Shown: in pieces, positions 1 through 64,000 of the stretch
Layout of the letters: every line of letters starts with the position of its first letter
How positions within the stretch are numbered: position 1 is the first letter of the stretch
Assembly: GCA_036502225.1 (NCBI GenBank)
Contig: DASXYY010000029.1
Coordinates: 14,151 to 78,150, forward strand
DNA: 64,000 bases
DNA from: Opitutaceae bacterium
GTDB lineage: Bacteria; Verrucomicrobiota; Verrucomicrobiia; Opitutales; Opitutaceae
Reading direction: 5' to 3'
Notes under the pieces: generated by a model
The model's database searches: none
The model's input: the letters and a program-made list of their open reading frames with translations, nothing else
What the model was told of the DNA's origin: nothing
Translations under genes and position numbers: made by a program

Positions 1-264
1 CAGCCCACCATCCAGGGGCCGCCGCAATATCCGTTTGAAATGCGCCGCGCCGGCATTTCCGGCACGGTGACGGTGGACTTCATTGTCGATGCCCAGGGCA
101 ACGTGCGCAACGCGTACGCGGTCAACTCGACCCAGCGTGAATTCGAAAACAACGCCGTTGTCGCGGTTTCCAAGTGGCATTTCCGTCCCGGTCAAAAAGG
201 CGGCCACGCCGTCGCCACGCACATGCAGGTGCCGGTCGTCTTCTCGCTGAATAATTCCGACTAA
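1..264 (+). CDS. TonB-family energy transducer, C-terminal domain (5' end outside window)
   Basis: Frame 1 is open from base 1 to TAA 262-264. YPFEMRRAGISGTVTVDFIVDAQGNV...AVSKWHFRPG is a typical TonB C-terminal domain signature. Confidence 0.8.
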   Translation, partial: QPTIQGPPQYPFEMRRAGISGTVTVDFIVDAQGNVRNAYAVNSTQREFENNAVVAVSKWHFRPGQKGGHAVATHMQVPVVFSLNNSD

Positions 265-270
265 CGTCCA

Positions 271-1755
271 ATGGTTTTTTCGCGTCACGTCCTTTCGCGT
301 CCGATTCGTATTTGTCTGGCACTCGTTTCGCTCGCTTCATTGAGCGCCCTGCGGTGCGCCGCCGACTCAGGCGGCGGCAACGCCAGCACCCCGATGCCGG
401 ACCTCGAGGAAGATACGAGCAACCAGCTCAAGGCGCTGCAGCCGGTGGTCGATGCCGCCGAAGCCGCGACCACGAATCACGACAATCAGCTGGCCGCCGA
501 AAAATGGGGGCAGGCGGTCGACCTTTTGCAGGCGCTGCTGCCCAAGACCAAGGACGGCAGTTACGACCGGTTTGTCGTCTCCGATACGCTCGGCAAGATT
601 CTCTGGCAGGGCAAGAACGACCCCGGTTCGGCTGCCGATCTGTTTGAGTCGGTCATGCAGATGCTGGACCAGCATCCCAACTTCCTGCCGCCCAAGGACC
701 GTCTGGAACACCTTAAATGGGTGGGGCAGGCTTATTACCAGAAGGCCACCGGGCTCAAGCACGACCCGGCCGGGGTCAAGGCCGCCAACGAAAAGGCGCT
801 CTACTTTCTCCGCGAGTACCTGCAGCAGGCCAAGCCGCCGGAGGCGAACGACGAGATGCTGTATTCCATGATCGAATACAGCATGGGCACGATCGACCAG
901 AAGAATCCCGACAAGGCCCTGGTCGCCGATGCGGAAAAGCACACCCGCTATGCGCTGACCCTGGCCACCCATCCGAAGGCCGACCTTTACACCCTCCTGG
1001 TCGCCGAGCTGCTGGCCGAAAACAATTATCGGGACGCCGCCGATTACATCGAACTCCTGGTCAGCCTGAAACCCATGCAGCGCGACCTGTGGGATCAGCT
1101 GTGGTCCGTCTACAACCAGCTCGCCATCGCGGCGCTCAACAATGACGACGAGGCGCTCCAGCGCGAATACCTGGCCAAGGCGATCCTGGCGATCGAGCGC
1201 GCCCAGAAAATGGGCTACCTGAACAAGCCGGCCGACAACTACAACCTCGTCACTCTCTACAGCGCCGCGGGCCAGACCCAGACGGCGACAAAGATCATGG
1301 ATGCCGATCTGCACAACGGCACGATCGTTTCCAATCCCATGAACTGGGAATATCTCTCCAGCTTTTACCTGCAGATCGACAAGCCGAACGAGGCGATCAA
1401 TTCGCTCAAGGATGCGCTCGATCGTTTCCCGGACAATAGCGATCTGGCCCTGGAATTGGCGCAGTACTACACTCAGCAGCTCAATACCGCAATGACCTTC
1501 AAATATGCCAACTTGGCGATCGAGAAGGACCATTTCTCGCGGATGAAGGCGTGGCAGGCTGAGCAGATGAAGGCCTACGCCGCGTACGAATTGCAGAAGT
1601 ACGACGACGCCCTGGATGCCGTGAACAAGGCGTTGGACGAGCAGCCCTCGGAACCCAATCCCTCCGACGTCAAGGGTCTGCACCAATTCAGGGGAGCCAT
1701 CGAAGCCGCCATCAAGCAGCGCGATACGCTCAAGAAGACCAATACGGTCCAATAA
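271..1755 (+). CDS. secreted TPR-like helical-repeat protein, function unknown
   Basis: ATG at 271, 7 nt after the TonB stop. Signal-like N-terminus ICLALVSLASLSALRCAA. Repeated A/L/Y-rich helical units, e.g. AEQMKAYAAYELQKYDDALDAVNKALD. Confidence 0.6.
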   Translation: MVFSRHVLSRPIRICLALVSLASLSALRCAADSGGGNASTPMPDLEEDTSNQLKALQPVVDAAEAATTNHDNQLAAEKWGQAVDLLQALLPKTKDGSYDRFVVSDTLGKILWQGKNDPGSAADLFESVMQMLDQHPNFLPPKDRLEHLKWVGQAYYQKATGLKHDPAGVKAANEKALYFLREYLQQAKPPEANDEMLYSMIEYSMGTIDQKNPDKALVADAEKHTRYALTLATHPKADLYTLLVAELLAENNYRDAADYIELLVSLKPMQRDLWDQLWSVYNQLAIAALNNDDEALQREYLAKAILAIERAQKMGYLNKPADNYNLVTLYSAAGQTQTATKIMDADLHNGTIVSNPMNWEYLSSFYLQIDKPNEAINSLKDALDRFPDNSDLALELAQYYTQQLNTAMTFKYANLAIEKDHFSRMKAWQAEQMKAYAAYELQKYDDALDAVNKALDEQPSEPNPSDVKGLHQFRGAIEAAIKQRDTLKKTNTVQ

Positions 1756-1776
1756 ATTTCTTCGATTTCCACCTCC

Positions 1777-2331
1777 ATGACGAAAAGCAAGCAATCGAGC
1801 CTCGCGTACTTTCTGGTGCCTGGGGTTTTTCTGATCATCTTCATCTTTATCTACGTTCGCTTCGACCAGGGCTACCAAGCCCGCGAGGCGGCTGCGAAGG
1901 CCGCGGAGAAGGCCGAGATCCAACAGAAGATTGCGGCTGAAAACGCCAGTCGCGAAGAGGCGGTCAAGCTGGCCGTCGCCGAAGGCGCTCGCCGCAAGGC
2001 CGAGCACGAGGCGAAGGAAAAGGCCGACCAGAAGCGCCGCGACGACATGCAGGCGGCCTTCCAGGCCCGCGACAAGGCCCAGATCGACGATGCCAATCAA
2101 AAGGACCGGGTGGAACAGCTGAAGCGAGGCGTTGCCACGGCGACGACCGAGGTCAATCACCTCAAGACCGACATTGCCCAGCTCGATCAGCAGATGTCCG
2201 CGGTGGAATCGGTTCAAAAGGCGGCTGAGACGAACGCCCAGCAGATGAGCCAGGTGCTCGATCAGATCGATGCGGCCGACAAGGCCAATGCTCTGGCTGC
2301 CGCCGAAGCCGCCAAGAAGAAGTCCACCTAA
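1777..2331 (+). CDS. single-pass membrane-anchored coiled-coil protein
   Basis: ATG at 1777. N-terminal TM segment LAYFLVPGVFLIIFIFIYV, then about 150 aa of K/E/A/Q-rich coiled-coil-like sequence. Confidence 0.5.
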   Translation: MTKSKQSSLAYFLVPGVFLIIFIFIYVRFDQGYQAREAAAKAAEKAEIQQKIAAENASREEAVKLAVAEGARRKAEHEAKEKADQKRRDDMQAAFQARDKAQIDDANQKDRVEQLKRGVATATTEVNHLKTDIAQLDQQMSAVESVQKAAETNAQQMSQVLDQIDAADKANALAAAEAAKKKST

Positions 2332-2369
2332 CCCGGTCCCTGTCCGACTCAACACTCTCCCCACTTCCG

Positions 2370-2903
2370 ATGAGAAAATGGATGTTTTTGATCTGCCCCG
2401 TCGTCATGCTGGCTGTTTTTCTGGTATTTTACATCCAGAGCCAGAATCGCCTGGAGGCAGCCGAACACGCCCGTAACGAGGCCAAAGCCAGGCAAGACGC
2501 GGCCGACGATGCGAGGAAGAGCGAAGCCGAAGCCAACGCGCGAAAGGCCGCCGCTGAGCGCCGCATACAAACTCAAAAGGAAGACGCCGACAAGGAGGCC
2601 GCCCGGCTCGCCAAGTACCAGGCGCAGCTCGACGAAGTGCTGAACAAGGAAAAGACCTATCGCGACGAAGCCAATGCCCGGTCCAACGAGGCCTCAGATC
2701 TTGAGGTGAAGCTGGACAGCCTTCACCACGAGCGCGACGAACTGAACCAGCACTACTTTGACACTCTGAAGTCGCTGGAACTGACGCGCATCAAGGAGCG
2801 CGATGCGGAGCTCGACATCCAACGGATGGTCACCCGCATCACGCAGAGGGCAGAGAACAGCCAGATGATTCAGATGCCGGCCCTGCCCCCGACCGAGCGT
2901 TAG
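2370..2903 (+). CDS. single-pass membrane-anchored coiled-coil protein (same architecture as 1777-2331)
   Basis: ATG at 2370. TM segment FLICPVVMLAVFLVFYI, then a charged coiled-coil-like region. Confidence 0.5.
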   Translation: MRKWMFLICPVVMLAVFLVFYIQSQNRLEAAEHARNEAKARQDAADDARKSEAEANARKAAAERRIQTQKEDADKEAARLAKYQAQLDEVLNKEKTYRDEANARSNEASDLEVKLDSLHHERDELNQHYFDTLKSLELTRIKERDAELDIQRMVTRITQRAENSQMIQMPALPPTER

Positions 2904-3397
2904 CTCGCGGTCTCGCGGCGGGTGCCGCTGAATTCAACCATGTGGCCGACATCGGCGTAGCCCATCGCCTTCAGCTGCTCTTCGACCTTGGAGAGGGCGA
3001 GGGCGAGCTCGGCGGCGGGTTCGCCGGCGATTTCGTCCATGCGGCGGGTCTGCTTGCACACCACATGATAGCGGGTCGGACGGCCCAGATTCAAGGCATA
3101 CAGGCAGGTGCCGTCGACCACCAGGGCGCGACGGACCAGACGGATGTCCTCGAATGCCGAAATGCAGCGATATACTGTAACCAAATCGCATTTATCGGCG
3201 CCCACGGTTTCGTGGATCTGTTCGATACTGGCGGGTTCGGACCGGGCAATCAGGGCCTCCAGAATGGCCAAACGGGGGCGCGTAATGCGCAAACCGGCGG
3301 ACTTCAGGTGGGAGCACGCGGCCTCCATCGGACTTTGGGTCGGGGCCGTGGCTTTGACGTTTGCCAGGGCCTCGTTAGGCTGGTGGGATGCAATCAT
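2900..3397 (-). CDS. Fur-family transcriptional regulator (atypical, lacks CxxC pairs)
   Basis: Winged-helix segment LKSAGLRITRPRLAILEALI...IEQIHETV is typical of Fur/Zur/PerR. ATG at 3397 is preferred; the track ORF begins at a TTG at 3433. Confidence 0.7.
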   Translation of the reverse strand: MIASHQPNEALANVKATAPTQSPMEAACSHLKSAGLRITRPRLAILEALIARSEPASIEQIHETVGADKCDLVTVYRCISAFEDIRLVRRALVVDGTCLYALNLGRPTRYHVVCKQTRRMDEIAGEPAAELALALSKVEEQLKAMGYADVGHMVEFSGTRRETAS

Positions 3398-3461
3398 GTT
3401 GAAGCAATGAGTCGTTGACAGAAACGTTACCAAGCTGCGGATGCGAGTTTATATTTGATCG

Positions 3462-3902
3462 ATGCAAGACTCTGAATTTGCCGACGTGGTCGTCCTAATT
3501 TGCAAGGACGACCCGCGCTTTAACCGCAAGGCTTACGAGTTCGTGCGCTTGGGCTTAGATCACACTGTCAAAGACTTAAAGAAGCGGGCGGGCGATCGAA
3601 CCGAGAAATCCCGACACGTGAGCGGCAAGGAGCTGCTCGACGGCTTGCGGGGGTTTGCCTTGGAGCAATTTGGCCCGATGGCCAAGACCGTTCTCAACTC
3701 CTGGGGGGTCACCCGTTGCCGGGATTTTGGCGATATCGTCTTTAATTTGATCGAATACAAAGTGTTCAGTAAAACCGACACCGACCGGCAGGAAGATTTC
3801 GATACCCTCTATGACTTCGACGAAGCATTCGTGAAGCCATTTTTGCCGTCCAGCCGGCCCCGGGGCAGCGGTCCTCAAACCGAAACCTTGGAGACCGCTT
3901 GA
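3462..3902 (+). CDS. conserved hypothetical protein, resembles the Planctomycetes/Verrucomicrobia-restricted Minf_1886 family (recollection of TIGR04138)
   Basis: ATG at 3462, 146 aa. Contains KAYEFVRLGLDHTV...HVSGKELLDGLRGFALEQFGPMAKTVLNSWGV. Its stop overlaps the TTG start of the M16 peptidase (TTGA). Confidence 0.5.
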   Translation: MQDSEFADVVVLICKDDPRFNRKAYEFVRLGLDHTVKDLKKRAGDRTEKSRHVSGKELLDGLRGFALEQFGPMAKTVLNSWGVTRCRDFGDIVFNLIEYKVFSKTDTDRQEDFDTLYDFDEAFVKPFLPSSRPRGSGPQTETLETA

Positions 3903-6514
3903 GCCTCCTCGAACGTTTTTGGCGCGAGCCGGTGCTCCGCACGGTGCTGCCGAATGGGCTGACCGTCATCATCAAAAGGGACGCGTCGGCGGCGCTGGCC
4001 TCCGTGCAAGTCTGGGTCAAGACCGGCAGCATTCACGAGGGCGACCAACTTGGCGCCGGGTTGTCACATTACCTGGAGCATATGCTGTTCAAGGGAACCG
4101 AACGGCGAGCTGGCCGGGAAATCTCTGCGACAGTGCAAGCTCATGGCGGTTACATCAACGCGTACACCACCTTTGACCGCACGGTCTATTATATCGATTT
4201 GCCGAGCGAACACACGGCGATGGCGGTCGATTTGCTGGCGGACGCGGTGCTGAGTTCCACCCTGCCGGAGGGCGAAGTGGCGAAGGAAAAGGAAGTGATC
4301 ATGCGCGAAATCGCCATGACGCGCGACGATCCCGACGATCGCCTGTGGCAGGCGATGTTCGCCACGGCGTTTCGCGAGCATCCGTATCGCTTTCCCGTCA
4401 TCGGCCATCGCGAATTGTTTGCCGGCAACGAGCGGGGTGAGCTCGAGGGTTACTACCGCTCGCGCTATGTGCCGAACAATCTGGTGGTGGTGATCGTGGG
4501 GGGGATCGATCCGGATGAGACTCTCAAGGTGGTCGAGGAGAAATTTGGCGGACGTTCGCGCGGGCGCCTTCGTCCCGTGCTGGTGACCGAAGAACCCCTG
4601 CAGCTGGGGCCGCGTGAATTGCATGTGACGGAGGACGTCGAAATCGTCCGCGCGGCCATCGCGTGGCAGGTGCCGGGCCTCACGCATGCGGATGCGCCGG
4701 TGCTCGATCTGCTGGCGATGGTGCTCGGGCACGGCGACAGCTCGATCCTGTGGCAGGAGCTGCGGGAAAAAGCCAAAGTGGTGCACACGATCGATGCGTC
4801 GTGCTGGAACCCGGGCACGAGCGGGCTGTTCTGCGTTTCCTTCACCTCGGAGTCGGGCAACCGGGAAAAGGCGGAGGCGGTGCTGGACAAGGTCCTCAAG
4901 CGCTGCGCGGTCAAGGGATTCAAGGCGCAGGACATCAAACAGGCGGTGCGCCAATTGATCGCCAACGAAGTGGCCTCCCGGCAAACGATGAGCGGACAGG
5001 CCAGCCGGCTCGGCGCGGCCGAAGTGGTCGCGGGGGATCTGCATTTCAGCCAGCAGTACTTCGAGCGGCTCGAACGCGTGACCGCGGCGCAGCTCAAGCA
5101 GGCGCTGAAGAAGTACCTGGTGCGGCAGACGCGGACGGCCGTGTCGTCGAATCCGATGGAGGCCAAAGCGGCCATCGCCACGGCGCCAAAGGCGACGGGC
5201 AAGGCCTCTCGAAAAAAAGCGGAATCCGTCGGGGAATTCGAACTGGTCACTTTGAAGAACGGCGCCCGCCTGCTGCTGCAGCAGGAAAAACGCCTTCCTC
5301 AAGTCCACCTTCGCATGGTCTGGCAGGGCGGCCCGGGTTTTGAAGATCCCGCGAAACGGGGCACTTCCGGGCTGGTCTCCACGCTGCTGAGCAAGGACAC
5401 GAAGCGGCGGTCGGCGGCCGAGGTGGCGCGTTACATCGAGTCGGTGGGCGGCTCCTTTTATCCTTTCAGCGGCAACAACAGCCTGGGTCTCGCGGTGGAA
5501 GTTCTGCCACCGGATTGGCTGCGGGCAGTCAGTGTGCTGAGTGACGCCGCGCTCGCGCCGGCTTTCCGGGCCGACACGTTCGCGGTGGAAAAGGAAGCGC
5601 AGCTTGCCGGTTTGCGCCAGGATCTGGACGACGTGGTCACCGAGGGGAGGAAGCTGCTGCGGAGGAAATTCTTCGGCGATCATCCCATGGGCATCGACGC
5701 AAACGGGACGGTGGAAGGCGTGGAGAAGCTGGCCGCCGGCGACATCGCGGCCCAGTACGGACGCCTGAATTTCGGATCGAACGTGGTGATTGCGGTCGCC
5801 GGGGATTTTGAGCCCAAGGCGGTGAAGCCGAAGCTGACGGCGCTTTTGGAGAAGGTGACAGTTGGCGCTGTAGCCGGGGGCGGGGACCCCGGCAAGAGCG
5901 CCATCAAACGCGGAAAAGCGCGTGGGGACCACGCGCTCCACCTTCGGCGACTGGGCCAACCCGGCGACTTCGTGGAAATTCGCGACAAGGAGCAGGCCGT
6001 CGTCCTGCGCGGCTACCCCGGCCCGGCGCTTCACACTCCCGACTACTACGTCAGCGAAGTCGCCGATGAACTGTTCAGCGGCATGGCCTCGCAACTGTTC
6101 GAGCGGGTGCGCGAAGAGAAGAGCCTGGCGTACTTTGTCCGCTCCTCCCGGGTCACCAGTTTGGATACGGCCATGTTCTCGTTCCTCGCCGGAACCAAGC
6201 CGGGGCGCGAAGACGAGGTGCTCGCCGAAATCGATATCGAGATCGAACGCGTCCAGACCGGGAAGGTCGAGGAAGCGGAGCTGCGCCGCTGCCAGGCCCG
6301 GCTCAAGGCGGGCCGCCGTCAAAGCCTTCAGACTAACGCGGCGCGGGCGCTGCACGCTTCGCTGAATGCGCTGCAGGGGCTGCCGATTGACGATTGGAAG
6401 AACTACGACGCGCGCATCGAGGCGGTGACGATCGCGGACTTGGCCGCGTTCGCGATGAAGTACCTCGTTCGCGCGCAAGCGACGCAGCTGGTGGTGCGCC
6501 CCAAGCCAGCCTGA
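3899..6514 (+). CDS. M16-family zinc peptidase, two tandem insulinase-like units fused (871 aa)
   Basis: HxxEH zinc motif in GLSHYLEHMLFKGT near the N-terminus. A second M16-like unit starts near EFELVTLKNGARLL. TTG start at 3899. Carries an in-frame repeat at 5870-5942. Confidence 0.85.
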   Translation: MSLLERFWREPVLRTVLPNGLTVIIKRDASAALASVQVWVKTGSIHEGDQLGAGLSHYLEHMLFKGTERRAGREISATVQAHGGYINAYTTFDRTVYYIDLPSEHTAMAVDLLADAVLSSTLPEGEVAKEKEVIMREIAMTRDDPDDRLWQAMFATAFREHPYRFPVIGHRELFAGNERGELEGYYRSRYVPNNLVVVIVGGIDPDETLKVVEEKFGGRSRGRLRPVLVTEEPLQLGPRELHVTEDVEIVRAAIAWQVPGLTHADAPVLDLLAMVLGHGDSSILWQELREKAKVVHTIDASCWNPGTSGLFCVSFTSESGNREKAEAVLDKVLKRCAVKGFKAQDIKQAVRQLIANEVASRQTMSGQASRLGAAEVVAGDLHFSQQYFERLERVTAAQLKQALKKYLVRQTRTAVSSNPMEAKAAIATAPKATGKASRKKAESVGEFELVTLKNGARLLLQQEKRLPQVHLRMVWQGGPGFEDPAKRGTSGLVSTLLSKDTKRRSAAEVARYIESVGGSFYPFSGNNSLGLAVEVLPPDWLRAVSVLSDAALAPAFRADTFAVEKEAQLAGLRQDLDDVVTEGRKLLRRKFFGDHPMGIDANGTVEGVEKLAAGDIAAQYGRLNFGSNVVIAVAGDFEPKAVKPKLTALLEKVTVGAVAGGGDPGKSAIKRGKARGDHALHLRRLGQPGDFVEIRDKEQAVVLRGYPGPALHTPDYYVSEVADELFSGMASQLFERVREEKSLAYFVRSSRVTSLDTAMFSFLAGTKPGREDEVLAEIDIEIERVQTGKVEEAELRRCQARLKAGRRQSLQTNAARALHASLNALQGLPIDDWKNYDARIEAVTIADLAAFAMKYLVRAQATQLVVRPKPA
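5870..5942. repeat. mixed REP doublet (type B unit + type A unit) inside the M16 CDS
   Basis: GTAGCCGGGGGCGGGGACCCCGGC...ATCAAACGCGGAAAAGCGCGTGGGGACCACGCGCTCCACC, translated in the host frame as [25 protein letters not shown]. Confidence 0.85.
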
Positions 6515-6556
6515 CCGCCTCGGCGCATGGCGTGCGGCGCAGGAGCGAAATTGGCG

Positions 6557-6634
6557 GGTGGAGCGCATGGTCCCCATGCGCTTAAACCTCCGCCCGCATT
6601 TGGCGGCGAAGCGAGTGGGGGCTGCGCGCTTCAC
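6557..6634. repeat. type A REP doublet (long-spacer form), right arm degenerate
   Basis: GGTGGAGCGCATGGTCCCCATGCGCTTAAACCTCCGCCCGCATTTGGCGGCGAAGCGAGTGGGGGCTGCGCGCTTCAC. Confidence 0.8.
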
Positions 6635-6641
6635 TTTGCTT

Positions 6642-6712
6642 TAGCCGGGGGCGGTGACCCCGGCCGTTCCGCTTTTGACGTCGAACAGCGCGTGGGGACC
6701 ACGCGCTCCACC
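6642..6712. repeat. mixed REP doublet (type B-like unit + type A unit)
   Basis: TAGCCGGGGGCGGTGACCCCGGCC...TTTTGACGTCGAACAGCGCGTGGGGACCACGCGCTCCACC. It ends 2 nt before the GTG start of the DUF1573 gene. Confidence 0.8.
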
Positions 6713-6714
6713 TC

Positions 6715-7395
6715 GTGACGGGCCCCCGGCGGCAGCGAAACGCCGCCCGACTTTGGTTCGGGTTGATCATGGCGTGGGTTTGTGTGGGCGCCCGCGCTTC
6801 CACCCTCGACTGGCCGTCGACCGTCAGGGAAGTCCACGCTCTCGCCGGTGGTCCGGGCCCGGTGATCGAGTTTCCTTTCGTGAATGGCGGCGACAAGCCC
6901 GTCCATCTTGTCCGCGCGACAGTCAGCTGCAGCTGCGTAGCGGTGGAGTTGCCTGCGTCGCCAATTGCCCCCGGCCAGCGTTCCCGCGTCATCTTGCGCG
7001 TCCAATCGGTGCGCAACGTCGGCCAGCGTCACCTGGGCGCCGCGCTCTACCTCGACGGTGAACCGCAGCCCGTGATGCTTTCCGCGATCGTTGATGTGGA
7101 CCAAGGGGTGCGCTTCGAGCCGGCCTCGCTTTATTGGCCAGTGGACGGGTCGCCCGCCGCCACGCAGGTAGCCGAATTGGTCGCAGCGGAAGGAAAGAAG
7201 ATCGACTCCGTCGAAGCGGCGCCGAATGCCGCGTATTCAGTTCGGATGATTCGTTCGACTGATGATTCTTCCGTGCGTTTGGAAATCAGGCCGGCCGCTG
7301 CGCGGCCGCCCGCCGCATCGTCCGTGAAGGTCAAAGTCCAGCTGCGCGGCGGGAGCCGGGTCGAGGCGGAGCTTTGGTTGATTGTGAAATCGTAG
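6715..7395 (+). CDS. DUF1573 domain-containing secreted protein
   Basis: IEFPFVNGGDKPVHLVRATVSCSCVAVE matches the DUF1573 pattern (F.F.N.G..P..I......SC.C). A GTG start at 6715 gives a proper signal peptide (RRQRNAARLWFGLIMAWVCVGARA-S). An alternative ATG lies at 6769. Confidence 0.7.
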   Translation: MTGPRRQRNAARLWFGLIMAWVCVGARASTLDWPSTVREVHALAGGPGPVIEFPFVNGGDKPVHLVRATVSCSCVAVELPASPIAPGQRSRVILRVQSVRNVGQRHLGAALYLDGEPQPVMLSAIVDVDQGVRFEPASLYWPVDGSPAATQVAELVAAEGKKIDSVEAAPNAAYSVRMIRSTDDSSVRLEIRPAAARPPAASSVKVKVQLRGGSRVEAELWLIVKS

Positions 7396-7468
7396 GGTGG
7401 AGCGCGCGGTCCCTACGCGCTGCTCGATATCGAAAGCGGAAAAGCGCGTGGGGACCACGCGCTCCACC
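7396..7468. repeat. type A REP doublet (73-bp form)
   Basis: GGTGGAGCGCGCGGTCCCTACGCGC-TGCTCGATATCGAAAGCGGAAAA-GCGCGTGGGGACCACGCGCTCCACC. It fills the gap between two convergent stop codons exactly. Confidence 0.9.
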
Positions 7469-8307
7469 TACGGCGTCAGCCCGCCCGTCCACTTCAACTT
7501 GGCGCGCACCACGGCGAAATGCTCATAACTGGCCTTCTGAGCGAGCGATAGGCGCGTGCGGGCCATCTTGATTTTGATCGGCTTTTCGCTCTTCGCGATC
7601 GCGTCGCGCCGTCCGTCCCAGGAAACGAACAGGGCCTCCTCGGGCGACCGGTTGCGGACTTCGATTTTGACGTCGCCTCGAAAGATGATGGCGCGGTTGC
7701 TCAGCGTGTGCGGACAGATGGGCGTCATGGCGATCACGTCGGCGCACGGATGGATGATCGGCCCGCCCGCGGACAGGTTGTAGGCGGTTGAACCGGTGGC
7801 GGTGCTGAAAATCAGGCCGTCGCAAAGGTACTCCGTGACCAATTCACCATCGGCCCACACTTCCAGGCGAACGAGCCGGCTGTTCTCCTCAGCCTTGATC
7901 AGCACGTCGTTCAGCGCGAGGTCCTTGCCCTGGGAATTCCCGGGCACGTGGCAGTCCAGCATGGCGCGGCGGTCGACGCTGAATTCGCCCGCCAGCACCT
8001 TGGCAAACCCGGCGCGCGCCTCGTCCGCGGAAAACGTGGTCAAGAACCCGAGCGAACCGCGGTTGACGCCAATGATCGGAATACCCGCGAGCGCCGCCTC
8101 GCGCGCGGCTCCGAGCAGGGTGCCATCGCCGCCAATCACGCAGCAGGCATCCGCGCCCTTCAGGAATTTGGGCGCGAACGGGAAATGGCTCGTAAGGCGA
8201 ACGCGCGCGCCGCCGGCGCGCGAGATCGCCATGAGTTCGCGGGCGAGCGCCGGCGCGCCGGCCTTGCCGTCATTGACGACGAACGCGATGGACCGGAGGG
8301 ACTTCAT
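7468..8307 (-). CDS. nadK: NAD kinase
   Basis: GGDGTLL motif (VIGGDGTLLGAAREA) and NRGSLGFLT motif. ATG confirmed at 8307. Confidence 0.9.
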   Translation of the reverse strand: MKSLRSIAFVVNDGKAGAPALARELMAISRAGGARVRLTSHFPFAPKFLKGADACCVIGGDGTLLGAAREAALAGIPIIGVNRGSLGFLTTFSADEARAGFAKVLAGEFSVDRRAMLDCHVPGNSQGKDLALNDVLIKAEENSRLVRLEVWADGELVTEYLCDGLIFSTATGSTAYNLSAGGPIIHPCADVIAMTPICPHTLSNRAIIFRGDVKIEVRNRSPEEALFVSWDGRRDAIAKSEKPIKIKMARTRLSLAQKASYEHFAVVRAKLKWTGGLTP

Positions 8308-8333
8308 GGGGCGGGCGTACGTGAGATAACCCC

Positions 8334-9080
8334 TCAGGCCGGTTTGCTCAAGCCCAGGAGGAACTCTCTGTTCCCGTCCGCCCCGGTGATCGGCGAGTCC
8401 ATTTCGCCGATCAGTTGCGCGCCGGGCAATTCCTGCAGCGCCAGGCCGCGAACGGCGGCCAGCGCTGCGGCCTGCACCTGGGGATCGCGTATGACCCCGC
8501 GGCCCTTGTCGGCCTCGGCCTTTCCCGCTTCGAACTGCGGCTTGACGAGGGCGATCAAGGTGCCGCCCGCGGCGAGCTTCGGCCAGACCGCCGGCAGGAC
8601 GGAACGCAGGGATATGAAGGAAAGGTCCATCACCGCCAGATCATAAGTCGTGCGCGGCAGTTCGAATTGGTCGAGATGCCGGGCATTCACCTTTTCGAGG
8701 TTGGTTACGCGGGGATCGCGCCGGAGCTTGTCGTGCAGTTGCGCGCGGCCCACGTCCACGCAGGTGACCGACGCGGCGCCCGCCTGAAGCACGCAGTCGG
8801 TGAAGCCGCCGGTCGAGGCGCCCACGTCGAGCACGTGCCAGCCGGTGACATCGATTTGAAAACGCTCCAGCGCTCCCGCCAATTTTTCGCCGCCTCGGCT
8901 GACGAAGCGCGGCGGAGCCACGACCGTGAGATCCGCGTCGACGGGAAGCTCCTTGCCGGGTTTGTCCAGCCGCTCCGTGCCGGTGCGCACACGACCGGCC
9001 AGGATGAGCGCCTTGGCCTGGGCTCGGCTGGCGGCGAGTCCGCGCGCCACGAGCAATTCATCGATCCGCTGCTTGCTCAT
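8334..9080 (-). CDS. tlyA: TlyA-family 16S/23S rRNA (cytidine-2'-O)-methyltransferase
   Basis: ATG at 9080 ([16 protein letters not shown]4-like N-terminus). FtsJ-type SAM site [13 protein letters not shown]. The longer track ORF reaching 9599 is an Arg/Pro-rich artefact. Confidence 0.85.
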
Positions 9081-9904
9081 CGGTGAAGTTTCTGGCGGCC
9101 CGGCGACCAGCAGGTTGTGCGTCCGCCGATGGTTTCGCGCCGCAGCGGAACGCCGGTGCGCGGGCAACGGCCGCCATCCTCCCAGCGGTGGGGCAACAGC
9201 CAATTGCGGGGCAGGGTGGCGTCCCGGTGGGCGGGGGTGAAATCGGCGGCGCCCCCGATCACTTCCATGGCCAATTCGCACACCCGGCGGCATTCGGTCC
9301 ACAGTCGCTTGGTTTCCGCCGGCGTGAGCGAGCCGCTCGGCTGACGCGGGTGGACGCCCGCGCGCCAGAGAATCTCGTCGGCCATCCAGTTGCCGACGCC
9401 GGGGAACCGCTCCTGCATCAGCAGGACGGCTTTGATGGGCGAGCGTTGGCGACGGGCGAGAAAGTCGCGCACCGCTCGGAGGGTGAAAGCCGGGGAGAGG
9501 ATGGCGGGGGCGATGTCGGTCCACCACCGGGGGGCCGCGGGGCCGGCGGAGAACTGCACCCGTCCGAATCGGCGTGGGTCGTTGAACACCAGGGCGCATT
9601 TCGCCGTTCGCAGGATCAAATGGTCATGCTTTCCGGCGACGTGACTCGCGGGAGCGACTGAGAGATCGCCCGTCATGCCGAGATGAATACCCAGCCAGCC
9701 GGCCTTGAACCGAAACATCATCTGTTTGGCGGCCGTTTCGGATGTTTGCAGGACGGCGCCGGTCAGCGCGCGGCGGATGGCGGACGGATCCGCGCCCCGG
9801 AAAACCTGCGCCCGGTCGTGGGTCTCGATTTGGAGAATCCGGGATTTTCCCAGCGCGTTGGCCCAGCGGCGGCGGAAGAAATCGACTTCGGCCAGTTCAG
9901 GCAT
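9077..9904 (-). CDS. Fpg/Nei-family DNA glycosylase / AP lyase
   Basis: ATG at 9904 gives [13 protein letters not shown] (catalytic Pro2/Glu3). It has an H2TH-like core. The C-terminal finger is degenerate: [25 protein letters not shown] keeps only 2 of the 4 canonical Cys. 4-nt overlap with tlyA. Confidence 0.8.
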
Positions 9905-9987
9905 GGTGGAGGGGTATTGCACGGACTCTTGCGAATCGCCGCAAGCGCGGAGCCGGATTCCCAATTGAGTCCCAGCGGCCGCCGGGC

Positions 9988-10100
9988 TGTAGATCCGGGG
10001 GCTTATCCCGAGGTGGAGCGCGTTGTCCCTAACGCGCTGTTCGATGTCGAAAGCGGAAAAGCGCGTGGGGACCACGCGCTCCACCTCGCGATAGCGGGTC
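9988..10100. repeat. nested REP element: type B-like outer arms around a 73-bp type A doublet
   Basis: GTAGATCCGGGGGCTTATCCCGAG-GTGGAGCGCGTTGTCCCTAACGCGC-TGTTCGATGTCGAAAGCGGAAAA-GCGCGTGGGGACCACGCGCTCCAC-CTCGCGATAGCGGGTC. Lies between gmhB and the fpg-like gene. Confidence 0.85.
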
Positions 10101-10112
10101 AACGGCAGTTCG

Positions 10113-10676
10113 CTAGCGAAGCGTTTCGGCGAACTCGCCGAAATCGTCGTAAACGGGCACCTTGCCGGCGGCGACTTCCCGAATCGTTTTGGGATCGACC
10201 TTGCCGGTGCGCACGGCGGCGGCTCGGATGCCGGCGGCGAGAGCCGCGCCGAGGTCGGCCGCCGAATCGCCGACCATCCAGCAGGCCGACGGATCCAGGC
10301 CGTATTTGGCGATCGTTTCCGTGATGAAGCGCGGCGAGGGCTTTCGATACAACGATGGTTGGTGGGGCGCCTCGGGTGCGATGCAGATTTCAGCGAACAG
10401 GTCGGTCCCCAGACCCATCAGCTCCACCATGCGCGCGTTGACGCGATGGGTGTCGTCGTGCGTGTGATACCCCCGTCCGATGCCGGACTGATTCGTAAAC
10501 AAAAACAGCCGGTAGCCGAGTTCGCGCGCCCGCCGCAGGCCGGCGATCACCCCGGGAATGACTTCCACGCCGGCCGGATCGGACAGATAAACCTTGTCGA
10601 TGATCAGCGTGCCGTCGCGGTCGAGAAACAGCGCCCGGCCGCCGGCATCAATCGGAGGCAAGGGCGCGGAGCTCAT
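10113..10676 (-). CDS. gmhB: D-glycero-D-manno-heptose 1,7-bisphosphate phosphatase (HAD-IIIA)
   Basis: HAD motifs FLDRDGTLI and FTNQSGIGRG, plus MVGDSAADL. ATG at 10676. Confidence 0.8.
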   Translation of the reverse strand: MSSAPLPPIDAGGRALFLDRDGTLIIDKVYLSDPAGVEVIPGVIAGLRRARELGYRLFLFTNQSGIGRGYHTHDDTHRVNARMVELMGLGTDLFAEICIAPEAPHQPSLYRKPSPRFITETIAKYGLDPSACWMVGDSAADLGAALAAGIRAAAVRTGKVDPKTIREVAAGKVPVYDDFGEFAETLR

Positions 10677-11643
10677 CGGGCGTCACCGTCGCGGTGCCGA
10701 GCTTGCCGACGACGACGCCGGCGGCGGCGTTGGCGAAGTTCGCCGCCGACTCCAGATCGGCCCCGGCGGTCATTGCCAGCGTGAGCGCGGCAATCGCGGT
10801 GTCGCCCGCTCCGGAGACATCGTACACCTTTCGCGCCGCCGTCGGAATGATGCGGACGCGCTTTTCCCCTTCCGGGAGAATCGCCATGCCGTGGGGCCCC
10901 AGTGTCACCACCAGGTGCCGCGGGTGATACCGCTCCCGGATCGCCGCGCAGACGGCCGTGACTTCGTCCGGATCTTCGCTCGCCGCCAGGCGGAGGGCCA
11001 TCTCCTGGGCTTCCTTCCAATTCGGGGTCAGCAGGTCGACGTCGTGATATTCGTTGCCGCTGGACGGCTTGGGATCGGCCGCCACAAATTTTCCGGCGGC
11101 CCGGGCCGCTCCAATCAGCGCTGGGATCGCCGCCGCATTGAGCACGCCCTTGCCGTAGTCGGACAGCACGACGCCATCGCTGGATGTCATCTTGGCGGCG
11201 ATCGCGTTTTGGCGATCGCCGGCGGTCACCTGAGCATACACGCCGCGCCCTTGCTCAAAATCCAGCCGGCAAAGCTGCTGGCTGCGAACAATGATCCGGG
11301 TCTTGGTGATCGTCTGCCCGCCGGTCAGCCGGAAGCTCGGGTCGAATCGAATGCCTTGCTTCTCGAGGCGCTCCTCCAGCTTGCGGCCATTCGCGTCGTC
11401 GGCGATGGCGCCGATGAGCTCCACGATCCCGCCGAGCGACGCGATATTGTTGGCGACGTTCGCCGCTCCGCCCACCGTGTCGGTCTCGCGGCCGGCCAGC
11501 ACCACCGGCACCGGCGCCTCCGGCGAAATCCGCGTGGCGTCTCCAAAGATGTAGTGGTCCAGCATGACGTCGCCGACCACGAGAATGCGGCGGCCGCGCA
11601 CCGCCGAAAGCAGGGCGTCGATGCCTTTCACCGCAGTTCCCAA
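10648..11643 (-). CDS. hldA: D-glycero-beta-D-manno-heptose-7-phosphate kinase (RfaE domain I type, kinase only)
   Basis: ILVVGDVMLDHYIFGDATRISPEAPVPVV is typical of RfaE/HldA. PfkB motif DVSGAGDT. Start is TTG 11643 or GTG 11631. Confidence 0.8.
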   Translation of the reverse strand: MGTAVKGIDALLSAVRGRRILVVGDVMLDHYIFGDATRISPEAPVPVVLAGRETDTVGGAANVANNIASLGGIVELIGAIADDANGRKLEERLEKQGIRFDPSFRLTGGQTITKTRIIVRSQQLCRLDFEQGRGVYAQVTAGDRQNAIAAKMTSSDGVVLSDYGKGVLNAAAIPALIGAARAAGKFVAADPKPSSGNEYHDVDLLTPNWKEAQEMALRLAASEDPDEVTAVCAAIRERYHPRHLVVTLGPHGMAILPEGEKRVRIIPTAARKVYDVSGAGDTAIAALTLAMTAGADLESAANFANAAAGVVVGKLGTATVTPDELRALASD

Positions 11644-12767
11644 TCGTAGTGGTAGCTGGACAAGAAGCGCGGGGCCTTGGCGGTCACCTGGACGACATCC
11701 TCGATGCGGCAGCCGCCAATGCCGGGGTAGTAGAGGCCCGGCTCGACGGTGACCACCGTCCCGGCCTTGAGCTTGATGTCGGCGGAAGGGCTCATGCGGG
11801 GCGGTTCGTGGATTTCCAATCCCAGGCCATGGCCCGTGCCGTGGAAGAATCCCACCGAGCCTTGGGCGGTCGTTTTGGTTTCAAAACCGCGGTCGACAAA
11901 TACCTGGGCGGCGGCGGCGTGGACTTCCCGGCCGTTGACGCCGGCGCGGATGTGTTTGAGCGCGGCCAATTGCGCGGCGCGCACGGCGGCGACGATCGCC
12001 TTTTGGACGTCGCTGGCCCGTCCACGCAGGAAAGTCCGCGTCATGTCGCCATAGTAGCCGGTCGCGGTCACCCGCGGGAAGATGTCGAGGATGATCAGCT
12101 CGTTCGCCCGGAGGGGGCCGCTGCCGCGTTCATGGGGATCGCACGCCTGATCGCCGCCGGCGCAAATCGTGCCGGACGAAACGGCGCCGGCTTCGAGGCA
12201 TGCCGATTCGATCGCGAACTTGAGCCGCTCGCTCGTCAGCACGTTGCCGCGGTGATACAGGCGGCCGTTGCGGGCCTTCGACTCGCGGAGCACCTTTTCC
12301 GCCGCGGCGAATCCCGCCGAACTGGCGCGGTTGCCTTCGCGGATGCCCGCGGCCTCGGCCGCCGTCTTGATTTCGCGCTCGGGAAAAAACAGCGATCCGC
12401 TCTCCGGTTCGACCTTCACGCCGAGCTTGCGCAGGCGCTGGTAAAGTCCGGCCGGGAAGTCGTTCGGGACCCGGAAACTCCGGATCTGGTAGGTGCGGGC
12501 CAGCTGCGCGATGATGTCGGCGACTCCGGCCGATTGGCGCGGCCGAGCCTCCTTGGTCCGCTTCACCCAGTCCTCGAGCGGCAGCACCACGTCGAATTCG
12601 GAGGTGCGCTTGACGCGCCCGAATTCGAGGGCGCTCACCACCGCATACTTCTTGCCGCGGCGCCCGAATGCGATGAACGGATCCGGAATGTCCACCTGGC
12701 CGAAATAAAGGACATCGGCGCTTCGCTCCGAGTCCGCGTACAGCAGGGGCGAGGAAAGTTCAGCCAT
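11628..12767 (-). CDS. M24-family Xaa-Pro aminopeptidase
   Basis: Metal-site motifs DIFPRVTATGYYGDMTRTF and HGTGHGLGLEIHEPP. ATG at 12767. Confidence 0.85.
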   Translation of the reverse strand: MAELSSPLLYADSERSADVLYFGQVDIPDPFIAFGRRGKKYAVVSALEFGRVKRTSEFDVVLPLEDWVKRTKEARPRQSAGVADIIAQLARTYQIRSFRVPNDFPAGLYQRLRKLGVKVEPESGSLFFPEREIKTAAEAAGIREGNRASSAGFAAAEKVLRESKARNGRLYHRGNVLTSERLKFAIESACLEAGAVSSGTICAGGDQACDPHERGSGPLRANELIILDIFPRVTATGYYGDMTRTFLRGRASDVQKAIVAAVRAAQLAALKHIRAGVNGREVHAAAAQVFVDRGFETKTTAQGSVGFFHGTGHGLGLEIHEPPRMSPSADIKLKAGTVVTVEPGLYYPGIGGCRIEDVVQVTAKAPRFLSSYHYDWELR

Positions 12768-12806
12768 GCGACGGCAAGGTTAACCCCGCCGTCGCCGTCC
12801 GCTCAA

Positions 12807-13265
12807 CTATTCTTTCGGTATCTCGTTGTCGGTCTTCAGGACGAGCACGGGGGTCTTGGTCTTCACCCAGACCTCGGTCTCCTTGAAGAATTTCCCGGGG
12901 ACGTTCTCGATCGCCTCGCCGACGGTGCGCGCCGGATGCAGGTGGCCCTTCTTCGTCGAATTGTAGTCGTAGGCGGAGCGGAAGATTCGCTCCGGCGTCG
13001 TGGCCGGGCTTTCGTTGTCGGGTATTTGCAGAATCCAGCCCACGAAGTCGTGCTTCGGCAGGCGGCCGTTCGGATCGCTGACGAGGATCACGAACTGCTT
13101 CTTCACCGCCGGCGGCTTCTCATCCTCGCCGGGATCGGGCTGCACGGCCAGGTTCATCTCCTCGATCACCCGGCGCAGCATGGCTGGTTCCAGTTGGTTC
13201 TTTTTCAGGATCTCGGCCACCTTCGAGACATCGATCTTCGGCATAAGCGGCACAGCCTTGCCCAC
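12807..13265 (-). CDS. hypothetical protein
   Basis: ORF of 145-152 aa (GTG 13265 or ATG 13244) with coding-like composition. I recognise no motif. Confidence 0.45.
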   Translation of the reverse strand: MGKAVPLMPKIDVSKVAEILKKNQLEPAMLRRVIEEMNLAVQPDPGEDEKPPAVKKQFVILVSDPNGRLPKHDFVGWILQIPDNESPATTPERIFRSAYDYNSTKKGHLHPARTVGEAIENVPGKFFKETEVWVKTKTPVLVLKTDNEIPKE

Positions 13266-13294
13266 CGCTTCGGGAAATCGATAAAAAAGGCGCG

Positions 13295-13795
13295 ATGCAG
13301 ATCGACGAGTGGTTCGACGTGGTGGACGAGGAGGATCGGCCGGTGCGCCGCGAAATCCGGCGGGTGGTGCATGCCCAAGGACTTAGGCACCGGGCCATCC
13401 ACGTGCTGATCTTCAACCGCCGCGGCGAAGTCTTTTTGCAAAAGCGGTCGGCGCTCAAGGACATGTCGCCCCTGACGTGGGACTCCTCATGTTCCGGCCA
13501 TGTGGACGCTGGGGAGGACTACGATCACGCGTGCATCCGGGAATTGGGCGAAGAATTGGGTTTGGCTTTGAGCACGGTACCGGTCCGATGGCTGCGCCTG
13601 GCGGCGTGCCCGGAAACGGGCAACGAGTTCGTCTGGGTTTACCGGTTGAGCCACGAAGGTCCCTTTCGGCTGAGTCCGGCCGAAATCGAGCGCGGAGAAT
13701 GGATCAGCCCTCGGGAGCTGGTCCGACGGATTGCTGCCCAGCCGAACGAATTCGCGCCGGCTTTCCGGTTTATTTGGAGCCGCCTGCCGGAATGA
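13295..13795 (+). CDS. NUDIX hydrolase
   Basis: Nudix box GHVDAGEDYDHACIRELGEELGL (GX5EX7REUXEEXGU). ATG at 13295. Confidence 0.8.
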   Translation: MQIDEWFDVVDEEDRPVRREIRRVVHAQGLRHRAIHVLIFNRRGEVFLQKRSALKDMSPLTWDSSCSGHVDAGEDYDHACIRELGEELGLALSTVPVRWLRLAACPETGNEFVWVYRLSHEGPFRLSPAEIERGEWISPRELVRRIAAQPNEFAPAFRFIWSRLPE

Positions 13796-14165
13796 CCAGG
13801 TCGAACGGCGGAAGCAGGACGTGCAGCATGGTGCCGAATTCGTCCACGCCGTGAAAGCTGCCGTGCGCGCGCGCGTTGCACCCCGTGACATGGTAGCTGT
13901 TGTACGAGAACTGCTCTCCCGGGCTTAGCCGCGGAGTCTCGCCGACGATTTTGTCACCCTCGATCACCAGTCGGGTGCCATCGGAATGCAAAACCACCCA
14001 TTTGCGTCCGAGGAGCGTGATCGTCCGGTCCGTTCCGTTCCGAATCGTGATGTAGTAGACGAACGCGTGCGGCTTGTCGGGCGGCAGGCTGACGCCCCCA
14101 TGATGGTAGTAGAGTTTGTCCAGACGGGCAGTCAGCCCCGGCAGTTCCTGCGACTCACACGGCAC
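13770..14165 (-). CDS. apaG: ApaG (DUF525) protein
   Basis: FVYYITIRNGTDRTITLLGRKWVVLHSDG...GEQFSYNS...GSFHG matches the ApaG fold signature. GTG start at 14165. Confidence 0.8.
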   Translation of the reverse strand: MPCESQELPGLTARLDKLYYHHGGVSLPPDKPHAFVYYITIRNGTDRTITLLGRKWVVLHSDGTRLVIEGDKIVGETPRLSPGEQFSYNSYHVTGCNARAHGSFHGVDEFGTMLHVLLPPFDLVIPAGGSK

Positions 14166-14240
14166 GATTTAAGGGAAAGAGAATTTGGCTTTAGGCAAAG
14201 CGGGAATTGACCCTTTTCCAGGTTCAGACTGTCTGGGGTA

Positions 14241-15785
14241 ATGGCGCGTTTTGCCCTTCTTTCCGTTAGCGATAAACGCGGCTTGGCGGAGTTCGCCGCG
14301 GTTCTGAGTCGTGAACTCGGTTTCACGCTCCTTTCCACGGGCGGCACGGCCAAGCTGCTGAGCCAGGCGGGGCTGCCGGTGACCGAGGTGAGCCAGCATA
14401 CCGGCTTTCCCGAAATCATGGACGGCCGAGTGAAGACCCTGCACCCGAAGGTGCACGGTGGACTGCTTTGCCGACGCGATCTGGGGGCGCACCTCGATCA
14501 GGCCCGGGCCAATGGCATCGACCTGATCGATCTGGTGGTGGTGAATCTTTACCCGTTCGAAGAGACGGTCGCGAAACCGGACGTCACGCGCGAGGACGCG
14601 ATCGAGAACATCGACATTGGCGGACCCTCGATGCTGCGAAGCGCGGCGAAGAACCACGAAAGCGTGATGGTGGTATGCGATCCCGATGACTATGCCCGAG
14701 TACTTGAGGCTTTAAAGGACGAATCCAAGGGGCATGCCCTGCGCCGGGAATTGGCGGCCAAGGTGTTCGCGCGCACCGCCCGCTATGACGCGGCGATCGC
14801 GTCGTATCTGACGAGCTCGGAAGGGCCCGACCTCGGTGCGCTGGCCGGATTTCCTGCCGATTTCACGCGGAAGTGGGGCAAGGCACAGGACTTGCGTTAC
14901 GGCGAGAACCCCCACCAGAAGGCGGCGCTCTACGGCACCTTTCGCGAGCATTACGAGCAGCTTCAGGGCAAGGAGCTCAGCTATAACAATATTTTGGATA
15001 TCACTGCGGCGACCTATCTGATCGGCGAATTCGAAAAACCGACGGTTGCCATCCTCAAGCACACCAATCCCTGCGGCGTCGCGAGCGCCGATTCGCTGGT
15101 GGCGGCGTGGGAATTGGCGTATGCGACCGACCGCCAGGCGCCTTTCGGCGGGGTCATCGTCGTCAACCGGACGCTCGACGCGGACCTGGCCAAGGTGATC
15201 GCGGAAATCTTCACCGAAGTGATCATCGCGCCGCGCTTCAGCGACGAAGCCCGGGAGACCTTCGGCAAAAAGAAGAATCTGCGGCTCATGATCGCGAAGG
15301 AAGGCCTGGGCTCCGATGCCCTGCAGGAAATCCGTTCGGTTGTCGGAGGCGTGCTCGTGCAGGATCGCGACCGCACGCTGGGGGACGTGGCCGCGTTCAA
15401 GGTCGTGACAAAGCGCGCGCCAACCCGGCAGGAGTGGGACTCGATGCTGTTCGGCTGGAAGATCTGCAAGCACGTCAAATCGAACGCGATCGTCTACTCG
15501 CGCGGCGAACAGACGCTGGGAGTGGGCGCCGGACAGATGGCCCGGGTCGACAGTTCGCGCATCGCAGTCTGGAAGGCGGGCGAGGCCGGACTCGATTTGA
15601 AGGGCTCCACGGTGGCCAGCGAGGCCTTGTTTCCGTTTGCCGACGGTCTTTTGGCGGCCGCCGACGCCGGGGCCACGGCGGCGATTCAGCCGGGCGGGGC
15701 AATTCGCGATGCGGAAGTGATCGCCGCGGCGGATGCGCGGGGGATGGCGATGGTGTTTACGGGGATTCGGCATTTTAAGCATTAA
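14241..15785 (+). CDS. purH: bifunctional AICAR transformylase / IMP cyclohydrolase
   Basis: N-terminal MGS-like [11 protein letters not shown]...[11 protein letters not shown], length 514 aa, C-terminal AICARFT region. ATG at 14241. Confidence 0.95.
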
Positions 15786-15858
15786 GGTGGAGCGCGTGGT
15801 CCCCACGCGCTTGTCCGCTTTCGACGTCAAACAGCGCGTGGGGACCACGCGCTCCACC
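15786..15858. repeat. type A REP doublet (73-bp form, spacer inverted relative to 7396)
   Basis: GGTGGAGCGCGTGGTCCCCACGCGC-TTGTCCGCTTTCGACGTCAAACA-GCGCGTGGGGACCACGCGCTCCACC. Starts immediately after the purH stop. Confidence 0.9.
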
Positions 15859-15910
15859 TTCATCTCCAATCTTCGGTGGCTTTCGGGCGCAAAACCAGGC
15901 AACGTAGGGC

Positions 15911-17290
15911 ATGTTCGATCCGGTCGAAAAGCTGAAGGAATTCATTCGCTTTCAGAGCGTATCCACCGACTCGCGGTTCAAGGAGGGGATGCAGGGCGCG
16001 CGGGAATTTGTTGCCGCCCTCCTGGCCGGCATGGGGTTCAAGGTCGAGGTGGTGCCGCTCAAGATTCATCCGCTGATCTTTGCCCAGCGCGGAGGCGATC
16101 CATCCTGGCCGCACGTGGTGATTTACGGCCACTACGATGTTCAACCGGCCGATCCCGTGGAGCTATGGAAGACGCCGCCGTTCGAGGCGACGCAGGTTGG
16201 AAACCGCGTGTACGGCCGCGGCGCGGCGGATAACAAGGGGCCGCTTCTGACCAACATCGCCGCCGTCGCGCGGCTGCTGGAAGAGAATCCCCAGGCGCCG
16301 ATCCGCATCACGTTTCTGATCGAGGGCGAGGAGGAAATGGGAAGTCCGAGTTTTCCGAGTTTTCTCACACAATACCAGGATCGTCTCAAGGAGGCGGATT
16401 TCGTCTATTTGTCGGATACCGCTCTGCCGCGGCCCGAGCAGGTCGTGGTCACCTGCGGACTGCGCGGGCTCGCGCTTTTCGACGTGATTGTAACCGGCGC
16501 CAAGATGGATCTGCACTCCGGGCTGCACGGAGGCGTGCTCCGCAGTCCCATTCAGGCGCTGGTGGAGATTCTCTCCACCCTCCACGATGAGAACGGCCGC
16601 ATCAACGTGCCCGGGTTTTACGACGACGTGCTCGACGTGCAGCCCTGGGAGCGCGAACAGCTCACGGCCCTGCGGGTGGACGAGAAGGCATACGCGGAAT
16701 TCCTGGGGATCGATACTTTTTACACGACGAAGGGATTTTCGCCGGCGGAAGCGATCCGCTTCATGCCCACGCTCGAATTCAACGGCATCGGCGGAGGATA
16801 TCAGGGCGAGGGAACGAAGACGGTCATTCCCAGCAGGGCGTTCGTGAAAATCAGCTGCCGGCTGGTGCCGAACCAGAGTCCGGACCGAATCAAGCAATTG
16901 GTCATCGCGGCAATTCGCGAACGCGCCCCCAAGGGCGTGAAGCTGGATTTTGTGGACCAGCACCAGGGCGAGCCTTACGTCGTGGTGCCTCCAGGCCGGC
17001 CCAACACGCCCAAGGATCAATCGCCGGTGCTGGCGCGCGCGTTTGCGGCGACGGAGCGGGCGGTGACGGACGTGTTTGGAAAACCGCCGGTCTATCTGCG
17101 CGAGGGCGGCAGCGTGCCGATCATCGCCGAGATCAAGAAGGTCACGGGCCTCGACTCGATCATGGTCGGGCTATTCCTGCCCGAGGACAATCTGCACGCG
17201 CCGAACGAAGGCTTCAGTCTCGACGTGATGAAGAAGGGCACCGAGGCGGCGTATCGGATGCTTAAGGACGTAGCCGGGGCGGGGGGGTAG
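15911..17290 (+). CDS. M20-family dipeptidase
   Basis: VVIYGHYDVQPADPVELWKTPPFE, GRGAADNKGP and EGEEEMGS are metal/catalytic motifs of M20 peptidases. Confidence 0.85.
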   Translation: MFDPVEKLKEFIRFQSVSTDSRFKEGMQGAREFVAALLAGMGFKVEVVPLKIHPLIFAQRGGDPSWPHVVIYGHYDVQPADPVELWKTPPFEATQVGNRVYGRGAADNKGPLLTNIAAVARLLEENPQAPIRITFLIEGEEEMGSPSFPSFLTQYQDRLKEADFVYLSDTALPRPEQVVVTCGLRGLALFDVIVTGAKMDLHSGLHGGVLRSPIQALVEILSTLHDENGRINVPGFYDDVLDVQPWEREQLTALRVDEKAYAEFLGIDTFYTTKGFSPAEAIRFMPTLEFNGIGGGYQGEGTKTVIPSRAFVKISCRLVPNQSPDRIKQLVIAAIRERAPKGVKLDFVDQHQGEPYVVVPPGRPNTPKDQSPVLARAFAATERAVTDVFGKPPVYLREGGSVPIIAEIKKVTGLDSIMVGLFLPEDNLHAPNEGFSLDVMKKGTEAAYRMLKDVAGAGG

Positions 17291-17311
17291 AAGACAACAA
17301 GACTTCAGGAG

Positions 17312-17390
17312 GGTGGAGCGCATGGTCCCCATGCGCTTAGGCCTCCATCCGCGTTTGACACCAAAGCGCGTGGGACAATGGACACACGCT
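17312..17390. repeat. type A REP doublet (long-spacer form), right arm decayed
   Basis: GGTGGAGCGCATGGTCCCCATGCGCTTAGGCCTCCATCCGCGTTTGACACCAAAGCGCGTGGGACAATGGACACACGCT. Confidence 0.75.
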
Positions 17391-17445
17391 GATCTGCTCG
17401 GCCTCGGGGTTCCGGAACCGCGATAACAGGCTTGCGACGTCGCTC

Positions 17446-17471
17446 AGCGCGTGGGGACCACGCGCTCCACC
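17446..17471. repeat. solo type A REP unit
   Basis: CAGCGCGTGGGGACCACGCGCTCCACC, 12 nt from the stop of the Pal-like gene. Confidence 0.8.
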
Positions 17472-17482
17472 TTCATGAATGC

Positions 17483-18133
17483 TTACGAGGTCGCAGGCGT
17501 CGGTGCCGCGGCGGCCGGAGCCGGAGCCGCACCACCCCCCGGGGCCGGCGCCACGGGCGCGGCGCCGGGCACGAGGAGAATGAACTCGTCGCGGCGGTCG
17601 TGCTTGCGGCCCGCATCGTCGGCGTTCTTTACCGCCTCTTCACTGCCCTTGGAAACCGTGTCGATTTTGTCGGCGCTGACGCCGAGACCGACCAGGAATT
17701 TCTTTGCTTCGTTCGCGCGGCGGTCGCCGAGCGCCAGATTGTATTCCGCCGTGCCGTGCCAGTCGCAGTGACCCTCGACGAGCAGGCGATACTGCGTGTT
17801 CTTGTCGAGGTAGTCCTTGACCGCGCTCAACTTCGGGCGTTCCGCGGATGAAATGCTTGAGCGGTCAAACGCGAAGAAAACGGGTTCGAGCTTGCCGCGG
17901 ATCTGGCCATTGGCATCCGCGTCGGGATCACGCTGGGTCAACCCACCGTTGTCGGGACCGATGTTCGTGGGCGAAAGGCTGCCGGTGCTGTTCGCCGGAT
18001 TCAGATTGCCGCCACCCTGGCCGATCGCCGTCGCGTCGGGGGAAGGACGCACCGGCTTCTTCGGACAGCCGGCCAGAAGCACGGCGACACCGGTCAAGAG
18101 CACAAGGGAGAGCTTGGACGAAGCGAATTTCAT
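17483..18133 (-). CDS. OmpA-family peptidoglycan-associated lipoprotein (Pal-like)
   Basis: Lipobox LLAGC. OmpA_C motifs VFFAFDRSSI and NLALGDRRANEAKKFL. Confidence 0.8.
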   Translation of the reverse strand: MKFASSKLSLVLLTGVAVLLAGCPKKPVRPSPDATAIGQGGGNLNPANSTGSLSPTNIGPDNGGLTQRDPDADANGQIRGKLEPVFFAFDRSSISSAERPKLSAVKDYLDKNTQYRLLVEGHCDWHGTAEYNLALGDRRANEAKKFLVGLGVSADKIDTVSKGSEEAVKNADDAGRKHDRRDEFILLVPGAAPVAPAPGGGAAPAPAAAAPTPATS

Positions 18134-18153
18134 CGGAAAATAAAGGGTAAAGA

Positions 18154-18801
18154 TTAAGAGGCGGACCTGGGCTGAATCAACCCAATATCCACAGCATAGC
18201 GCGTGAGGCTTGCAACATCGTGCAAGTTCAACTTGCGCATGAGATTGGTGCGGTGGTTGTCGACCGTTTTCATGCTGATGCCCAGCTTGGCCGCGATATC
18301 CTTGGTGCTGTGGCTTTCGGCCACCAATTGCAGGATCTCCCGCTCACGATCGGTCAGGAAGTCGGGGGTGCTGCTGGAGCCCGGGTTGGCCACCACGTTT
18401 CGCAGCAGGCCTGCGACCGCGGGGCCGAAATACGTGCCGCCGTTGGCCACGGTTTCCAGGCCCTTTTTGAATTCAAATAGGCCGGCCGTCTTCTCCACGA
18501 AGCCGTGCGCGCCCGCTTCGATCATTTCCCGAACCAGGACCGGGTTTTCGTAGCCCGAAAACACCAATACCCGCATGTTCGGCAGACGTTTGTTCAACCG
18601 GCGGAGGATATCCACTCCATTGAGCCCCGGCAGCTTGGCGTCGAGGACGATGACGTCCGGACGCTTGTCCAGGCAGATCTGCTGCGCCACCTGTCCGTCG
18701 CCGGCCTCGCCCACCAATTCAAACTGCTTATCCAGTCGGAGGATCTCGACGAGCATCTCCCGAATCGCGGTTTGATCTTCGATGATGACGAGGCGTTTCA
18801 T
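18154..18801 (-). CDS. NarL/FixJ-family response regulator (REC + LuxR HTH)
   Basis: ATG at 18801 ([10 protein letters not shown]). Receiver Asp in [14 protein letters not shown]. Lux[47 protein letters not shown]. Confidence 0.85.
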
Positions 18802-18839
18802 TAAGTGCGGACAACAAGCCAAGGCGCCGGGAGGCGGGG

Positions 18840-18911
18840 TGGGTTGGCTGGGATTCGAACCCAGAACCAACGACTTAAAAGGACGCTGCTCTACCATTGA
18901 GCTACCAACCC
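18840..18911 (-). tRNA. tRNA-Lys (anticodon UUU)
   Basis: Reverse complement folds as a cloverleaf: GGGTTGG-TA-GCTC-AATGGTA-GAGC-A-GCGTC-CTTTTAA-GTCGT-TGGTT-CTGGG-TTCGAAT-CCCAG-CCAACCC-A. One T-T mismatch in the anticodon stem. CCA is not encoded. Confidence 0.85.
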
Positions 18912-18985
18912 AAACCTACCAGCCTAAAGGAGGTTAAGTTTCCGGTGGCCTCTGGCGCTCGCAAGCAAAATGAGTAGCCTCCCGC

Positions 18986-20635
18986 ATGGCGAAGTCCAAC
19001 GGCCCGAAACCCGGCAAGGAGAACTGGGATGAGCTTTCGGCCCTTCAATTGTGCGATTTGATCGCGCTGCGGATGGAGCAAAGGGGGGCGCCGGCCCCGG
19101 AAATGGGACTGCTCCGAGCCCGGGTCGAGGAGATGGAGGAACTGCAGGATGAAGCTCGGGGAGCGGTCGAACAGCTGACGGAGGCGGTCGAAAAGCTGCG
19201 GGCCCCGGCTCTTCGGATCGGGACGCTTATTCATGCCATCGGCGAAGACCGGGCTCTGGTTTGCGTCGGCGGCACGGATTACGTCTGCAACGTGGACCCG
19301 GCTCTGGACGAGGATTCCCGGGAGGGCGGCACCCGGGTGCTCCTCAACGAGGCCTTTGCAGTGGCGGATGGCTTCGGTCTGGATCGCAGCGGACCCGTGA
19401 TGAAGGTATCCGAAATCCTGGCGGATGGCCGCCTGCGCGTGGGTTCGGAGTCGGGCATCGGCGATGCGATCGTGGTGCGCTCCGTTCGCATCTCCAAGGA
19501 GAAGCTCAAGGCCGGCCAGGAGGTCCGCCTGGACGCGAATCAGCGGGTGGCGGTGGAAATCATCGGCGCGGGCCGCCGGCTGGATCGCACGTTCACCGCC
19601 GTGGATCCGTTGCCGTGGTCGGCCATCGGAGGCCAGGACGAGGCCGTGCGGGCGATCCGCGATTCGATCGAACTTCCGCTTCTGCACGCCGACTTGTTCA
19701 AGCGATTCCGCCATGCCGTGCCGAAGGGCTTTCTGCTCTATGGGCCGCCGGGCTGCGGCAAGACTCTGCTGGGCCGGGCGGCGGCGCATAATCTGCGGGT
19801 TCAGCTGCGCGAAGCGACGGGCGTCGATCGGCCGGAATTTTTCCTGAGCGTGAAGGGGCCGGAAATCCTGAACATGTGGCTCGGCGAATCCGAGCGGCAG
19901 GTGCGGGACCTGTTCGCGCAATGCCGCGAAAAGGCGGCCGAGGGCAGCCTGGCGTTCCTGTTCATCGACGAGGCGGAATCCATTCTCGGCACGCGCCACG
20001 CGCCGCGCGGCGGAGCGAACATCCTTTCCACCCTTGTGCCGATGTTCTGCACTGAGATGGACGGGCTGCAGCCGCTGCAGAACGTCGTGGTGATTTTGGC
20101 GTCGAACCGCGCGGATCTGATCGATCCGGCGATCCTGAGGCCGGGACGCATTGACCGGAAGATTCGCGTTCGGCGGCCGGACGAGGCGGCGGCCCGCACG
20201 ATTTACGGCATTTATCTGACCGACGAATTGCCGCTGGCGGAGCCGCGGGCCGGCCTGATCGACGCGGCGGTCACCGCCCATTATGCGCGCACCGAGGAGA
20301 ATCGCTTTCTCGACGTCACCTACCGCAGCGGCCGGCGCGAGCATTTGCATCGGGGAGATCTGGCGAGCGGGGCGATCATCGCGGCGATCGTGGAGCGGGC
20401 CAAATCCTTCGCGATCGCGCGTTCGATCGAGGAAAAGCGCGAGTCGCCGATCACGCGGAAGGATCTGACCGAGGCGGTCGCCAAGGAATATGGCGAGAAC
20501 GATCTTTTCCCGCCGAATGACATCACAGAGGACTGGCTCAAGCTGACGGATTTTGAGCCGGAGAATGTGGTGCGGCTGTCGCCGTATCGGGCGAAGGCGG
20601 ATGGCAATGCGAATGATCGACGTTCGGCGGTTTGA
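18986..20635 (+). CDS. mpa: proteasome-associated AAA+ ATPase (Mpa/ARC-like)
   Basis: N-terminal coiled coil, OB-like region, Walker A GPPGCGKT, Walker B LFIDEAES. Lies next to Dop/PafA and 20S subunit genes. The C-terminus is ...NDRRSAV, with no GQYL/HbYX motif. Confidence 0.85.
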   Translation: MAKSNGPKPGKENWDELSALQLCDLIALRMEQRGAPAPEMGLLRARVEEMEELQDEARGAVEQLTEAVEKLRAPALRIGTLIHAIGEDRALVCVGGTDYVCNVDPALDEDSREGGTRVLLNEAFAVADGFGLDRSGPVMKVSEILADGRLRVGSESGIGDAIVVRSVRISKEKLKAGQEVRLDANQRVAVEIIGAGRRLDRTFTAVDPLPWSAIGGQDEAVRAIRDSIELPLLHADLFKRFRHAVPKGFLLYGPPGCGKTLLGRAAAHNLRVQLREATGVDRPEFFLSVKGPEILNMWLGESERQVRDLFAQCREKAAEGSLAFLFIDEAESILGTRHAPRGGANILSTLVPMFCTEMDGLQPLQNVVVILASNRADLIDPAILRPGRIDRKIRVRRPDEAAARTIYGIYLTDELPLAEPRAGLIDAAVTAHYARTEENRFLDVTYRSGRREHLHRGDLASGAIIAAIVERAKSFAIARSIEEKRESPITRKDLTEAVAKEYGENDLFPPNDITEDWLKLTDFEPENVVRLSPYRAKADGNANDRRSAV

Positions 20636-20642
20636 GCGGAAA

Positions 20643-20721
20643 GGTGGAGCGCATGGTCCCCATGCGCTTCTCCGCCAAATGCGGGCCGACGTTTAAGCGC
20701 GTGGGGACCACGCGCTCCACC
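20643..20721. repeat. type A REP doublet (long-spacer form)
   Basis: GGTGGAGCGCATGGTCCCCATGCGC-TTCTCCGCCAAATGCGGGCCGACGTTTAA-GCGCGTGGGGACCACGCGCTCCACC. Occupies 79 of the 99 nt between mpa and dop. Confidence 0.9.
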
Positions 20722-20734
20722 CGCTCGATCTGAC

Positions 20735-22279
20735 ATGCAAATCCAATTTGGCCTGGAAACCGAGATCGGCATCTCGCGGGAGCGCCCGGAGGGCATCGAC
20801 GTCGTGGCCGAATCCATCGCGATGGTGCGCAGCGCCACCGTGCCCGGCGTGCGCGCCAAATGGAACTATGCGCAGGAGGATCCGCACCAGGATGCCCGGG
20901 GGTTTCGGGTGAAGGAGCTCCGGCAGGACACCGACGAAGCGAACTACTTTGCGCAGGACGCCAGCCGTCCGCTCAGCTTTGCGGAAATCAAGAGCGACCT
21001 CGTGCTGAAAAACGGGGCGCGCTTCTACAACGACCACGCCCACCCCGAATATTGCACGCCGGAATGTTCGACGCTGGCCGAACTGCTGGCCCAGGATCAG
21101 GCGGGCGACCGCCTCCTGATGGATTGCGCCGCCGCCGTCAGTGCGAACTCGGACAACCCGGTCCGGCTCTACAAGAACAACACCGATTTCCGCGGCCACA
21201 GCTACGGCTGCCATGAGAATTACCTGCTGCCGCGATCGCTCGAATGGGAAACGCTGGCGGCGGGCGTGCAGGCCTTCCTCGTGACGCGGCAGGTCTTCGG
21301 CGGGGCGGGCAAATACGGCTGGGAGGACGAGGATCGCTTCCTGCAGCCCGGATTCCAGATCGCGCAACGCAGCGATTTCTTCACGGAGCTGCAGAGCGTG
21401 GACACCATGCAGCGTCGTCCCTTGGTGAATACGCGGGACGAGCCGCACGCCGACCCGGCGCGCTTTCGCCGTTTCCATGTGATCATCGGCGACGCGAATC
21501 TTTCCCCGTATGCGACGTACCTGAAAGTGGGGTCGACGGCCCTGGTGCTGGAAGCCCTGGCGGCCGGCGCCCCGCTCGAACGGTTTCCCCGCCTCGCCGA
21601 TCCCGTCGGTGCGCTGCGCAGCATCTCGCGCGATCGCGGCTGGAAATGGGAAGTGACGCTCGCCGGCGGGCGGCGGGCGACGGCGCTGAGCGTCCAACAT
21701 CAATACCTGGAGATCGTTCGCGACTACGTGCCGGGCGCGGGCAACCTGGATTCGGCCCTTCCCTGGCCCGCGCTCTTCGCGCGCTGGAATGGAATTCTTC
21801 ACGACCTGGAGCGCGATCCGCTCTCGACCGCGGACCGGCTCGACTGGTCGGCCAAGCACCAGCTCATCGAGGGTTTTCGGGCAACGGAAGGCCTCGGTGA
21901 GGATGATCCCTGGCTGCGGAGCCTGGATCTTTCGTATCACGAGCTGAACGAAGCAGAGGGGCTGTACTTTGGCCTGCGCGATGCCGGAAGCTTCGTGCAT
22001 CCCTGTCCGGAGATTTTGGATGGGCCGGAAGGGCTGCGAGCCCCCGCCACCACGCGGGCGGCGCTCCGCGGCGGATGCATCGAGAAGTTTGGCCCAATGG
22101 TCCTGGCGGCACAGTGGGACGGAGTGGTGATGAGGACCCAGGCCAAAGGCCACCGCCGCGTGGAGTTGGATCTGCGGGGCGTATTCGCCCCCGAACAGGT
22201 GAGCGCCGGTCTCGCCGCCCTGGGGATTGCCCAGGCGCCGGAAGATCTGCTGACTTTGCCGTTTGCCCGACTCGTCTGA
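20735..22279 (+). CDS. dop: Pup/UBact deamidase-depupylase homologue (Dop-like, Pup-ligase superfamily)
   Basis: N-terminus FGLETEIG; NDHAHPEYCTPEC and YGCHENYLL are carboxylate-amine ligase motifs shared by Dop and PafA. It is 514 aa versus 443 aa for the second copy, consistent with a Dop-loop insertion, and sits after mpa as in actinobacterial loci. Confidence 0.75.
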   Translation: MQIQFGLETEIGISRERPEGIDVVAESIAMVRSATVPGVRAKWNYAQEDPHQDARGFRVKELRQDTDEANYFAQDASRPLSFAEIKSDLVLKNGARFYNDHAHPEYCTPECSTLAELLAQDQAGDRLLMDCAAAVSANSDNPVRLYKNNTDFRGHSYGCHENYLLPRSLEWETLAAGVQAFLVTRQVFGGAGKYGWEDEDRFLQPGFQIAQRSDFFTELQSVDTMQRRPLVNTRDEPHADPARFRRFHVIIGDANLSPYATYLKVGSTALVLEALAAGAPLERFPRLADPVGALRSISRDRGWKWEVTLAGGRRATALSVQHQYLEIVRDYVPGAGNLDSALPWPALFARWNGILHDLERDPLSTADRLDWSAKHQLIEGFRATEGLGEDDPWLRSLDLSYHELNEAEGLYFGLRDAGSFVHPCPEILDGPEGLRAPATTRAALRGGCIEKFGPMVLAAQWDGVVMRTQAKGHRRVELDLRGVFAPEQVSAGLAALGIAQAPEDLLTLPFARLV

Positions 22280-24224
22280 ACTGACTTCGTCTCGGATTTC
22301 CCGCTGGCTGGCGCCGCTGTCGATCGTGGCGGCGGGAGCGATCGCCTATGGCGACAGTCTGCGGGACGCCTTCGTCTACGACGATCGCCTCAGCCTGGTG
22401 GACAACCCGGCGATTCGGCATTTGGGGTCCATTGGGCAGGTTCTCAGTCCGGCCCACGAGGCGGCGACCTTGCAGGGGCGGCCGTTCCTGAGTCTGACGT
22501 TTGCGATCAACTACGCGTTGGGCGGGCTTGATCCGCTGGGATACCATCTGGTCAACCTGGCGATTCATGTGCTGGCGGGCGTGTGCCTGTATTCGCTGGG
22601 GCGGCGCTTTACCGGGATGGGCGCGGCGTGGGCGGTCGCCCTGCTTTGGACGGTGCATCCGCTGCAAACGGAGTCGGTCACGTATATCGTTCAGCGGGCC
22701 GAGTCATTGATGGGCCTCTGTTATTTGGCGACGATCCTGTGCTATTGCCGGTTCGCGGAAACCGGACGGCGTCGCTGGGCGGCGGGCGCAGTGGCCTGTT
22801 GTCTGGCCGGCGTCGGCACCAAGGAGGTGATGGTTTCGGCGCCGGTGATGCTGTGGCTGTTTGATCGAGCGTTCCTGGCGGGAAGCTTTCGGGCGGCGTG
22901 GAAGGCGAGGAAAGGACTGCTGATTGCGCTGGCCGCGACCTGGCTGCCGCTGATCGCGCTGGTGGCCGCGACGGGCGGCAACCGCAGCGGCGCGGTGGGA
23001 TTTGGGCTCAACATCCGGCCGATCGATTATTGGCTCACCCAGGGCGAGGCGGTGCTCCATTACCTGCGACTGGCGGTCTGGCCGTCGCCTCTGGTGCTGG
23101 ACTATGGGAGGTTTGTTTACGCGAATCCGGCGACAGGGATAGTGCGGGTGGCGGCGGTGGCGGGGTTGATTGCGGCGACGATTTGGGCGTGGCGGAAGAA
23201 TGCGAAGGTCGGATTTCTGGGGTGGTTCTTTTTCGCGATTCTCGCGCCGACGAGCCTCTTGCCGGGGACCACGCAGATGATGGCGGAACACCGGATGTAT
23301 TTGGCGTTGGCGCCGGTGCTGGTGCTGCTCGTCGTAGGTGCGGCGTTCTGCCTGGCAAGGTGGAGCGCGTGGTCCCCACGCGCTTGCGGCGTCGAAAACA
23401 GAATAGCCGGGGTCAGCGCCCCCGGCTACAGATGGATAGACCCCCGGCTACAGCCAGGCGCCGTTCTATGCGTTGCGGGTGTATTCATGTGGCTCACCTG
23501 GCGGCGCAACGTCGACTACCGCTCGGACACTGCGATTTGGGCCGATACCGCCGCAAAGCGCCCCGGAAGCGCGATCGCGCATTACAACTTTGGCTACGCG
23601 CTGGGCCCATCGTCCAAGGCCGAGGAAGAGCTCCGCACGTCGATTCGGCTAAATCCCCGTTATATCCAGGCCTATGACGTGCTGGGCTATGATTTGTCGC
23701 TGGAGCCCTCCGCTCGGGCTGAGGCGATCGCGGTTTACCGCCAGGCGCTCGCCATCGATCCGAACGACCTTTCCGCCGAAAACAACCTGGGACAGTTGTA
23801 TTTGAAGTTACCAGCTAATTTCGATGTGGGCGTGGAGTTGCTGACCCGGGCCGCCGAGCAAACGCACGATCCGCAGAACCATTTCGCGCTGGGTGTCATT
23901 CTTTCGAGGCATCCCGGGCACGAGCGTGCGGCGCTGGGGCAATTTGAGGAAGCGGTGCGGCTCGATCCCCGCAACGCCCGGGCGCATTCGAATCTGGCGG
24001 CGAGCCTGGCGGCGGTGGGGGCACCGGATTCCGCCGTCGTTGCGGAATTGCGCGAAGCGGTCCGCCTCGACCCGAAGTTCGTGGAGGCGCGGTTCAATTT
24101 GGCGGTGATGCTGGCGCGGGATCCGGCGCGAAACGCGGAGGCGATCGCGGAGGCGACGGCGGTGCTGGCGATCAAACCGGATTTTGAGCCGGCGCGGGAG
24201 TTGCTGAGTCAGTTGGGACGTTAG
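22263..24224 (+). CDS. polytopic membrane protein with C-terminal TPR repeats (TMTC/PMT_2-like)
   Basis: N-terminus AYGDSLRDAFVYDDRLSLVDNPAIRHLGS followed by about 9 TM segments. C-terminal TPR units (AIAHYNFGYAL..., ARAHSNLAASLA...). TTG start at 22263 overlaps the dop end by 17 nt. Carries an in-frame repeat at 23359-23451. Confidence 0.7.
   Translation: MPDSSELTSSRISRWLAPLSIVAAGAIAYGDSLRDAFVYDDRLSLVDNPAIRHLGSIGQVLSPAHEAATLQGRPFLSLTFAINYALGGLDPLGYHLVNLAIHVLAGVCLYSLGRRFTGMGAAWAVALLWTVHPLQTESVTYIVQRAESLMGLCYLATILCYCRFAETGRRRWAAGAVACCLAGVGTKEVMVSAPVMLWLFDRAFLAGSFRAAWKARKGLLIALAATWLPLIALVAATGGNRSGAVGFGLNIRPIDYWLTQGEAVLHYLRLAVWPSPLVLDYGRFVYANPATGIVRVAAVAGLIAATIWAWRKNAKVGFLGWFFFAILAPTSLLPGTTQMMAEHRMYLALAPVLVLLVVGAAFCLARWSAWSPRACGVENRIAGVSAPGYRWIDPRLQPGAVLCVAGVFMWLTWRRNVDYRSDTAIWADTAAKRPGSAIAHYNFGYALGPSSKAEEELRTSIRLNPRYIQAYDVLGYDLSLEPSARAEAIAVYRQALAIDPNDLSAENNLGQLYLKLPANFDVGVELLTRAAEQTHDPQNHFALGVILSRHPGHERAALGQFEEAVRLDPRNARAHSNLAASLAAVGAPDSAVVAELREAVRLDPKFVEARFNLAVMLARDPARNAEAIAEATAVLAIKPDFEPARELLSQLGR
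23359..23451. repeat. mixed REP element (type A unit + type B unit + extra B tail) inside a CDS
   Basis: GGTGGAGCGCGTGGTCCCCACGCGCTTGCGGCGTCGAAAACAGAATAGCCGGGGTCAGCGCCCCCGGCTAC-AGATGGATAGACCCCCGGCTAC. 93 bp = 31 codons, read as WSAWSPRACGVENRIAGVSAPGYRWIDPRL. Confidence 0.85.
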
Positions 24225-24236
24225 GCATTTTTAAAA

Positions 24237-24315
24237 GGTGGAGCGCGTGGTCCCCACGCGCTTTGACCTCGATCCGCGTTTGGCGCCGAAGCGCATGGGG
24301 ACCATGCGCTCCACC
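24237..24315. repeat. type A REP doublet (long-spacer form)
   Basis: GGTGGAGCGCGTGGTCCCCACGCGC-TTTGACCTCGATCCGCGTTTGGCGCCGAA-GCGCATGGGGACCATGCGCTCCACC. Lies between the TPR-membrane gene and the UBact-like gene. Confidence 0.9.
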
Positions 24316-24396
24316 CAATTCGGCCTTGGCAACATTTTCTGTTCTCGCTCCATTTGCAAAATCGCCGGGGCGCGGCGACACTCGCCACTATCCGCC

Positions 24397-24570
24397 ATGC
24401 CTGACCCTATTCAAAAGCCGCGGCCGGCGGCGCCCGCCCCTGGAGGAGGCGGAGGCGACGGGCCCAAGGAACCCCAGGTCGAAAAGCCGAACACCGAGGA
24501 CTTGCTCAAACGGATGCGCAAGGTCGATCCGGACCAGGCTCGCCGCTATCGGCAGCGCACGGGCGAATGA
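24397..24570 (+). CDS. Pup-like ubiquitin-like modifier, UBact type (57 aa)
   Basis: ATG at 24397 gives MPDPIQKPRPAAPAPGGGGGDGPKEPQVEKPNTEDLLKRMRKVDPDQARRYRQRTGE. It has a disordered Pro/Gly-rich N-terminus, a basic helical C-terminus and a terminal Gly-Glu. Its stop overlaps the prcB start (ATGA). Confidence 0.7.
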   Translation: MPDPIQKPRPAAPAPGGGGGDGPKEPQVEKPNTEDLLKRMRKVDPDQARRYRQRTGE

Positions 24571-25319
24571 ACGGCGATTTCCTGCGGCTGTTGCCCAAGA
24601 ATGCATTCGCGGCCGGGGCGGCCGCTGGGACTGGCGCGGTGCCGCTGGATGCGACGACGGTCTTCGCCTTCCATTGCGCGGACGGCGTGATTGTCGCGGG
24701 CGACCACCGCGCCACGGCGGGAAACGTCGTTTTTTCCGACCGAACCGAAAAGATCATCGAACTCGATCGGCATTCGCTGCTCGCGATCGCCGGCAGTCCG
24801 GCCGTGGCGATCGAGATGGCGCGCACACTGCAGACCACCTTCGAATTCTACCGCCGCAGCCAATTTCAACCGATGAGCCTGCCGGCCAAGATGCGCGCTC
24901 TCTCCCGCCTGTTGCAGGAGAACGTCCCGGCGGCCTTGCAGGGCTTCGGCTTGGTGTCTCCGATCTTTGCCGGCCACGACCTCGCGGCCGGCCGGTCCGC
25001 GATCTACTTTTACGACCCGTTGGGAGCGCAATTCGAAGCGGCGGCGTATGCGGGCTCCGGTTCCGGCTCCGGCAGCATCAAGAGCGTGCTTCACTACCTC
25101 GAGCAGTGGGGAGCGCCGAAGCCGGCCCAGATGACGCTTGCGCAGGCGGTGAATCTGGCGAATCGCCTGCTCATGACCGCGGCCGAATTCGACACGGCCA
25201 CGGGAGGCGTCGATCCGGCCGGAGGCGATTTCGCCACGGTCAAGCTGCTCGACGCCCACGGCGTCCGATCCTTCGGGGCCGATGAGCAGCAAAAATTCTG
25301 GATGGAGGCGAGCCGATGA
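24567..25319 (+). CDS. prcB: 20S proteasome beta subunit
   Basis: Propeptide followed by catalytic Thr in DATTVFAFHCADGVIVAGDHRATAG. Ntn-hydrolase pattern. ATGA coupling on both sides. Confidence 0.85.
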   Translation: MNGDFLRLLPKNAFAAGAAAGTGAVPLDATTVFAFHCADGVIVAGDHRATAGNVVFSDRTEKIIELDRHSLLAIAGSPAVAIEMARTLQTTFEFYRRSQFQPMSLPAKMRALSRLLQENVPAALQGFGLVSPIFAGHDLAAGRSAIYFYDPLGAQFEAAAYAGSGSGSGSIKSVLHYLEQWGAPKPAQMTLAQAVNLANRLLMTAAEFDTATGGVDPAGGDFATVKLLDAHGVRSFGADEQQKFWMEASR

Positions 25320-26050
25320 CGGACGAACCCTACCGCTGGCTCGAGGCCATTGCGAACCGCCGCGAGTACATTCGCGACCAGCTCAAGGGGGCTTCGCCCG
25401 TGTTCGCCTTTTCCCGTCGCGAGGGCGTCGTGGTCGTGGGAGTGGGCACCGGCCAGTCCAAAGTCTTTGAAATCTACGACCGCCACGCCTTGGGGGCGCT
25501 GGGGCACCCGGTGGACATCGAAAAGATCCGGCAATCGCTGATCGAGGCGGCTCACCTGGAGGGATTCACTCGCGCGCCCGAGGATGTGACCGTGCGCCGG
25601 ATGCTGAATTTTGCGTTGGGGCCTGCGCTCAAGAACGCTTTCGAGCAGGTCCTCGCGGCCCCGCTGATTGTGGAAGGATTGTTGGTCGAAGCGGGGCCGG
25701 AACCATCCTCGGATGTGCTGGCCGCTTTTCGCCACGACGGCACCCACGCGTTTGCCACCGGCGTGGCGGTTTCCTTTCCGAACGCGGATCGGGCGGCGGC
25801 GGCGGCCGCCTGGCTCAAATCGCAGCTTTCGGAGACCACCGCGCTGCGCGAGGTGGTGCGGGCGGCGGTGACGGCGAGCCGGACCTTGGCCGCCGACGGA
25901 GCCGGCCGGGCCGACGCGCCCTTTCCGGAGCGCCCGGACGCCGCGATCGAGCGGCCCGACGGGCGCGTAGTGGAGGCCGCGGTGCTTGAACGCGCGGGCG
26001 TGGGACGGGCCCGCTATCGCGCGCTCGACGGCGGCGACTATGCGGGCTAA
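25316..26050 (+). CDS. prcA: 20S proteasome alpha subunit
   Basis: 244 aa directly after prcB with no catalytic N-terminal Thr. Core VFAFSRREGVVVVGV...IYDRHALGALGHPVDIEKIR resembles a proteasome alpha fold. Confidence 0.8.
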   Translation: MTDEPYRWLEAIANRREYIRDQLKGASPVFAFSRREGVVVVGVGTGQSKVFEIYDRHALGALGHPVDIEKIRQSLIEAAHLEGFTRAPEDVTVRRMLNFALGPALKNAFEQVLAAPLIVEGLLVEAGPEPSSDVLAAFRHDGTHAFATGVAVSFPNADRAAAAAAWLKSQLSETTALREVVRAAVTASRTLAADGAGRADAPFPERPDAAIERPDGRVVEAAVLERAGVGRARYRALDGGDYAG

Positions 26051-27371
26051 AGGGCGCGGCGCGGCCCGACCGCGTATCACCGGATTGGAGACGGAGTATG
26101 GCTGCCTGACGGCCACCCCGGGCCTGGCGGCCAAGGTGGTGCCGCGGATCCGCGATTGGGTGTTTGCGAACGACCGCTTCGGCCTGCTCGACCGCCACGA
26201 CCGCGGCTGGGACGAGCCCGCCGGCAATGGCGGATTCCTGTTCAATGGCGGTCGGCTCTACGTGGACATGGGTCATGTCGAGTACTGCACCGCGGAGTGC
26301 GCCACGCTGCATGACCTCCTGGTGCGCGATCGCGCCGGGGACCGCCTGCTCCTGACCGGACTGCGGGAACTGGGGCTTGCCGAAAACGTTCAGTTCATCC
26401 GCAACAACATCGACCACCGTTCCGGCGCCACCTTCGGCTGCCACGAGAACTACGCCCTGCTGCGCAACGCACCCTTTACCGATGAGAATCTGCTCAGCCT
26501 GCTGGCGTTCATGACGCTGCGGGTGCTGTTCACGGGCAGCGGCCGGGTGGGGGGAGGCGTGCCCTTCCAGATCAGCCAACGCGCCGACTACATCGAAAAC
26601 GACTTCTTTGAGTGGGTGCAGCAGAGCCGGGCCATCATCAACACCCGCGATGAGCCGCTGGCGGACCCCCGACGCTACCGGCGGTTGCACCTGCTGCACG
26701 GAGACACCCACGTGCTGCCGTCGGCCCTTTTTCTCAAGGTCGGTGCGACGCGGCTGGTGCTCGACTTGCTCGAGGCCGACGGAATGCCGCCGGTGGCCCT
26801 CCAGGAAGCCGTCGTCAGCCTTCGTGAGCTTTCGCATCAGCCGGAGCCGCCTTGGCGCGTCACGTTGGCGTCCGGGAACGAGGGGGATGCGGTGGAACTC
26901 TTGAGCCAGTTCCGTGAGGCCTGCGCCCAGCGCTTTGTCGGTCGCGATCCGGAAACGGACGCCGTGTTGGACCTATGGCGCCGCGTGGAGGCAGGATTGG
27001 CCGCCAAGCTCGATTCGCTGGTCGGCTTGGTCGACTGGGTGACGAAGCTGCACGCACTGAACACGTTCCGCGAAAGCGAGAAACTGGCCTGGGATGACCC
27101 CTGGCTGGAGGCCCAGGACCTCGAATTCCATCAGGTCGACCCGGAACGCAGTCTCGGTTTGGCGTTGGCCGATCTGAACGGTCCTTGGGGCGCCCAACTG
27201 GAAGCGCCGGAGGCACTCACGGAACCGCCCGCTGACACCCGGGCGGCCCGCCGGTCGGCCCTGATGCGACGTTTGGTTGCATCCGGGGGCCGCGGCGTGG
27301 TCGACTGGCATTATGTTGTAGAGGAAGGGAAGGAGCCAACCCCCCTTTTAGACCCCTATCAGAGTTCATAA
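26040..27371 (+). CDS. pafA: Pup/UBact ligase homologue (PafA-like)
   Basis: ATG at 26040 overlaps the prcA stop. RITGLETEYGCL N-terminus, MGHVEYCTAEC and FGCHENYAL motifs. 443 aa, the shorter paralogue. Confidence 0.75.
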   Translation: MRAKGRGAARPRITGLETEYGCLTATPGLAAKVVPRIRDWVFANDRFGLLDRHDRGWDEPAGNGGFLFNGGRLYVDMGHVEYCTAECATLHDLLVRDRAGDRLLLTGLRELGLAENVQFIRNNIDHRSGATFGCHENYALLRNAPFTDENLLSLLAFMTLRVLFTGSGRVGGGVPFQISQRADYIENDFFEWVQQSRAIINTRDEPLADPRRYRRLHLLHGDTHVLPSALFLKVGATRLVLDLLEADGMPPVALQEAVVSLRELSHQPEPPWRVTLASGNEGDAVELLSQFREACAQRFVGRDPETDAVLDLWRRVEAGLAAKLDSLVGLVDWVTKLHALNTFRESEKLAWDDPWLEAQDLEFHQVDPERSLGLALADLNGPWGAQLEAPEALTEPPADTRAARRSALMRRLVASGGRGVVDWHYVVEEGKEPTPLLDPYQSS

Positions 27372-27487
27372 TCGACTTGGGTATCAATTAGATGAAACTT
27401 ACTGATTCGTTGGGCGTCAGTGCCTCCTCAGCCGTCCACTTCGTGGGAACAATTCAAAAATACGCCCATCAGACCGAGGTAGATCGT

Positions 27488-28090
27488 ATGTCTACAAAGG
27501 CTCAGGAAGTTGCGTTTGACCGGGTCCTAGTCGACCGCTTCAAGAGCGGCGATGCGGCCGCGTTCGACGAGATGGTCAGCCGCTATTGGAACCGGATATA
27601 CTCCATGGTTCACCAGCTGCTCCGCAACCCCCAGGATGCCGAAGAAGTGACCCAGGATGCGTTTATTCGTGCCCACCGGGGTTTGGTGAACTTCCGGGGT
27701 GAGTCCGCCTTTTCGACCTGGCTGTACCAAATCGCGACCAATCTGGCCCGCAATCGGTATTGGTACTGGTGGCGGCGCCGCCGGGACAAGTCGGTATCGA
27801 TCGACGCGCCGGTCGGACCGGACAACGATTTGACCCTGGCCGAAATCATTCCAGCGGAGGTCGAGACTCCGGATGACATCACCGTCACCCAGGAGTTCAT
27901 CAATCGGATTGGAAGCGGTATGGAACGTCTGGGCGCGAAGCACCGCGAAATCCTGATCCTGCGCAATGTTAAAAACCTTACCTATGAGGAGATCGCCGGC
28001 ATCCTCGGCATCTCCATTGGCACCGTAAAAAGCCGGATCGCTCGCGCCCGTGAGGCACTGCGGGCGAAGCTCGGCGAAGACTTCAAATGA
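27488..28090 (+). CDS. ECF-type RNA polymerase sigma-70 factor
   Basis: Region 2 DAEEVTQDAFIRAHRGL, region 4 LTYEEIAGILGISIGTVKSRIARAREAL. ATG at 27488 is preferred over the ORF-track start at 27392. Confidence 0.85.
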   Translation: MSTKAQEVAFDRVLVDRFKSGDAAAFDEMVSRYWNRIYSMVHQLLRNPQDAEEVTQDAFIRAHRGLVNFRGESAFSTWLYQIATNLARNRYWYWWRRRRDKSVSIDAPVGPDNDLTLAEIIPAEVETPDDITVTQEFINRIGSGMERLGAKHREILILRNVKNLTYEEIAGILGISIGTVKSRIARAREALRAKLGEDFK

Positions 28091-28785
28091 AAGACTCGGA
28101 ATTCCTCGAACTTCTGAACCTCTACGTCGATCACGAGATTTCGACGGAACAGGCCGCACGGCTGGAGGCGGAAGTCACCAGCAACGCGGATCGTCGGAAG
28201 GTATATCGTCAATACTGCATGATCCAGAAGGGCTGCTCGCTCCTGACGGGCAGCTTGGTGGAGAGCGCTCCCGTCCCGCAGCGGCAGCGCGAGACGACCC
28301 TGTCCGACGCGCAGCGGTTTTGGAAATGGAGCGGCGTGTTCGCAACCAGCGGTCTGGCCGCCGCGGCCTGCCTGGTCGCTTTGTTCGCCCTGCATTCGCA
28401 CACGCAGATGGTGTCTCCGGCCGCCACGGCCCCGGTGGCGTCGATCAGCAAGGCGCCGGCCAGCGACGTTCGGGTCGCCCTCGCGCCCGCTCGCCAGGTG
28501 AATTTCCCCGCGCAGTTTGGCGGCGAGCTTCCCCTTCAGACGGTGCTCAATTTTCACACCTGGAACAATGCCGGGGTCGAGACGGTGGGGTTGAACCAGG
28601 GCGATCCGCTCGCGTGGACCGACCAGGTGCAGTTCTCTCCGCTGTCGCGCGACGTGCTGGATACCTCGGCCATTTTCAAGTCCATGCCTTTGCTGGTGCC
28701 GACCAATCCGGAGGTCGCTCCGGTGCCGCCGGGCGGCCAGCGCCAGGACATCGAGGACGCGGCGTTTCAGTTTAAGCAGCGCTGA
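28087..28785 (+). CDS. putative anti-sigma factor (single-pass membrane protein)
   Basis: ATGA overlap with the sigma gene. N-terminal helical domain LNLYVDHEISTEQAARLE...YCMIQKGC. TM segment WSGVFATSGLAAAACLVALFAL. Confidence 0.55.
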   Translation: MKDSEFLELLNLYVDHEISTEQAARLEAEVTSNADRRKVYRQYCMIQKGCSLLTGSLVESAPVPQRQRETTLSDAQRFWKWSGVFATSGLAAAACLVALFALHSHTQMVSPAATAPVASISKAPASDVRVALAPARQVNFPAQFGGELPLQTVLNFHTWNNAGVETVGLNQGDPLAWTDQVQFSPLSRDVLDTSAIFKSMPLLVPTNPEVAPVPPGGQRQDIEDAAFQFKQR

Positions 28786-28798
28786 GCGCCGATTCCGA

Positions 28799-28877
28799 GG
28801 TGGAGCGCATGGTCCCCATGCGCTTTGACGTTCGCCCGCGTTTGACGCCGAAGCGCGTGGGGACCACGCGCTCCACC
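28799..28877. repeat. type A REP doublet (long-spacer form)
   Basis: GGTGGAGCGCATGGTCCCCATGCGC-TTTGACGTTCGCCCGCGTTTGACGCCGAA-GCGCGTGGGGACCACGCGCTCCACC. Lies between the convergent anti-sigma and ruvA genes. Confidence 0.9.
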
Positions 28878-28879
28878 CG

Positions 28880-29464
28880 CTAAAACGAACCGCGAACCAA
28901 CTGCTCGGTGGTGGCGTCGACGCCCAGTTTGGCGGCCGCGCGTCGCACGGCGACGTCGGCGTCAGGTGTCTTGAATCCCAATGCCACCAACGCCGCCACC
29001 GCGTCTCGGTAGATGCTGGGCTCGACGACTGGAGCCGCCAGCGGCGATTCCATGGAGGCGACCCCGAGCTTCGATTTGAGCTCGATCACCAGGCGCTCGG
29101 CGGTCTTTTTGCCGATGCCCGGAATTTTGGAAAGCGTGGTGACGTCGCCCGCGCGGATCGCCCCCTCCAGCAGCGGCAGCGAAAGCCGGCTCATGATCGT
29201 GAGCGCGAGTTTCGGCCCCACGCCGTTGACGTGATCGATCATCAACCGGAAAAAATCGCGGTCGGCCACGGTCGCGAAGCCATAGAGCGCTTGCGAGTCC
29301 TCGCGGTAGATCGCAACGGTGTGCAGCTTCACCGCCGCGCCGACGGCCGGAAGCTTTTCCGCCGTCGTCACCGGAATGTTCACTTCGTAGCCGAGACCGC
29401 CCAGTTCCAGGACCGCCTTCAGCGGGGTGGCGGCGGCGAGTTTGCCTTCGATGGAGGTGATCAA
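28880..29464 (-). CDS. ruvA: Holliday junction DNA helicase subunit RuvA
   Basis: (M)ITSIEGKL...GLGYEVNIP OB domain. HhH motif LSKIPGIGKKTAERLVIELK. TTG start at 29464. Confidence 0.9.
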   Translation of the reverse strand: MITSIEGKLAAATPLKAVLELGGLGYEVNIPVTTAEKLPAVGAAVKLHTVAIYREDSQALYGFATVADRDFFRLMIDHVNGVGPKLALTIMSRLSLPLLEGAIRAGDVTTLSKIPGIGKKTAERLVIELKSKLGVASMESPLAAPVVEPSIYRDAVAALVALGFKTPDADVAVRRAAAKLGVDATTEQLVRGSF

Positions 29465-29467
29465 GGG

Positions 29468-30217
29468 TTACTTGAGGCCGAGGACGTCCTGCATGTCGTA
29501 AATGCCGGCCGGCTTCTTGCGCAGCCAGTGGGCCGCGCGCAGGGCGCCCCGGGCAAAGATCGCCCGATCCGAGGCCTTGTGCGTGAGCTCCAGGCGTTCG
29601 CCCAGCGCCGCGAAAATCAGCGTGTGGTCGCCGACCACGTCGCCGCCGCGGAGCGAATGCACGCCGATCTCGCCGCGGGGGCGGGCGCCGGTGATCCCTT
29701 CGCGCCCGTGCTTGAACTGGCCCAATCCGACAAAGTGCGGACCGGCTTCTTTGCCGCCGCCCTCGGCGTCGAGCCACGCCTCCTGGACGATGTCGAGCAG
29801 GCGCACGGCCGTGCCGCTGGGGGCATCCTGCTTGAACCGGTGGTGCATCTCGATCAATTCCGCATCGTAGTCGGGTCCGAGCACGCGCGCCGCCTGCTTC
29901 GCCAGGGCGAACAGCAGATTGACGCCGACGCTGAAATTGCCGGCCCACACGCAAGGGACTTTGCCGGCGGCGGCGAGCAGCTTGGGCTTTTCGCTCTTGG
30001 CATGGCCCGTCGTGCCGATGACGAGGGCCTTGTTGTTCTGCACGGCCAGCTCCACGACATGCGAGGTCACCTTGGGCGAACTGAAATCGATGATGACGTC
30101 GCAGGTTTCGACATCCATCGCGATGCGGGCATCGCTGCCCGGCTCGGCAATGGCGGCCGCGACGGCGCGCCCCATGCGCCCGCCCGCTCCCTTGATCAGA
30201 ACGGCCAGGCTGCTCAT
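29468..30217 (-). CDS. dapB: 4-hydroxy-tetrahydrodipicolinate reductase
   Basis: ATG at 30217 (MSSLAVLIKGAGGRMGR). EMHHRFKQDAPSGTA signature. Confidence 0.9.
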   Translation of the reverse strand: MSSLAVLIKGAGGRMGRAVAAAIAEPGSDARIAMDVETCDVIIDFSSPKVTSHVVELAVQNNKALVIGTTGHAKSEKPKLLAAAGKVPCVWAGNFSVGVNLLFALAKQAARVLGPDYDAELIEMHHRFKQDAPSGTAVRLLDIVQEAWLDAEGGGKEAGPHFVGLGQFKHGREGITGARPRGEIGVHSLRGGDVVGDHTLIFAALGERLELTHKASDRAIFARGALRAAHWLRKKPAGIYDMQDVLGLK

Positions 30218-31089
30218 GGCGTGGCTGCGAACAGGGTCTTGCGCGTGGCTGCGGATATTTCCACGAGCGGCAGCCGCACTTCCTCCGAACTGATGACGCC
30301 CTCTTGGGCGAGCACGGCCTTGATGCCCGCCGGGTTCGGTTCGATGAAGAGCGACTTGAAGAACGGGTAAAGCTGGCGGTGCAGCTTGCGAGCGCCGTCG
30401 AAGTCGTTCTTGAGCGCCAGTTCGACCATGCGGCACACCGGCTTCACCGCGTAGTTGGAGGCGACGCTGATCACGCCCTCCGCTCCGGCGGAGATGAAGG
30501 GGAGGGTCAGGCTGTCGTCTCCGCTTAGCACCGTTAGGTCGTCGCCGAGGGCCTGCTTGAGCTGGTCCACACGATCGACGCTGCCGCCGGACTCCTTGAT
30601 CCAGCGCACGTGGGAATACTTGGCGCGCAGCCGCTCGACCACCGGCACCGAAATTTCGATGCCGCAGCGACCCGGAATCGAATACAGCACGATCGGCTTG
30701 TCCGTCGACTCCGCGACCTGGCTGAAATGCCGGAAGAGCCCCTCGGCGTTGGGCTTGTTGTAGTAGGGCGCCACCACGAGCATGCCGTCGGCGCCGGCCG
30801 AATGGGCCCGTTCCGTCAAATCCACAGCCTCGGCCGTCGAATTGGACCCGGTGCCGGCGATCACCGGAACCCGGCCTCGCGCCAGTTCAACGACCGCGCG
30901 CACGACTTCCATGTGCTCCTCGTGGGACAGGGTGGGCGATTCGCCCGTCGTCCCCACCGGCACCAGTCCATCGATCCCGCCTTCGATTTGGTGCTCCACC
31001 AACTTGCGCAAATCCTTATGCGCGACCGCACCCTTGTGGAAGGGAGTGATCAAGGCGGTGAACGTACCAGTGAGGCGACGAGACTTCAT
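30214..31089 (-). CDS. dapA: 4-hydroxy-tetrahydrodipicolinate synthase
   Basis: ATG at 31089 (MKSRRLTGTFTALITPF). Motifs VGTTGESPTLS and VVAPYYNKP. The ORF-track extension to 31728 is antisense to fabD. Confidence 0.9.
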   Translation of the reverse strand: MKSRRLTGTFTALITPFHKGAVAHKDLRKLVEHQIEGGIDGLVPVGTTGESPTLSHEEHMEVVRAVVELARGRVPVIAGTGSNSTAEAVDLTERAHSAGADGMLVVAPYYNKPNAEGLFRHFSQVAESTDKPIVLYSIPGRCGIEISVPVVERLRAKYSHVRWIKESGGSVDRVDQLKQALGDDLTVLSGDDSLTLPFISAGAEGVISVASNYAVKPVCRMVELALKNDFDGARKLHRQLYPFFKSLFIEPNPAGIKAVLAQEGVISSEEVRLPLVEISAATRKTLFAATP

Positions 31090-31156
31090 CGTAACAGACG
31101 GTGCTATTTTCTGGCCGGTTTCCAAGTTTTCTTGTCTGCTTGTCCCTTCCATCCGC

Positions 31157-32062
31157 ATGTCCCTTGCACTTTTATTTGCCGGCCAGGGTGCGCAGAAGGT
31201 CGGCATGGGCCGATCCCTGCACGAGTCCTCCGCGGCGGCCCGCCAGCTGTACGAGCAGGCCAACTCGCTGCTGGGTTGGGATTTGGGAAAAATCAGCTTT
31301 GAGGGGCCAGCGGCCGAACTGACCCAGACCAAGGTGTGCCAGCCAGCCCTGTTTGTGCAGGGTTTGGCGCTGGTTGAAGCGCTGAAAGAACGCGGCAAAC
31401 TGCCCGTCGTGCAGTTCGGGCTCGGCTTGTCGTTGGGTGAGCTGACGGCTTGCGCGGCCGCCGGCGTCTTCGATTTTGCGACGGGCCTTCGCATCGTGGC
31501 CGAACGCGGACGATTGATGCAGGAAGCCTGCGAACGAACCTCCGGCGGCATGGCGGCGGTGATGGGCGAAGAGCGGGCCAAGGTGACCGAGCTGTGCGCC
31601 GAATTCGGGATCGAGGCGGCGAACTTCAATGCCCCCGGCCAAATCATCATTTCCGGAGAAAAATCCAAGGTGGATGCCGCCGTTGCGGCCGCCCGGGAGC
31701 GGGGGATCCGCAAGGTGATCGCCCTCAACGTCGCCGGCGCCTACCACAGCCGGCTGATGGAGCCGGCCCGCGCCGCGTTCGCAGCCTATCTGGAGCCCAT
31801 TGTCTTCGCGGAGCCGAAGTTCACGATCTTCAGCAACACCACCGGCCAGGCGGTGCCCAACGCCGTTGCCATCAAGGCCGCGCTCGTCAGGCAAGTGGTC
31901 TCCCCCGTCCTTTGGGAGGACTGCATGCGGGCCGCCGCCGCGGCCGGCGCCACGGAATTCTGGGAATTGGGACCCGGGGGCGCTCTCGCCGGCATGGCCC
32001 GCCGCACGGACAAGGCCTGGAACGTAAAATCCTTCAGCGAAATTGCCGATCTGCCGGCCTGA
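31157..32062 (+). CDS. fabD: malonyl-CoA:ACP transacylase
   Basis: ATG at 31157 (MSLALLFAGQGAQKVGMG). Active-site GLSLGE. NVAGAYHSRLM. Confidence 0.9.
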   Translation: MSLALLFAGQGAQKVGMGRSLHESSAAARQLYEQANSLLGWDLGKISFEGPAAELTQTKVCQPALFVQGLALVEALKERGKLPVVQFGLGLSLGELTACAAAGVFDFATGLRIVAERGRLMQEACERTSGGMAAVMGEERAKVTELCAEFGIEAANFNAPGQIIISGEKSKVDAAVAAARERGIRKVIALNVAGAYHSRLMEPARAAFAAYLEPIVFAEPKFTIFSNTTGQAVPNAVAIKAALVRQVVSPVLWEDCMRAAAAAGATEFWELGPGGALAGMARRTDKAWNVKSFSEIADLPA

Positions 32063-32078
32063 GGACCCCCACTTGCCC

Positions 32079-33875
32079 ATGGAGCCTCTGCCCACCCGTA
32101 ATTTTTGCATCATCGCGCACGTCGACCACGGCAAGACGACCTTGTCGGACCGGCTGCTCGAATACACCAACACGGTGGAAGAGCGGGTGCTGACCGATCA
32201 GCACTTGGACTCAATGGATTTGGAGAAGGAGCGCGGGATCACGATCAAGTCGCACCCCGTGACGATGACGTACCACGCGAAGGACGGGCAGGCGTACAAG
32301 CTCAACCTGATGGACACACCCGGCCACGTGGATTTCTCGTACGAAGTGTCGCGAAGCCTGGCCGCCTGCGAAGGCGCCGTGCTGCTCGTCGACGCCGCCC
32401 AGGGCGTCGAGGCCCAAACCGTCGCGAACGCGCACCTGGCCTTCGGACAGCACCTCAAGGTGATCCCGGTCATCAACAAGATCGATCTGCCGAGCGCGAA
32501 TCTGGAGCTTTGCATGCGCCAGCTCGAAGACATCCTGACCATCCCGGCGGAGGAGGCGATCCTGGCGAGCGGCAAGTCGGGCATCGGCATCCAGGACATT
32601 CTCGAGGCGGTGGTGAAGCGGGTGCCCTCGCCGCGGTGGACGGACTACGGGCAAACGCGCGCGCTCGTATTCGACTCCCTTTACGACTCCTACCGGGGAG
32701 TGATCGCTTATATCCGCGTGTTCTCGGGCACGATCAAGGCGGGCGACGTCATGATGCTGATGAGCACCGGCGTGAAGTCCGAAGTGAAGGAAGTCGGCGT
32801 TTTCCGTCCGAAGATGGAAAAGATCGGCGTGCTGGGGCCGGGGGACGTGGGCTACATCGTTTCAAACATCAAGGACACCTCGGAAATCAAGACCGGCGAC
32901 ACCATCACGCTGGGACAACGGCCCGCCGCGGAAATGCTGCCCGGCTACAAGGAAGTCCGGCCGATGGTGTTCTGCGGCCTGTATCCGGTCGAAAGTTCCG
33001 ACTACGAAAAGCTCAAGGCCGCGCTCGGCCGGCTGCGGCTCAACGACGCCGCGTTCGTTTACCAGCAGGAAAGTTCGGTGGCGCTCGGCTTCGGCTACCG
33101 CTGCGGTTTCCTGGGGCTCTTGCACATGGAGATCATCCAGGAGCGGATCCGCCGCGAGCATGACGTCGATATCATCTCCACCTACCCGAGCGTCGTGTAT
33201 CGGGTCCGCAAGCACGGCGGCACGGTGATCGAGGTCGACAATCCGGTCAATCTGCCGGATCCCGGCACGATCGAGGAGATTGCCGAGCCCACCATCAAGG
33301 CCTCGGTCCACATCCCCAATGACTCGATGGGCGATATTCTCGCGTTGGTCATGGAAAAGCGCGGCACCGTCGACCACACGGAAACCTTGGATTCCACGCG
33401 GGTCATGCTCGTGTGCCTCCTGCCGCTGAACGAGATTCTCGTTGATTTCAACGACCGGCTCAAGAGCATCACCCATGGCTATGGCTCGATGGACTATGAG
33501 CTCGGGGAATACCGCGCCGCTGACCTGGTGAAAATGGAGATCCTGGTCAACGCCGACCCGGTCGACGCCTTCGCCACCATCGTTCACCGCGACAAGGCCG
33601 AAGGCCGCGGCCGCGAGCTCTGCGAGAAGCTGGCCGAAATCATTCCGCCCCAGATGTTCCGCATCGCTATCCAGGCCGCCATCGGCGGCAAGGTCATCGC
33701 CCGGGACAACGTGCGTGAAATGCGCAAGGACGTGACTTCCAAATGCTATGGCGGCGACATCTCGCGCAAGCGGAAGCTCCTCGACAAGCAGAAGGAAGGT
33801 AAGAAAAAGATGAAGCAGTTCGGCAAGGTCTCGATCCCGTCGGACGCCTTCATTCAAGTGCTCAAGAACAACTGA
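32079..33875 (+). CDS. lepA: translation elongation factor 4
   Basis: ATG at 32079. NFCIIAHVDHGKTTLSDRLL G-domain. LepA-specific C-terminus (KKKMKQFGKVSIPSDAFIQVLK). Confidence 0.95.
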   Translation: MEPLPTRNFCIIAHVDHGKTTLSDRLLEYTNTVEERVLTDQHLDSMDLEKERGITIKSHPVTMTYHAKDGQAYKLNLMDTPGHVDFSYEVSRSLAACEGAVLLVDAAQGVEAQTVANAHLAFGQHLKVIPVINKIDLPSANLELCMRQLEDILTIPAEEAILASGKSGIGIQDILEAVVKRVPSPRWTDYGQTRALVFDSLYDSYRGVIAYIRVFSGTIKAGDVMMLMSTGVKSEVKEVGVFRPKMEKIGVLGPGDVGYIVSNIKDTSEIKTGDTITLGQRPAAEMLPGYKEVRPMVFCGLYPVESSDYEKLKAALGRLRLNDAAFVYQQESSVALGFGYRCGFLGLLHMEIIQERIRREHDVDIISTYPSVVYRVRKHGGTVIEVDNPVNLPDPGTIEEIAEPTIKASVHIPNDSMGDILALVMEKRGTVDHTETLDSTRVMLVCLLPLNEILVDFNDRLKSITHGYGSMDYELGEYRAADLVKMEILVNADPVDAFATIVHRDKAEGRGRELCEKLAEIIPPQMFRIAIQAAIGGKVIARDNVREMRKDVTSKCYGGDISRKRKLLDKQKEGKKKMKQFGKVSIPSDAFIQVLKNN

Positions 33876-33876
33876 C

Positions 33877-35238
33877 ATGCTCGGCTTTTTCACCTCGCAG
33901 GAATCGAAGATGCGGCGCAACGCCGGGAATTGGCTCGAGGTGGCCGACAAGGTTTGGGCGACGCGGCGCGACGTGCTGCCGGCTCCGGAGGCGCGCGATC
34001 TCGTCCGGCTGCGCGACGAATTGCGCAAGGGCCTGAAGACGCGCGCGGACGCGGGCAAGCTCAAGCTGCAGATCGAGTCGCTCGAGGAGGCCCTGAAACG
34101 CTCCGGCGGGACCGTTTATCCCAAGACCACCCTGGTCGACTACGTCGAATTCCTGGTGGTGGCGGCCATCGTCATCCTGGGCATACGCACTTATTTCGTG
34201 CAGCCGTTCAAGATCCCGACCAATTCGATGTGGCCGAGCTACTACGGGATGACGGATGTCAATTATCTGCCGAACAAGCCCGTCCCGGGCCCGGCGGAAT
34301 CGGCGTTTCGATTTCTGACGCTGGGAGCGCAGCGGTACCAAATGGTGGCGCCGGCGGATGGCGAATTATCCGTTCTGGTGATCGTTCGGGACCACTACGT
34401 CCAGGGGCGCCCCGCCGGCAAGGGCGCGGACTTCCTGGCTTCCACGCGCAAGAGCGGCCGGTCGTGGCTCGTGCTTCCCGCCGATCTTCGCGAGTACACG
34501 TTTTTCGTCGATGGCGTGCCTGCGACCGTCGACGTCCCCGCCGACTTCGGCTCGGGGCCCGACGAACGAGCCGGCGGGTTTGACGACCTCTTTGTCCAAT
34601 CGTGGTTCGGCTCCTGGGAGAACTATCGCGAGTATTGCGCCAAGGCGCTGCCCGGCTCCCAGGCCGAGACGTTCACTTACGATGCGGCGACGGGGATGCA
34701 AGGTGTCGCCTATCGTTTGCACACGGGCCGATACGTGCATAAGGGCGATCCCCTGATCCGTTTCGATATCCTGACGGGCGACCAGCTCTTCGTCGACCGC
34801 TTCTCCTATCACTTTTTCCCGCCGAAGCCGGGCGACGGTTTTGTGTTTCGCACCGACAATATCCCCCAGCTCCAAAAGGCGGATTATTTTATCAAGCGAC
34901 TGGTGGGGGTGCCTGGAGACACGATCTCGATCGATCCACCCTACGTCATTCGCAATGGCGCCCATATCACCGGAGCGCGTGCGTTCGAGCTGAACCAGAA
35001 CCGCGTTCCTCCCTATACCGGCTACACGCGGGAATATCCCACCCCGGATTGGTGGAATCTATTCCTCCCGGATGACAAGCAGATCACGGTGCCGTACCGG
35101 CATTATTTCGCGATGGGAGACAATTCCTCGAACAGCGAAGACAGCCGCTACTGGGGGCTGGTGAACGGCGACGACGTCATCGGCCGGCCGCTGTTTGTCT
35201 ATTTTCCGTTCACGCGGCGCTGGGGCCCCGCGCATTGA
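33877..35238 (+). CDS. lepB: signal peptidase I (S26), long form
   Basis: S26 boxes IPTNSMWPSY, GDQLFVDRFSY, IKRLVGVPGDTISI and FAMGDNSSNSEDSRYWG. Sits directly after lepA, as is typical. Confidence 0.85.
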   Translation: MLGFFTSQESKMRRNAGNWLEVADKVWATRRDVLPAPEARDLVRLRDELRKGLKTRADAGKLKLQIESLEEALKRSGGTVYPKTTLVDYVEFLVVAAIVILGIRTYFVQPFKIPTNSMWPSYYGMTDVNYLPNKPVPGPAESAFRFLTLGAQRYQMVAPADGELSVLVIVRDHYVQGRPAGKGADFLASTRKSGRSWLVLPADLREYTFFVDGVPATVDVPADFGSGPDERAGGFDDLFVQSWFGSWENYREYCAKALPGSQAETFTYDAATGMQGVAYRLHTGRYVHKGDPLIRFDILTGDQLFVDRFSYHFFPPKPGDGFVFRTDNIPQLQKADYFIKRLVGVPGDTISIDPPYVIRNGAHITGARAFELNQNRVPPYTGYTREYPTPDWWNLFLPDDKQITVPYRHYFAMGDNSSNSEDSRYWGLVNGDDVIGRPLFVYFPFTRRWGPAH

Positions 35239-36497
35239 GGACGCCCGTGACGCCGGTCGTCACGTACCTCTTCACGACGTTTCCCAAGGACACGGAAACG
35301 TTCCTGCAGCGCGAAATCATCGCGATGCGCGCGGCCGGAGTGGAGGTCGAGCTTCACTCGCTGTGGGGTGGCAAGGACCGTTTTCGCGGCCAGCCGGTGC
35401 GGCGCTTTTCCAAGTGGAGGCTCCTGACGCTCTTTTGGAAAATCCCGATTGAAGCGCGTCGGCGCCCCGAGGTCCTGAAGGAATTGCTGGGCGGACTGGC
35501 GCGCCGTCGTCCGCCGTCCTGGATCAATTTATGGGAAAACCTGCTCGGAGCAGGGTTCGCCTGTGTTCAGGCCGCGGAATTTCGCGCGCGCCGTCCGCAG
35601 TGGATCCACGCAACCTGGGCGGGTGGTCCAGCCACCGCGGCCTGGCTCCTGGGGCGCATCGATGGCCACCGCTATAGCGCGGCGGCCCATGCCTATGACA
35701 TTTTTGAGCACGGCGGGGACTGGTGGCTGCGCGAGAAGCTGCTGCCGGCGGCGTTTGTGCACACCTCGACGGAAATGGGGCGCCGGACGCTGATCGAGCG
35801 CGGCGTTCCCTCGGAAAAAGTGGTCTGCATCCGCCGGGGGCTGGACCGGTTGGGGGCCGTCAAACGATTGCGGTCCACGCGGCTGCCCCTTCGTCTGCTG
35901 TGCATCGCGCGCCTCGTGGCCAAGAAGGGACTGGACCACCAGCTCCGAATCTACGCGGCCCTTCGGGATGCGGGCGTACCCTTCACCGCCAAGATTGTGG
36001 GGGAAGGGCCGCTCCGCGGAGACTTGGAACGTATGGCCGGACGTCTCGGCATCGCCGCGCGGGTCACGTTTACCGGCGCGCTTCCGCATCACGAAGTGCT
36101 GGGTGAATTGGCCGAGGCTGACGTCCTCTTGCATACCGGCGTGGTCGCCCCCAGCGGCGACCGCGACGGATTGCCCAACGTGATTCCCGAAGCGATGTCG
36201 GCCGGCGTCGTGGTGCTGACATCCCCCACGGCGGCGACGACCGAGGCCGTCACGGACGGCGTCAGCGGGCTGGTCTGTCCGGTGGAGGAACCCGCCGCTT
36301 GGGTGCGGGCGTTGGAGCGCATTGCCAAGGACGATGCGCTGGCCGAGGCGTTGCGCGCCGCCGCCCGGCGATGGGTGGAGGAAAACTTTGACGCGCACCG
36401 CAACGCCGCGAAGCTGCGGAGAGAGTTCGAGCAAGCGTGCGCCTTGACGTCGAAAGCGGAAAAGCGCGTGGGGACCACGCGCTCCACCTCGAAATAG
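35235..36497 (+). CDS. GT4-family (GT-B) glycosyltransferase, WcaL-like N-terminus
   Basis: VTYLFTTFPKDTETFLQREI N-terminus. C-half DRDGLPNVIPEAMSAGVVVL (EX7E-type). The last ~17 codons and the TAG stop lie in repeat 36444-36508. Start is TTG 35235 or GTG 35247. Confidence 0.75.
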   Translation: MRTPVTPVVTYLFTTFPKDTETFLQREIIAMRAAGVEVELHSLWGGKDRFRGQPVRRFSKWRLLTLFWKIPIEARRRPEVLKELLGGLARRRPPSWINLWENLLGAGFACVQAAEFRARRPQWIHATWAGGPATAAWLLGRIDGHRYSAAAHAYDIFEHGGDWWLREKLLPAAFVHTSTEMGRRTLIERGVPSEKVVCIRRGLDRLGAVKRLRSTRLPLRLLCIARLVAKKGLDHQLRIYAALRDAGVPFTAKIVGEGPLRGDLERMAGRLGIAARVTFTGALPHHEVLGELAEADVLLHTGVVAPSGDRDGLPNVIPEAMSAGVVVLTSPTAATTEAVTDGVSGLVCPVEEPAAWVRALERIAKDDALAEALRAAARRWVEENFDAHRNAAKLRREFEQACALTSKAEKRVGTTRSTSK

Positions 36498-36508
36498 CCC
36501 CCGGCTAC
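36444..36508. repeat. half REP element (core + type A unit + type B tail)
   Basis: TTGACGTCGAAAGCGGAAAAGCGCGTGGGGACCACGCGCTCCACCTCGAAATAGCCCCCGGCTAC. It contains the stop codon of the upstream GT4 and ends 3 nt before the next ATG. Confidence 0.85.
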
Positions 36509-36511
36509 AAC

Positions 36512-37573
36512 ATGATCTGGCTCGATGTGACCAAGACGGCCGATGCTCGGCACAAGTCGGGACTCACGCGGGTGACGACGAAGGTGCGCGCGGCGCTGGG
36601 CGAGGCGGCAAACGAACATCGGTGGCTCCCGCGGCAGGGTTGGAATGTGCCGGCTTCGCCCGACGATTGGTATCTGACGGCCGAGGTGTTTGCGCCGCAC
36701 GAACGACCCGGCTTCGGGGAATTTGTGCGGCAGCGTCCCGTGAAGCTGGCCGCGATCTTTCACGATGCGATTCCGCTGGAGTTGCCGCACATCACCTGGC
36801 CGAAATCGGTCGGACGCCATCCGCTGTATCTGTCCATGCTGGCGGAGTTCGATCGGGTGTTGGCGGTGTCGAATTACAGCCGTGAACGGCTGCTCGGGTT
36901 CTGGAAGTGGCAAGGGAGGGCGGTCCGGGCGCAGGTGGACGTGATTCCGTCGGGGGCGGATTTTTTGGTTCCTGTAGCCGGGGGCCTATCCCGAGGTGGA
37001 GCGCGTGGTCCCCACGCGCTCCACCTCGGGATAGCCCCCGGCTACAGCAAACGGCCGCTGGTGCTCTGTGTAGGGATACTTGAGCCCCGGAAGAACCAGA
37101 CTTTTCTACTGAAGGTGGCAGAAACGCTCTGGGCGGAGGGTCTCGACTTCGACCTCACCTTCGTCGGCCGCATCAATCCGCACTTTGGCCGGCCGATCGC
37201 TCGCGCCCTGCGCCAATCGCGCGCTCGCTACCTCGGCGCGGTGAGTGACGAGAAGCTCGTCCAGCTCTACCGCGAAGCCACCGTCTGCGCGTTGCCGACT
37301 CTCGCCGAAGGCAATGGATTGCCTCTCCTGGAAGCTTTGTGGTGCGGGACGCCCTGCATCGCTTCCGAGCTTCCTCCGCTCCAGGAAAATGGCGGAGAAG
37401 GCTGTCTGCTGGCACCGACCGGCGGTGAAACGGCCTGGGCCATTGCTTTGCGGGGTGTGATCGCGCGTCCCGATTTCGCGGCGCAATTTCGATCTCAGGC
37501 CGCCACGCGCCGCGCCACGCTCCCTCGCTGGGCGGACACCGCCCGCGCGCTTCAAAGCTTCTTGAGCGCGTAG
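36512..37573 (+). CDS. GT4-family (GT-B) glycosyltransferase carrying a 24-codon palindromic insert
   Basis: ATG at 36512 (MIWLDVTKTADARHKSGLTRV, similar to the N-terminus of the 38781-39965 GT4). C-half LCVGILEPRKN...AEGNGLPLLEALWCGTPCI. Insert at 36974-37045. Confidence 0.7.
   Translation: MIWLDVTKTADARHKSGLTRVTTKVRAALGEAANEHRWLPRQGWNVPASPDDWYLTAEVFAPHERPGFGEFVRQRPVKLAAIFHDAIPLELPHITWPKSVGRHPLYLSMLAEFDRVLAVSNYSRERLLGFWKWQGRAVRAQVDVIPSGADFLVPVAGGLSRGGARGPHALHLGIAPGYSKRPLVLCVGILEPRKNQTFLLKVAETLWAEGLDFDLTFVGRINPHFGRPIARALRQSRARYLGAVSDEKLVQLYREATVCALPTLAEGNGLPLLEALWCGTPCIASELPPLQENGGEGCLLAPTGGETAWAIALRGVIARPDFAAQFRSQAATRRATLPRWADTARALQSFLSA
36974..37045. repeat. nested 72-bp palindrome (type A hairpin inside type B arms) within a CDS
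   Basis: GTAGCCGGGGGCCTATCCCGAG-GTGGAGCGCGTGG-TCC-CCACGCGCTCCAC-CTCGGGATAGCCCCCGGCTAC. Only one unpaired base. Confidence 0.95.
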
Positions 37574-38748
37574 GCCATCGCCTCGCCGACCCGTTCGATC
37601 TGCTCGTCGGTGTGCATGGCGGAGATGGCCGTGCGGATCAGGTCCTTGCCGGCCGGCACGGCCGGAGCGATCGACATGACGGTGAACACGCCCTTTTCGT
37701 TGAGCGCGCGCCAGAACTGATACACGCGCTCCTTGGAACCGAGCACGATCGGCACCGCGGGCGTTTCGCTGTCCCAGATGTCGAGGCCGAGTTCGCGGAG
37801 CATGCCGCGGTATTTCTTGGTGTTGGCCCAAAGTCGCTGCAGATGCTCGGGCTCGGTCTGCATGACCTCGAGCGAAGCCTCGGCGGCCGCGGCTTGGCTC
37901 GGGCTGACGGCGGCGCTGAAGATGGTCTGCTTGGAGTGCGTCCGCAGGTATTCGACGATGTCCTTGGAGCCGGCGATGAATCCGCCCGTGCTGGCCAGCG
38001 ACTTCGAAAGGCTTCCACACACCACGTCGACCTTGTCGTTCAATCCGAAATGGTCGACGGTGCCGCGCCCCTGGCGGCCCAGGACACCGAATCCATGGGC
38101 GTCGTCGAGCACGATGAAGCAGCCCTCATCCTCGGCAATTTCCGTCAGTTCCGGAAGGCGGGCAATATGTCCTTCCATCGAATAGACGCCCTCGATCACG
38201 AGCAGCTTCGGCGCTTCGCGGTTCGAGGCGTTGACCACGTCGCGCAGGTCATCGGGGCTATTGTGGGAAAAACGCTCGACGGTCGCGCGGGTGAGCTGAA
38301 TGCCGTCCCACAGGCAGGAGTGAATGTTCTTGTCGGCGAAAACGACGTCGCCCTTTTGCGCAAAGGTGGCGACCGCCGACATGCAAGAAAGATAACCGGC
38401 GGCGTGGACGTGGCAGGCTTCGCGTCCCAGGAAGGTCGCGAGCTTCTCTTCCAGGCGAATGTGATAGGCCCGGGAGCCGTTCGACGGCCGGGCGCCGTTG
38501 GTGCTGGTGCCCCACTGCCGAATCGCCGCCGCCGACGCTTCCATCACCTTGGGATGGAACGCCAAACCCAGATAGTCGTTGCTCGACAGCATGATCATGT
38601 CCTTGCCGTCGAGGCGGACCGTGGTTCCGCGTTGAGCCTCCATGGGATGATACCAGGGGGCGTACTTTTGGCGCATCTTCGTGGCGTAATCATCGCCGCA
38701 GCGGGAGAGAACGGCCTTCTTGTGCTTCGAGAAAAGAGATAACGCCAT
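37552..38748 (-). CDS. PLP-dependent alpha-oxoamine synthase family enzyme, serine palmitoyltransferase-like
   Basis: SSNDYLGL, WGTSTNGARPSNGS, VIEGVYSMEGHIARL, DDAHGFG and PLP-Lys motif GSLSKSLASTGGFIAG. ATG at 38748. Confidence 0.8.
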   Translation of the reverse strand: MALSLFSKHKKAVLSRCGDDYATKMRQKYAPWYHPMEAQRGTTVRLDGKDMIMLSSNDYLGLAFHPKVMEASAAAIRQWGTSTNGARPSNGSRAYHIRLEEKLATFLGREACHVHAAGYLSCMSAVATFAQKGDVVFADKNIHSCLWDGIQLTRATVERFSHNSPDDLRDVVNASNREAPKLLVIEGVYSMEGHIARLPELTEIAEDEGCFIVLDDAHGFGVLGRQGRGTVDHFGLNDKVDVVCGSLSKSLASTGGFIAGSKDIVEYLRTHSKQTIFSAAVSPSQAAAAEASLEVMQTEPEHLQRLWANTKKYRGMLRELGLDIWDSETPAVPIVLGSKERVYQFWRALNEKGVFTVMSIAPAVPAGKDLIRTAISAMHTDEQIERVGEAMAYALKKL

Positions 38749-38780
38749 GAAGTTAGGTGGCGCGGACCATAGAGCGGCGG

Positions 38781-39965
38781 TCAGCTATTGGCAACCTTGC
38801 CTTTGGGCCCGAGGGCTCCCATCCAGTCCAATAGCTCCCGCGCATGGTCGGCGGTGGTTTTAAATCGGCGTCGGCATGCGACCTCGGCCAGGGCGGAAAG
38901 TTCGGCCGGATGGTGCAAAAGGCGCGAGATTGCCTCCCGCAGGGATGGCACATCGGGTTGATCGACGGTCAGGCACCCTCCGCCGGCGGCCGTTTCCCCC
39001 ACGGCGCCCTGGCGGCAGCAAATGCAGGGTTTTCCCCGGGCGAGGCTTTCCGCGATGGGCAGGCCGAACCCCTCGGCGACCGAGGCGTAAACGGTGAAGC
39101 TGGCCGAAGCGTAGGCCCGCTCGACCGTGGCGTCATCGACCGCACCCTCATGCACCAGAGGCCGGCCCGCGGCTTGAAGCTCGGCGATTCGTTTCAAGGC
39201 CCGCCTCCCGGTTTGCATCTGTCGCAATCCGATCAGGCGGACTCTGAACTGGTCGCCCTGAGCCCAAAGGCTTTCGCAGGCATCGAGCAGGGCGACGTGG
39301 TTCTTTCGCCCTTCGATCGTGCTGACGTAAAGGATCTCGGGGCGGCCATCGCCCGCTTCGGAGGCCGGCAGCGTCGCCGGCACATCGATTCCCAGGGGAA
39401 TCGATTCCACCGGAGGCGCTCGGCGAATTCCGAGCCAGTCCCAATAGGAAAGCAGTTCGGACTTGGACGTCTCCGAGACGGCGGCGATGCCGTCGAACAT
39501 CCGCAGCTCCTGCAAGTAGGGGGGCAGGCGCGCCACCGTGTTGGGCGCGGCAAACTCCGGGAGCCGGACAGCGGTCGCGTCATGAAAAAGGGCAATGCGG
39601 GCTCCTCCCACGTGAGGCAGGAACTGCGGCAGTGCCAGTCCGACGTCCCTCGAGAACAATTCCGGCACAATCAGGCCGGCCGAGCCAGCCGCCCAATCGA
39701 AGCCGTTTTGCCGTCGGGACAGCCACCCTCGCAAGCGCGACGGCCAAGGCCAGTGCGCGCCTCGTTTGGCGGCGGGCTTCTCCACGGCGAGTTTTCGATG
39801 TTCCCAGGCCCGCAGGGGACGCCACGCACGCTGAAATCGGTCGTAAGTAATGGGCCGGCCCTGAGTTCCCAGGCCTCGCCACAACCCGCGGGCGACGCGC
39901 TGGACACCGGTGCGGGCCGCGGTGTGGCTCGTATGGGTCAAGTCAACGAATACCGGCTGCGACAT
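38781..39965 (-). CDS. GT4-family (GT-B) glycosyltransferase
   Basis: ATG at 39965. N-terminus VFVDLTHTSHTAARTGVQRVARGL. C-half VSTIEGRKN...AEGFGLPIAESLARGKPCI (EX7E). Confidence 0.75.
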   Translation of the reverse strand: MSQPVFVDLTHTSHTAARTGVQRVARGLWRGLGTQGRPITYDRFQRAWRPLRAWEHRKLAVEKPAAKRGAHWPWPSRLRGWLSRRQNGFDWAAGSAGLIVPELFSRDVGLALPQFLPHVGGARIALFHDATAVRLPEFAAPNTVARLPPYLQELRMFDGIAAVSETSKSELLSYWDWLGIRRAPPVESIPLGIDVPATLPASEAGDGRPEILYVSTIEGRKNHVALLDACESLWAQGDQFRVRLIGLRQMQTGRRALKRIAELQAAGRPLVHEGAVDDATVERAYASASFTVYASVAEGFGLPIAESLARGKPCICCRQGAVGETAAGGGCLTVDQPDVPSLREAISRLLHHPAELSALAEVACRRRFKTTADHARELLDWMGALGPKGKVANS

Positions 39966-41493
39966 CGGGAATGGATACTTTCAAGTCGTACAGCGCGAAA
40001 GCGAGCCGCCGTGCGTCGGCTCCGGGCCCTTCGAGAATCGTTGGTGCATCGGTGGTAAAGACAATCTGGCCCTGGCCTTCCCGCACCTCGACCGAAAACT
40101 TAATCGGCGACCTCCTTGCGCCGACCGGGCCGCTCCAAAGCAGTCGGGCGCCTTCGTGGATTGAAATACTGCCGGGTGCGAGGCTGCGGACTTCCGCGGT
40201 GCAACTTATTGACGAGGAATGGGCTGGCCAGGATTGGAAATCCAGCACGGACGGGGCCCCGCTGGTCCAGGTCCACTGGTGCCGCGAAGTACGTTCGGTT
40301 CCATACCAGCCGGCGCCGGTCCGCGCCACCACGGCTTGGCCATGGGCGTGCGCGGCTCCGATTTCGTTCGGGTCCGTAGGGACGTCGCGCAGCGTGAGAA
40401 GCCCCGAAAGCACCGTGAGGTTGCCGATGAGCAGCCAGATCCAGGGCGACCGCTTGCGAACGGCCAGCAAGTTGAAAGCGAGTGTGAGGGGAAGGAGGGT
40501 GCGAAAGGCCGCTCCCGGGAAACCTTCCCAAACCGCTTTGCCCAGCAGGACGAGGACCAGCGCAAAGGGCGCTCCCATGCGCCACCAGCGGTTCGAGGGT
40601 TCCCAATTCCAAATCAGCCAGATCCATTGCGTGGTCAGCCCCACGACCGCGAGCAGGGTGGTGACCGCCAGCAGGACATCGCCCTGAGCGGACAGGGCTC
40701 GAATGCTTTCGGCCCATTTGCCCGCCAGGCCGGCGACCGGCCAGGTGAAGTTGGCCCAACCCGCGTCGCCCTTGGCGGCCAGGTGGCGCAAATAAAGCAT
40801 CCACAGCGCGAGCGGAAGCGCCGCCAGGACCGCGCGAAGGAGATTCTTCGCCGTGGGTTTGAAATTGTCCCAAAGCCCGCCCACGCCCAGCAGCAGGGTT
40901 TCGCGCGTCAGTCCGCTGAGGGCGGCCAGGGCCACCGCCGAACGGCCACGCTTGCGTTCGGCGCTCAACACGGCGGCGAAAAGCAAAGTGGCGCCGATCA
41001 GATCGGTCAGCGCGAGCCGGACGCACCCGATCGCTCCCGCGGAAAACAGGACGCCGGCCCAGCCCACGAACCCCCGGGCGTCGTTCACGGGCAGCCCTCT
41101 CCAGAAAAGTGCGCCGAGGGCCAGCCAGGCGATGACATTGACCAGGGGGTAGATTTGGGTGACGACCCCCGGGCGCCCTCCGGCGAGCACCCACGCGATG
41201 GCCGGAGCGAGAATGCGTCTTCCCCGATAGGCCAGGTTGTCGATCGCGCGGCTCAGCTGCGGGTCGCGCAACGTGGGGTCCTCCGCGATCTGCGCGTAGA
41301 TCATTCCGTCGTACGGGCCGGTATTGCGGTAGACGTAAACCGGATACGTCCGAAACGCGTCGACCGCGATGGAGGCGTTGGGCGCATCCAACTGCAGGAA
41401 CTTGGTGAATCCGAAAACCGGATGCCAGAACCGCGCGACCAGGCCCAGAAATACCGCCGCCGCGAGCCAGCCGGCGCAGCGAAGGAAGTTCAT
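39943..41493 (-). CDS. polytopic membrane protein with C-terminal soluble domain (paralogue of 42979-44625)
   Basis: ATG at 41493 (MNFLRCAGWLAAAVFLGL), ATGA overlap with the upstream gene. Shares YDGMIYAQIAEDP...LAYRGRRIL and a C-terminal GWY...W.W...DLKVSI domain with its paralogue. Confidence 0.6.
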   Translation of the reverse strand: MNFLRCAGWLAAAVFLGLVARFWHPVFGFTKFLQLDAPNASIAVDAFRTYPVYVYRNTGPYDGMIYAQIAEDPTLRDPQLSRAIDNLAYRGRRILAPAIAWVLAGGRPGVVTQIYPLVNVIAWLALGALFWRGLPVNDARGFVGWAGVLFSAGAIGCVRLALTDLIGATLLFAAVLSAERKRGRSAVALAALSGLTRETLLLGVGGLWDNFKPTAKNLLRAVLAALPLALWMLYLRHLAAKGDAGWANFTWPVAGLAGKWAESIRALSAQGDVLLAVTTLLAVVGLTTQWIWLIWNWEPSNRWWRMGAPFALVLVLLGKAVWEGFPGAAFRTLLPLTLAFNLLAVRKRSPWIWLLIGNLTVLSGLLTLRDVPTDPNEIGAAHAHGQAVVARTGAGWYGTERTSRHQWTWTSGAPSVLDFQSWPAHSSSISCTAEVRSLAPGSISIHEGARLLWSGPVGARRSPIKFSVEVREGQGQIVFTTDAPTILEGPGADARRLAFALYDLKVSIPDVAAGIR

Positions 41494-43007
41494 GGCGGCG
41501 GGACCGGTCCGGCCCATTGCCAGACGGCGATGCCGCGCAAATTCGCGAGGGGTTTCCAATTGCCCGGTGTCCGGCCCCTTAGGGCGGGAGCGGTTTCGAA
41601 GGGGAAAAGCACGGCGTACAGCGGCCGGTGGTCCTGCGCCGCGGCTTGCGCGATCCGGTCCCACTGGGGGCGTTCGATCTGGTCCCACCTCACGACCGCG
41701 CAGGGCGTGTAGTAGAAGGCGGCCCCGCTGGCCTGCATGCAGACCAGGACCGACTCCTCGGAAAGATGCTGGTCCACCCAGGACATGGTTTCGAAATAGG
41801 CGCGTTCGTTTTGGTCGGAGCTCAGCACCGGCAGGTGGAAGGCGTAGGCCACGGAAATGTCTGTGATGAGTATGGCGGCGAGAGCCGCCACCAGCGCCCG
41901 GTCGCGCGCTCGAATTGCCGCCGTGATCGGCCGCAGCACCCAGATCGCACCCAGGATCAGCGCCGGCGCCGCGGGCAGCACAAAGCGCAGGTACCACCAG
42001 GCCTCATGCGTGTGGAAGTACCAGAGATAGAAGAAAAGAAACGCCGTTCCCCACGCGGCGAGGAAAGCGGCCTTCCAGGTGGGGCGCCGAAAGAGGATGA
42101 GAAAAAGGACGACGCCGGGAGTGAACAGCAGCGGCAGCCATTTGACATAGTTGAGCGCGCTGGGACCGACGTTGGCCCAGCGGAAGAGGCTCGCCGCGTC
42201 GCCGTATCCCGTTGACCAGGGCGAGCCGTAGGCGTGCCAGCTGTAAAGCGCCAGGCCGACCGCGAGCGGCAATCCCCCCAGGATGCCATACAGCGTTCGC
42301 GGCCGAAGCAGCGGCCACCAAGCGATCGCCAGGGCCGGCGCCAGCAGGATATCCGTGGGGCGAATGAGAATCGCGATGGAGAAAGCCGCGCCCGCCAGGG
42401 CGGCCCACATCGGCTTTTGGCGCGCCCGCAACGCGGCCCACGCGGTCGCGCACGTCCACGTGAGCGCCGGCACGTCGCTCATGTTTTGCACGGAATAGTA
42501 GAGAAAAAGCGGGCTGGCGGCCAGGCAGACGCAGGCTGCGAACGCACCGCGCCAGCCGAGCGAAAGCTCGCGGGCGATGGCGCAAACCAGCAGGACGGCG
42601 GCCAGCGCGTGAAGCACGATCACGACGTTCGCGGCCTGCTGCCAGCCGAAGAGGACGGCGGAGCCGGCGATCATGACCGGCAGGCCGACGGGATAGGTCG
42701 GCGTCAACGTCATGCCATGGGGGTGAAAGCCCAAGGGGGTGTAGAGATAGTCCGGAAAATCCTTGCCGTTCAGTCCGGTCAACGTGCGCGCCGCGACGCG
42801 AATATGGCCGTGCGCGAGGAGCCGCGCCAGATTCATGTAGCCGGACGAATCGGAACCGCCCGCGGCGGCATACACATGGCCGACCAGAATGACGGCCAGC
42901 ACCGCGCCAAGCGCCCCCAACCAGAGAGTGGGACGACGGGTGATTCCAATCTTGCTTAGAATCGGCAACGGGAAAGAAATGGTTTTTCTTTTGGCGCCCG
43001 ACCACAA
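41490..43007 (-). CDS. GT-C fold glycosyltransferase, ArnT/PMT_2 (GT39/GT83)-like
   Basis: SDSSGYMNLARLLAHG...YPVGLPVMIAGSAVLFG...LFLYYSVQNMSDVP and about 11 TM segments. No in-frame ATG near the 5' end; TTG 43007 (track) or TTG 42968 is possible. Confidence 0.65.
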   Translation of the reverse strand: MWSGAKRKTISFPLPILSKIGITRRPTLWLGALGAVLAVILVGHVYAAAGGSDSSGYMNLARLLAHGHIRVAARTLTGLNGKDFPDYLYTPLGFHPHGMTLTPTYPVGLPVMIAGSAVLFGWQQAANVVIVLHALAAVLLVCAIARELSLGWRGAFAACVCLAASPLFLYYSVQNMSDVPALTWTCATAWAALRARQKPMWAALAGAAFSIAILIRPTDILLAPALAIAWWPLLRPRTLYGILGGLPLAVGLALYSWHAYGSPWSTGYGDAASLFRWANVGPSALNYVKWLPLLFTPGVVLFLILFRRPTWKAAFLAAWGTAFLFFYLWYFHTHEAWWYLRFVLPAAPALILGAIWVLRPITAAIRARDRALVAALAAILITDISVAYAFHLPVLSSDQNERAYFETMSWVDQHLSEESVLVCMQASGAAFYYTPCAVVRWDQIERPQWDRIAQAAAQDHRPLYAVLFPFETAPALRGRTPGNWKPLANLRGIAVWQWAGPVPPP

Positions 43008-44625
43008 ACGTTTTTTCGCCCCGGCGGTGGTTTGCCTCGGATTGTGCGCCCTCGTTGCGTGGGCCTGCGCGCAATTTTACCTGCCGGGCAAGGGCTTCAC
43101 GTACCTGATCGAATTCGGGGAATTGCAGCACGAGCGTTTTCTGCCGGCGCTCAAGGCGGTCCATCCCTACGAGGTCAAGGACAAGATGGGCTACGACGCG
43201 CAGTACTACGCCCAAATGGCGATGGAGCCCAATCTGGGCAGCCCGGATTTGCGCCGCGCCGTCGACAGTCTGCCGTACCGAGCAAGGCGCATCCTGCTGT
43301 CGTGGATCGCCTATGCCTTGGGTGGCGGCGATCCGGTTCGAGCCCTGAACATCTTCGCCTTCGAGAATATCTTCAGTTGGTTTGCGTTGGCGGCGCTGTT
43401 CTGCCGCTGGGCGCCGCCCTGGAAATGGACCGGCCTGGCACGCTGGGTCGGGCTGTTGTTGGGCTTTGGCTTGTGCTGCAGCCTGCGGGGAGCGCTGGTG
43501 GATGGGCCGAGCCTGCTGATGATCGCCGGAGCGGTGGCTCTGGCGGAGGAGGAGTGGTGGTGGAGCGCGGCGGTGGTGCTGGGGCTGGCGGGATTGATGA
43601 GGGAGACGAACCTGCTGGCGGTGGTGATCTTGATTCCGAAGGGACAGTGGAAGCGGCGTCCCGCCGCTTTGGGGACAGAAGAAAAGCGGCGGGACGCCGC
43701 TTCCACCTTCGGCCAGATCGCCATGGCCGTTGCGCCGCTGATCATCTGGCTCCTCGTCCTCCGCCACTGGCTGGGCAGCGCCGAGGACTTGGGCGCACGC
43801 AACTTCGCGGCTCCGACGGCCGGCTATTTCGGAAAATGGAGCGAAATCATCGGACATCTGAGGACGCACCGGTTCGACTATGTCGGACGGGGAAACCTGC
43901 TGATGCTCGTCGGCCTGACGGCCCAGATGCTCGGGATCCTTTACGCGCCGAATGAACATCCGCAGTGGCGGAGCGTGGGCGCGGTTTTCGCTGGTTTGGG
44001 CCTCTGCCTGGGTCCGGCCGTTTGGGAAGGGTATCCGGGCGCGGCGGCGCGGGTGCTCCTTCCAATGACGGCGGCTTTTTTCGTGCTGGTGCCGCTCGAA
44101 CGCCGGCGGGCCTTGCCGTGGCTGCTCTACGCCCTGGGCGCGATGTCGGTGGTGGTCGCACCGGAAATCCTCAGTCCGCCGGGCCGCGAAAGTGTCGAGG
44201 TGCGGGGGCCGCGCGAGCTGCGCATCATGGACCGGACGGGGCAGATCGTGGACGCGGTATTCGGTCCGGAATGGTACGACCCGGAAAAGTCGTGGCTCGA
44301 ATATTGGCGATGGTGCAAATCTTCCGGAACCGTCACGTTCGTTAATCCGCATCCGTTTCCGGTGAAAGCCGACATCTCGTTCGGCCTGCGTGCCAGCGAT
44401 GCCCGGACCGTGGCGGTGCGGGCCGTCGACCGGACCTGGTGGTTCGGCCGATTGACGCCGTCGAGTATGCGGGACGTGAAACTGACGGACGTGACCCTGC
44501 CTCCGGGCGATACCACCTGGAAGTTCGAGTCGCTCGAGCCGCCCCTGCGCGCGAATGCTCCGGACGCGCGCGACTCGACGTTCAGCCTGCGGGATCTGCG
44601 GATCGATTTGCACGGGACGCCGTAG
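42979..44625 (+). CDS. polytopic membrane protein with C-terminal soluble domain (paralogue of 39943-41493), carrying a 20-codon palindromic insert
   Basis: ATG at 42979 (MVFLLAPDHKRFFAPAVVCLGL). GYDAQYYAQMAMEP...LPYRARRIL. C-terminus EWYDPEKSWLEYWRW...FSLRDLRIDL. Insert at 43647-43706. Confidence 0.6.
   Translation: MVFLLAPDHKRFFAPAVVCLGLCALVAWACAQFYLPGKGFTYLIEFGELQHERFLPALKAVHPYEVKDKMGYDAQYYAQMAMEPNLGSPDLRRAVDSLPYRARRILLSWIAYALGGGDPVRALNIFAFENIFSWFALAALFCRWAPPWKWTGLARWVGLLLGFGLCCSLRGALVDGPSLLMIAGAVALAEEEWWWSAAVVLGLAGLMRETNLLAVVILIPKGQWKRRPAALGTEEKRRDAASTFGQIAMAVAPLIIWLLVLRHWLGSAEDLGARNFAAPTAGYFGKWSEIIGHLRTHRFDYVGRGNLLMLVGLTAQMLGILYAPNEHPQWRSVGAVFAGLGLCLGPAVWEGYPGAAARVLLPMTAAFFVLVPLERRRALPWLLYALGAMSVVVAPEILSPPGRESVEVRGPRELRIMDRTGQIVDAVFGPEWYDPEKSWLEYWRWCKSSGTVTFVNPHPFPVKADISFGLRASDARTVAVRAVDRTWWFGRLTPSSMRDVKLTDVTLPPGDTTWKFESLEPPLRANAPDARDSTFSLRDLRIDLHGTP
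43647..43706. repeat. type C REP doublet (60 bp) within a CDS
   Basis: GTGGAAGCGGCGTCCCGCCGCTTT-GGGGACAGAAGA-AAAGCGGCGGGACGCCGCTTCCAC. Perfect 24-nt inverted arms. Confidence 0.9.
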
Positions 44626-44638
44626 CGAACGATATCTT

Positions 44639-44725
44639 GGGTGGAGCGCGTGGTCCCCACGCGCTTAAACCTCCGCCCGCGTTTTGTATCAATCGCCGAA
44701 GCGCGTTGGGACCACGCGCACCACC
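44639..44725. repeat. type A REP doublet (long-spacer form)
   Basis: GGTGGAGCGCGTGGTCCCCACGCGC-TTAAACCTCCGCCCGCGTTTTGTATCAATCGCCGAA-GCGCGTTGGGACCACGCGCACCACC. Lies between convergent stops at 44625 and 44727. Confidence 0.9.
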
Positions 44726-44726
44726 T

Positions 44727-46376
44727 TTAAAAGGTCGCGATCGATTCCAGACGTTTGCGATACAGAGCGCCGATCCTCGCCGGCGAAAATCTCTCTTCGA
44801 TTGTCGTTCGGGCGGCGGCCCCCAGCCGCGCGCGCAGGGCCGGTTCCAGCGCCAGCCGGCACATCTGCTGGGCGGCATGGCGGATGTCCGGCTCCGCCCA
44901 CACATTGCCCCGGGCGTACGGACCGTGGTTGCGCTCGAGCGTGACTTCCGCGCAACGGACCGGGCAGCCGTTCTCGGCATTCACGTATTCCGCCGTGGCC
45001 GACCAGTCGGTGGTCACCACCGGCAAGCCCAGGTACATGCACTCGGCGACGACCAGGCCAAAGCCTTCCGACCGGTGCAGCGAAACGAGCGCGTTGCAGG
45101 CCGCCTGAAGTTCGTAGGTTTGAGCCCGCGTGATCGTCTCGGTCAGCAGCCGGATGCCCGGCTGGGCGGCCGCGGCGGCCTTGAGGCGCTCCCAGTCGGC
45201 CGAATTCATCCCGGCATTGTGAACTTTGACCACGAGCGTCGCGCCCTGCGCCGCCAGGCCCGATTCCGCGAACGCCGCCAGCGCGCCTTCCGGGTTCTTG
45301 CGGGCCGAGTAGGAGTTCAGGTCAAACAGGCTGAGAAAGTAAAAGCCCTCGGCCGGCAGGCCGAATTTGGCGCGCAGCACTTCCCGCGATTCGGCCGGCC
45401 GATCGAAGGCGACGGCATGGGGCAGCGTGAGGACCGGCCACGGGGATTTGGCCGCGACCGCCCGCCGGGTGAAGTCACTGGGGCACCACACCTCGTCGAA
45501 ATAGTCCAGGCTCTCGACCCAGGCGTCGGGAAACTCCGGCAGCTCCCACGCAAAATAGGCGACGTTGTATTTGCCGTTCCGGAAATTCGGCCCGTGGTGG
45601 TGATCGATGTCGCGGGCCGCCGGCGGGTCGACGTGAAAGACATTCACCCCCAGGGGATTTTCCTCGCGCCAGCGTTCCGCGTAGGTCCGGTCTCCCTTCG
45701 GGTTCAGGCAATTGAGCTTCAGGGGAACGAGGGAGCACGGCAGCCCGGCGGCGTCCGCGGCGCGCACCATGCAGCGGGCGGATTCGCCCAGCCCCAGGTC
45801 GGCGGCCAGGTGGCCCACGACATTCAGCCCCAGGTGCGCGTGCCGCCGGACAAAGGAGCGGCTCAGGGGGCTGTGCCGCTGGCTGAAATCGTAGATGAAT
45901 TCGCCGGCCGTCGTCGTCAGCGATTGGATACGAATCTGCCGGTTGCGGTTTTGCTTCCGGTAGCGCGCCAGCGCCGGCAGCGCGCTGACGCGCGCCACCC
46001 AGGCGAGCGCGTTGGTGTGGGCGACGCCTTCCAGAGTCAGGGTAAGGATGGGGTGTTCCGTCCGCGCCGCGGCCGAGAGGGGAAGGCGCACTTCCCAGGC
46101 GCCCGGTTCGGAAGCCGCCACGCCGCCGACCGGAACCCCGTTGATCGCGATGCTCAGTCCCGGGAAGCCGGCTTCGACGCCGCGAACCTCGGGATGAATG
46201 ATGCATTCGCCGCGGAGCACGAGGGCGTCGATGCCGTCGAGCGGCGGCAGCCGCAGCCGGGCCGCTTCGCGAATCCAGGCCGAGTTCTGGGCGAACTCGT
46301 CGTAGAACAGGCCGCTATAATCCGTGAAGCGGCGGTGAAAGGAGCCTCCGGAGGGGGCCGCGCGGTTCAGGGGCAT
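44727..46376 (-). CDS. GT4-family glycosyltransferase with ~190-aa N-terminal extra domain
   Basis: ATG at 46376 (MPLNRAAPSG). C-region VSLHRSEGFGLVVAECMYLGLPVVTTDWSATAEYV (EX7E). Confidence 0.7.
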   Translation of the reverse strand: MPLNRAAPSGGSFHRRFTDYSGLFYDEFAQNSAWIREAARLRLPPLDGIDALVLRGECIIHPEVRGVEAGFPGLSIAINGVPVGGVAASEPGAWEVRLPLSAAARTEHPILTLTLEGVAHTNALAWVARVSALPALARYRKQNRNRQIRIQSLTTTAGEFIYDFSQRHSPLSRSFVRRHAHLGLNVVGHLAADLGLGESARCMVRAADAAGLPCSLVPLKLNCLNPKGDRTYAERWREENPLGVNVFHVDPPAARDIDHHHGPNFRNGKYNVAYFAWELPEFPDAWVESLDYFDEVWCPSDFTRRAVAAKSPWPVLTLPHAVAFDRPAESREVLRAKFGLPAEGFYFLSLFDLNSYSARKNPEGALAAFAESGLAAQGATLVVKVHNAGMNSADWERLKAAAAAQPGIRLLTETITRAQTYELQAACNALVSLHRSEGFGLVVAECMYLGLPVVTTDWSATAEYVNAENGCPVRCAEVTLERNHGPYARGNVWAEPDIRHAAQQMCRLALEPALRARLGAAARTTIEERFSPARIGALYRKRLESIATF

Positions 46377-47362
46377 GGGGCGGATGCGGCAGCGTGTTCC
46401 AACGAGCGCCAGCGTGCAAATTCGATTGCGAGGGCCGCGCGCGCCCCCTCGGCGGCGCGGGCGGGCGGGCGGCGGCGCAGGCCGTAGCGACACAGGGCGG
46501 CCTGACCGGCCAGCCGGCGGTCGGGGTAGTCGCGGGGTTCAGGCAGGTAGCGCTCGAAGTAGGCTTGGGTCCAGGCCATTTCCGCCAATCGGGACAGCCG
46601 TTCGGCCCAGCTCCGGGCCAGGCGGTGCGCGTTGGCTTCATTCCGCGCGTTGCGATTGGGGCTGGCGCTGACGTGGTGATCGACGGCGCTGCGCAGGGCG
46701 ACGGCGTTGGTGCGGCCCAGTTCAGCGGCCCGGAAACAAAGGTCCACGTCTTCGCAGCCATTGAAATAACCTTCGTCGAACCCCCCGAGCGTGCGCCACA
46801 ATTCGGCCGAGATCAGCAGGCACGCGCCGGTGACCGCCGGAACCAAGGAGAAACCGCGCAGGCGTTCGGTGACGGGCGCCCGTTTCCGATGCTCCGGCTT
46901 GGCTTTGGCGTTGATTACGATGCCGGTGTGGTCGATCGCGCCGTCGCTGACGCGGTATTGCACGTTGCCGATGGCGCCGGCTTGGCCGCGCCGGGCGAGC
47001 CCGCCGTGCAGGGCAAGCATGGGTTCAAGCCAGCCGGGGCGAAGGACCAGGTCGTTGTTGAGGAGGACGAACAGATCGCCTTTGGCTGAAGCGGCGGCCC
47101 GGTTGTTGGATTTGGCGTAGCCCGAGTTTTGCGAGTTAAGCAGAACTTGCAGCCGGGAGCCTATCCCGAGGTGGAGCGCGTGGTCCCCACGCGCTCCACC
47201 CTTCAGCCATTCCCTGGTTCCGTCGGTGCTCCCATCGTCGACCAGGATGATCTCATGCGCCAAACCCGCGGGCATCGTCGCCTGCAGACTGGCCAGCATT
47301 GCCTGCGAGTACGGCAGGCAGTTGTAAAGCGGAACAATGAAACTGACCGCCGGGGCGCCCAA
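46367..47362 (-). CDS. GT2-family glycosyltransferase carrying an in-frame repeat insert
   Basis: VSFIVPLYNCLPY, ILVDDGSTDGT, VLLNNDLVL (DXD-type). TTG start directly after the rmlA stop. Insert at 47149-47210 is read as [19 protein letters not shown]. Confidence 0.75.
   Translation of the reverse strand: MGAPAVSFIVPLYNCLPYSQAMLASLQATMPAGLAHEIILVDDGSTDGTREWLKGGARGDHALHLGIGSRLQVLLNSQNSGYAKSNNRAAASAKGDLFVLLNNDLVLRPGWLEPMLALHGGLARRGQAGAIGNVQYRVSDGAIDHTGIVINAKAKPEHRKRAPVTERLRGFSLVPAVTGACLLISAELWRTLGGFDEGYFNGCEDVDLCFRAAELGRTNAVALRSAVDHHVSASPNRNARNEANAHRLARSWAERLSRLAEMAWTQAYFERYLPEPRDYPDRRLAGQAALCRYGLRRRPPARAAEGARAALAIEFARWRSLEHAAASAPCP
47149..47210. repeat. partial nested REP element (B-like arm + minimal type A hairpin) within a CDS
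   Basis: GCAGCCGGGAGCCTATCCCGAG-GTGGAGCGCGTGGTCCCCACGCGCTCCAC-CCTTCAGCC. The right outer arm is decayed. Confidence 0.8.
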
Positions 47363-48241
47363 TTATTGGAGTCCGTCGGCCAGGCGGCGCAGGTATTGGC
47401 CGTAGCTCGACTTGCCCAGCTTGACGATATTGGCCTCGAGCTGGGTCCGATCGATCCAGCCCTGACGCCAGGCGATCTCCTCGAGACAGGCGATCTTGAG
47501 GCCCTGGCGGTGCTCGATGACGTGCACGAAATGCGCCGCATCGAGCAGGGAATCATGGGTGCCGGTGTCCAGCCAGGCGGTGCCGCGTCCCAGCAATTCG
47601 ACGCGCAGCTTGCCGGCCTCGAGATAGCGGCGGTTCAAGTCGGTGATTTCCAACTCACCGCGCGGCGACGGTTTGAGCGCGCGGGCGTGGGCCACCACGT
47701 CTCCGTCATAGAAATACAATCCCGGGATGGCGTAGTTCGACTTGGGAGCCTGGGGTTTTTCCTCGAGCGAGAGCACGCGCCCGTCGGGGGCGAACTCCAC
47801 GACGCCATAGGCGCTCGGTTCGGCGACGTGGTAGCCGAAGATGGTCGCCCCGTCCGTCGGCTCGGCCGCCCGGCTGAGCGCGCCGGTGAGGTCGTGACCG
47901 TAGAACAGGTTGTCGCCAAGGATGAGCGCGGAAGGCGACGTGCCGACGAAATCGGCGCCGATCAGAAAAGCCTGCGCGAGACCATCCGGGCTCGGTTGGG
48001 CCGCATAGGAAATCGACAGCCCCAGGTTCTGGCCGTCGCCCAGAAGCTGCCGAAACAGCGGCAGGTCATGGGGCGTGGAGATCACGAGCACCTCGCGAAT
48101 GCCGGCCCGCATCAGCACCGAGAGCGGATAATAGATCATCGGCTTGTCGTAGACCGGCATGAGCTGCTTGCTCACGGCGATCGTCAGCGGGTAAAGCCGG
48201 GTGCCGGATCCACCGGCGAGAATGATGCCCTTGCGGTTCAT
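47363..48241 (-). CDS. rmlA: glucose-1-phosphate thymidylyltransferase
   Basis: ATG at 48241 ([20 protein letters not shown]). Typical RmlA length of 292 aa. Confidence 0.95.
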
Positions 48242-49308
48242 GAGTGCTTTCCCGTGCCGAGGCGCTCGCGCGCGTAGCGCCGCGAAGTGATGTCGGCGCA
48301 CCAGGCGCGATGGCCCAAGTACCAGTCGACCGTCTTGGCGAGCCCGGTTTCGAATGTTTCCGCCGGCTTCCAGCCGAGTTCGCGGGCGATCTTGCCGCAG
48401 TCAATCGCGTAGCGGCGATCATGGCCGGGGCGATCCGCGACGAACTTGATCTGCTCGGCGTACTTCTTTCCGCCTTCCCGCGGCGACTGGGCGTCGAGCA
48501 ACTGGCAAATGGTCCGGACCACGTCGAGGTTGGCCCGTTCATTCACGCCGCCAATGTTGTACGTTTCGCCGACGTGGCCGCGCTGCAGCACCTGCCAGAT
48601 GGCCCGGGCATGATCCTCCACGTAGAGCCAATCGCGAATCTGCTGACCATCGCCGTAAACCGGGAGGTCCTTTCCCTCCAAGGCGTTCAATATCACCAGC
48701 GGGATCAGCTTTTCCGGAAAATGGAACGGTCCGTAATTGTTGGAACAGTTCGTGGTCAGTGTCGGCATCCCGTAGGTGTGCTGGTACGCGCGCACCAGAT
48801 GATCGCTGGCCGCCTTGGATGCGGCGTAAGGGCTGTTCGGCGCGAACGGGGTTTCCTCGGTGAACGCCGGATCGGTGGGCGAGAGGGTGCCGTAGACCTC
48901 ATCGGTCGAGACGTGCAGGAAGCGGAACCGGCTCTTGCGCTCGTCCGGCAGCGATCGCCAATGGCGCAGCGCCGATTGCAGCAGCCGGAGCGTGCCGACC
49001 ACGTTGGTCTGAATGAACGGCTCCGGGGTGTCGATTGAGCGGTCGACGTGCGATTCCGCCGCGAAGTTCACGACCACGTCGATCGACTCCGAGCGCAGCA
49101 GGTCCGCCACGGCCGTTTCGTCGCCAATGTCCGCGTGCACGAAGCGGTACCGCGGCGAAGACGCCACATCCGCCAGGTTGGCCGGATTGCCCGCGTACGT
49201 GAGCTTGTCCAGATTGACCACCCGCCCGGCGTGCGCCCCATCCGCCAGCCGCTGCCGAACGAAATTGCTGCCGATGAAGCCGCAGCCGCCGGTGACCAGA
49301 AGATTCAT
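48238..49308 (-). CDS. rmlB: dTDP-glucose 4,6-dehydratase
   Basis: ATG at 49308 ([16 protein letters not shown]). [18 protein letters not shown] (YxxxK). Confidence 0.95.
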
Positions 49309-49310
49309 GG

Positions 49311-50180
49311 TCAGCTCGCGCGCCACGTCGCCAGGGCCCGGTCGACCGCTTCGTGCACTTCCACGAGCCGGATGCCGGCCTGGTCCAGTTTGCTGTGGTC
49401 CATGACGCAATTGGAACGGGGCGTCAGGGCGGCCTTGGCCATGAATTCCGTCTCGTCCTTGAAGAAGTCGAACTGCTTCGGCCCGATCCCGCGCTTCTGC
49501 ATCATCACGGTGATTTCGCGCGCGGTAATATGGCCCGGATTGGTCACATTGTACGTGCCGAAGGGAATGCGCTTTTCCCAGCAGGCGAAGGTGGCGGCGA
49601 CGAACTCGTCGAGCTGCGAAATCGAATTGGTGGCGTCGAGCAGCCGCTGGTAGCGGATCAGCTTGGTCAGGTAGTTGCGCGGATTGTCGACGTTGTCGAA
49701 CGGGATGCGCAGGCGCCAAATGTAGACATCGGGCTTGCCCGCCAGCACTTCTTCACCCAGCGCCTTGGTGCCGCTGTAAAATGAGCAGGGCGGCGAACGG
49801 AAGCTGAAATTCGGCGGATCATCCTCCCGGAAGCCGCCACCGTCGGAGCGGCTGCCGTTGTAGATGCAACCGGACGACACATGGCCCCAAGGAACTCCGG
49901 CTTCGGCGCAGGCCCGGGCGACCCTGCCCGGAAGGACGGCATTGCCAAACAGGCATTCGTCCTTGTGCACCTCGCAGGCGTCGACGTTCGGCTTGCCGGT
50001 GTAGCCGGCGGCATTGATCAGAAACTCGGGCTTGTCCCGCCGCAGCGCTTCCGCGAGCACCGCCGGATCGGTATAGTCGAGTTCCGCCCGGCGCAAATTG
50101 CGATAGGGGAGGTTCTTTTGCGCCAGCAGCCTTTGGTAGGCCTGTCCGACATATCCCGAGCCGCCAAGGAGATAGATCAT
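49311..50180 (-). CDS. RmlD-fold sugar-nucleotide reductase, NRS/ER-like (candidate bifunctional 3,5-epimerase/4-reductase)
   Basis: [72 protein letters not shown] and [13 protein letters not shown] resemble plant NRS/ER as I recall it, more than classical RmlD. Confidence 0.65.
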
Positions 50181-50194
50181 AAAAGCCGGCCAGC

Positions 50195-50968
50195 TTAGAC
50201 GCGCCGATAATCACCGCGACTAAAATATTTCTCCAGCCATACGTACATGCAGATGAAGAAATAACGGCTGCCCATCTCCTTGATTTTCAGCTTGGCCACG
50301 CCGTGCTTGCGGTTGCGCCAGCTGATGGGGACGACGCTCCAACTGTAGCCGCGCACAATGGCCTTGAGCGGGATTTCGATGGTCAGGTTGAAATGCGGCG
50401 CGAGGAGCGGCCGGCATCCCTCGATCACCGTCCGCCGATACGCCTTGAAGGCATTCGTCGTGTCGTTCAGGGGGATCGCAAACAGCGCCTTGATGAACAG
50501 ATTCGCCAGCCGGTTCACCATCAACTTCACGCGAGGGTAGTCGAACACCTGGCCGCCGCGGATGAAGCGGCTGCCGAACACGCATTCGTATCCCGATTGC
50601 AGCAAGGCCCAGTAAGCCGCGGCATCGGCCGGCGAATCCGAGGCGTCCGCCATCATGACCACGATCGCGTCCCCTTGGCAGTGATCGAAGCCGCAGACGA
50701 CCGCGCGGCCAAAGCCGTGGTCGCCCTCGTTTCGGACCGGGCGCACCTCGGGAATATCCACGGCCAGCGCCGTGACCACGTCGAACGTGCCGTCGGAGCT
50801 GCCGTCGTCCACGATCACGATTTCGTGTGGGATTTTGCGCGCACGAAATTCCTGCGAAATCGCGCGCACCGTCGGCGGCAGCGACTCCCGCTCATCGCGC
50901 GCAGGGATGACGACTGAATATAGCCGCAACGGCGGCGCCTCTCTCAGCGGGGGAGGGGAACCAGCCAT
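50195..50968 (-). CDS. GT2-family polyprenol-phosphate glycosyltransferase-like enzyme (Dpm1/ArnC-like)
   Basis: YSVVIPARDERESL, IVIVDDGSSDGT, VVMMADASDSP. Confidence 0.7.
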   Translation of the reverse strand: MAGSPPPLREAPPLRLYSVVIPARDERESLPPTVRAISQEFRARKIPHEIVIVDDGSSDGTFDVVTALAVDIPEVRPVRNEGDHGFGRAVVCGFDHCQGDAIVVMMADASDSPADAAAYWALLQSGYECVFGSRFIRGGQVFDYPRVKLMVNRLANLFIKALFAIPLNDTTNAFKAYRRTVIEGCRPLLAPHFNLTIEIPLKAIVRGYSWSVVPISWRNRKHGVAKLKIKEMGSRYFFICMYVWLEKYFSRGDYRRV

Positions 50969-50971
50969 GCC

Positions 50972-51565
50972 TCAGGGTGCGGTGGGATTTCCGTTCGGCC
51001 GGGCGGAGTTCGCCCTCTTCTGCGCTTCCTCGTAAGCTTTGCGCTGGCGGATGGAAATTTCCAGCAGGTCGCTGACCAGCATGCGGGCGTCGCGCTCCTG
51101 CTTGATCTGCTCGGCCGTCTTGCCGGCGGTCGACGGATCGAACAGCGGCTGATTCGCCGCCAGGCTGGAACCGGCGGGGACTGCCGCCAGCGTGGACGGC
51201 GAGAAGGTCGGACCGGCCGACGCCGTCCGGGTCGCCCGGAGGCTCATTTGATGGATGCGCCCGTCGAAACGGACAACGGCCTGTTCCGAATTGGGGTCGT
51301 AGCTCAGCACTTGGAGATCGCCGTCCGTCTCCCCCACGCTCAACCAGCGGCTGTGCTTGGTGGTCGTGTTGTAGAGACAAATGGCCGAACCGCTGTCCGT
51401 GGCGCTGGCGCCGGCGAGTTCGTAGGTCTCGGCCGGCCCTCGGCTGCCGCGGCCCGCCGGTGTCCCGTTCGGCGGCAGAAACGGCGAACGATCGGCGTTC
51501 GACTGCGCGGCAGCGGAAGCGGACAGACCGGCCGAAATGAATACGATGATGAGAAGGCGATTCAC
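50972..51565 (-). CDS. secreted hypothetical protein
   Basis: Signal peptide MNRLLIIVFISAGLSASAAAQ. A beta-rich middle region and a charged C-terminal helix. Confidence 0.5.
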   Translation of the reverse strand: MNRLLIIVFISAGLSASAAAQSNADRSPFLPPNGTPAGRGSRGPAETYELAGASATDSGSAICLYNTTTKHSRWLSVGETDGDLQVLSYDPNSEQAVVRFDGRIHQMSLRATRTASAGPTFSPSTLAAVPAGSSLAANQPLFDPSTAGKTAEQIKQERDARMLVSDLLEISIRQRKAYEEAQKRANSARPNGNPTAP

Positions 51566-51579
51566 AGTCTCAACGAAGC

Positions 51580-52632
51580 CTAGACCCGCTTCTTCCAGGC
51601 TGCAACGATTTGAGCGATGGTGTCATCCAGGGTTTGGGTGATGTCCCAACCTGGGAAATGGGCCTTCATTTTCCGCAGGTCGGAATAGTAGCAGATATGA
51701 TCCCCGACGCGATTTTCTTCGAGATAGGTGTAGACCTGTTGGCGTCCCGAATAGCGCTCGGCGACGGCAAAAGCCTCGAGGATGGAGGCGCTGTTGGCCT
51801 TGCCTCCTCCCAGATTGTAGACCTCCCCGGGCCGCGGGGCCGCGACGAACGCCGCGATGAACCGGGCGACGTCCAAGGAATGGATGTTGTCCCGCACCTG
51901 CTTCCCCTTGTACCCGAAAATCTTGTACTCCCGGCCTTCCAGGTTGCATTTGACCAGATACGAGAGGAATCCGTGCAGCTCCACTCCCGTGTGGTTCGGT
52001 CCGGTCAGGCATCCACCCCGCAGGCAGCAGGTCGGCAGGCCGAAATACCGGCCATATTCCTGGACCATGACGTCCGCCGCCACCTTGGACGCGCCAAAGA
52101 GCGAGTGCTTGGACTGGTCGATCGTGAAGGTTTCGGCAATGCCTTCGGCGTACGCCGGATCCGAGTAGTCCCAGCGGGTGGCCTGTTCCACCAAGGCGAT
52201 GCGGTTGGGGGCGTCGCCGTAGACCTTGTTCGTGCTCATGTGAGCGAAAGGCGACTGCGGACAGGCTTGGCGGGCAGCTTCGAGCAAATTCAGCGTGCCG
52301 ACGGCGTTGGTGTCGAAATCGTCGAAGGGAATGGAGGCCGCCCGATCGTGGCTGGGTTGCGCCGCCGTGTGAACGATGGCGTCCGGCTTCACTGCGTTGA
52401 CCAGCGCCAGCACGCCGGCCCGGTCGCGAATATCCAGCTCGTGATGGCGAAATCCCGGCAGTTCGCGCGCCAGCCGAGCCTGGTTCCACCGTGTGTCTCC
52501 CGCCGGTCCGAAAAATACCGCGCGCTGGTTGTTGTCCACCCCGTGAATGGTCCAGCCTTCGCGGGCGAAATGGGCGCAGACTTCGGAACCGATCAGGCCG
52601 GAAGACCCGGTGACGAGCAGGTTTTTGGGCAT
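51580..52632 (-). CDS. NAD-dependent epimerase/dehydratase (extended SDR, CDP-paratose-2-epimerase-like)
   Basis: ATG at 52632 ([17 protein letters not shown]). [10 protein letters not shown]. The expected YxxxK position reads FGASK (codon TTT). Confidence 0.8.
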
Positions 52633-52649
52633 GGAAAGCGGACGTTGAA

Positions 52650-54785
52650 TCAAACCGCCGCTAAAGGCAGCGCGAAAAATGCCGCCGCGCCAAGAAGTAA
52701 TGCGAGGTCGATTTTGGACAGATGATCCCACGAAAAACCGGACGCACCGATCATGCCCGCCCAATGGGCCGCCAGGGTTTCGAGCAAGACAATTGCAAGC
52801 GCCAGGCGGGACGCCGGCCGGCTGAGAGGCCAGCGCGTCGCGGTCCACAGCACGATGCCGATCGTAATCGGTTCCAGACAGTTTCGGCCGAGGCCGTCGG
52901 TGCTGTAGCCCCAAAAAACCACGGCAAGCGCAAGCCCGGCGAGGATGAACCACCGGCCGAATTCCCGACCGTTTCGATCCGGGGAGTGGGAACGCTTGAA
53001 CGCAGCCAGGAGCGGGATCCACGCGCCGGCAAAGCCCAGCTGGGAGGGAAGCGTCTTCGAATATTGCATCGACCAGATGAGCCAATCGTTCAGTTGACGG
53101 GTGCGCCAGACATGGGCCGCCTTATCCGCCAGCCAGGCTCCCGGCACGACCGTGTCGAGCAGGCTTTTACCGCGGGAAAGCGCCCAGCTTCCCGCCGAAA
53201 CCGCCGGTAGCGCGCCGCGCCCATCGCCGATGAAGTAGGAGAGGAATGGGTCGGGTTCGTGCGCGTGGTGCTTTAACCACAGCCAAGGAAGGCAGGCCGC
53301 GGCTGCCGTTGCCGCGGAGCGCAGGGTCCATCCCAGACCATTGAGGCGCAGAAAAAAGACCAGCAGCGGCACCGCGAACAATGCGCCGAGCGGATGGGCG
53401 TAGTAGGCCGCGGCGAGCCACAGGCCCGTCCAAATAAAGTGGAAGCGGCGGCCCGACTCGGGAATCGCAGCGGCCGCTGCCAGCAACAGGAATGAGGTCG
53501 CCAGCAGCTTCGGCCATACGAACGTCGTATTGATCCACGTCACCGGCGCGAACGTCAGCCAGACCAGCGCCCATCGCGCTTTCTTCGGTTCCACGCCCAG
53601 ACTGAGGAGCAGCTCCGCGGCGGCCAAAATGAGGCCCGCATTGGTGAAGATGCCGATGAACCGGGCGATAAAGAAACTTTCTTCGGCCGCGGGCCAGGGA
53701 CCCAGGGAGGCATCGCCGCCCGATTGGACCTGAGGCGGGGCGAGACCGAATTCCCCCAGAATGGCCAGCGGAATCAAAGGTCCTCGCGAAGTGGCCGACC
53801 ACCCGTGCCAGAAGAAACGTTCCGAGACCGCGGGCGTCCGCACCGGCAGCGTCAAATACGCCGCCGTTTTGTAGGGAATGGCGCTGTCCGGCGGCGAAGC
53901 CGCGAGCCGGGCTTGGAGCGGCGACTGCCTCCAGAAATCCTCGCCCAAAGGCGTGCGCACGGCCGAATCGAGGATCGCGGCGCCCGCGAGCGCGATGAAG
54001 CACAACCAGGCCGTTCGCTCCACTTCACCATTGCAAGCAAGCGGCGAGACGCCGCTTCCACGGAACACCACCGATATCACCAATAGACTCTCGATCACGA
54101 CCAGCCCCTTCCCAGCCAGCGAACCGTGGGCGGGCCCCCATAGGCAAGCCACGACTCCCGCCGCCATCATCAGTCCAAGTCCCGGCAAGGGAACGTAGGC
54201 GGCTTTCCGAATCCCGAATGCCCAGCCGGGAACGAGCAACAGCGCGGCGACGGAAAAAGCGCAGGCGAAATAATAGACGTAATCGGTTTGCAGATACGCC
54301 GGAACCGGATGCGGCGGCAACGCATCCACCGATCTCGACGACCGGATGGGAGAACCGCACCACACCGAGCCCGGCGACGCCTGGATCTGCGCGCGGAGGC
54401 CCCGCCAGCCGCGGACGTCGATCTTCCAAAAGTTGAGCCCCGGGTAGGCGTCGGGGCGGCGGCGCAGGGTCGCGACCGGGAATCCGGAAGTGTCGATCAC
54501 GTCAAGTTTGAGTTCCGCGTCCTGGCCTTGGAAGGGGACGTAAAGAAACGAACCGGTCAGCGCGAACCGGCGGGACTCCCGCTGCGGCCGCTGAATGGCA
54601 TAGGTGACGTCCCCGAGCGGAACGCCGTCGAAATCCTTCCCGGAAAGCACGTCCGCCCGCCATTCCGAATCCGCTCCCGAATTCGGCCGAAACCACCAGG
54701 GCAGGTTCAGGATCAGCAGGACGACCATCGCCGCGATCCGCGAATTGGATTGAAAACCGGCGCCTCGACTCACTGTGATGCGCAA
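52650..54785 (-). CDS. large polytopic membrane protein (up to 711 aa) with N-terminal extracytoplasmic domain
   Basis: About 14 hydrophobic segments after a ~170-aa soluble region. Start uncertain: TTG 54785, GTG 54773 or ATG 54728. Confidence 0.55.
54039..54061. repeat. solo type C REP unit within a CDS
   Basis: Minus-strand GTGGAAGCGGCGTCTCGCCGCTT differs at one loop base from the arms at 43647-43706. Confidence 0.7.
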
Positions 54786-54788
54786 CTC

Positions 54789-55550
54789 TTGACCCGCCTT
54801 TCTCCACTTTCAAGGCCGACCCGGCTTTCCGTGATCGTGCCGGTCTACAACGAACGTCCCACCGTGACGGAGGCGTTGCAGGCGCTGCTGGCCAAGGAAA
54901 TCTCCGGCGTCGAAATCGAAATTGTCATCGTCGAGAGCAACTCCACCGACGGCACCCGCGAAATCGTCCAGGGTTTGGCCGCGCATCCCCGGGTGGTCCT
55001 GGTCCTCGAGGACCGGCCCCAGGGCAAAGGGCACGCGGTGCGCGAAGCCTTCAAGCACATCACTGGAAATGTCGTCCTGATTCAAGACGCCGACCTGGAA
55101 TACGATTTGGCCGACTATGAGCCGCTGCTGGCGCCGATTATCGCCGGCCGGCAGACCTTCGTGCTGGGATCTCGCCATGGCGAAGGCGGCTGGGTCATCC
55201 GCAAATTCGACGACCAGCCGTTCCGGGGCTTCATCCTCAATCTGGCCCATTGGACGTTCACCCTGATGCTCAATGTGGCGCTCGGCACCTGGCTGCGCGA
55301 CCCGTTCACGATGTACAAGGTCTTCCGCCGCGAATGCCTCGACGGACTGACCTTCGAGTGCAACCGCTTCGATTTCGACTGGGAGCTCCTGATCAAGCTG
55401 GTCCGCCGGGGCCATCGCCCGATCGAAATCCCAGTTGCCTACCGCTCGCGCTCCTTCAGCGAGGGAAAGAAGGTCCGCATGTTCGCGGACCCGATCACTT
55501 GGATCTGGGCGCTCGCGAAATACCGGTATTGCAATTTGCGACCGAAGTGA
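54789..55550 (+). CDS. GT2-family glycosyltransferase
   Basis: LSVIVPVYNERPTV, VIVESNSTDGT, LIQDADLEYD. There is no ATG, so TTG 54789 is proposed; the track ORF from 54288 is antisense to the neighbouring gene. Confidence 0.7.
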   Translation: MTRLSPLSRPTRLSVIVPVYNERPTVTEALQALLAKEISGVEIEIVIVESNSTDGTREIVQGLAAHPRVVLVLEDRPQGKGHAVREAFKHITGNVVLIQDADLEYDLADYEPLLAPIIAGRQTFVLGSRHGEGGWVIRKFDDQPFRGFILNLAHWTFTLMLNVALGTWLRDPFTMYKVFRRECLDGLTFECNRFDFDWELLIKLVRRGHRPIEIPVAYRSRSFSEGKKVRMFADPITWIWALAKYRYCNLRPK

Positions 55551-57522
55551 TTGTTCGGGGCAGGTCTTCGGAACTGCTCCAAGCTTCCGCCATCAGTGCG
55601 ACCAAGAAGATGAGTCCGGCGGCCAGCGTAATCGTGCCCGCCCAGCGCGTGGCCCTCCACGCGGCGTGGGACCACCGGCCCATTTCGACAGGGTCGGCGA
55701 ACGCGAACCACGCGTTGGGACGATCGACGCGGGCTTCGACGACAAAGGGCCCGGAGGGCGCGCGGACGAACGCGTTGTGCCAGCCCTCTCCCGGGACGTG
55801 ATCGGGTTTGACCGTGGCCAGGACCCGGCCGGTCGTCGGATCACTCAGTGTCAGGGAAAGTCCGGTGCGGCCCAGATCGCCGGCCACGAGAAATTGGAGC
55901 CAGCCGCGAACGGGGGACGATACGGGCTGACTGCGCCAGACCGCCGGTTCGGCGCCGTAGGAACCATGGAAGCGGGCTTCGTCCAAGGGCGCGGTGTTCG
56001 GAGAAAGTCCGTCATTCTCCTTGGGATACGGAGGCTGGTTCTGAGGACCGCGGGTATCGGCATCGGCGAAGCCGGTGGTCGCGGCGGTGGTCAGAGCAAG
56101 CGGCAGCCGCACCGAGGCCGGCAGCAGGCGGCGGATGGGCGGCATCCGCAGGACCTCGGCCAGCGAGGCCGCGTCCGGGTAGGGGATCTCGGGATGCCGC
56201 AAAAAGGCCTCATCGCCGGAGGCGAGAAAAAACCGGGTGTTGGATTCAGCGTAGCCGTAGAATCGCGGAAGATCCTTCAGTTGCCCGGGCACCACGTCAC
56301 GCAACTGGTAGCAGAGGCCGATCACGAGAAGCAACGTCCAGGCCCCGGCCAGAAGCAGCCACAGCCGTCGCTTTCCGACTGTGCCGTGGTCGCCGGCAGG
56401 ATCGCTGTAGCCGGGGGCGTTGACACCGGCACCTGCGGTGTCGAAAGCGGGACTGCCGGGGTCACCGCCCCCGGCTACAGAATGCAGCCCGCCGTCGACG
56501 AGGACCGCCAGGCAGAGCGCATTGGTGATGAGGCCCAGGAAGAAGGTGTCGATGTAGCGGGGCGCTGGCGGCGGCGCGCTCCCGCCTCGCGCATAAGCCA
56601 TCGCGGCAACCTGCATCAGAACCCACAAGCCAAGCACAAATAGCAGCAGGTTGAATTGCGTCGCGGGACGCCGGCGGAGAATCCGAACCGCAACCACGGC
56701 CCACGGGACCCAAAACAGCAGCGCGGTGTAACCCCATCCGGCTTCGAAAACGGGCCAGCCCAACCCCCGCATCGCCGCCCACCAGAAGGTGGCGAACGAA
56801 TGAGCCTGCAGGAAATAGTGTCCCGCGACGACGACCCGGATATGCACACCGAGGGCGAATAGGGCGGCGCACAACAGGACCGTCACTGCGGCGACCCACG
56901 AAATCGAGCGTTCGCGCCAGGCTTGAACGAGGACGACGGCGGCGCACGCGAACGCCGCCATGGGGCCGCTGCCCATCGCAACGAGCGACAGGGCCGCCGC
57001 CGCCAATCCCAGCCACCATGTTGCCTGTTTGGGCCGGCGGAAGGGAAGCCAGCACAGCGCCCCGAGCGCGAATAGGATCAGGTACCATTGCTGCGAATGA
57101 AACCCGTGGATGGCGTTTTCCCATGAGAATAATCCGGAGAATGCCATCGCTAGCAGGAGGCCGTTGACCGCAGTGCTTCGGCGCGAAAGATTCCGGCTGG
57201 CCAGGAGCAGAAAACAGACCGCGATCGCCGCGGGAATGCATGCGTTGACGACGGCCTCCAGCCGTTGATCCCACTGGCGATTCGCGATGGTCAGCCCGAG
57301 CGCGACCAATCGGGTCGGAACAATGCGGTGCTCGTTGTGCGCGTGAAAGAGATTGGAAAGGCTGTGATCGCCGGAGTACCACGGCTCCAGGATTTGCCGG
57401 GCTTCCGCATCCCATTGATCGAGCTCCGGGAGCGACCTGCCGAACCGATCGACAAGCGCCCAACGGAACCCCATGACGAAGAGAAACAAGGCCACGGCGG
57501 CCAACGTCAGAGAACGCCTCAT
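55495..57522 (-). CDS. polytopic membrane protein, candidate GT-C glycosyltransferase (paralogue of 57519-58913), with a 24-codon palindromic insert
   Basis: ATG at 57522. TM1 then the acidic loop PELDQWDAE. About 11 TM segments, then a ~200-aa C-terminal soluble domain. Insert at 56407-56478. Confidence 0.6.
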   Translation of the reverse strand: MRRSLTLAAVALFLFVMGFRWALVDRFGRSLPELDQWDAEARQILEPWYSGDHSLSNLFHAHNEHRIVPTRLVALGLTIANRQWDQRLEAVVNACIPAAIAVCFLLLASRNLSRRSTAVNGLLLAMAFSGLFSWENAIHGFHSQQWYLILFALGALCWLPFRRPKQATWWLGLAAAALSLVAMGSGPMAAFACAAVVLVQAWRERSISWVAAVTVLLCAALFALGVHIRVVVAGHYFLQAHSFATFWWAAMRGLGWPVFEAGWGYTALLFWVPWAVVAVRILRRRPATQFNLLLFVLGLWVLMQVAAMAYARGGSAPPPAPRYIDTFFLGLITNALCLAVLVDGGLHSVAGGGDPGSPAFDTAGAGVNAPGYSDPAGDHGTVGKRRLWLLLAGAWTLLLVIGLCYQLRDVVPGQLKDLPRFYGYAESNTRFFLASGDEAFLRHPEIPYPDAASLAEVLRMPPIRRLLPASVRLPLALTTAATTGFADADTRGPQNQPPYPKENDGLSPNTAPLDEARFHGSYGAEPAVWRSQPVSSPVRGWLQFLVAGDLGRTGLSLTLSDPTTGRVLATVKPDHVPGEGWHNAFVRAPSGPFVVEARVDRPNAWFAFADPVEMGRWSHAAWRATRWAGTITLAAGLIFLVALMAEAWSSSEDLPRTITSVANCNTGISRAPRSK
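56407..56478. repeat. type B REP doublet (72 bp) within a CDS
   Basis: GTAGCCGGGGGCGTTGACACCGGC-ACCTGCGGTGTCGAAAGCGGGACT-GCCGGGGTCACCGCCCCCGGCTAC. Confidence 0.9.
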
Positions 57523-58913
57523 AGGAGTAGGAGGACCACGAAGCTCACGCCTGCCAAGGTCGCCAAGACGAACCCCGCGGAGTCAAGAAACCTGGCCATT
57601 CGCGAACCGAAGGGCTCGCGAGCCGGCGGGGTGTGGATGCTCGGAGGATAGAGCGGCCGAAGTTCGGTCAGATTCAAGCGGAGCTGGGAACCATCGACAG
57701 TGGGATAGGGCAGAGCGTCCTCCTTCAACTGGCTCCGGTCGCCCGTGGCGAGGTAGGCGCGCACGTCCGTCCCCATTTCCGAATGGATTCGTCCGGTCTT
57801 TTCCATGGCCGCCCAGGTCCCAGGCCAAGTGGAAATCAGGCCCACTACGACAATCGTCGTCCATAGCCCCGCCGCGCCGCGTATCGTCGGCCGCTGTTCG
57901 GCCGATGTCCGATCGGCCTTCAGCAGCACCCGCAGGCTCAGCGCGTTCGCCAGCAATCCGACGAGGACATTGTCCAAATAGCGGGTCGGCGGGGGCAGCC
58001 CGCCCCAGCCGCGGGCGTAAGCCGCTGCCAGCGATTGCGCGAGCGACCACGCTCCGAGGAGCACAATGAATGTCACCTCGCGCGAGTTGATCTCGTCCCG
58101 ACGCCGAAGAGTGCGGAGTGTCAGCCAGATCCAAGGAAGATAGAGGAGCAGAGCTCCGTAACCGAACGGCGCGGAGAACGCGGGCCAGCCGACGGACTGG
58201 AGCAGCGTTTGGAAAAACTCCGCAACCGATCGGGCCTTGAGCGCCTGAGTGGCCGGCATGGACGTTTGAATCGCCAACGCCACACCGATGATGGCCAGAT
58301 AGATCAATAGGCTTGGCCAAAGGCGCCGCCGTCGCACGACCAGCCAGCCGGCGGCGAATACCGCCGCAAAGAATCCGCTCGCCATGGAACCCAGCGCCAG
58401 ACCCGCCGCCACCCATCCGGGCCAGGAATCCGGCCACGCGAACGTGACCAACGCCAAGCCGACCAGGAAAAGCTGCTGCGAATGGAATCCGCGCAGCACA
58501 TTGTCGGTCGCCCAGGGCACGGCGTAGGCGGCCGCAAGGGCGAGAAACCAGAGACATTGGCCGGTTCGGGACAATCCCGAGGCGAAGCCAAGGAAAAATC
58601 CCGCTGCCAGAACGGCGGCCAGGCCCGCATTGACGGCCGTTTCCAGCCGCTGGTCCCACCAGCCGTTGGCCGTCGTCTCCACGTAGGCCAGCACCCGGGT
58701 GAGCAGGACGTGATGGTCAACGTGCATTTCCAAAAAATTCGAGAGATGCAGGTTATGGTGGGCCCGCGCGACAAACAGATTGAACCCTTCGGCATCCCAC
58801 TCGTCCTCCTCGGGAATGTCGGTGCCGAACCGTCCCTCCACGCCCCACCGGCATCCAAGCACGAGCACCACCAAGCAGGCCGTCAGGGCGATGATGCGGG
58901 TACGCGAGGACAA
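57519..58913 (-). CDS. polytopic membrane protein, candidate GT-C glycosyltransferase (paralogue of 55495-57522)
   Basis: Acidic loop PEEDEWDAE after TM1. Aligns with its paralogue from (L)SSRTRIIALTACLVV. Start inferred as TTG 58913 (alternative TTG 58949). The track ORF to 59339 runs through a repeat. Confidence 0.55.
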   Translation of the reverse strand: MSSRTRIIALTACLVVLVLGCRWGVEGRFGTDIPEEDEWDAEGFNLFVARAHHNLHLSNFLEMHVDHHVLLTRVLAYVETTANGWWDQRLETAVNAGLAAVLAAGFFLGFASGLSRTGQCLWFLALAAAYAVPWATDNVLRGFHSQQLFLVGLALVTFAWPDSWPGWVAAGLALGSMASGFFAAVFAAGWLVVRRRRLWPSLLIYLAIIGVALAIQTSMPATQALKARSVAEFFQTLLQSVGWPAFSAPFGYGALLLYLPWIWLTLRTLRRRDEINSREVTFIVLLGAWSLAQSLAAAYARGWGGLPPPTRYLDNVLVGLLANALSLRVLLKADRTSAEQRPTIRGAAGLWTTIVVVGLISTWPGTWAAMEKTGRIHSEMGTDVRAYLATGDRSQLKEDALPYPTVDGSQLRLNLTELRPLYPPSIHTPPAREPFGSRMARFLDSAGFVLATLAGVSFVVLLLL

Positions 58914-58959
58914 GCGGATGAGCGTGTAAGACGCGTGGGCAATTTGCAACGGCGGGTGA

Positions 58960-59038
58960 GGTGGAGCGCATGGTCCCCATGCGCTTCGGCGCCAAACGCG
59001 GATGGACGTTAAAGCGCAGAGGGACCATGCGCTCCACC
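58960..59038. repeat. type A REP doublet (long-spacer form)
   Basis: GGTGGAGCGCATGGTCCCCATGCGC-TTCGGCGCCAAACGCGGATGGACGTTAAA-GCGCAGAGGGACCATGCGCTCCACC. Confidence 0.9.
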
Positions 59039-59040
59039 CG

Positions 59041-62000
59041 CTATAGCGGCGGCACTCGCGGGGGATAGGCCAGGGCGAAGTCTTCGGAGTCCAGCGAGAG
59101 ATTGGGATTGTAGGCGGGATCGTTGAGCAGCCGCGCGCCCCAGCGCGCCTGGATCGCCTCGATTTCGGATTGGAAGCGGGCGACCTTTTCGGGCGTATCC
59201 TCGGGACCGCGGCTGGCGGATTCGTGATGCACCAGTTCGGCCAGGGGGGTGTAGACGTTGCGCAGGCCGAGGCCCTCGACGCGCAGGCAGAAATCCACGT
59301 CGTTGAAGGCGACTGGCAGCCCCTTTTCTTCGAGGCCACCGACCGCCAGAAACGTGTCCTTGCGAATCACCAAGCAGGCGGCGGTGACCGCGGAAAGGTT
59401 TTGCGTCAGGTGGGGACGGAATTGGGGCGTTCCCGGATCGTTCTTCTCAAACAGCTTGAAGGGATGCCCCGCCACGCCGCCCAAACCGGTGATCACGCCG
59501 GCGTGCTGCACCCGCAAATCCGGATAGAGCAGGCGCGCCCCCACGGCGCCGATTCCCGGGCGCATGGCGTGCCCCACCATCTCGTCGAGCCACCGCGGGT
59601 CAAGCGCCTCGATGTCGTTGTTGAGCAGGCACAGCACTTCGCCGCGGGCTTCCTTGGCCGCGAAATTATTGATGGCGGAGTAATTGAACGGCGCGTCGTA
59701 GCGCACGAAACGCACATCGTCTTCCCGCTGCAGCGCCGCGAAGATCGCGAGGGACTCGGACTCGCCGGAACGGTTGTCCACCAGGATCACTTCGTACGGC
59801 GCGTACCGGGTCCGGGCGAAAATCGAGGCGATGCAAAGGCGGACCAGCTTGCCGGCATTGTGCGTCGGAATGATGATGGAGACCAAGGGATGGGGCCGGT
59901 CCTCCGCAAGACGGTAGGTCGCGTGCCAATGTCCGCCCACGGTCGGCGTCAATTCGACCTTTTGACCGGTCCGCTCAAAATGCTCGGCCAAGGCGCGGCG
60001 GGCCGACTCGGCGACGTAGCCCTTGGTCGAAAGCTGCAGGGCCGTCGATCCTTCGCCGGCGCGCCAATGGTAAAGGATCCGCGGCAAGTGCCGAATTTGA
60101 CTGGGCGCCAGCCGTTCGGTTGCCCGCAGCGCCAAATCCCAGTCCTGGCTGCCTTCGAATCCTTCGCGCATGCCGCCCAGCCCGCGGACGACGTCCGCCC
60201 GGTAGACCGTGAGATGGCAGAGATAGTTCTGGCTGCAAAGCAGGTCGGGATTCCAATCCGGTTTGAAGTGCGGATCGAACCGGGTCCCCTGTTCGTCGAT
60301 TTTGTCCTCGTCCGTGTAGATGAGCGCCGCGTCGGGATGGGCGACGACTTCCTGGGCGATGCAGTGCAGCGCGTGCGGCGCGAGCGTGTCGTCGTGATCG
60401 AAAAGAGCGACCCAGTCGCCGGTGGCGAGCGCCAGCGCGGTGTTGGTGGCGGCCGAGATGTGTCCGTTGCGGGGACGCCGGGTCACTTTGATCCGGCGGT
60501 CCAGGGCGGAATATTCATCGAGCACCTGGCCGACATGGGGCAGTGTCGACGCGTCGTCGGCGATGCAGATTTCCCAGTCGGAATAGGTTTGGGCGAGCAC
60601 CGAATCCAGGGCCGCCCGGAGCCAACGCTCATCAGGATTGAAGACCGGAATGAGGATGGAAAACCGCAAAGGAGGGAGCGCTGCTGCTTGCCGGCGAAGC
60701 CGGTCCAATACGGCCGGCGACGGTTCCGGGTGGGCCTTCAGCCAATGGGCGTACGTTCCGTGGGAATCGGGGTCCCCGGCGTGCAGGTCCCGGTGAAAGA
60801 AGGGATGCCAAACGCCGTCCGTGTCCTGGGCCTCGAGGTCGACCGCCGGGTCGCCCGATTCGAGCATCGCATCGATCTTGAAGCCCGCCGTGGCGCTGTA
60901 CGGCCAGGCCGGGAACACGAGCAGCAGATCCGGTCGCTCGCCGCCATAGGCGCCGCCATAGACGCGAGCGCCGATCCGCGCTCGGATCGCTCCAAATTGG
61001 GTGAGCGATTGCGAAAAACACCAGCCACGGATCGTGACGGGTCCGGAGAGTCCGTTCCAATATCGCGGCGCGTCCAGGTGGCTGGTGATCGGCAGTGTCG
61101 AGTTGGCGGCCGGACCCGGCGCCGCGGCTTCGGGTTTGGGTTTAAATCGGTCGATCAGCAGCCGCCGAAGGGCGCGCAGGGGCGCGGTGATCCGCCAGGA
61201 AAAACTTGCCGCCATTCGGCCCAGGCGTCCGCGCAGAGCGAAGATTTCCCCTTCGGCATCCGTGCGATACCGGCTGGCCGTTTCGGTCTGCGTTGCGATT
61301 TCCCTCCGCGCCTGGCGCAAGGCTTGATTCGCGTCGGCAGCTTGCTCGCGGGTCCGGGCCGAAACCTCCTCGAGCAAGACGACGTGGGCGCGGCGCATCC
61401 GATCGATTATGCGGAACCGATTGGCTTCAATTTTCGCTTCGGCGGCGCGCGCTTCGGCGGCGACGCGCGCGGAGTCGGCGGCGTGGCGTTCGTTTTCGAG
61501 GCGCTCGACGGCGGCCCGGGCCGGCACCAGTTCTGATTCCAACCGGGCGACCCGGTCGTCGCGCAGAGCGCCGGCGATATGCGGCCACAGGCGCCGCCAA
61601 CCCGGTTCCGAAGCCAGGAGTGGATCGATGACCGCCGTCGCGCTGGCGAATTCCGCTTCGTGGCCGGAGCGGCTGGTGGCGCCGACGCGGTAATCGAAGA
61701 GCACGGCCGGCACAGTCTCCATCGTGCGCCCGGCCCGCAGCCAATCGATCAGCAGTCGCCAATCCTCATTGACCAAGCCCGGCTTGAAGCCTCCCAGCTC
61801 AAGGAACGCATCCCGTCGGAAAAGGGTGTTGGTGTCGCCGAGGACATTTTCGACCAGCGCCAGTTCGTGGCAGGGGCCGAGCGGGGCAAAGATGTGGGAG
61901 GGGGCGTCGCGAAAGACCTCGAAAGCGCACGTGACGCAATCGGCGCCCGACGACGACATGGCGCGGGCGAGCGTCGCGATCATTTCCGGGCGGAAGCGAT

Positions 62001-63015
62001 TGTCGCCGTCGCAAAAGAGCACCGCGTCGCCGGTGGCTTCGCGCGCGGCGCGATTGCGCGCCGCCGACGGACCGGCGTTTTCCTGCCGGATGAATTTCCA
62101 ACCGAGGGGCCAATAGCGGTCGTTGGCCTTTTTCCACGCGAGCTCGGCGGTGGGACTCGTCGAGCCGTCGTCGATCACGATGACCTCGTGCGGGCGCAGG
62201 GTTTGGACAGAGAGAGTGTCGAGGGCTTCCTTGAGGTACTCGGCCTTCTCGTAGTAGGTGACGCAGACGCTGATTTTTATTGGTAGGTCGCGGCTGCCGC
62301 TGGACCTGTAGCCGGGGGCGTTGACCCCGGCCCCTTTGACATCAAAAGCGGGATTGCCGGGGTCAACGCCCCCGGCTACATCGACTGCCAACGGCGGGAC
62401 GCTTTTCCCGGGGCTTCCCTCCACTGCCAGCCACGGGCGAATGGGCGCTTTCGTCCAGGCTGATTCCTGGAGCCATTCGACCAGCTCGTTGCGAGCGGCG
62501 TAAATTTCATCCGCCGCTCCGATCGCCCGGCGCTCCAGAAATTCCGTCGCGATTCCGCTGCGGCCTTCGTCGGGAAACCGCCCCGCCCGCGTCCGCTCGA
62601 ACTCCGCCACGGTGGTCACGAAGAGGCGCAGGGCCGGGGGGGCCTTGAGCTTGCGGCCGGCCAGGGTCAGCCAGCCGCAGCGGCGGGCGCCTCCGATGGA
62701 TGCGGCGTGGGCCGGATGGCCGGCGAACCAAATCTCGTCGGCTTGGATGACGGCGCCGACATGCGCCAGGCGCAGGCCGACCGCATGGGCGTCGGCGGCG
62801 GGAAAGATCGGAACCGAAAAGGCCGGGGGCTCCTCGTCGAGATGCTGGTACTCGAGTCCGGCGGCCTCCGCCTTTTGCCGGAGCGAGCGGCTCAGCACCG
62901 CGCCAATGCGCTGGGAATGCAGCAGGATGACCCGGTCCGTCCGCCGTGCCACGGCAGCCAAATCCCAGGCGAACCCATCGCCGGGGTTAAGCTCGTGCGC
63001 GACAATGCAAATCAT
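59041..63015 (-). CDS. 1324-aa multidomain glycosyltransferase (N-terminal GT-B-like half, three GT2 domains, coiled coil)
   Basis: GT2 signatures ISVCVTYYEKAEY...VIVIDDGSTSP, FSILIPVFNPDERW...ICIADDASTLP and VSIIIPTHNAGKL...VILVDNRSGES. Coiled coil ARLESELVPARAAVERLENERHAADSARVAAEARAAEAKIE. Insert at 62308-62379. Confidence 0.8.
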   Translation of the reverse strand: MICIVAHELNPGDGFAWDLAAVARRTDRVILLHSQRIGAVLSRSLRQKAEAAGLEYQHLDEEPPAFSVPIFPAADAHAVGLRLAHVGAVIQADEIWFAGHPAHAASIGGARRCGWLTLAGRKLKAPPALRLFVTTVAEFERTRAGRFPDEGRSGIATEFLERRAIGAADEIYAARNELVEWLQESAWTKAPIRPWLAVEGSPGKSVPPLAVDVAGGVDPGNPAFDVKGAGVNAPGYRSSGSRDLPIKISVCVTYYEKAEYLKEALDTLSVQTLRPHEVIVIDDGSTSPTAELAWKKANDRYWPLGWKFIRQENAGPSAARNRAAREATGDAVLFCDGDNRFRPEMIATLARAMSSSGADCVTCAFEVFRDAPSHIFAPLGPCHELALVENVLGDTNTLFRRDAFLELGGFKPGLVNEDWRLLIDWLRAGRTMETVPAVLFDYRVGATSRSGHEAEFASATAVIDPLLASEPGWRRLWPHIAGALRDDRVARLESELVPARAAVERLENERHAADSARVAAEARAAEAKIEANRFRIIDRMRRAHVVLLEEVSARTREQAADANQALRQARREIATQTETASRYRTDAEGEIFALRGRLGRMAASFSWRITAPLRALRRLLIDRFKPKPEAAAPGPAANSTLPITSHLDAPRYWNGLSGPVTIRGWCFSQSLTQFGAIRARIGARVYGGAYGGERPDLLLVFPAWPYSATAGFKIDAMLESGDPAVDLEAQDTDGVWHPFFHRDLHAGDPDSHGTYAHWLKAHPEPSPAVLDRLRRQAAALPPLRFSILIPVFNPDERWLRAALDSVLAQTYSDWEICIADDASTLPHVGQVLDEYSALDRRIKVTRRPRNGHISAATNTALALATGDWVALFDHDDTLAPHALHCIAQEVVAHPDAALIYTDEDKIDEQGTRFDPHFKPDWNPDLLCSQNYLCHLTVYRADVVRGLGGMREGFEGSQDWDLALRATERLAPSQIRHLPRILYHWRAGEGSTALQLSTKGYVAESARRALAEHFERTGQKVELTPTVGGHWHATYRLAEDRPHPLVSIIIPTHNAGKLVRLCIASIFARTRYAPYEVILVDNRSGESESLAIFAALQREDDVRFVRYDAPFNYSAINNFAAKEARGEVLCLLNNDIEALDPRWLDEMVGHAMRPGIGAVGARLLYPDLRVQHAGVITGLGGVAGHPFKLFEKNDPGTPQFRPHLTQNLSAVTAACLVIRKDTFLAVGGLEEKGLPVAFNDVDFCLRVEGLGLRNVYTPLAELVHHESASRGPEDTPEKVARFQSEIEAIQARWGARLLNDPAYNPNLSLDSEDFALAYPPRVPPL
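62308..62379. repeat. type B REP doublet (72 bp) within a CDS
   Basis: GTAGCCGGGGGCGTTGACCCCGGC-CCCTTTGACATCAAAAGCGGGATT-GCCGGGGTCAACGCCCCCGGCTAC. Confidence 0.9.
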
Positions 63016-63031
63016 GCCAGCGGTTATCTTG

Positions 63032-64000
63032 CTATCTTCGGACGCCCGATTTCAAGAGTTCGAGCAGGCGGTGGCTGTCGCTCTGCGCGGCCATCGTCTT
63101 GCGCCAAAGCGCGTGGGGCGGGGGCATCTCTCCGAGGGCGCGTTCGCGCAGCCGCTCCATTTCGGGGATTCCATTCCGCTCGAGCTGCGCCTGGCTCTTT
63201 TGGGCCAGATGCAGGCGGAATAATCCGAGATACCAGGGCAGCCGGGCGAACCGGGCTCCCGCGGCCTTGAAGCGGAGCAAAAGGTCCCAATCGAGGGCGA
63301 ACTTGAAGTTGGCGTCGATGCCGCCGACCCGATCCCAGATTCGGCGCCGCCAAAACAGGGTTTCCTGAGGTATGAGGTCGTACCAATCCAGGTCGGCAAC
63401 CGCCCGCCGCGGCGTCGCCCAGCGGCCGATCTCGCAGCCCACATCGTCAATCAGGACTCGATGGCCGAAAACGACGTCGACCTCCGGGTGGTCGCGAAAA
63501 TAGCCGGCGACGAACGCGAGGGCGCCGGGCATGAGGGCGTCGTCAGAATTCAGATACGCCATGATGTCCTGGGGGCCCCGCGGCAGGGCGAGGAATCCCC
63601 GGCGGACGGCATCGGCCTGTCCGTCATCAGGTGCGCTGCGCCAGTAGGTGAGTCGGGGCGCCCACTCCGAGAGCACGCCCCGGGTCCCGTCCGTGGAACC
63701 GCCGTCCACGACCGCATAGTTTATCGCGACGTCCGGCTGATCGAGTACGCTGACCATCGCCGCCTCGAGAAACGCCGCCTGTTGAAAGGACGGTGTGACG
63801 ATCGCGAACGCTGGACGAGGGCCGCCCCGGACGGCGGGGAAGGTTTCCTGCCTCAGAGGACGGGGGGGGTATTGCGGAGCCAGGCGCAGCGGCATTTTCC
63901 CCGCCTGTTGCCGTTCGATGGTGATGAACTCGCGATCGGGCCGCCAGGAAAGCGCGTAGCCCGGCCAGCCGACCCGGCAGGTCCCTTCCGCGAATGGCAG
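63032..64000 (-). CDS. GT2-family glycosyltransferase (possibly 5'-partial; first in-window ATG at 63895)
   Basis: FAIVTPSFQQAAFLEAAMVSVLDQ, VVDGGSTDGT, LNSDDAL. The frame stays open from 63895 to the window edge (LPFAEGTCRVGWPGYALSWRPDREFITIE... then a Pro-rich linker), so an upstream domain is possible. Confidence 0.65.
   Translation of the reverse strand: MPFAEGTCRVGWPGYALSWRPDREFITIERQQAGKMPLRLAPQYPPRPLRQETFPAVRGGPRPAFAIVTPSFQQAAFLEAAMVSVLDQPDVAINYAVVDGGSTDGTRGVLSEWAPRLTYWRSAPDDGQADAVRRGFLALPRGPQDIMAYLNSDDALMPGALAFVAGYFRDHPEVDVVFGHRVLIDDVGCEIGRWATPRRAVADLDWYDLIPQETLFWRRRIWDRVGGIDANFKFALDWDLLLRFKAAGARFARLPWYLGLFRLHLAQKSQAQLERNGIPEMERLRERALGEMPPPHALWRKTMAAQSDSHRLLELLKSGVRR

Follow-up and report, generated by a model that had tools for sequence, protein, structure and literature searches.

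An in-frame REP-type palindrome in the interdomain linker of a GT4 glycosyltransferase from an uncultured Opitutaceae bacterium

How can a long and nearly perfect palindrome stand in the middle of a glycosyltransferase gene that appears intact? The question is raised by a 64-kb stretch of DNA from an Opitutaceae bacterium (hereafter the window, to which coordinates refer unless a locus is named). An earlier note, made from the letters alone, had described the palindrome as a minimal hairpin of one repeat class nested in the arms of another and inserted between the two halves of a GT4 enzyme. Very probably, it is a tolerated, selfish and non-autonomous repeat of the REP/REPIN type, present as a collapsed composite copy and nearly neutral in a permissive GT4 linker.

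The palindrome and its host enzyme

The letters at 36974-37045 are exactly those quoted in the earlier note and form a near-perfect 72-nt palindrome (GTAG...CTAC), which extends to 76 nt (Table 1). An inverted-repeat search resolves it into 28-nt arms (36981-37008 and 37012-37039) with 96% complementarity and a 3-nt loop, together with an outer arm pair (36969-36985 and 37034-37050). Folding of the mRNA with RNAfold, a check that the note had recommended, gives -84.1 kcal/mol for 36960-37060, versus -39.1 +/- 3.6 for 200 dinucleotide shuffles, none of which is as good (z = -12.4). The 36 pairs run from C36972 to G37047 and are interrupted by a single bulge on the plus strand, C36986; the unpaired G mentioned earlier exists on the minus strand only.

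The open reading frame spans 36437-37573, and its true start is the ATG at 36512 (MIWLDV...), as indicated by the orthologues and by the 353-aa gene call of JGI. As claimed, the 72 nt constitute 24 in-frame codons (155-178), read VAGGLSRGGARGPHALHLGIAPGY, which follow ...VIPSGADFLVP and precede S-KRPLVLCVGILEPRKN at the beginning of the C-terminal half. Residues 179-331 match the Pfam families Glyco_trans_1_4 (PF13692, 72.5 bits) and Glycos_transf_1 (PF00534, 64.7 bits). The EX7E motif, said to be kept in this half, is found as E266...E274 (AEGNGLPLLEA), and both glutamates fall in invariant columns of an alignment of 21 family sequences. An AlphaFold2 model, built on the orthologue alignment, predicts a confident GT-B fold (pLDDT 88.3, pTM 0.86), and Foldseek relates it to the GT4 GT-B enzymes MshA, BshA, SenB and PimA/PimB' (probability 1.00, TM ~0.7). 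Judged by its C-terminal domain, its EX7E motif and its predicted two-Rossmann fold, the host gene is a GT4 GT-B glycosyltransferase. Location of the insertion in the interdomain linker is borne out by Pfam, by Foldseek and by the placement of strands in the model. The sole segment below pLDDT 50, residues 154-178, is without predicted secondary structure, lies between strands 141-144 and 183-187, and coincides with a gapped part of the input alignment. The 24 residues would thus form a disordered, surface-exposed loop in an enzyme that keeps its family-invariant residues and a confidently predicted GT-B fold.

The closest relatives of the protein are from Opitutaceae (Verrucomicrobiota), the best being ~72% identical (71% by BLASTP, 73% in the alignment). 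Gene order (lepA, signal peptidase, GT, GT4, then aminotransferase and GT on the minus strand) is kept in four orthologous loci (L001, L003, L005 and L006), so that the GT4 orthologues are positional. Comparison with orthologues and with the paralogue at 38781-39965, as the earlier note had advised, shows that the REP peptide is absent from all 20 orthologues and from the paralogue. Between GADF and LLCVGIxEPRKN, the orthologues have linkers of about 12 to 60 aa without conserved sequence (21 aa in the closest orthologue, P0001), and the 24 REP-encoded residues are wholly inside this variable stretch. Such a linker may tolerate almost any length and sequence, the REP being simply translated there. 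Deleting the 24 codons leaves a linker of 7 aa, whereas every orthologue has at least 12 aa. Native linker sequence may thus have been replaced in the event and not simply extended. A search for an empty-site allele of the locus found none.

Could the insertion have inactivated the enzyme, leaving a young pseudogene with a frame that is open by chance? The interdomain linker of GT-B enzymes has a part in domain closure, which favours this explanation. The arms of the palindrome are nearly perfect, hence the insertion is probably recent, as expected of a young pseudogene. Furthermore, the 72-mer is stop-free in three of six frames and its length is divisible by three, so that a random insertion would keep the frame open in roughly one case of two and special adaptation is unneeded. 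Against inactivation, the frame is intact and all 70 columns that are invariant among the 21 family members, those of EX7E included, are retained; the predicted fold is confident; orthologues function with linkers of up to 64 aa; and population variants show no differences over the gene and its flanks other than two synonymous SNPs in the element. Loss of function is thus very unlikely, and a tolerated repeat in a working enzyme remains the preferred reading.

Table 1. Coordinates of the palindrome, its parts, related copies and the in-frame REPs of the window
Feature	Coordinates	Strand	Remarks
Host gene, GT4 (GT-B) glycosyltransferase, 353 aa	36512-37573	+	REP = residues 155-178
Full palindrome CTGTAG...CTACAG	36972-37047	+	76 nt, 36 pairs, bulged C36986, 3-nt loop TCC
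Left outer arm	36974-36995	+	GTAG head and CCGGGGGC, then connector CTATCCCGAG
Inner collapsed type A REP	36996-37024	+	GTGG-AGCGCGTGG-TCC-CCACGCGCT-CCAC
Right outer arm CTCGGGATAGCCCCCGGCTAC	37025-37045	+	Reverse complement of left arm minus one C
Full-length composite, intergenic	9987-10108	+	Outer arms around uncollapsed two-hairpin type A doublet; outer/inner junction
Half copy of composite	36444-36511	+	Spacer core, right type A REP, right outer arm; outer/inner junction
Sibling collapsed type A REP, left outer arm only	47149-47201	+	Inside GT2 gene 46367-47362 (-), in frame; outer/inner junction (47149-47199)
Degenerate right outer arm with outer/inner junction	6713-6735		
A/B chimeric doublet	6640-6735		
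Intragenic in-frame REP, GT4 gene	36974-37045		
Intragenic in-frame REP, GT2 gene 46367-47362 (-)	47149-47201		
Intragenic in-frame REP, M16 peptidase	5866-5945		A/B chimeric doublet
Intragenic in-frame REP, PMT_2/TPR membrane protein	23358-23452		A/B chimeric doublet
Intragenic in-frame REP, membrane protein	56404-56481		
Intragenic in-frame REP, 1,336-aa multi-GT2 protein	62305-62382		

Two REP classes and a collapsed composite

The sequence of the palindrome is dispersed over the window. Its 13-nt inner core GTGGAGCGCGTGG occurs 27 times in the 64 kb versus 0.42 expected, most occurrences being paired in inverted orientation at a distance of 71-84 nt, and the outer-arm motif has 15 matches versus 2.3 expected; one 35-nt half of the palindrome matches another site with two mismatches (expected 0.00). 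Typical copies of the family are doublets 71-84 nt long, built from units of two classes. The type A unit has 25 nt (GTGG-AGCGCGTGG-TCC-CCACGCGCT), and the typical type A element consists of GGTGG-AGCGCGTGG-TCC-CCACGCGCT, a spacer of ~25-30 nt and AGCGCGTGG-GGA-CCACGCGCT-CCACC, i.e. two palindromic REPs, inverted and with their heads pointing outward, as in REPINs. The type B unit (GTAG-CCGGGG-GCGTTGA-CCCCGG) gives elements of the same layout (CTGTAG-CCGGGG-GCGTTGA-CCCCGGC ... GCCGGGG-TCAAC-GCCCCCGG-CTACAG), and the spacer core GTCGAAAGCGG is common to both. Chimeric doublets that combine A and B occur at three sites (Table 1).

The GT4 copy joins the two classes differently. In its left arm, GTAG and CCGGGGGC, together with the preceding CT, correspond to the initial 14 nt of type B REPs. 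After GTAGCCGGGGGC, the head and 5' stem of type B, come the connector CTATCCCGAG and a type A REP of which a single hairpin remains; this hairpin has a head on both sides (GTGG and CCAC) and an identical copy at 47171-47199. The anatomy given in the earlier note, a type A hairpin nested in type B arms, is thus correct. That note left a choice between insertion of one REP class into another and a composite master copy. The junction of outer arm and inner REP recurs at four other loci of the window, indicating that the composite is a recurring subfamily and not a one-off nesting. This favours the composite as the origin of the GT4 copy, while REP-into-REP insertion may or may not have produced the first composite.

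The likely source from which the 72-mer derives is the architecture seen in the full-length intergenic composite. Because each REP is itself palindromic, its doublet carries the 9-nt CCACGCGCT twice, once per REP in the 3' stem and in direct orientation, and removing the sequence between the two copies yields the collapsed hairpin exactly. From this directly visible relationship, it is tempting to propose that the collapse was a deletion between the two CCACGCGCT repeats by replication slippage.

Short stem-loops (20-40 bp), GTAG or GTGG heads and a high, dispersed copy number, as counted in the 64-kb window, place the repeats with the REPs that Di Nocera, De Gregorio & Rocco (2013, BMC Genomics 14:522, PMC3733652) divided between a GTAG-tagged and a CGTC-tagged superfamily. 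Within the GTAG/GTGG-tagged superfamily of these authors, the element would represent a composite subfamily, in which GTAG-headed arms shared with type B surround a GTGG-headed type A doublet, with internal collapse of the GT4 copy. In a known system, a REP or REP dimer regularly lies within another, longer inverted repeat, as is the case here, and REPs within longer palindromes have been reported from other species (PMC3733652). In the GT4 palindrome, the enclosing arms carry a head and 5' stem that belong to a different REP class of the same genome, and A/B chimeric doublets exist as well.

The family also resembles REPINs, which consist of two inverted REPs with a short spacer, form a long hairpin, and are dispersed, multi-copy, mostly located just 3' of genes and without target-site duplications (Bertels & Rainey 2011, PMC3116915; PMC3337134). 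REPINs are, however, described as extragenic (PMC3116915; PMC3337134), whereas the GT4 copy is intragenic and lacks the spacer and the equivalent of one REP. Being a collapsed single hairpin, it is a REPIN derivative and not a canonical REPIN. Nor is it a classical MITE, since its flanks (GGTTC|CTGTAG...CTACAG|CAAAC) show terminal inverted repeats without the direct repeat of a target-site duplication. This absence fits mobilisation of the Y1 type, and not of the DDE type. REPINs share their genome with a cognate RAYT, a Y1 HUH transposase whose gene REPs usually flank (Bertels & Rainey 2011). A tblastn search of the window and the fetched loci, for which Oter_2468 and three further Y1 transposases served as queries, gave no significant match to a RAYT/Y1 gene (best E = 0.018 over 24 aa); a RAYT-type (IS200/IS605-like Y1) enzyme encoded elsewhere in the genome presumably mobilises the repeats. 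At the GT4 site, persistence would follow from near-neutrality, and a host function would not be required.

Genes, population variants and the role of the hairpin

GC3 frame analysis distributes the approximately 17 REP elements of the 64 kb between 11 that are just past stop codons or between genes and six that are in frame inside long, high-GC3 ORFs (Table 1). Pfam domains flank or span several of these six inserts. In the GT2 protein of 46367-47362, comparison with 12 orthologues reveals 9-12 extra residues exactly at the REP. In-frame intragenic insertion is thus a general habit of this genome, with five copies besides that of the GT4 gene, one of them confirmed by orthologues. The half copy of the composite is precisely at the junction of the upstream GT and GT4 genes, directly before the GT4 start codon. 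In orthologues, these genes meet in a 4-nt ATGA stop/start overlap; the window has 68 additional nt, and the half copy supplies the upstream GT with a 17-aa tail, LTSKAEKRVGTTRSTSK*, and with its stop codon.

The window is 100% identical to the JGI metagenome contig Ga0376652_0000361. Its origin from a metagenome contig is one reason to ask whether assembly or sequencing has generated the palindrome, for example as a fold-back chimera of short reads; others are that a contig from a third sample breaks within the palindrome, starting at window position 37016, and that two SNPs in it could be sequencing errors related to the hairpin. However, the exact 353-aa product, read across the element, is found on three contigs of independent assemblies (JGI 3300036780, JGI 3300037258 and HEY3755998.1 of an NCBI TPA MAG annotated as Opitutaceae bacterium), which argues that the palindrome is not created by assembly. 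The same gene continues in frame on both flanks, and the loop-to-tail junction TCCCCACGCGCTCCAC is not present in uncollapsed doublets and could therefore not result from mis-traversal of the assembly graph at normal k. An artefact is extremely unlikely.

The variants differ from the window at only two positions in ~8.6 kb (one in 5,062 nt, the other in 3,558 nt). The first SNP, 36976 A>C, turns GTAG at the head into GTCG, and the second, 37030 G>T, affects the right arm. The palindrome thus contains both, a placement with a joint chance of ~1.2e-4; both break a pair without compensation, and both are at synonymous third positions. The palindrome is therefore a hot spot either of real variation or of sequencing error, and the synonymous character of the SNPs would agree with a degree of constraint on the peptide (n = 2).

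A stem of this stability also invites the explanation that the hairpin is a selected cis-regulatory structure, i.e. a transcription attenuator, a site at which ribosomes pause, or one at which RNase III or RNase E processes the transcript, which would set expression of the C-terminal half of GT4 or of downstream genes, and in which pairing would be kept by selection. With 36 bp, -84 kcal/mol and z = -12.4, the stem is in principle long enough for RNase III. The second copy directly before the GT4 start codon speaks in the same direction, as does the argument of Di Nocera et al. that many REPs are RNA elements (PMC3733652). Against it, the same sequence is dispersed over unrelated genes and intergenic spacers and is not present in any orthologue of the conserved syntenic cluster, both SNPs break pairs of the stem, and translating ribosomes would hold the stem unfolded. 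A Rho-independent terminator can be rejected because the palindrome is followed by AGCAAACGG and not by a U-tract. The palindrome is missing from the output of the terminator scan, in which the sole match of the region is a small hairpin with T6 upstream of the palindrome (36946-36970), of a kind as frequent in shuffles. An Rfam search of the window returned one tRNA only and no family for the palindrome. The strong effect on transcription and translation expected in the earlier note is not supported by these results. Without a U-tract or an Rfam family, with SNPs that break pairs and with orthologues that do without the element, a regulatory role is unsupported, and selection for such a structure is quite unlikely. 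The 36-bp perfect stem in an apparently intact ORF offers a natural test of translation through very stable hairpins and of palindrome stability.

Related elements in Opitutaceae and other bacteria

Intragenic REPs are not a new phenomenon. Among surveyed species, Opitutus terrae has the most intragenic GTAG REPs, and Additional file 3 of the survey lists 70 in-frame inserts in strain PB90-1 (families GTAG-17 to GTAG-20), more than half of them dimers that encode 20-30 aa (PMC3733652). The O. terrae repeats share with those of the window the family Opitutaceae, the GTAG/GTGG heads (mostly GTGG in GTAG-20 units), the short GC-rich stems and the inverted dimers (PMC3733652). GTAG-17 peptides, given as 'VAGVADPGPGSASPA', 'VAGVADPG...', 'VAGGGDP' and '...PGY' (PMC3733652), are in the same frame as the GT4 copy ('VAGG...APGY') and near-identical to the type B copies and element ends of the window. 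Differences are also evident. The window is from a different, uncultured organism, with the closest orthologue of the host protein only ~72% identical; the published O. terrae list contains neither a glycosyltransferase nor the type A peptide GGARG[PD]HALHL; and a two-class composite collapsed to a single 36-bp stem is not described for O. terrae in PMC3733652. The GT4 case is a clean new example of what has already been catalogued for O. terrae (PMC3733652) and reveals no new kind of element or mechanism. It shows that REPs have entered genes in frame in an uncultured relative too, beyond the single earlier catalogue for O. terrae, with at least six of ~17 elements in 64 kb intragenic.

The palindromic elements of Rickettsia (RPEs) are an analogous system, regarded in a 2024 review as extreme in-frame MITE fusions, with similar cases suggested elsewhere (PMC10969869). 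As summarized in PMC10969869 and PMC3733652, the account of Ogata et al. (2000, Science 290:347) describes selfish palindromes that are in frame in many unrelated genes, at sites judged compatible with fold and function. Like these, the GT4 palindrome is inserted in frame into a protein-coding gene that is apparently functional. RPEs are about 100-150 bp long and belong to obligate intracellular Alphaproteobacteria; they are not known to be related in sequence to the GT4 element, and RPE-4 and RPE-6 are assigned to the CGTC and not the GTAG superfamily (Di Nocera et al., PMC3733652). Because phylum and base composition differ, homology is implausible, and the likeness is best taken as analogy only. 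Rickettsia genomes are AT-rich.

REP insertions that survive appear to be those in variable linkers and loops. Their consequences include longer proteins, added C-terminal tails, the uncoupling of overlapping genes and breaks in short-read assemblies, and they deserve recognition by annotators and structure predictors. A further but unlikely possibility is that REPs are more than tolerated passengers and constitute a recurrent source of length variation in linkers and loops of Opitutaceae proteins. It is suggested by a REP in the same linker of another orthologue, by residual repeats in other linkers, and by the two SNPs, both synonymous and both in the palindrome. If true, mutations would concentrate locally in long palindromes that are read in frame, and the translated peptides would come under selection once inserted. 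The orthologue concerned (L005, 53% identical) has an independent, related GTGG-headed inverted repeat at positions 3551-3658 of its locus, which begins CTGGTGGAGCGCG and has 31-nt arms, 46 nt apart, with 81% complementarity. In the same genome, a REP provides the C-terminus of the same GT4 protein (4186-4218), and a minimal hairpin is present at 5584-5613. Residual inverted repeats are also seen in the long linkers of other GT4 orthologues. The residues GGAR are common to three orthologue linkers; in L005 they are real REP sequence, whereas in L006 they are coincidental, the DNA (GGG GGC GCC CGG) being unrelated.

Searches for the composite elsewhere gave the following results. The exact 37-nt collapsed form has no match in the genome-contig collection. 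In the metagenome collection, the junction TATCCCGAGGTGGAGCGCG has 22 matches, all of them chance coding sequence (YPEVER) that does not continue into the hairpin, and by this junction the composite is not seen outside the source organism. A protein search with a 47-aa concatenation of two REP readings returned no matches, and did not retrieve the known carriers either. A generic scan of genome contigs for type A hairpins identified at least one locus, in a Chthoniobacter MAG (L007), with a homologous doublet.

Variation and assembly at the palindrome

Two metagenome contigs representing population variants of the window (L031 and L032) differ from it only at 36976 and 37030, both within the palindrome. 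Each SNP disrupts a base pair and is synonymous. The SNP rates of the two variants are one in 5,062 nt and one in 3,558 nt, and the joint probability of both SNPs landing in the palindrome is ~1e-4. Such clustering reflects either a true hot spot or sequencing error tied to the hairpin. L032, which comes from a third metagenome sample, begins at window position 37016 and thus terminates in the centre of the palindrome; therefore, the palindrome disrupts short-read assemblies.

Directly upstream, at 36946-36970, a small hairpin in the coding sequence has a T6 run on its 3' side (TCCGTCGGGGGCGGA TTTTTTGGTT). A terminator scan reports it, but sites of this type are equally common in shuffled sequence (1 found versus 1.2 expected).

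Repeats at glycosyltransferase loci and in another lineage

Inverted repeats also occur in the interdomain linkers of two GT4 orthologues. A different Opitutaceae genome encodes an orthologue of 53% identity (locus L005). There, an independent GTGG-headed inverted repeat lies in the same linker (3551-3658), a REP at 4186-4218 provides the C-terminus and stop codon of the protein, and a spacer not far away carries a minimal collapsed hairpin (5584-5613). The 42-aa linker of a second orthologue (P0002, locus L001) contains a perfect 12-nt inverted repeat (3096-3107 / 3156-3167) enclosing another of 15 nt. The motif has no further occurrence in the 7-kb L001 locus, and the linker repeat may be a decayed repeat insertion.

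In the window, a half composite REP (36444-36511) occupies exactly the site where, in orthologues, the upstream glycosyltransferase gene and the GT4 gene overlap by 4 nt (ATGA). From it, the upstream enzyme gains a 17-aa tail and a stop codon, and its REP hairpin lies ~30 nt upstream of the GT4 start codon. Outside the Opitutaceae, a homologous type A (GTGG-headed) doublet is found at 7060-7130 of L007, a locus of the Chthoniobacter sp. MAG contig DASYAY010000036.1. It has the same subtype of spacer, its right REP is degenerate, and the MAG is placed in a different verrucomicrobial lineage.

In-frame and chimeric REPs of the window

Besides the palindrome, five REP copies, comprising type A, type B (GTAG-headed) and A/B chimeras, are in frame within long high-GC3 ORFs of the window (see table). 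Peptides read from them include DVAGGVDPGNPAFDVKGAGVNAPGYR and another of 28 residues. An Rfam search of the window gave no match beyond the tRNA gene.

In-frame and chimeric REP copies and the sole Rfam match in the window
Feature	Position	Strand	Host ORF
In-frame REP, A/B chimeric doublet	5866-5945		M16 peptidase
A/B chimeric doublet	6640-6735		
tRNA gene (sole Rfam match)	18840-18911	-	
In-frame REP, A/B chimeric doublet	23358-23452		PMT_2/TPR membrane protein
In-frame REP	47149-47201		GT2
In-frame REP	56404-56481		Membrane protein
In-frame REP	62305-62382		1,336-aa multi-GT2 protein

In the chimeric doublets, type A and type B REPs are combined about a common spacer core (GTCGAAAGCGG), and this combination suggests modular exchange between these two REP classes within one superfamily.

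Follow-up and report, generated by a model that had tools for sequence, protein, structure and literature searches.

Intragenic GTAG REPs have been known in Opitutus since 2013, when about 70 of them were catalogued in O. terrae PB90-1 (Di Nocera, De Gregorio, Rocco 2013, BMC Genomics 14:522; PMC3733652), and the case described here is another, ordinary instance. The GTAG-17 dimers of that genome, whose spacer is mostly 1-2 nt, add 15-16 aa to their hosts and encode VAGGGDP / ..DPGY peptides, VAGLGEPGAGVRDPGY and RGQRPRL; its GTAG-20 repeats carry a tag that is mostly GTGG (PMC3733652). Di Nocera et al. reasoned that insertion across many unrelated proteins argues against functional constraint (PMC3733652).

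The element analyzed here lies in a 64-kb window, by which we mean the whole stretch of 64,000 nucleotides of Opitutaceae DNA that was analyzed. It shares with the O. terrae GTAG-17 repeats the Verrucomicrobiota (Opitutaceae) lineage, the GTAG tag, the short GC-rich hairpin, the arrangement in dimers, and the in-frame insertion of 20-30 residues in many unrelated genes. The translations also agree (VAGGGDP, VAG.xDPG... and ...DPGY/EAGY, with PGSxSPA and RGQRPRL in the alternative frames), a match that concerns the encoded peptides in three frames. It differs in its spacer of 24 nt, which makes a 72-nt element encoding 24 aa, in its source, an uncultured soil organism represented by the JGI soil metagenome contig Ga0376652_0000361, and in its hosts, a GT-C-like and a triple-GT2 protein, both missing from the published list.

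Two other systems are comparable. With REPINs and RAYTs (Bertels & Rainey 2011, PMC3116915; Nunvar et al.; Ton-Hoang et al. 2012), the element has in common two inverted modules joined by a spacer, the potential to form one long hairpin, a high copy number, and, in related genomes, a gene for a Y1 (HUH) transposase with the same REPs on either side. Unlike the classical REPINs of Pseudomonas and Enterobacteria, which are almost entirely extragenic, the elements studied here are often found inside genes, and no RAYT was seen in the 64-kb window. The Rickettsia palindromic elements (RPE; Ogata et al. 2000), as they are cited in PMC3733652, are likewise palindromic, mobile and inserted in frame, where they give rise to a tolerated peptide; the intragenic CGTC-group repeats of R. 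conorii correspond to RPE-4 and RPE-6, and RPE-1 is a longer palindromic insertion (PMC3733652). The GTAG tag, the 72-nt length and the Verrucomicrobiota host set our element apart from RPE as described, and RPE are an analogue of the REP doublet, not the same family.

Anatomy of the doublet and of its host gene

The features at the locus are as follows:

56407..56478, no strand assigned: REP doublet ('type B-B', REPIN-like), 72 nt or 24 codons, read in frame within the GT-C-like ORF
56407..56430, + strand: left REP module, made of the GTAG tag and the imperfect hairpin GCCGGGG/gcgttga/CACCGGC
56431..56454, no strand assigned: spacer of 24 nt (ACCTGCGGTGTCGAAAGCGGGACT); the other REP dimers in the window have related spacers (..GTCGAAAGCGG..)
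56455..56478, - strand: right REP module, inverted, reading GTAGCCGGGGGCGGTGACCCCGGC on the - strand
55495..57522, - strand: host gene; its product is a GT-C-like polytopic membrane protein of 675 aa that carries a beta-sandwich (CBM-like) domain at the C-terminal end
57519..58913, - strand: tandem paralogue of 464 aa (476 by the JGI call) without the insert, its stop overlapping the start of the host gene

The element reads GTAGCCGGGGGCGTTGACACCGGC-(24 nt)-GCCGGGGTCACCGCCCCCGGCTAC and forms an imperfect palindrome whose full extent, CTGTAGCC..GGCTACAG, is 56405-56480. Each arm is a copy of a 24-nt B module, GTAG followed by GCCGGGG-gcgktga-CCCCGGC; the left copy contains one mismatch that breaks the stem, which suggests decay. 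Folded as DNA, the 72 nt reach -36.4 kcal/mol (z = -8.5, with 0 of 200 shuffles as good), and folded as RNA, -55.6 kcal/mol (z = -7.4). Rfam at gathering thresholds returned only a tRNA for the whole window, and the palindrome thus belongs to no described RNA family.

The palindrome consists of two GTAG-tagged REP modules in a REPIN-like arrangement. It has the short (20-40 nt) imperfect palindrome with GTAG at one end, and the two inverted modules with a spacer that can fold into a single long hairpin. The 'extragenic' location of REPs is the one trait that does not apply, as this copy and three other B-containing elements of the window lie inside ORFs; such a location is compatible with REP membership, O. 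terrae having published exceptions of exactly this kind. The 'type B insert' of the original prediction is real and belongs to a class of element that was already known.

In the host ORF, the palindrome is codon-aligned and corresponds to residues 349-372 of the predicted translation, VAGGGDPGSPAFDTAGAGVNAPGY. The AlphaFold2 model of the host protein (mean pLDDT 91) confidently shows about 12 TM helices, a beta-sandwich and a final TM helix, and its sole internal segment below 50 is 351-375. The insert is accordingly predicted to form a disordered, Gly/Pro/Ala-rich stretch of 24 residues in a loop between two TM helices, probably on the cytoplasmic side, judging from the positive-inside rule and the position of the CBM-like domain. 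The original prediction had placed it in a loop following the last conserved TM block; the loop stands, but a conserved TM helix (379-415) follows, in which W395 and G402 are invariant among close orthologues.

The GT-C identity proposed for the host is plausible but not proven. The AlphaFold2 model and the residues D35, W37 and D38, invariant in the first loop across 13 aligned orthologues, would be compatible with it. Pfam and NCBIfam gave no match to a curated GT-C family for either paralogue, a PDB sequence search with the host family profile found no match, and PF04922 or the UniRef name 'RgtA/B/C/D-like' is borne by distant homologues only. With Foldseek, the best match of the model was EmbB (7bvf_B, E 2.5e-6), but with TM-scores of 0.31/0.22; Pmt1-Pmt2 scored E 0.04, and the C-terminal domain resembles CBM6/35/61.

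The insertion could also have inactivated the gene, leaving a young pseudogene whose function was taken over by the paralogue, which adjoins it, or by another enzyme. We regard this as very improbable: the frame stays open for 303 codons downstream of the insert, GC3 is 0.77, similar to the neighboring genes, family-invariant residues are kept on both sides (D35, W37, D38, R312, R322, W395, P447-Y448-P449), and the model is confident on either side of the loop.

Absence of the insert from homologous proteins

By BLASTP, the host protein and its paralogue align at 32% identity (E = 3e-59) with a single gap of 33 residues, at host residues 343-375, fully containing the palindrome-encoded residues. 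The peptides quoted in the original prediction are all present, and the insert it described as present in one paralogue and absent from the other is indeed placed at the palindrome and not elsewhere. Its equation of the extra segment with the palindrome is only partly correct, as the segment is 33 aa long, of which 24 are palindrome-encoded and 9 lie outside.

At 32% identity, the paralogue is a weak control, and the argument for an insertion rests on the orthologues. The insert is missing in 13 aligned orthologues (34-60% identity to the host) and, in a larger alignment, from all 82 homologues, namely the tandem paralogue and 81 others, with no homologous segment in either set. In the larger alignment, the loop between the anchors L341 and W395 has 53 residues in the host versus a median of 20. 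The best non-self homologue is only 58% identical to the host, which explains why the loop could not be aligned at the DNA level.

The syntenic locus L105 carries, directly upstream of an insert-free orthologue, a 163-aa paralogue remnant that is 68% identical to the paralogue and 40% identical to the insert-bearing gene. The tandem duplication is therefore older than the split of those lineages, and the insertion is younger. As the original prediction proposed, the insertion thus came after the duplication.

The opposite history would be a segment ancestral to the gene pair and deleted in the paralogue and the other lineages. Loop length does vary among homologues, from about 10 to 40 residues, and in one of them (P0043) the loop is longer and GSPAF occurs in it by chance. 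Such a history would nevertheless require loss in 82 of 82 homologues; moreover, at the DNA level the palindrome is nearly identical to dispersed copies, some of them intergenic or read in other frames, and an unrelated GT2 gene carries a copy of the element that its orthologues lack. We consider the ancestral segment effectively refuted.

In the four source soil-metagenome runs, the summed contig depth over the palindrome was 40-180 times that of its flanks, and many contigs bear the B arm in other contexts with many different junctions. The element hence belongs to a high-copy repeat family, for which the count per genome is approximate, being drawn from an incomplete genome. No empty-site allele was found in these four runs, where contigs drop rare variants and absence is therefore unproven. 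Two joints, 56403>56567 and 56480>56562, mismatch the element ends and are most likely cross-matches from other repeat copies.

Logan contigs break within the element, and no single contig covers it along with its two flanks, as would be seen if the palindrome had entered the ORF by a chimeric join at a repeat during assembly. Against such an artefact, which we hold to be extremely improbable, the identical 675-aa protein is encoded in two independent JGI metagenome assemblies, and Logan contigs of three runs, some covering the left flank as far as 56469 and others starting at 56451 and continuing through the right-hand junction into the flank, jointly rebuild the whole element. The ORF also continues in frame into sequence homologous to the C-terminal half of the orthologues.

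Reading frame and distribution of the B elements

The 24-nt arm occurs seven times in the window (at most 3 mismatches; 0.00 expected), the modules being joined to one another or to 'type A' modules (GTGG plus AGCGCGTGG..CCACGCGCT). Type A may be the counterpart of O. terrae GTAG-20, which we note as a lead. The additional B-containing elements and the host of the second doublet are:

62308..62379, no strand assigned: another complete B-B REP doublet of 72 nt, which shares frame and orientation with the first and encodes residues 213-236 (VAGGVDPGNPAFDVKGAGVNAPGY) of a 1324-aa protein
59041..63015, - strand: gene that carries the second doublet; its 1324-aa product has three GT2 domains
5870..5942, + strand: B-A REP heterodimer that encodes, in frame, residues 658-682 of an M16 peptidase
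23359..23429, + strand: A-B REP heterodimer inside the gene of a PMT_2 + TPR protein, residues 366-389, ..IAGVSAPGY
6641..6712, + strand: B-A REP heterodimer in an intergenic REP cluster, the sole B-containing element of the window outside genes

The second doublet repeats the pattern of the first. It is missing in the 71%-identical syntenic GT2 orthologues and in P0085; the orthologues of the triple-GT2 protein at L104 and L105 are 1296 aa long, with 29 aa missing at this position. For the M16 peptidase, a PDB search gave matches on both sides of the insert.

The element has a single stop-free reading frame, as the other two frames, in either orientation, run into TAG (from the GTAG tag) or TGA, which explains why the two B-B copies of the window share one frame. 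In other MAGs, five of five doublets with a Pfam-domain match on either side have a length that is a multiple of three and are read in the VAGG..APGY frame, four of them between domains and one inside a UvrD_C match.

The B module was found in more than 100 DNA stretches from species-representative genomes, almost all of them Verrucomicrobiota, and B+/B- doublets of 63-87 nt number 33, with 31 in other Verrucomicrobiota genomes and two in the window. GTAG-17-type doublets are conserved almost base for base in several Verrucomicrobiota orders.

Two Y1_Tnp genes accompany B modules in these genomes. The first (L080, 2146-2622; Pfam 30.2 bits) is 31% identical to the O. terrae RAYT Oter_2468 and has B-module-containing dimers on both flanks, and the second (L030, 4435-4917; Pfam above cut-off) has B modules on both sides. 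In the 64-kb window itself, no RAYT was detected by tblastn with two RAYTs (best E 0.057 over 24 residues) or by Pfam on about 25 ORFs.

Within the window, four of five B-containing elements are intragenic versus about 1 of 13 A-only elements (Fisher p ~0.008 by hand, with crude gene calls), a pattern of mostly intragenic B and almost wholly intergenic A-only elements that simple neutral survivorship does not obviously predict. It is one of several observations that would fit co-option, in which the REP segment or its RNA or DNA hairpin serves as a flexible linker or a regulatory structure, for example in translational pausing during membrane insertion or as an mRNA processing site, and B doublets are retained in, or targeted to, genes. 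In other Verrucomicrobiota, B-B doublets recur in frame at domain boundaries of unrelated genes, namely ABC-F (twice, in the same linker), UvrD and PolB; one MAG (L041) shows an in-frame tandem amplification of about 6.8-fold, a roughly sevenfold array; and the RNA hairpin is stable. However, since every orthologue and the paralogue are without the insert, the protein family works without it; the left arm already has its stem-breaking mismatch, the model predicts disorder, and Di Nocera et al. argue against functional constraint (PMC3733652). Co-option at this locus therefore seems improbable to us. A broader form of the idea, that GTAG-17-type doublets are preferentially inserted or retained in coding regions at linkers and loops instead of being passengers filtered at random, and provide a phylum-wide source of disordered linkers or of regulatory intragenic RNA or DNA hairpins, at times amplified in frame as in L041, is slightly less improbable but still unlikely.

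Origin and meaning of the inserted segment

The explanation we favor, with a probability of about 85%, is that a REP doublet from a high-copy family was inserted after the tandem duplication and has been tolerated as a near-neutral passenger. By analogy with REP/RAYT systems, a RAYT (an IS200/IS605-like Y1 HUH transposase) would mobilize the doublets as single-stranded hairpins, and one copy would have entered the GT-C-like coding sequence once the pair had been formed. Three properties may account for its survival there: it is read in the one frame of the element that has no stop codon, it spans a whole number of codons, and it falls in a short, poorly conserved loop between TM helices that is disordered in the model and probably cytoplasmic. 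The 24-residue segment is most likely such a passenger; that the stable RNA hairpin within the mRNA affects translation or decay is speculation.

The case opens no new question, and its additions are modest, namely the spread of the B module and of RAYT across Verrucomicrobiota MAGs and the mostly intragenic location of the B-containing elements in the window. It provides a natural and well-controlled case in which a protein has taken up a selfish palindromic repeat; the paralogue, the syntenic orthologues, the second copy in a neighboring gene and the structure model serve as controls. It also shows how the element's own stop codons limit the survivors to one frame and, for annotation, accounts for unusual Gly/Pro-rich segments in proteins, and for breaks between contigs, in Verrucomicrobiota MAGs.

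Insertion of the palindrome into the host gene

The segment at 56407-56478 consists of GTAGCCGGGGGCGTTGACACCGGC, 24 nt and GCCGGGGTCACCGCCCCCGGCTAC, forming an imperfect palindrome whose folding energy is -36.4 kcal/mol for single-stranded DNA (z = -8.5; no shuffle out of 200 did as well) and -55.6 kcal/mol for coding-strand RNA (z = -7.4). It lies in codon register with ORF 55495-57522 (minus strand), which codes for a 675-aa GT-C-like membrane protein, hereafter the host protein, and supplies its residues 349-372 (VAGGGDPGSPAFDTAGAGVNAPGY). By BLASTP, the upstream paralogue (57519-58913, minus strand) is 32% identical to this protein over 468 columns (E = 3e-59), and the alignment has only one gap, of 33 residues (343-375), in which the palindrome-encoded residues are wholly contained. 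The observation behind the original prediction, that the extra segment coincides with the palindrome, is therefore confirmed, with the qualification that just 24 of the 33 extra residues are palindrome-encoded; the remaining nine fall within a loop of family-wide variable length.

Orthologues serve better as controls than does the paralogue, at 32% identity. The segment is absent from all 13 orthologues (34-60% identical, Opitutaceae-type), and no homologue in an 83-sequence alignment has the VAGG.DPG or AGV.APGY motif. In that alignment, the loop L341-W395 spans 53 residues in the host protein, whereas its median length is 20 and the longest elsewhere is 40. Two syntenic loci from other genomes, L104 and L105, each carry a host-gene orthologue that has no insert (identities of 50% and 56%). 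Directly upstream of the L105 orthologue, and overlapping its start as in the window, is an internally deleted paralogue remnant of 163 aa, 68% identical to the window paralogue and merely 40% to the insert-bearing protein. Since this remnant is nearer to the paralogue and the orthologues are insert-free, the duplication preceded the lineage split and the insertion followed it, in agreement with the order first proposed. The paralogue is absent from L104. Among the contigs of four soil-metagenome runs holding the locus, no empty-site allele was seen.

The host gene is surrounded by a polysaccharide-type gene cluster (50195-63895) conserved in L104, L105 and another locus, L001. It includes multiple GT2 genes, genes for epimerases/dehydratases and for a nucleotidyltransferase, a gene of the transaldolase family, and three large polytopic membrane proteins that lack annotation. 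Elsewhere in the window (24567-27371), a proteasome-subunit gene lies near a Pup-ligase gene, indicating a Pup-proteasome system in a Verrucomicrobiota-like contig.

In an AlphaFold2 model of the host protein, built with 83 sequences (mean pLDDT 91.1, pTM 0.91), residues 351-375 are the sole internal stretch with pLDDT below 50 and lie between helices 321-343 and 379-415. This suggests that the insert is a disordered loop between two predicted transmembrane (TM) helices, and not, as first proposed, a segment beyond the final conserved TM block. By hydropathy and the positive-inside rule, RRRPATQFN (283-291) is placed inside and KRR (383-385) immediately before the next TM, past which a 220-residue beta-sandwich domain resembles CBM6/35/61 modules; were this domain periplasmic, as in EmbB, the insert loop would face the cytoplasm. 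The GT-C label is plausible: the top Foldseek match is the GT-C arabinosyltransferase EmbB (E = 2.5e-6, TM-scores merely 0.31/0.22), Pmt1-Pmt2 is matched at E = 0.04, and D35, W37 and D38 of the first loop are invariant. The host protein has no Pfam, NCBIfam or PDB-sequence match, and PF04922 (ALG10/DIE2) or the name 'RgtA/B/C/D-like' appears among distant homologues only.

A REP family in the window and in other Verrucomicrobiota

The 24-nt arm occurs in seven copies in the window at ≤3 mismatches, against 0.00 expected. A GTAG tetranucleotide leading into a small hairpin (GCCGGGG / 7 nt / CCCCGGC) makes this arm a GTAG-tagged REP, here called the B module. A second, far more abundant module, type A (GGTGGAGCGCGTGGTCCCCACGCGCT), has the tag GTGG. 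Both B-B doublets (two inverted B modules plus spacer) and the three heterodimers share the central spacer motif ..GTCGAAAGCGG...

REP elements in the window
56407-56478: B-B doublet in the host gene
62308-62379: B-B doublet in the triple-GT2 gene
5870-5942: B-A heterodimer, read in frame as residues 658-682 of an 871-aa M16 peptidase, with a matched M16 half on either side
6641-6712: heterodimer of B and type A
23359-23429: A-B heterodimer at residues 366-389 of a 653-aa PMT_2 + TPR protein, with the PMT_2 membrane domain on one side and the TPR region on the other
6557-6712, 7396-7468, 15786-15858, 20643-20721, 24237-24315, 28799-28877, 44640-44725, 58960-59038: type A-A dimers, 73-86 nt
36995-37025, 47170-47200: single A hairpins with GGTGG..CCACC ends
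36444-36488: half-element (spacer + A module), last 16 codons of GT1 glycosyltransferase ORF 35235-36497, with its end 9 nt short of the final base of the stop codon

The A-A dimers occupy short intergenic gaps, mainly directly past gene ends, the location expected of classical REPs. The PMT_2 + TPR protein is a second glycosyltransferase-type membrane protein with a REP insert in the window.

The second doublet shares the frame and orientation of the first and likewise comprises exactly 24 codons; it encodes residues 213-236 (VAGGVDPGNPAFDVKGAGVNAPGY) of the triple-GT2 protein (1324 aa), within the linker preceding the first GT2 domain. The 1296-aa orthologues in L104 and L105 (71% identical) are without 29 residues at this site, and the sole other homologue covering the region has a 20-residue gap there, which supports the same insertion picture.

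In the four metagenome runs, summed contig depth over the palindrome relative to its flanks was 40-180x, with well over 100 contigs per run on the stretch (44 in the shallowest), nearly all on the repeat in other contexts; many link the right half of the palindrome to a type A module. The window itself matches a JGI soil-metagenome contig of 98 kb.

Among the matches listed from species-representative genomes, exact copies of the B module lie in more than 100 DNA stretches, nearly all from Verrucomicrobiota MAGs (Chthoniobacterales, Opitutaceae, Udaeobacter, 'Spartobacteria'), with near base-for-base conservation across orders. At least 31 of these matches are B+/B- doublets of 63-87 nt (at least 33 with the window's two), and no type A module was found in the loci listed.

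Two of these loci carry genes resembling RAYTs, the Y1 (HUH) transposases linked to REPs, with B-containing REP dimers on both flanks. The L080 gene (2146-2622) scores 30.2 bits against Pfam Y1_Tnp (cut-off 23), and its product shares 31% identity with Oter_2468, a RAYT of O. terrae (E = 1e-11); the L030 gene (4435-4917) scores 26.6 bits and is apparently truncated at the C-terminus. Around the L080 gene (1968-2701, a Verrucomicrobia MAG) lie three REP heterodimers, each of a variant module GTAGCCGGCCGCG.CGAGGCCGGC and a B module. Both loci have the 'REPtron' arrangement, which ties a REP family to its transposase, and that of L080 is a textbook case. Within the 64-kb window, no RAYT gene was found.

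A reading-frame filter on intragenic copies

Six-frame translation of either B-B copy gives one open frame per orientation; the two closed frames meet TAG, from the GTAG tag itself, or TGA, from GTTGAC / GGTGAC of the module loop. Because the forward module comes first on either strand and the other frames contain stops, intragenic survivors must read VAGG.DPG... and have a length that is a multiple of three. This held for all five B-B doublets with Pfam-domain matches on both sides in other Verrucomicrobiota MAGs (L027, L082, L095, L036 and L098), of which two are 69 nt long, two 72 nt and one 78 nt. Four lie between domains, in a FAD-oxidase/Fer4 / CCG protein, two ABC-F proteins (at an identical linker, just ahead of ABC_tran_CTD) and a family B DNA polymerase (PolB); the fifth falls inside the part of a UvrD helicase that UvrD_C matches. 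Survivorship thus accounts for the shared frame of both window copies, and selection on the peptide is not needed.

Targeting of B elements to coding regions, or selection within them, would be an alternative, in line with the presence of B-containing elements in genes in 4 of 5 cases against about 13 A-only elements that are intergenic bar the one at the GT1 gene end (Fisher p ~0.008 by hand, on crude gene calls and a small sample from one window). Cross-order conservation of the B module would also be compatible with it, as would a 6.8-fold tandem amplification in one MAG (L041 6156-6726), where an 84-nt REP heterodimer unit (28 aa, VAGGADPGNSDREAGPASTRPATIDLSP; copies 98% identical) is repeated in frame in a 726-aa ORF. 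Even so, we consider this alternative improbable, and most probably the doublet is carried as a near-neutral passenger. L056 holds an array similar to that of L041, its period being 99 nt.

Relation to published REP elements

Prokaryotic REPs have been split into GTAG- and CGTC-tagged superfamilies (Di Nocera, De Gregorio, Rocco 2013, PMC3733652), with about 70 intragenic cases in O. terrae (Additional file 3). The translations of O. terrae GTAG-17 (VAGGGDP, VAGVADPGPGSASPA, VAGLGEPGAGVRDPGY and RGQRPRL; PMC3733652) correspond to three frames of the window's B module, a likeness by encoded peptides; the 'type B insert' can therefore be classed as a GTAG-17-like REP doublet. It differs in small ways: its spacer is 24 nt long, where GTAG-17 dimers of O. 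terrae typically have 1-2 nt, its host genes are new and its source organism is uncultured. O. terrae GTAG-20 elements mostly carry GTGG, not GTAG (PMC3733652), and type A, which starts with GTGG, possibly belongs to that family. Classical REPINs (inverted REP doublets), though extragenic, have this architecture and a link to RAYTs, and the closest functional analogue, the Rickettsia RPE, is likewise an in-frame palindrome insertion, although of a different repeat class.

The element is an in-frame GTAG-tagged REP doublet insertion into a tolerant loop, REPIN-like and RAYT-associated in relatives. In-frame REPs inside genes are an already published feature of this lineage (PMC3733652), to which the host-gene doublet adds a further example.
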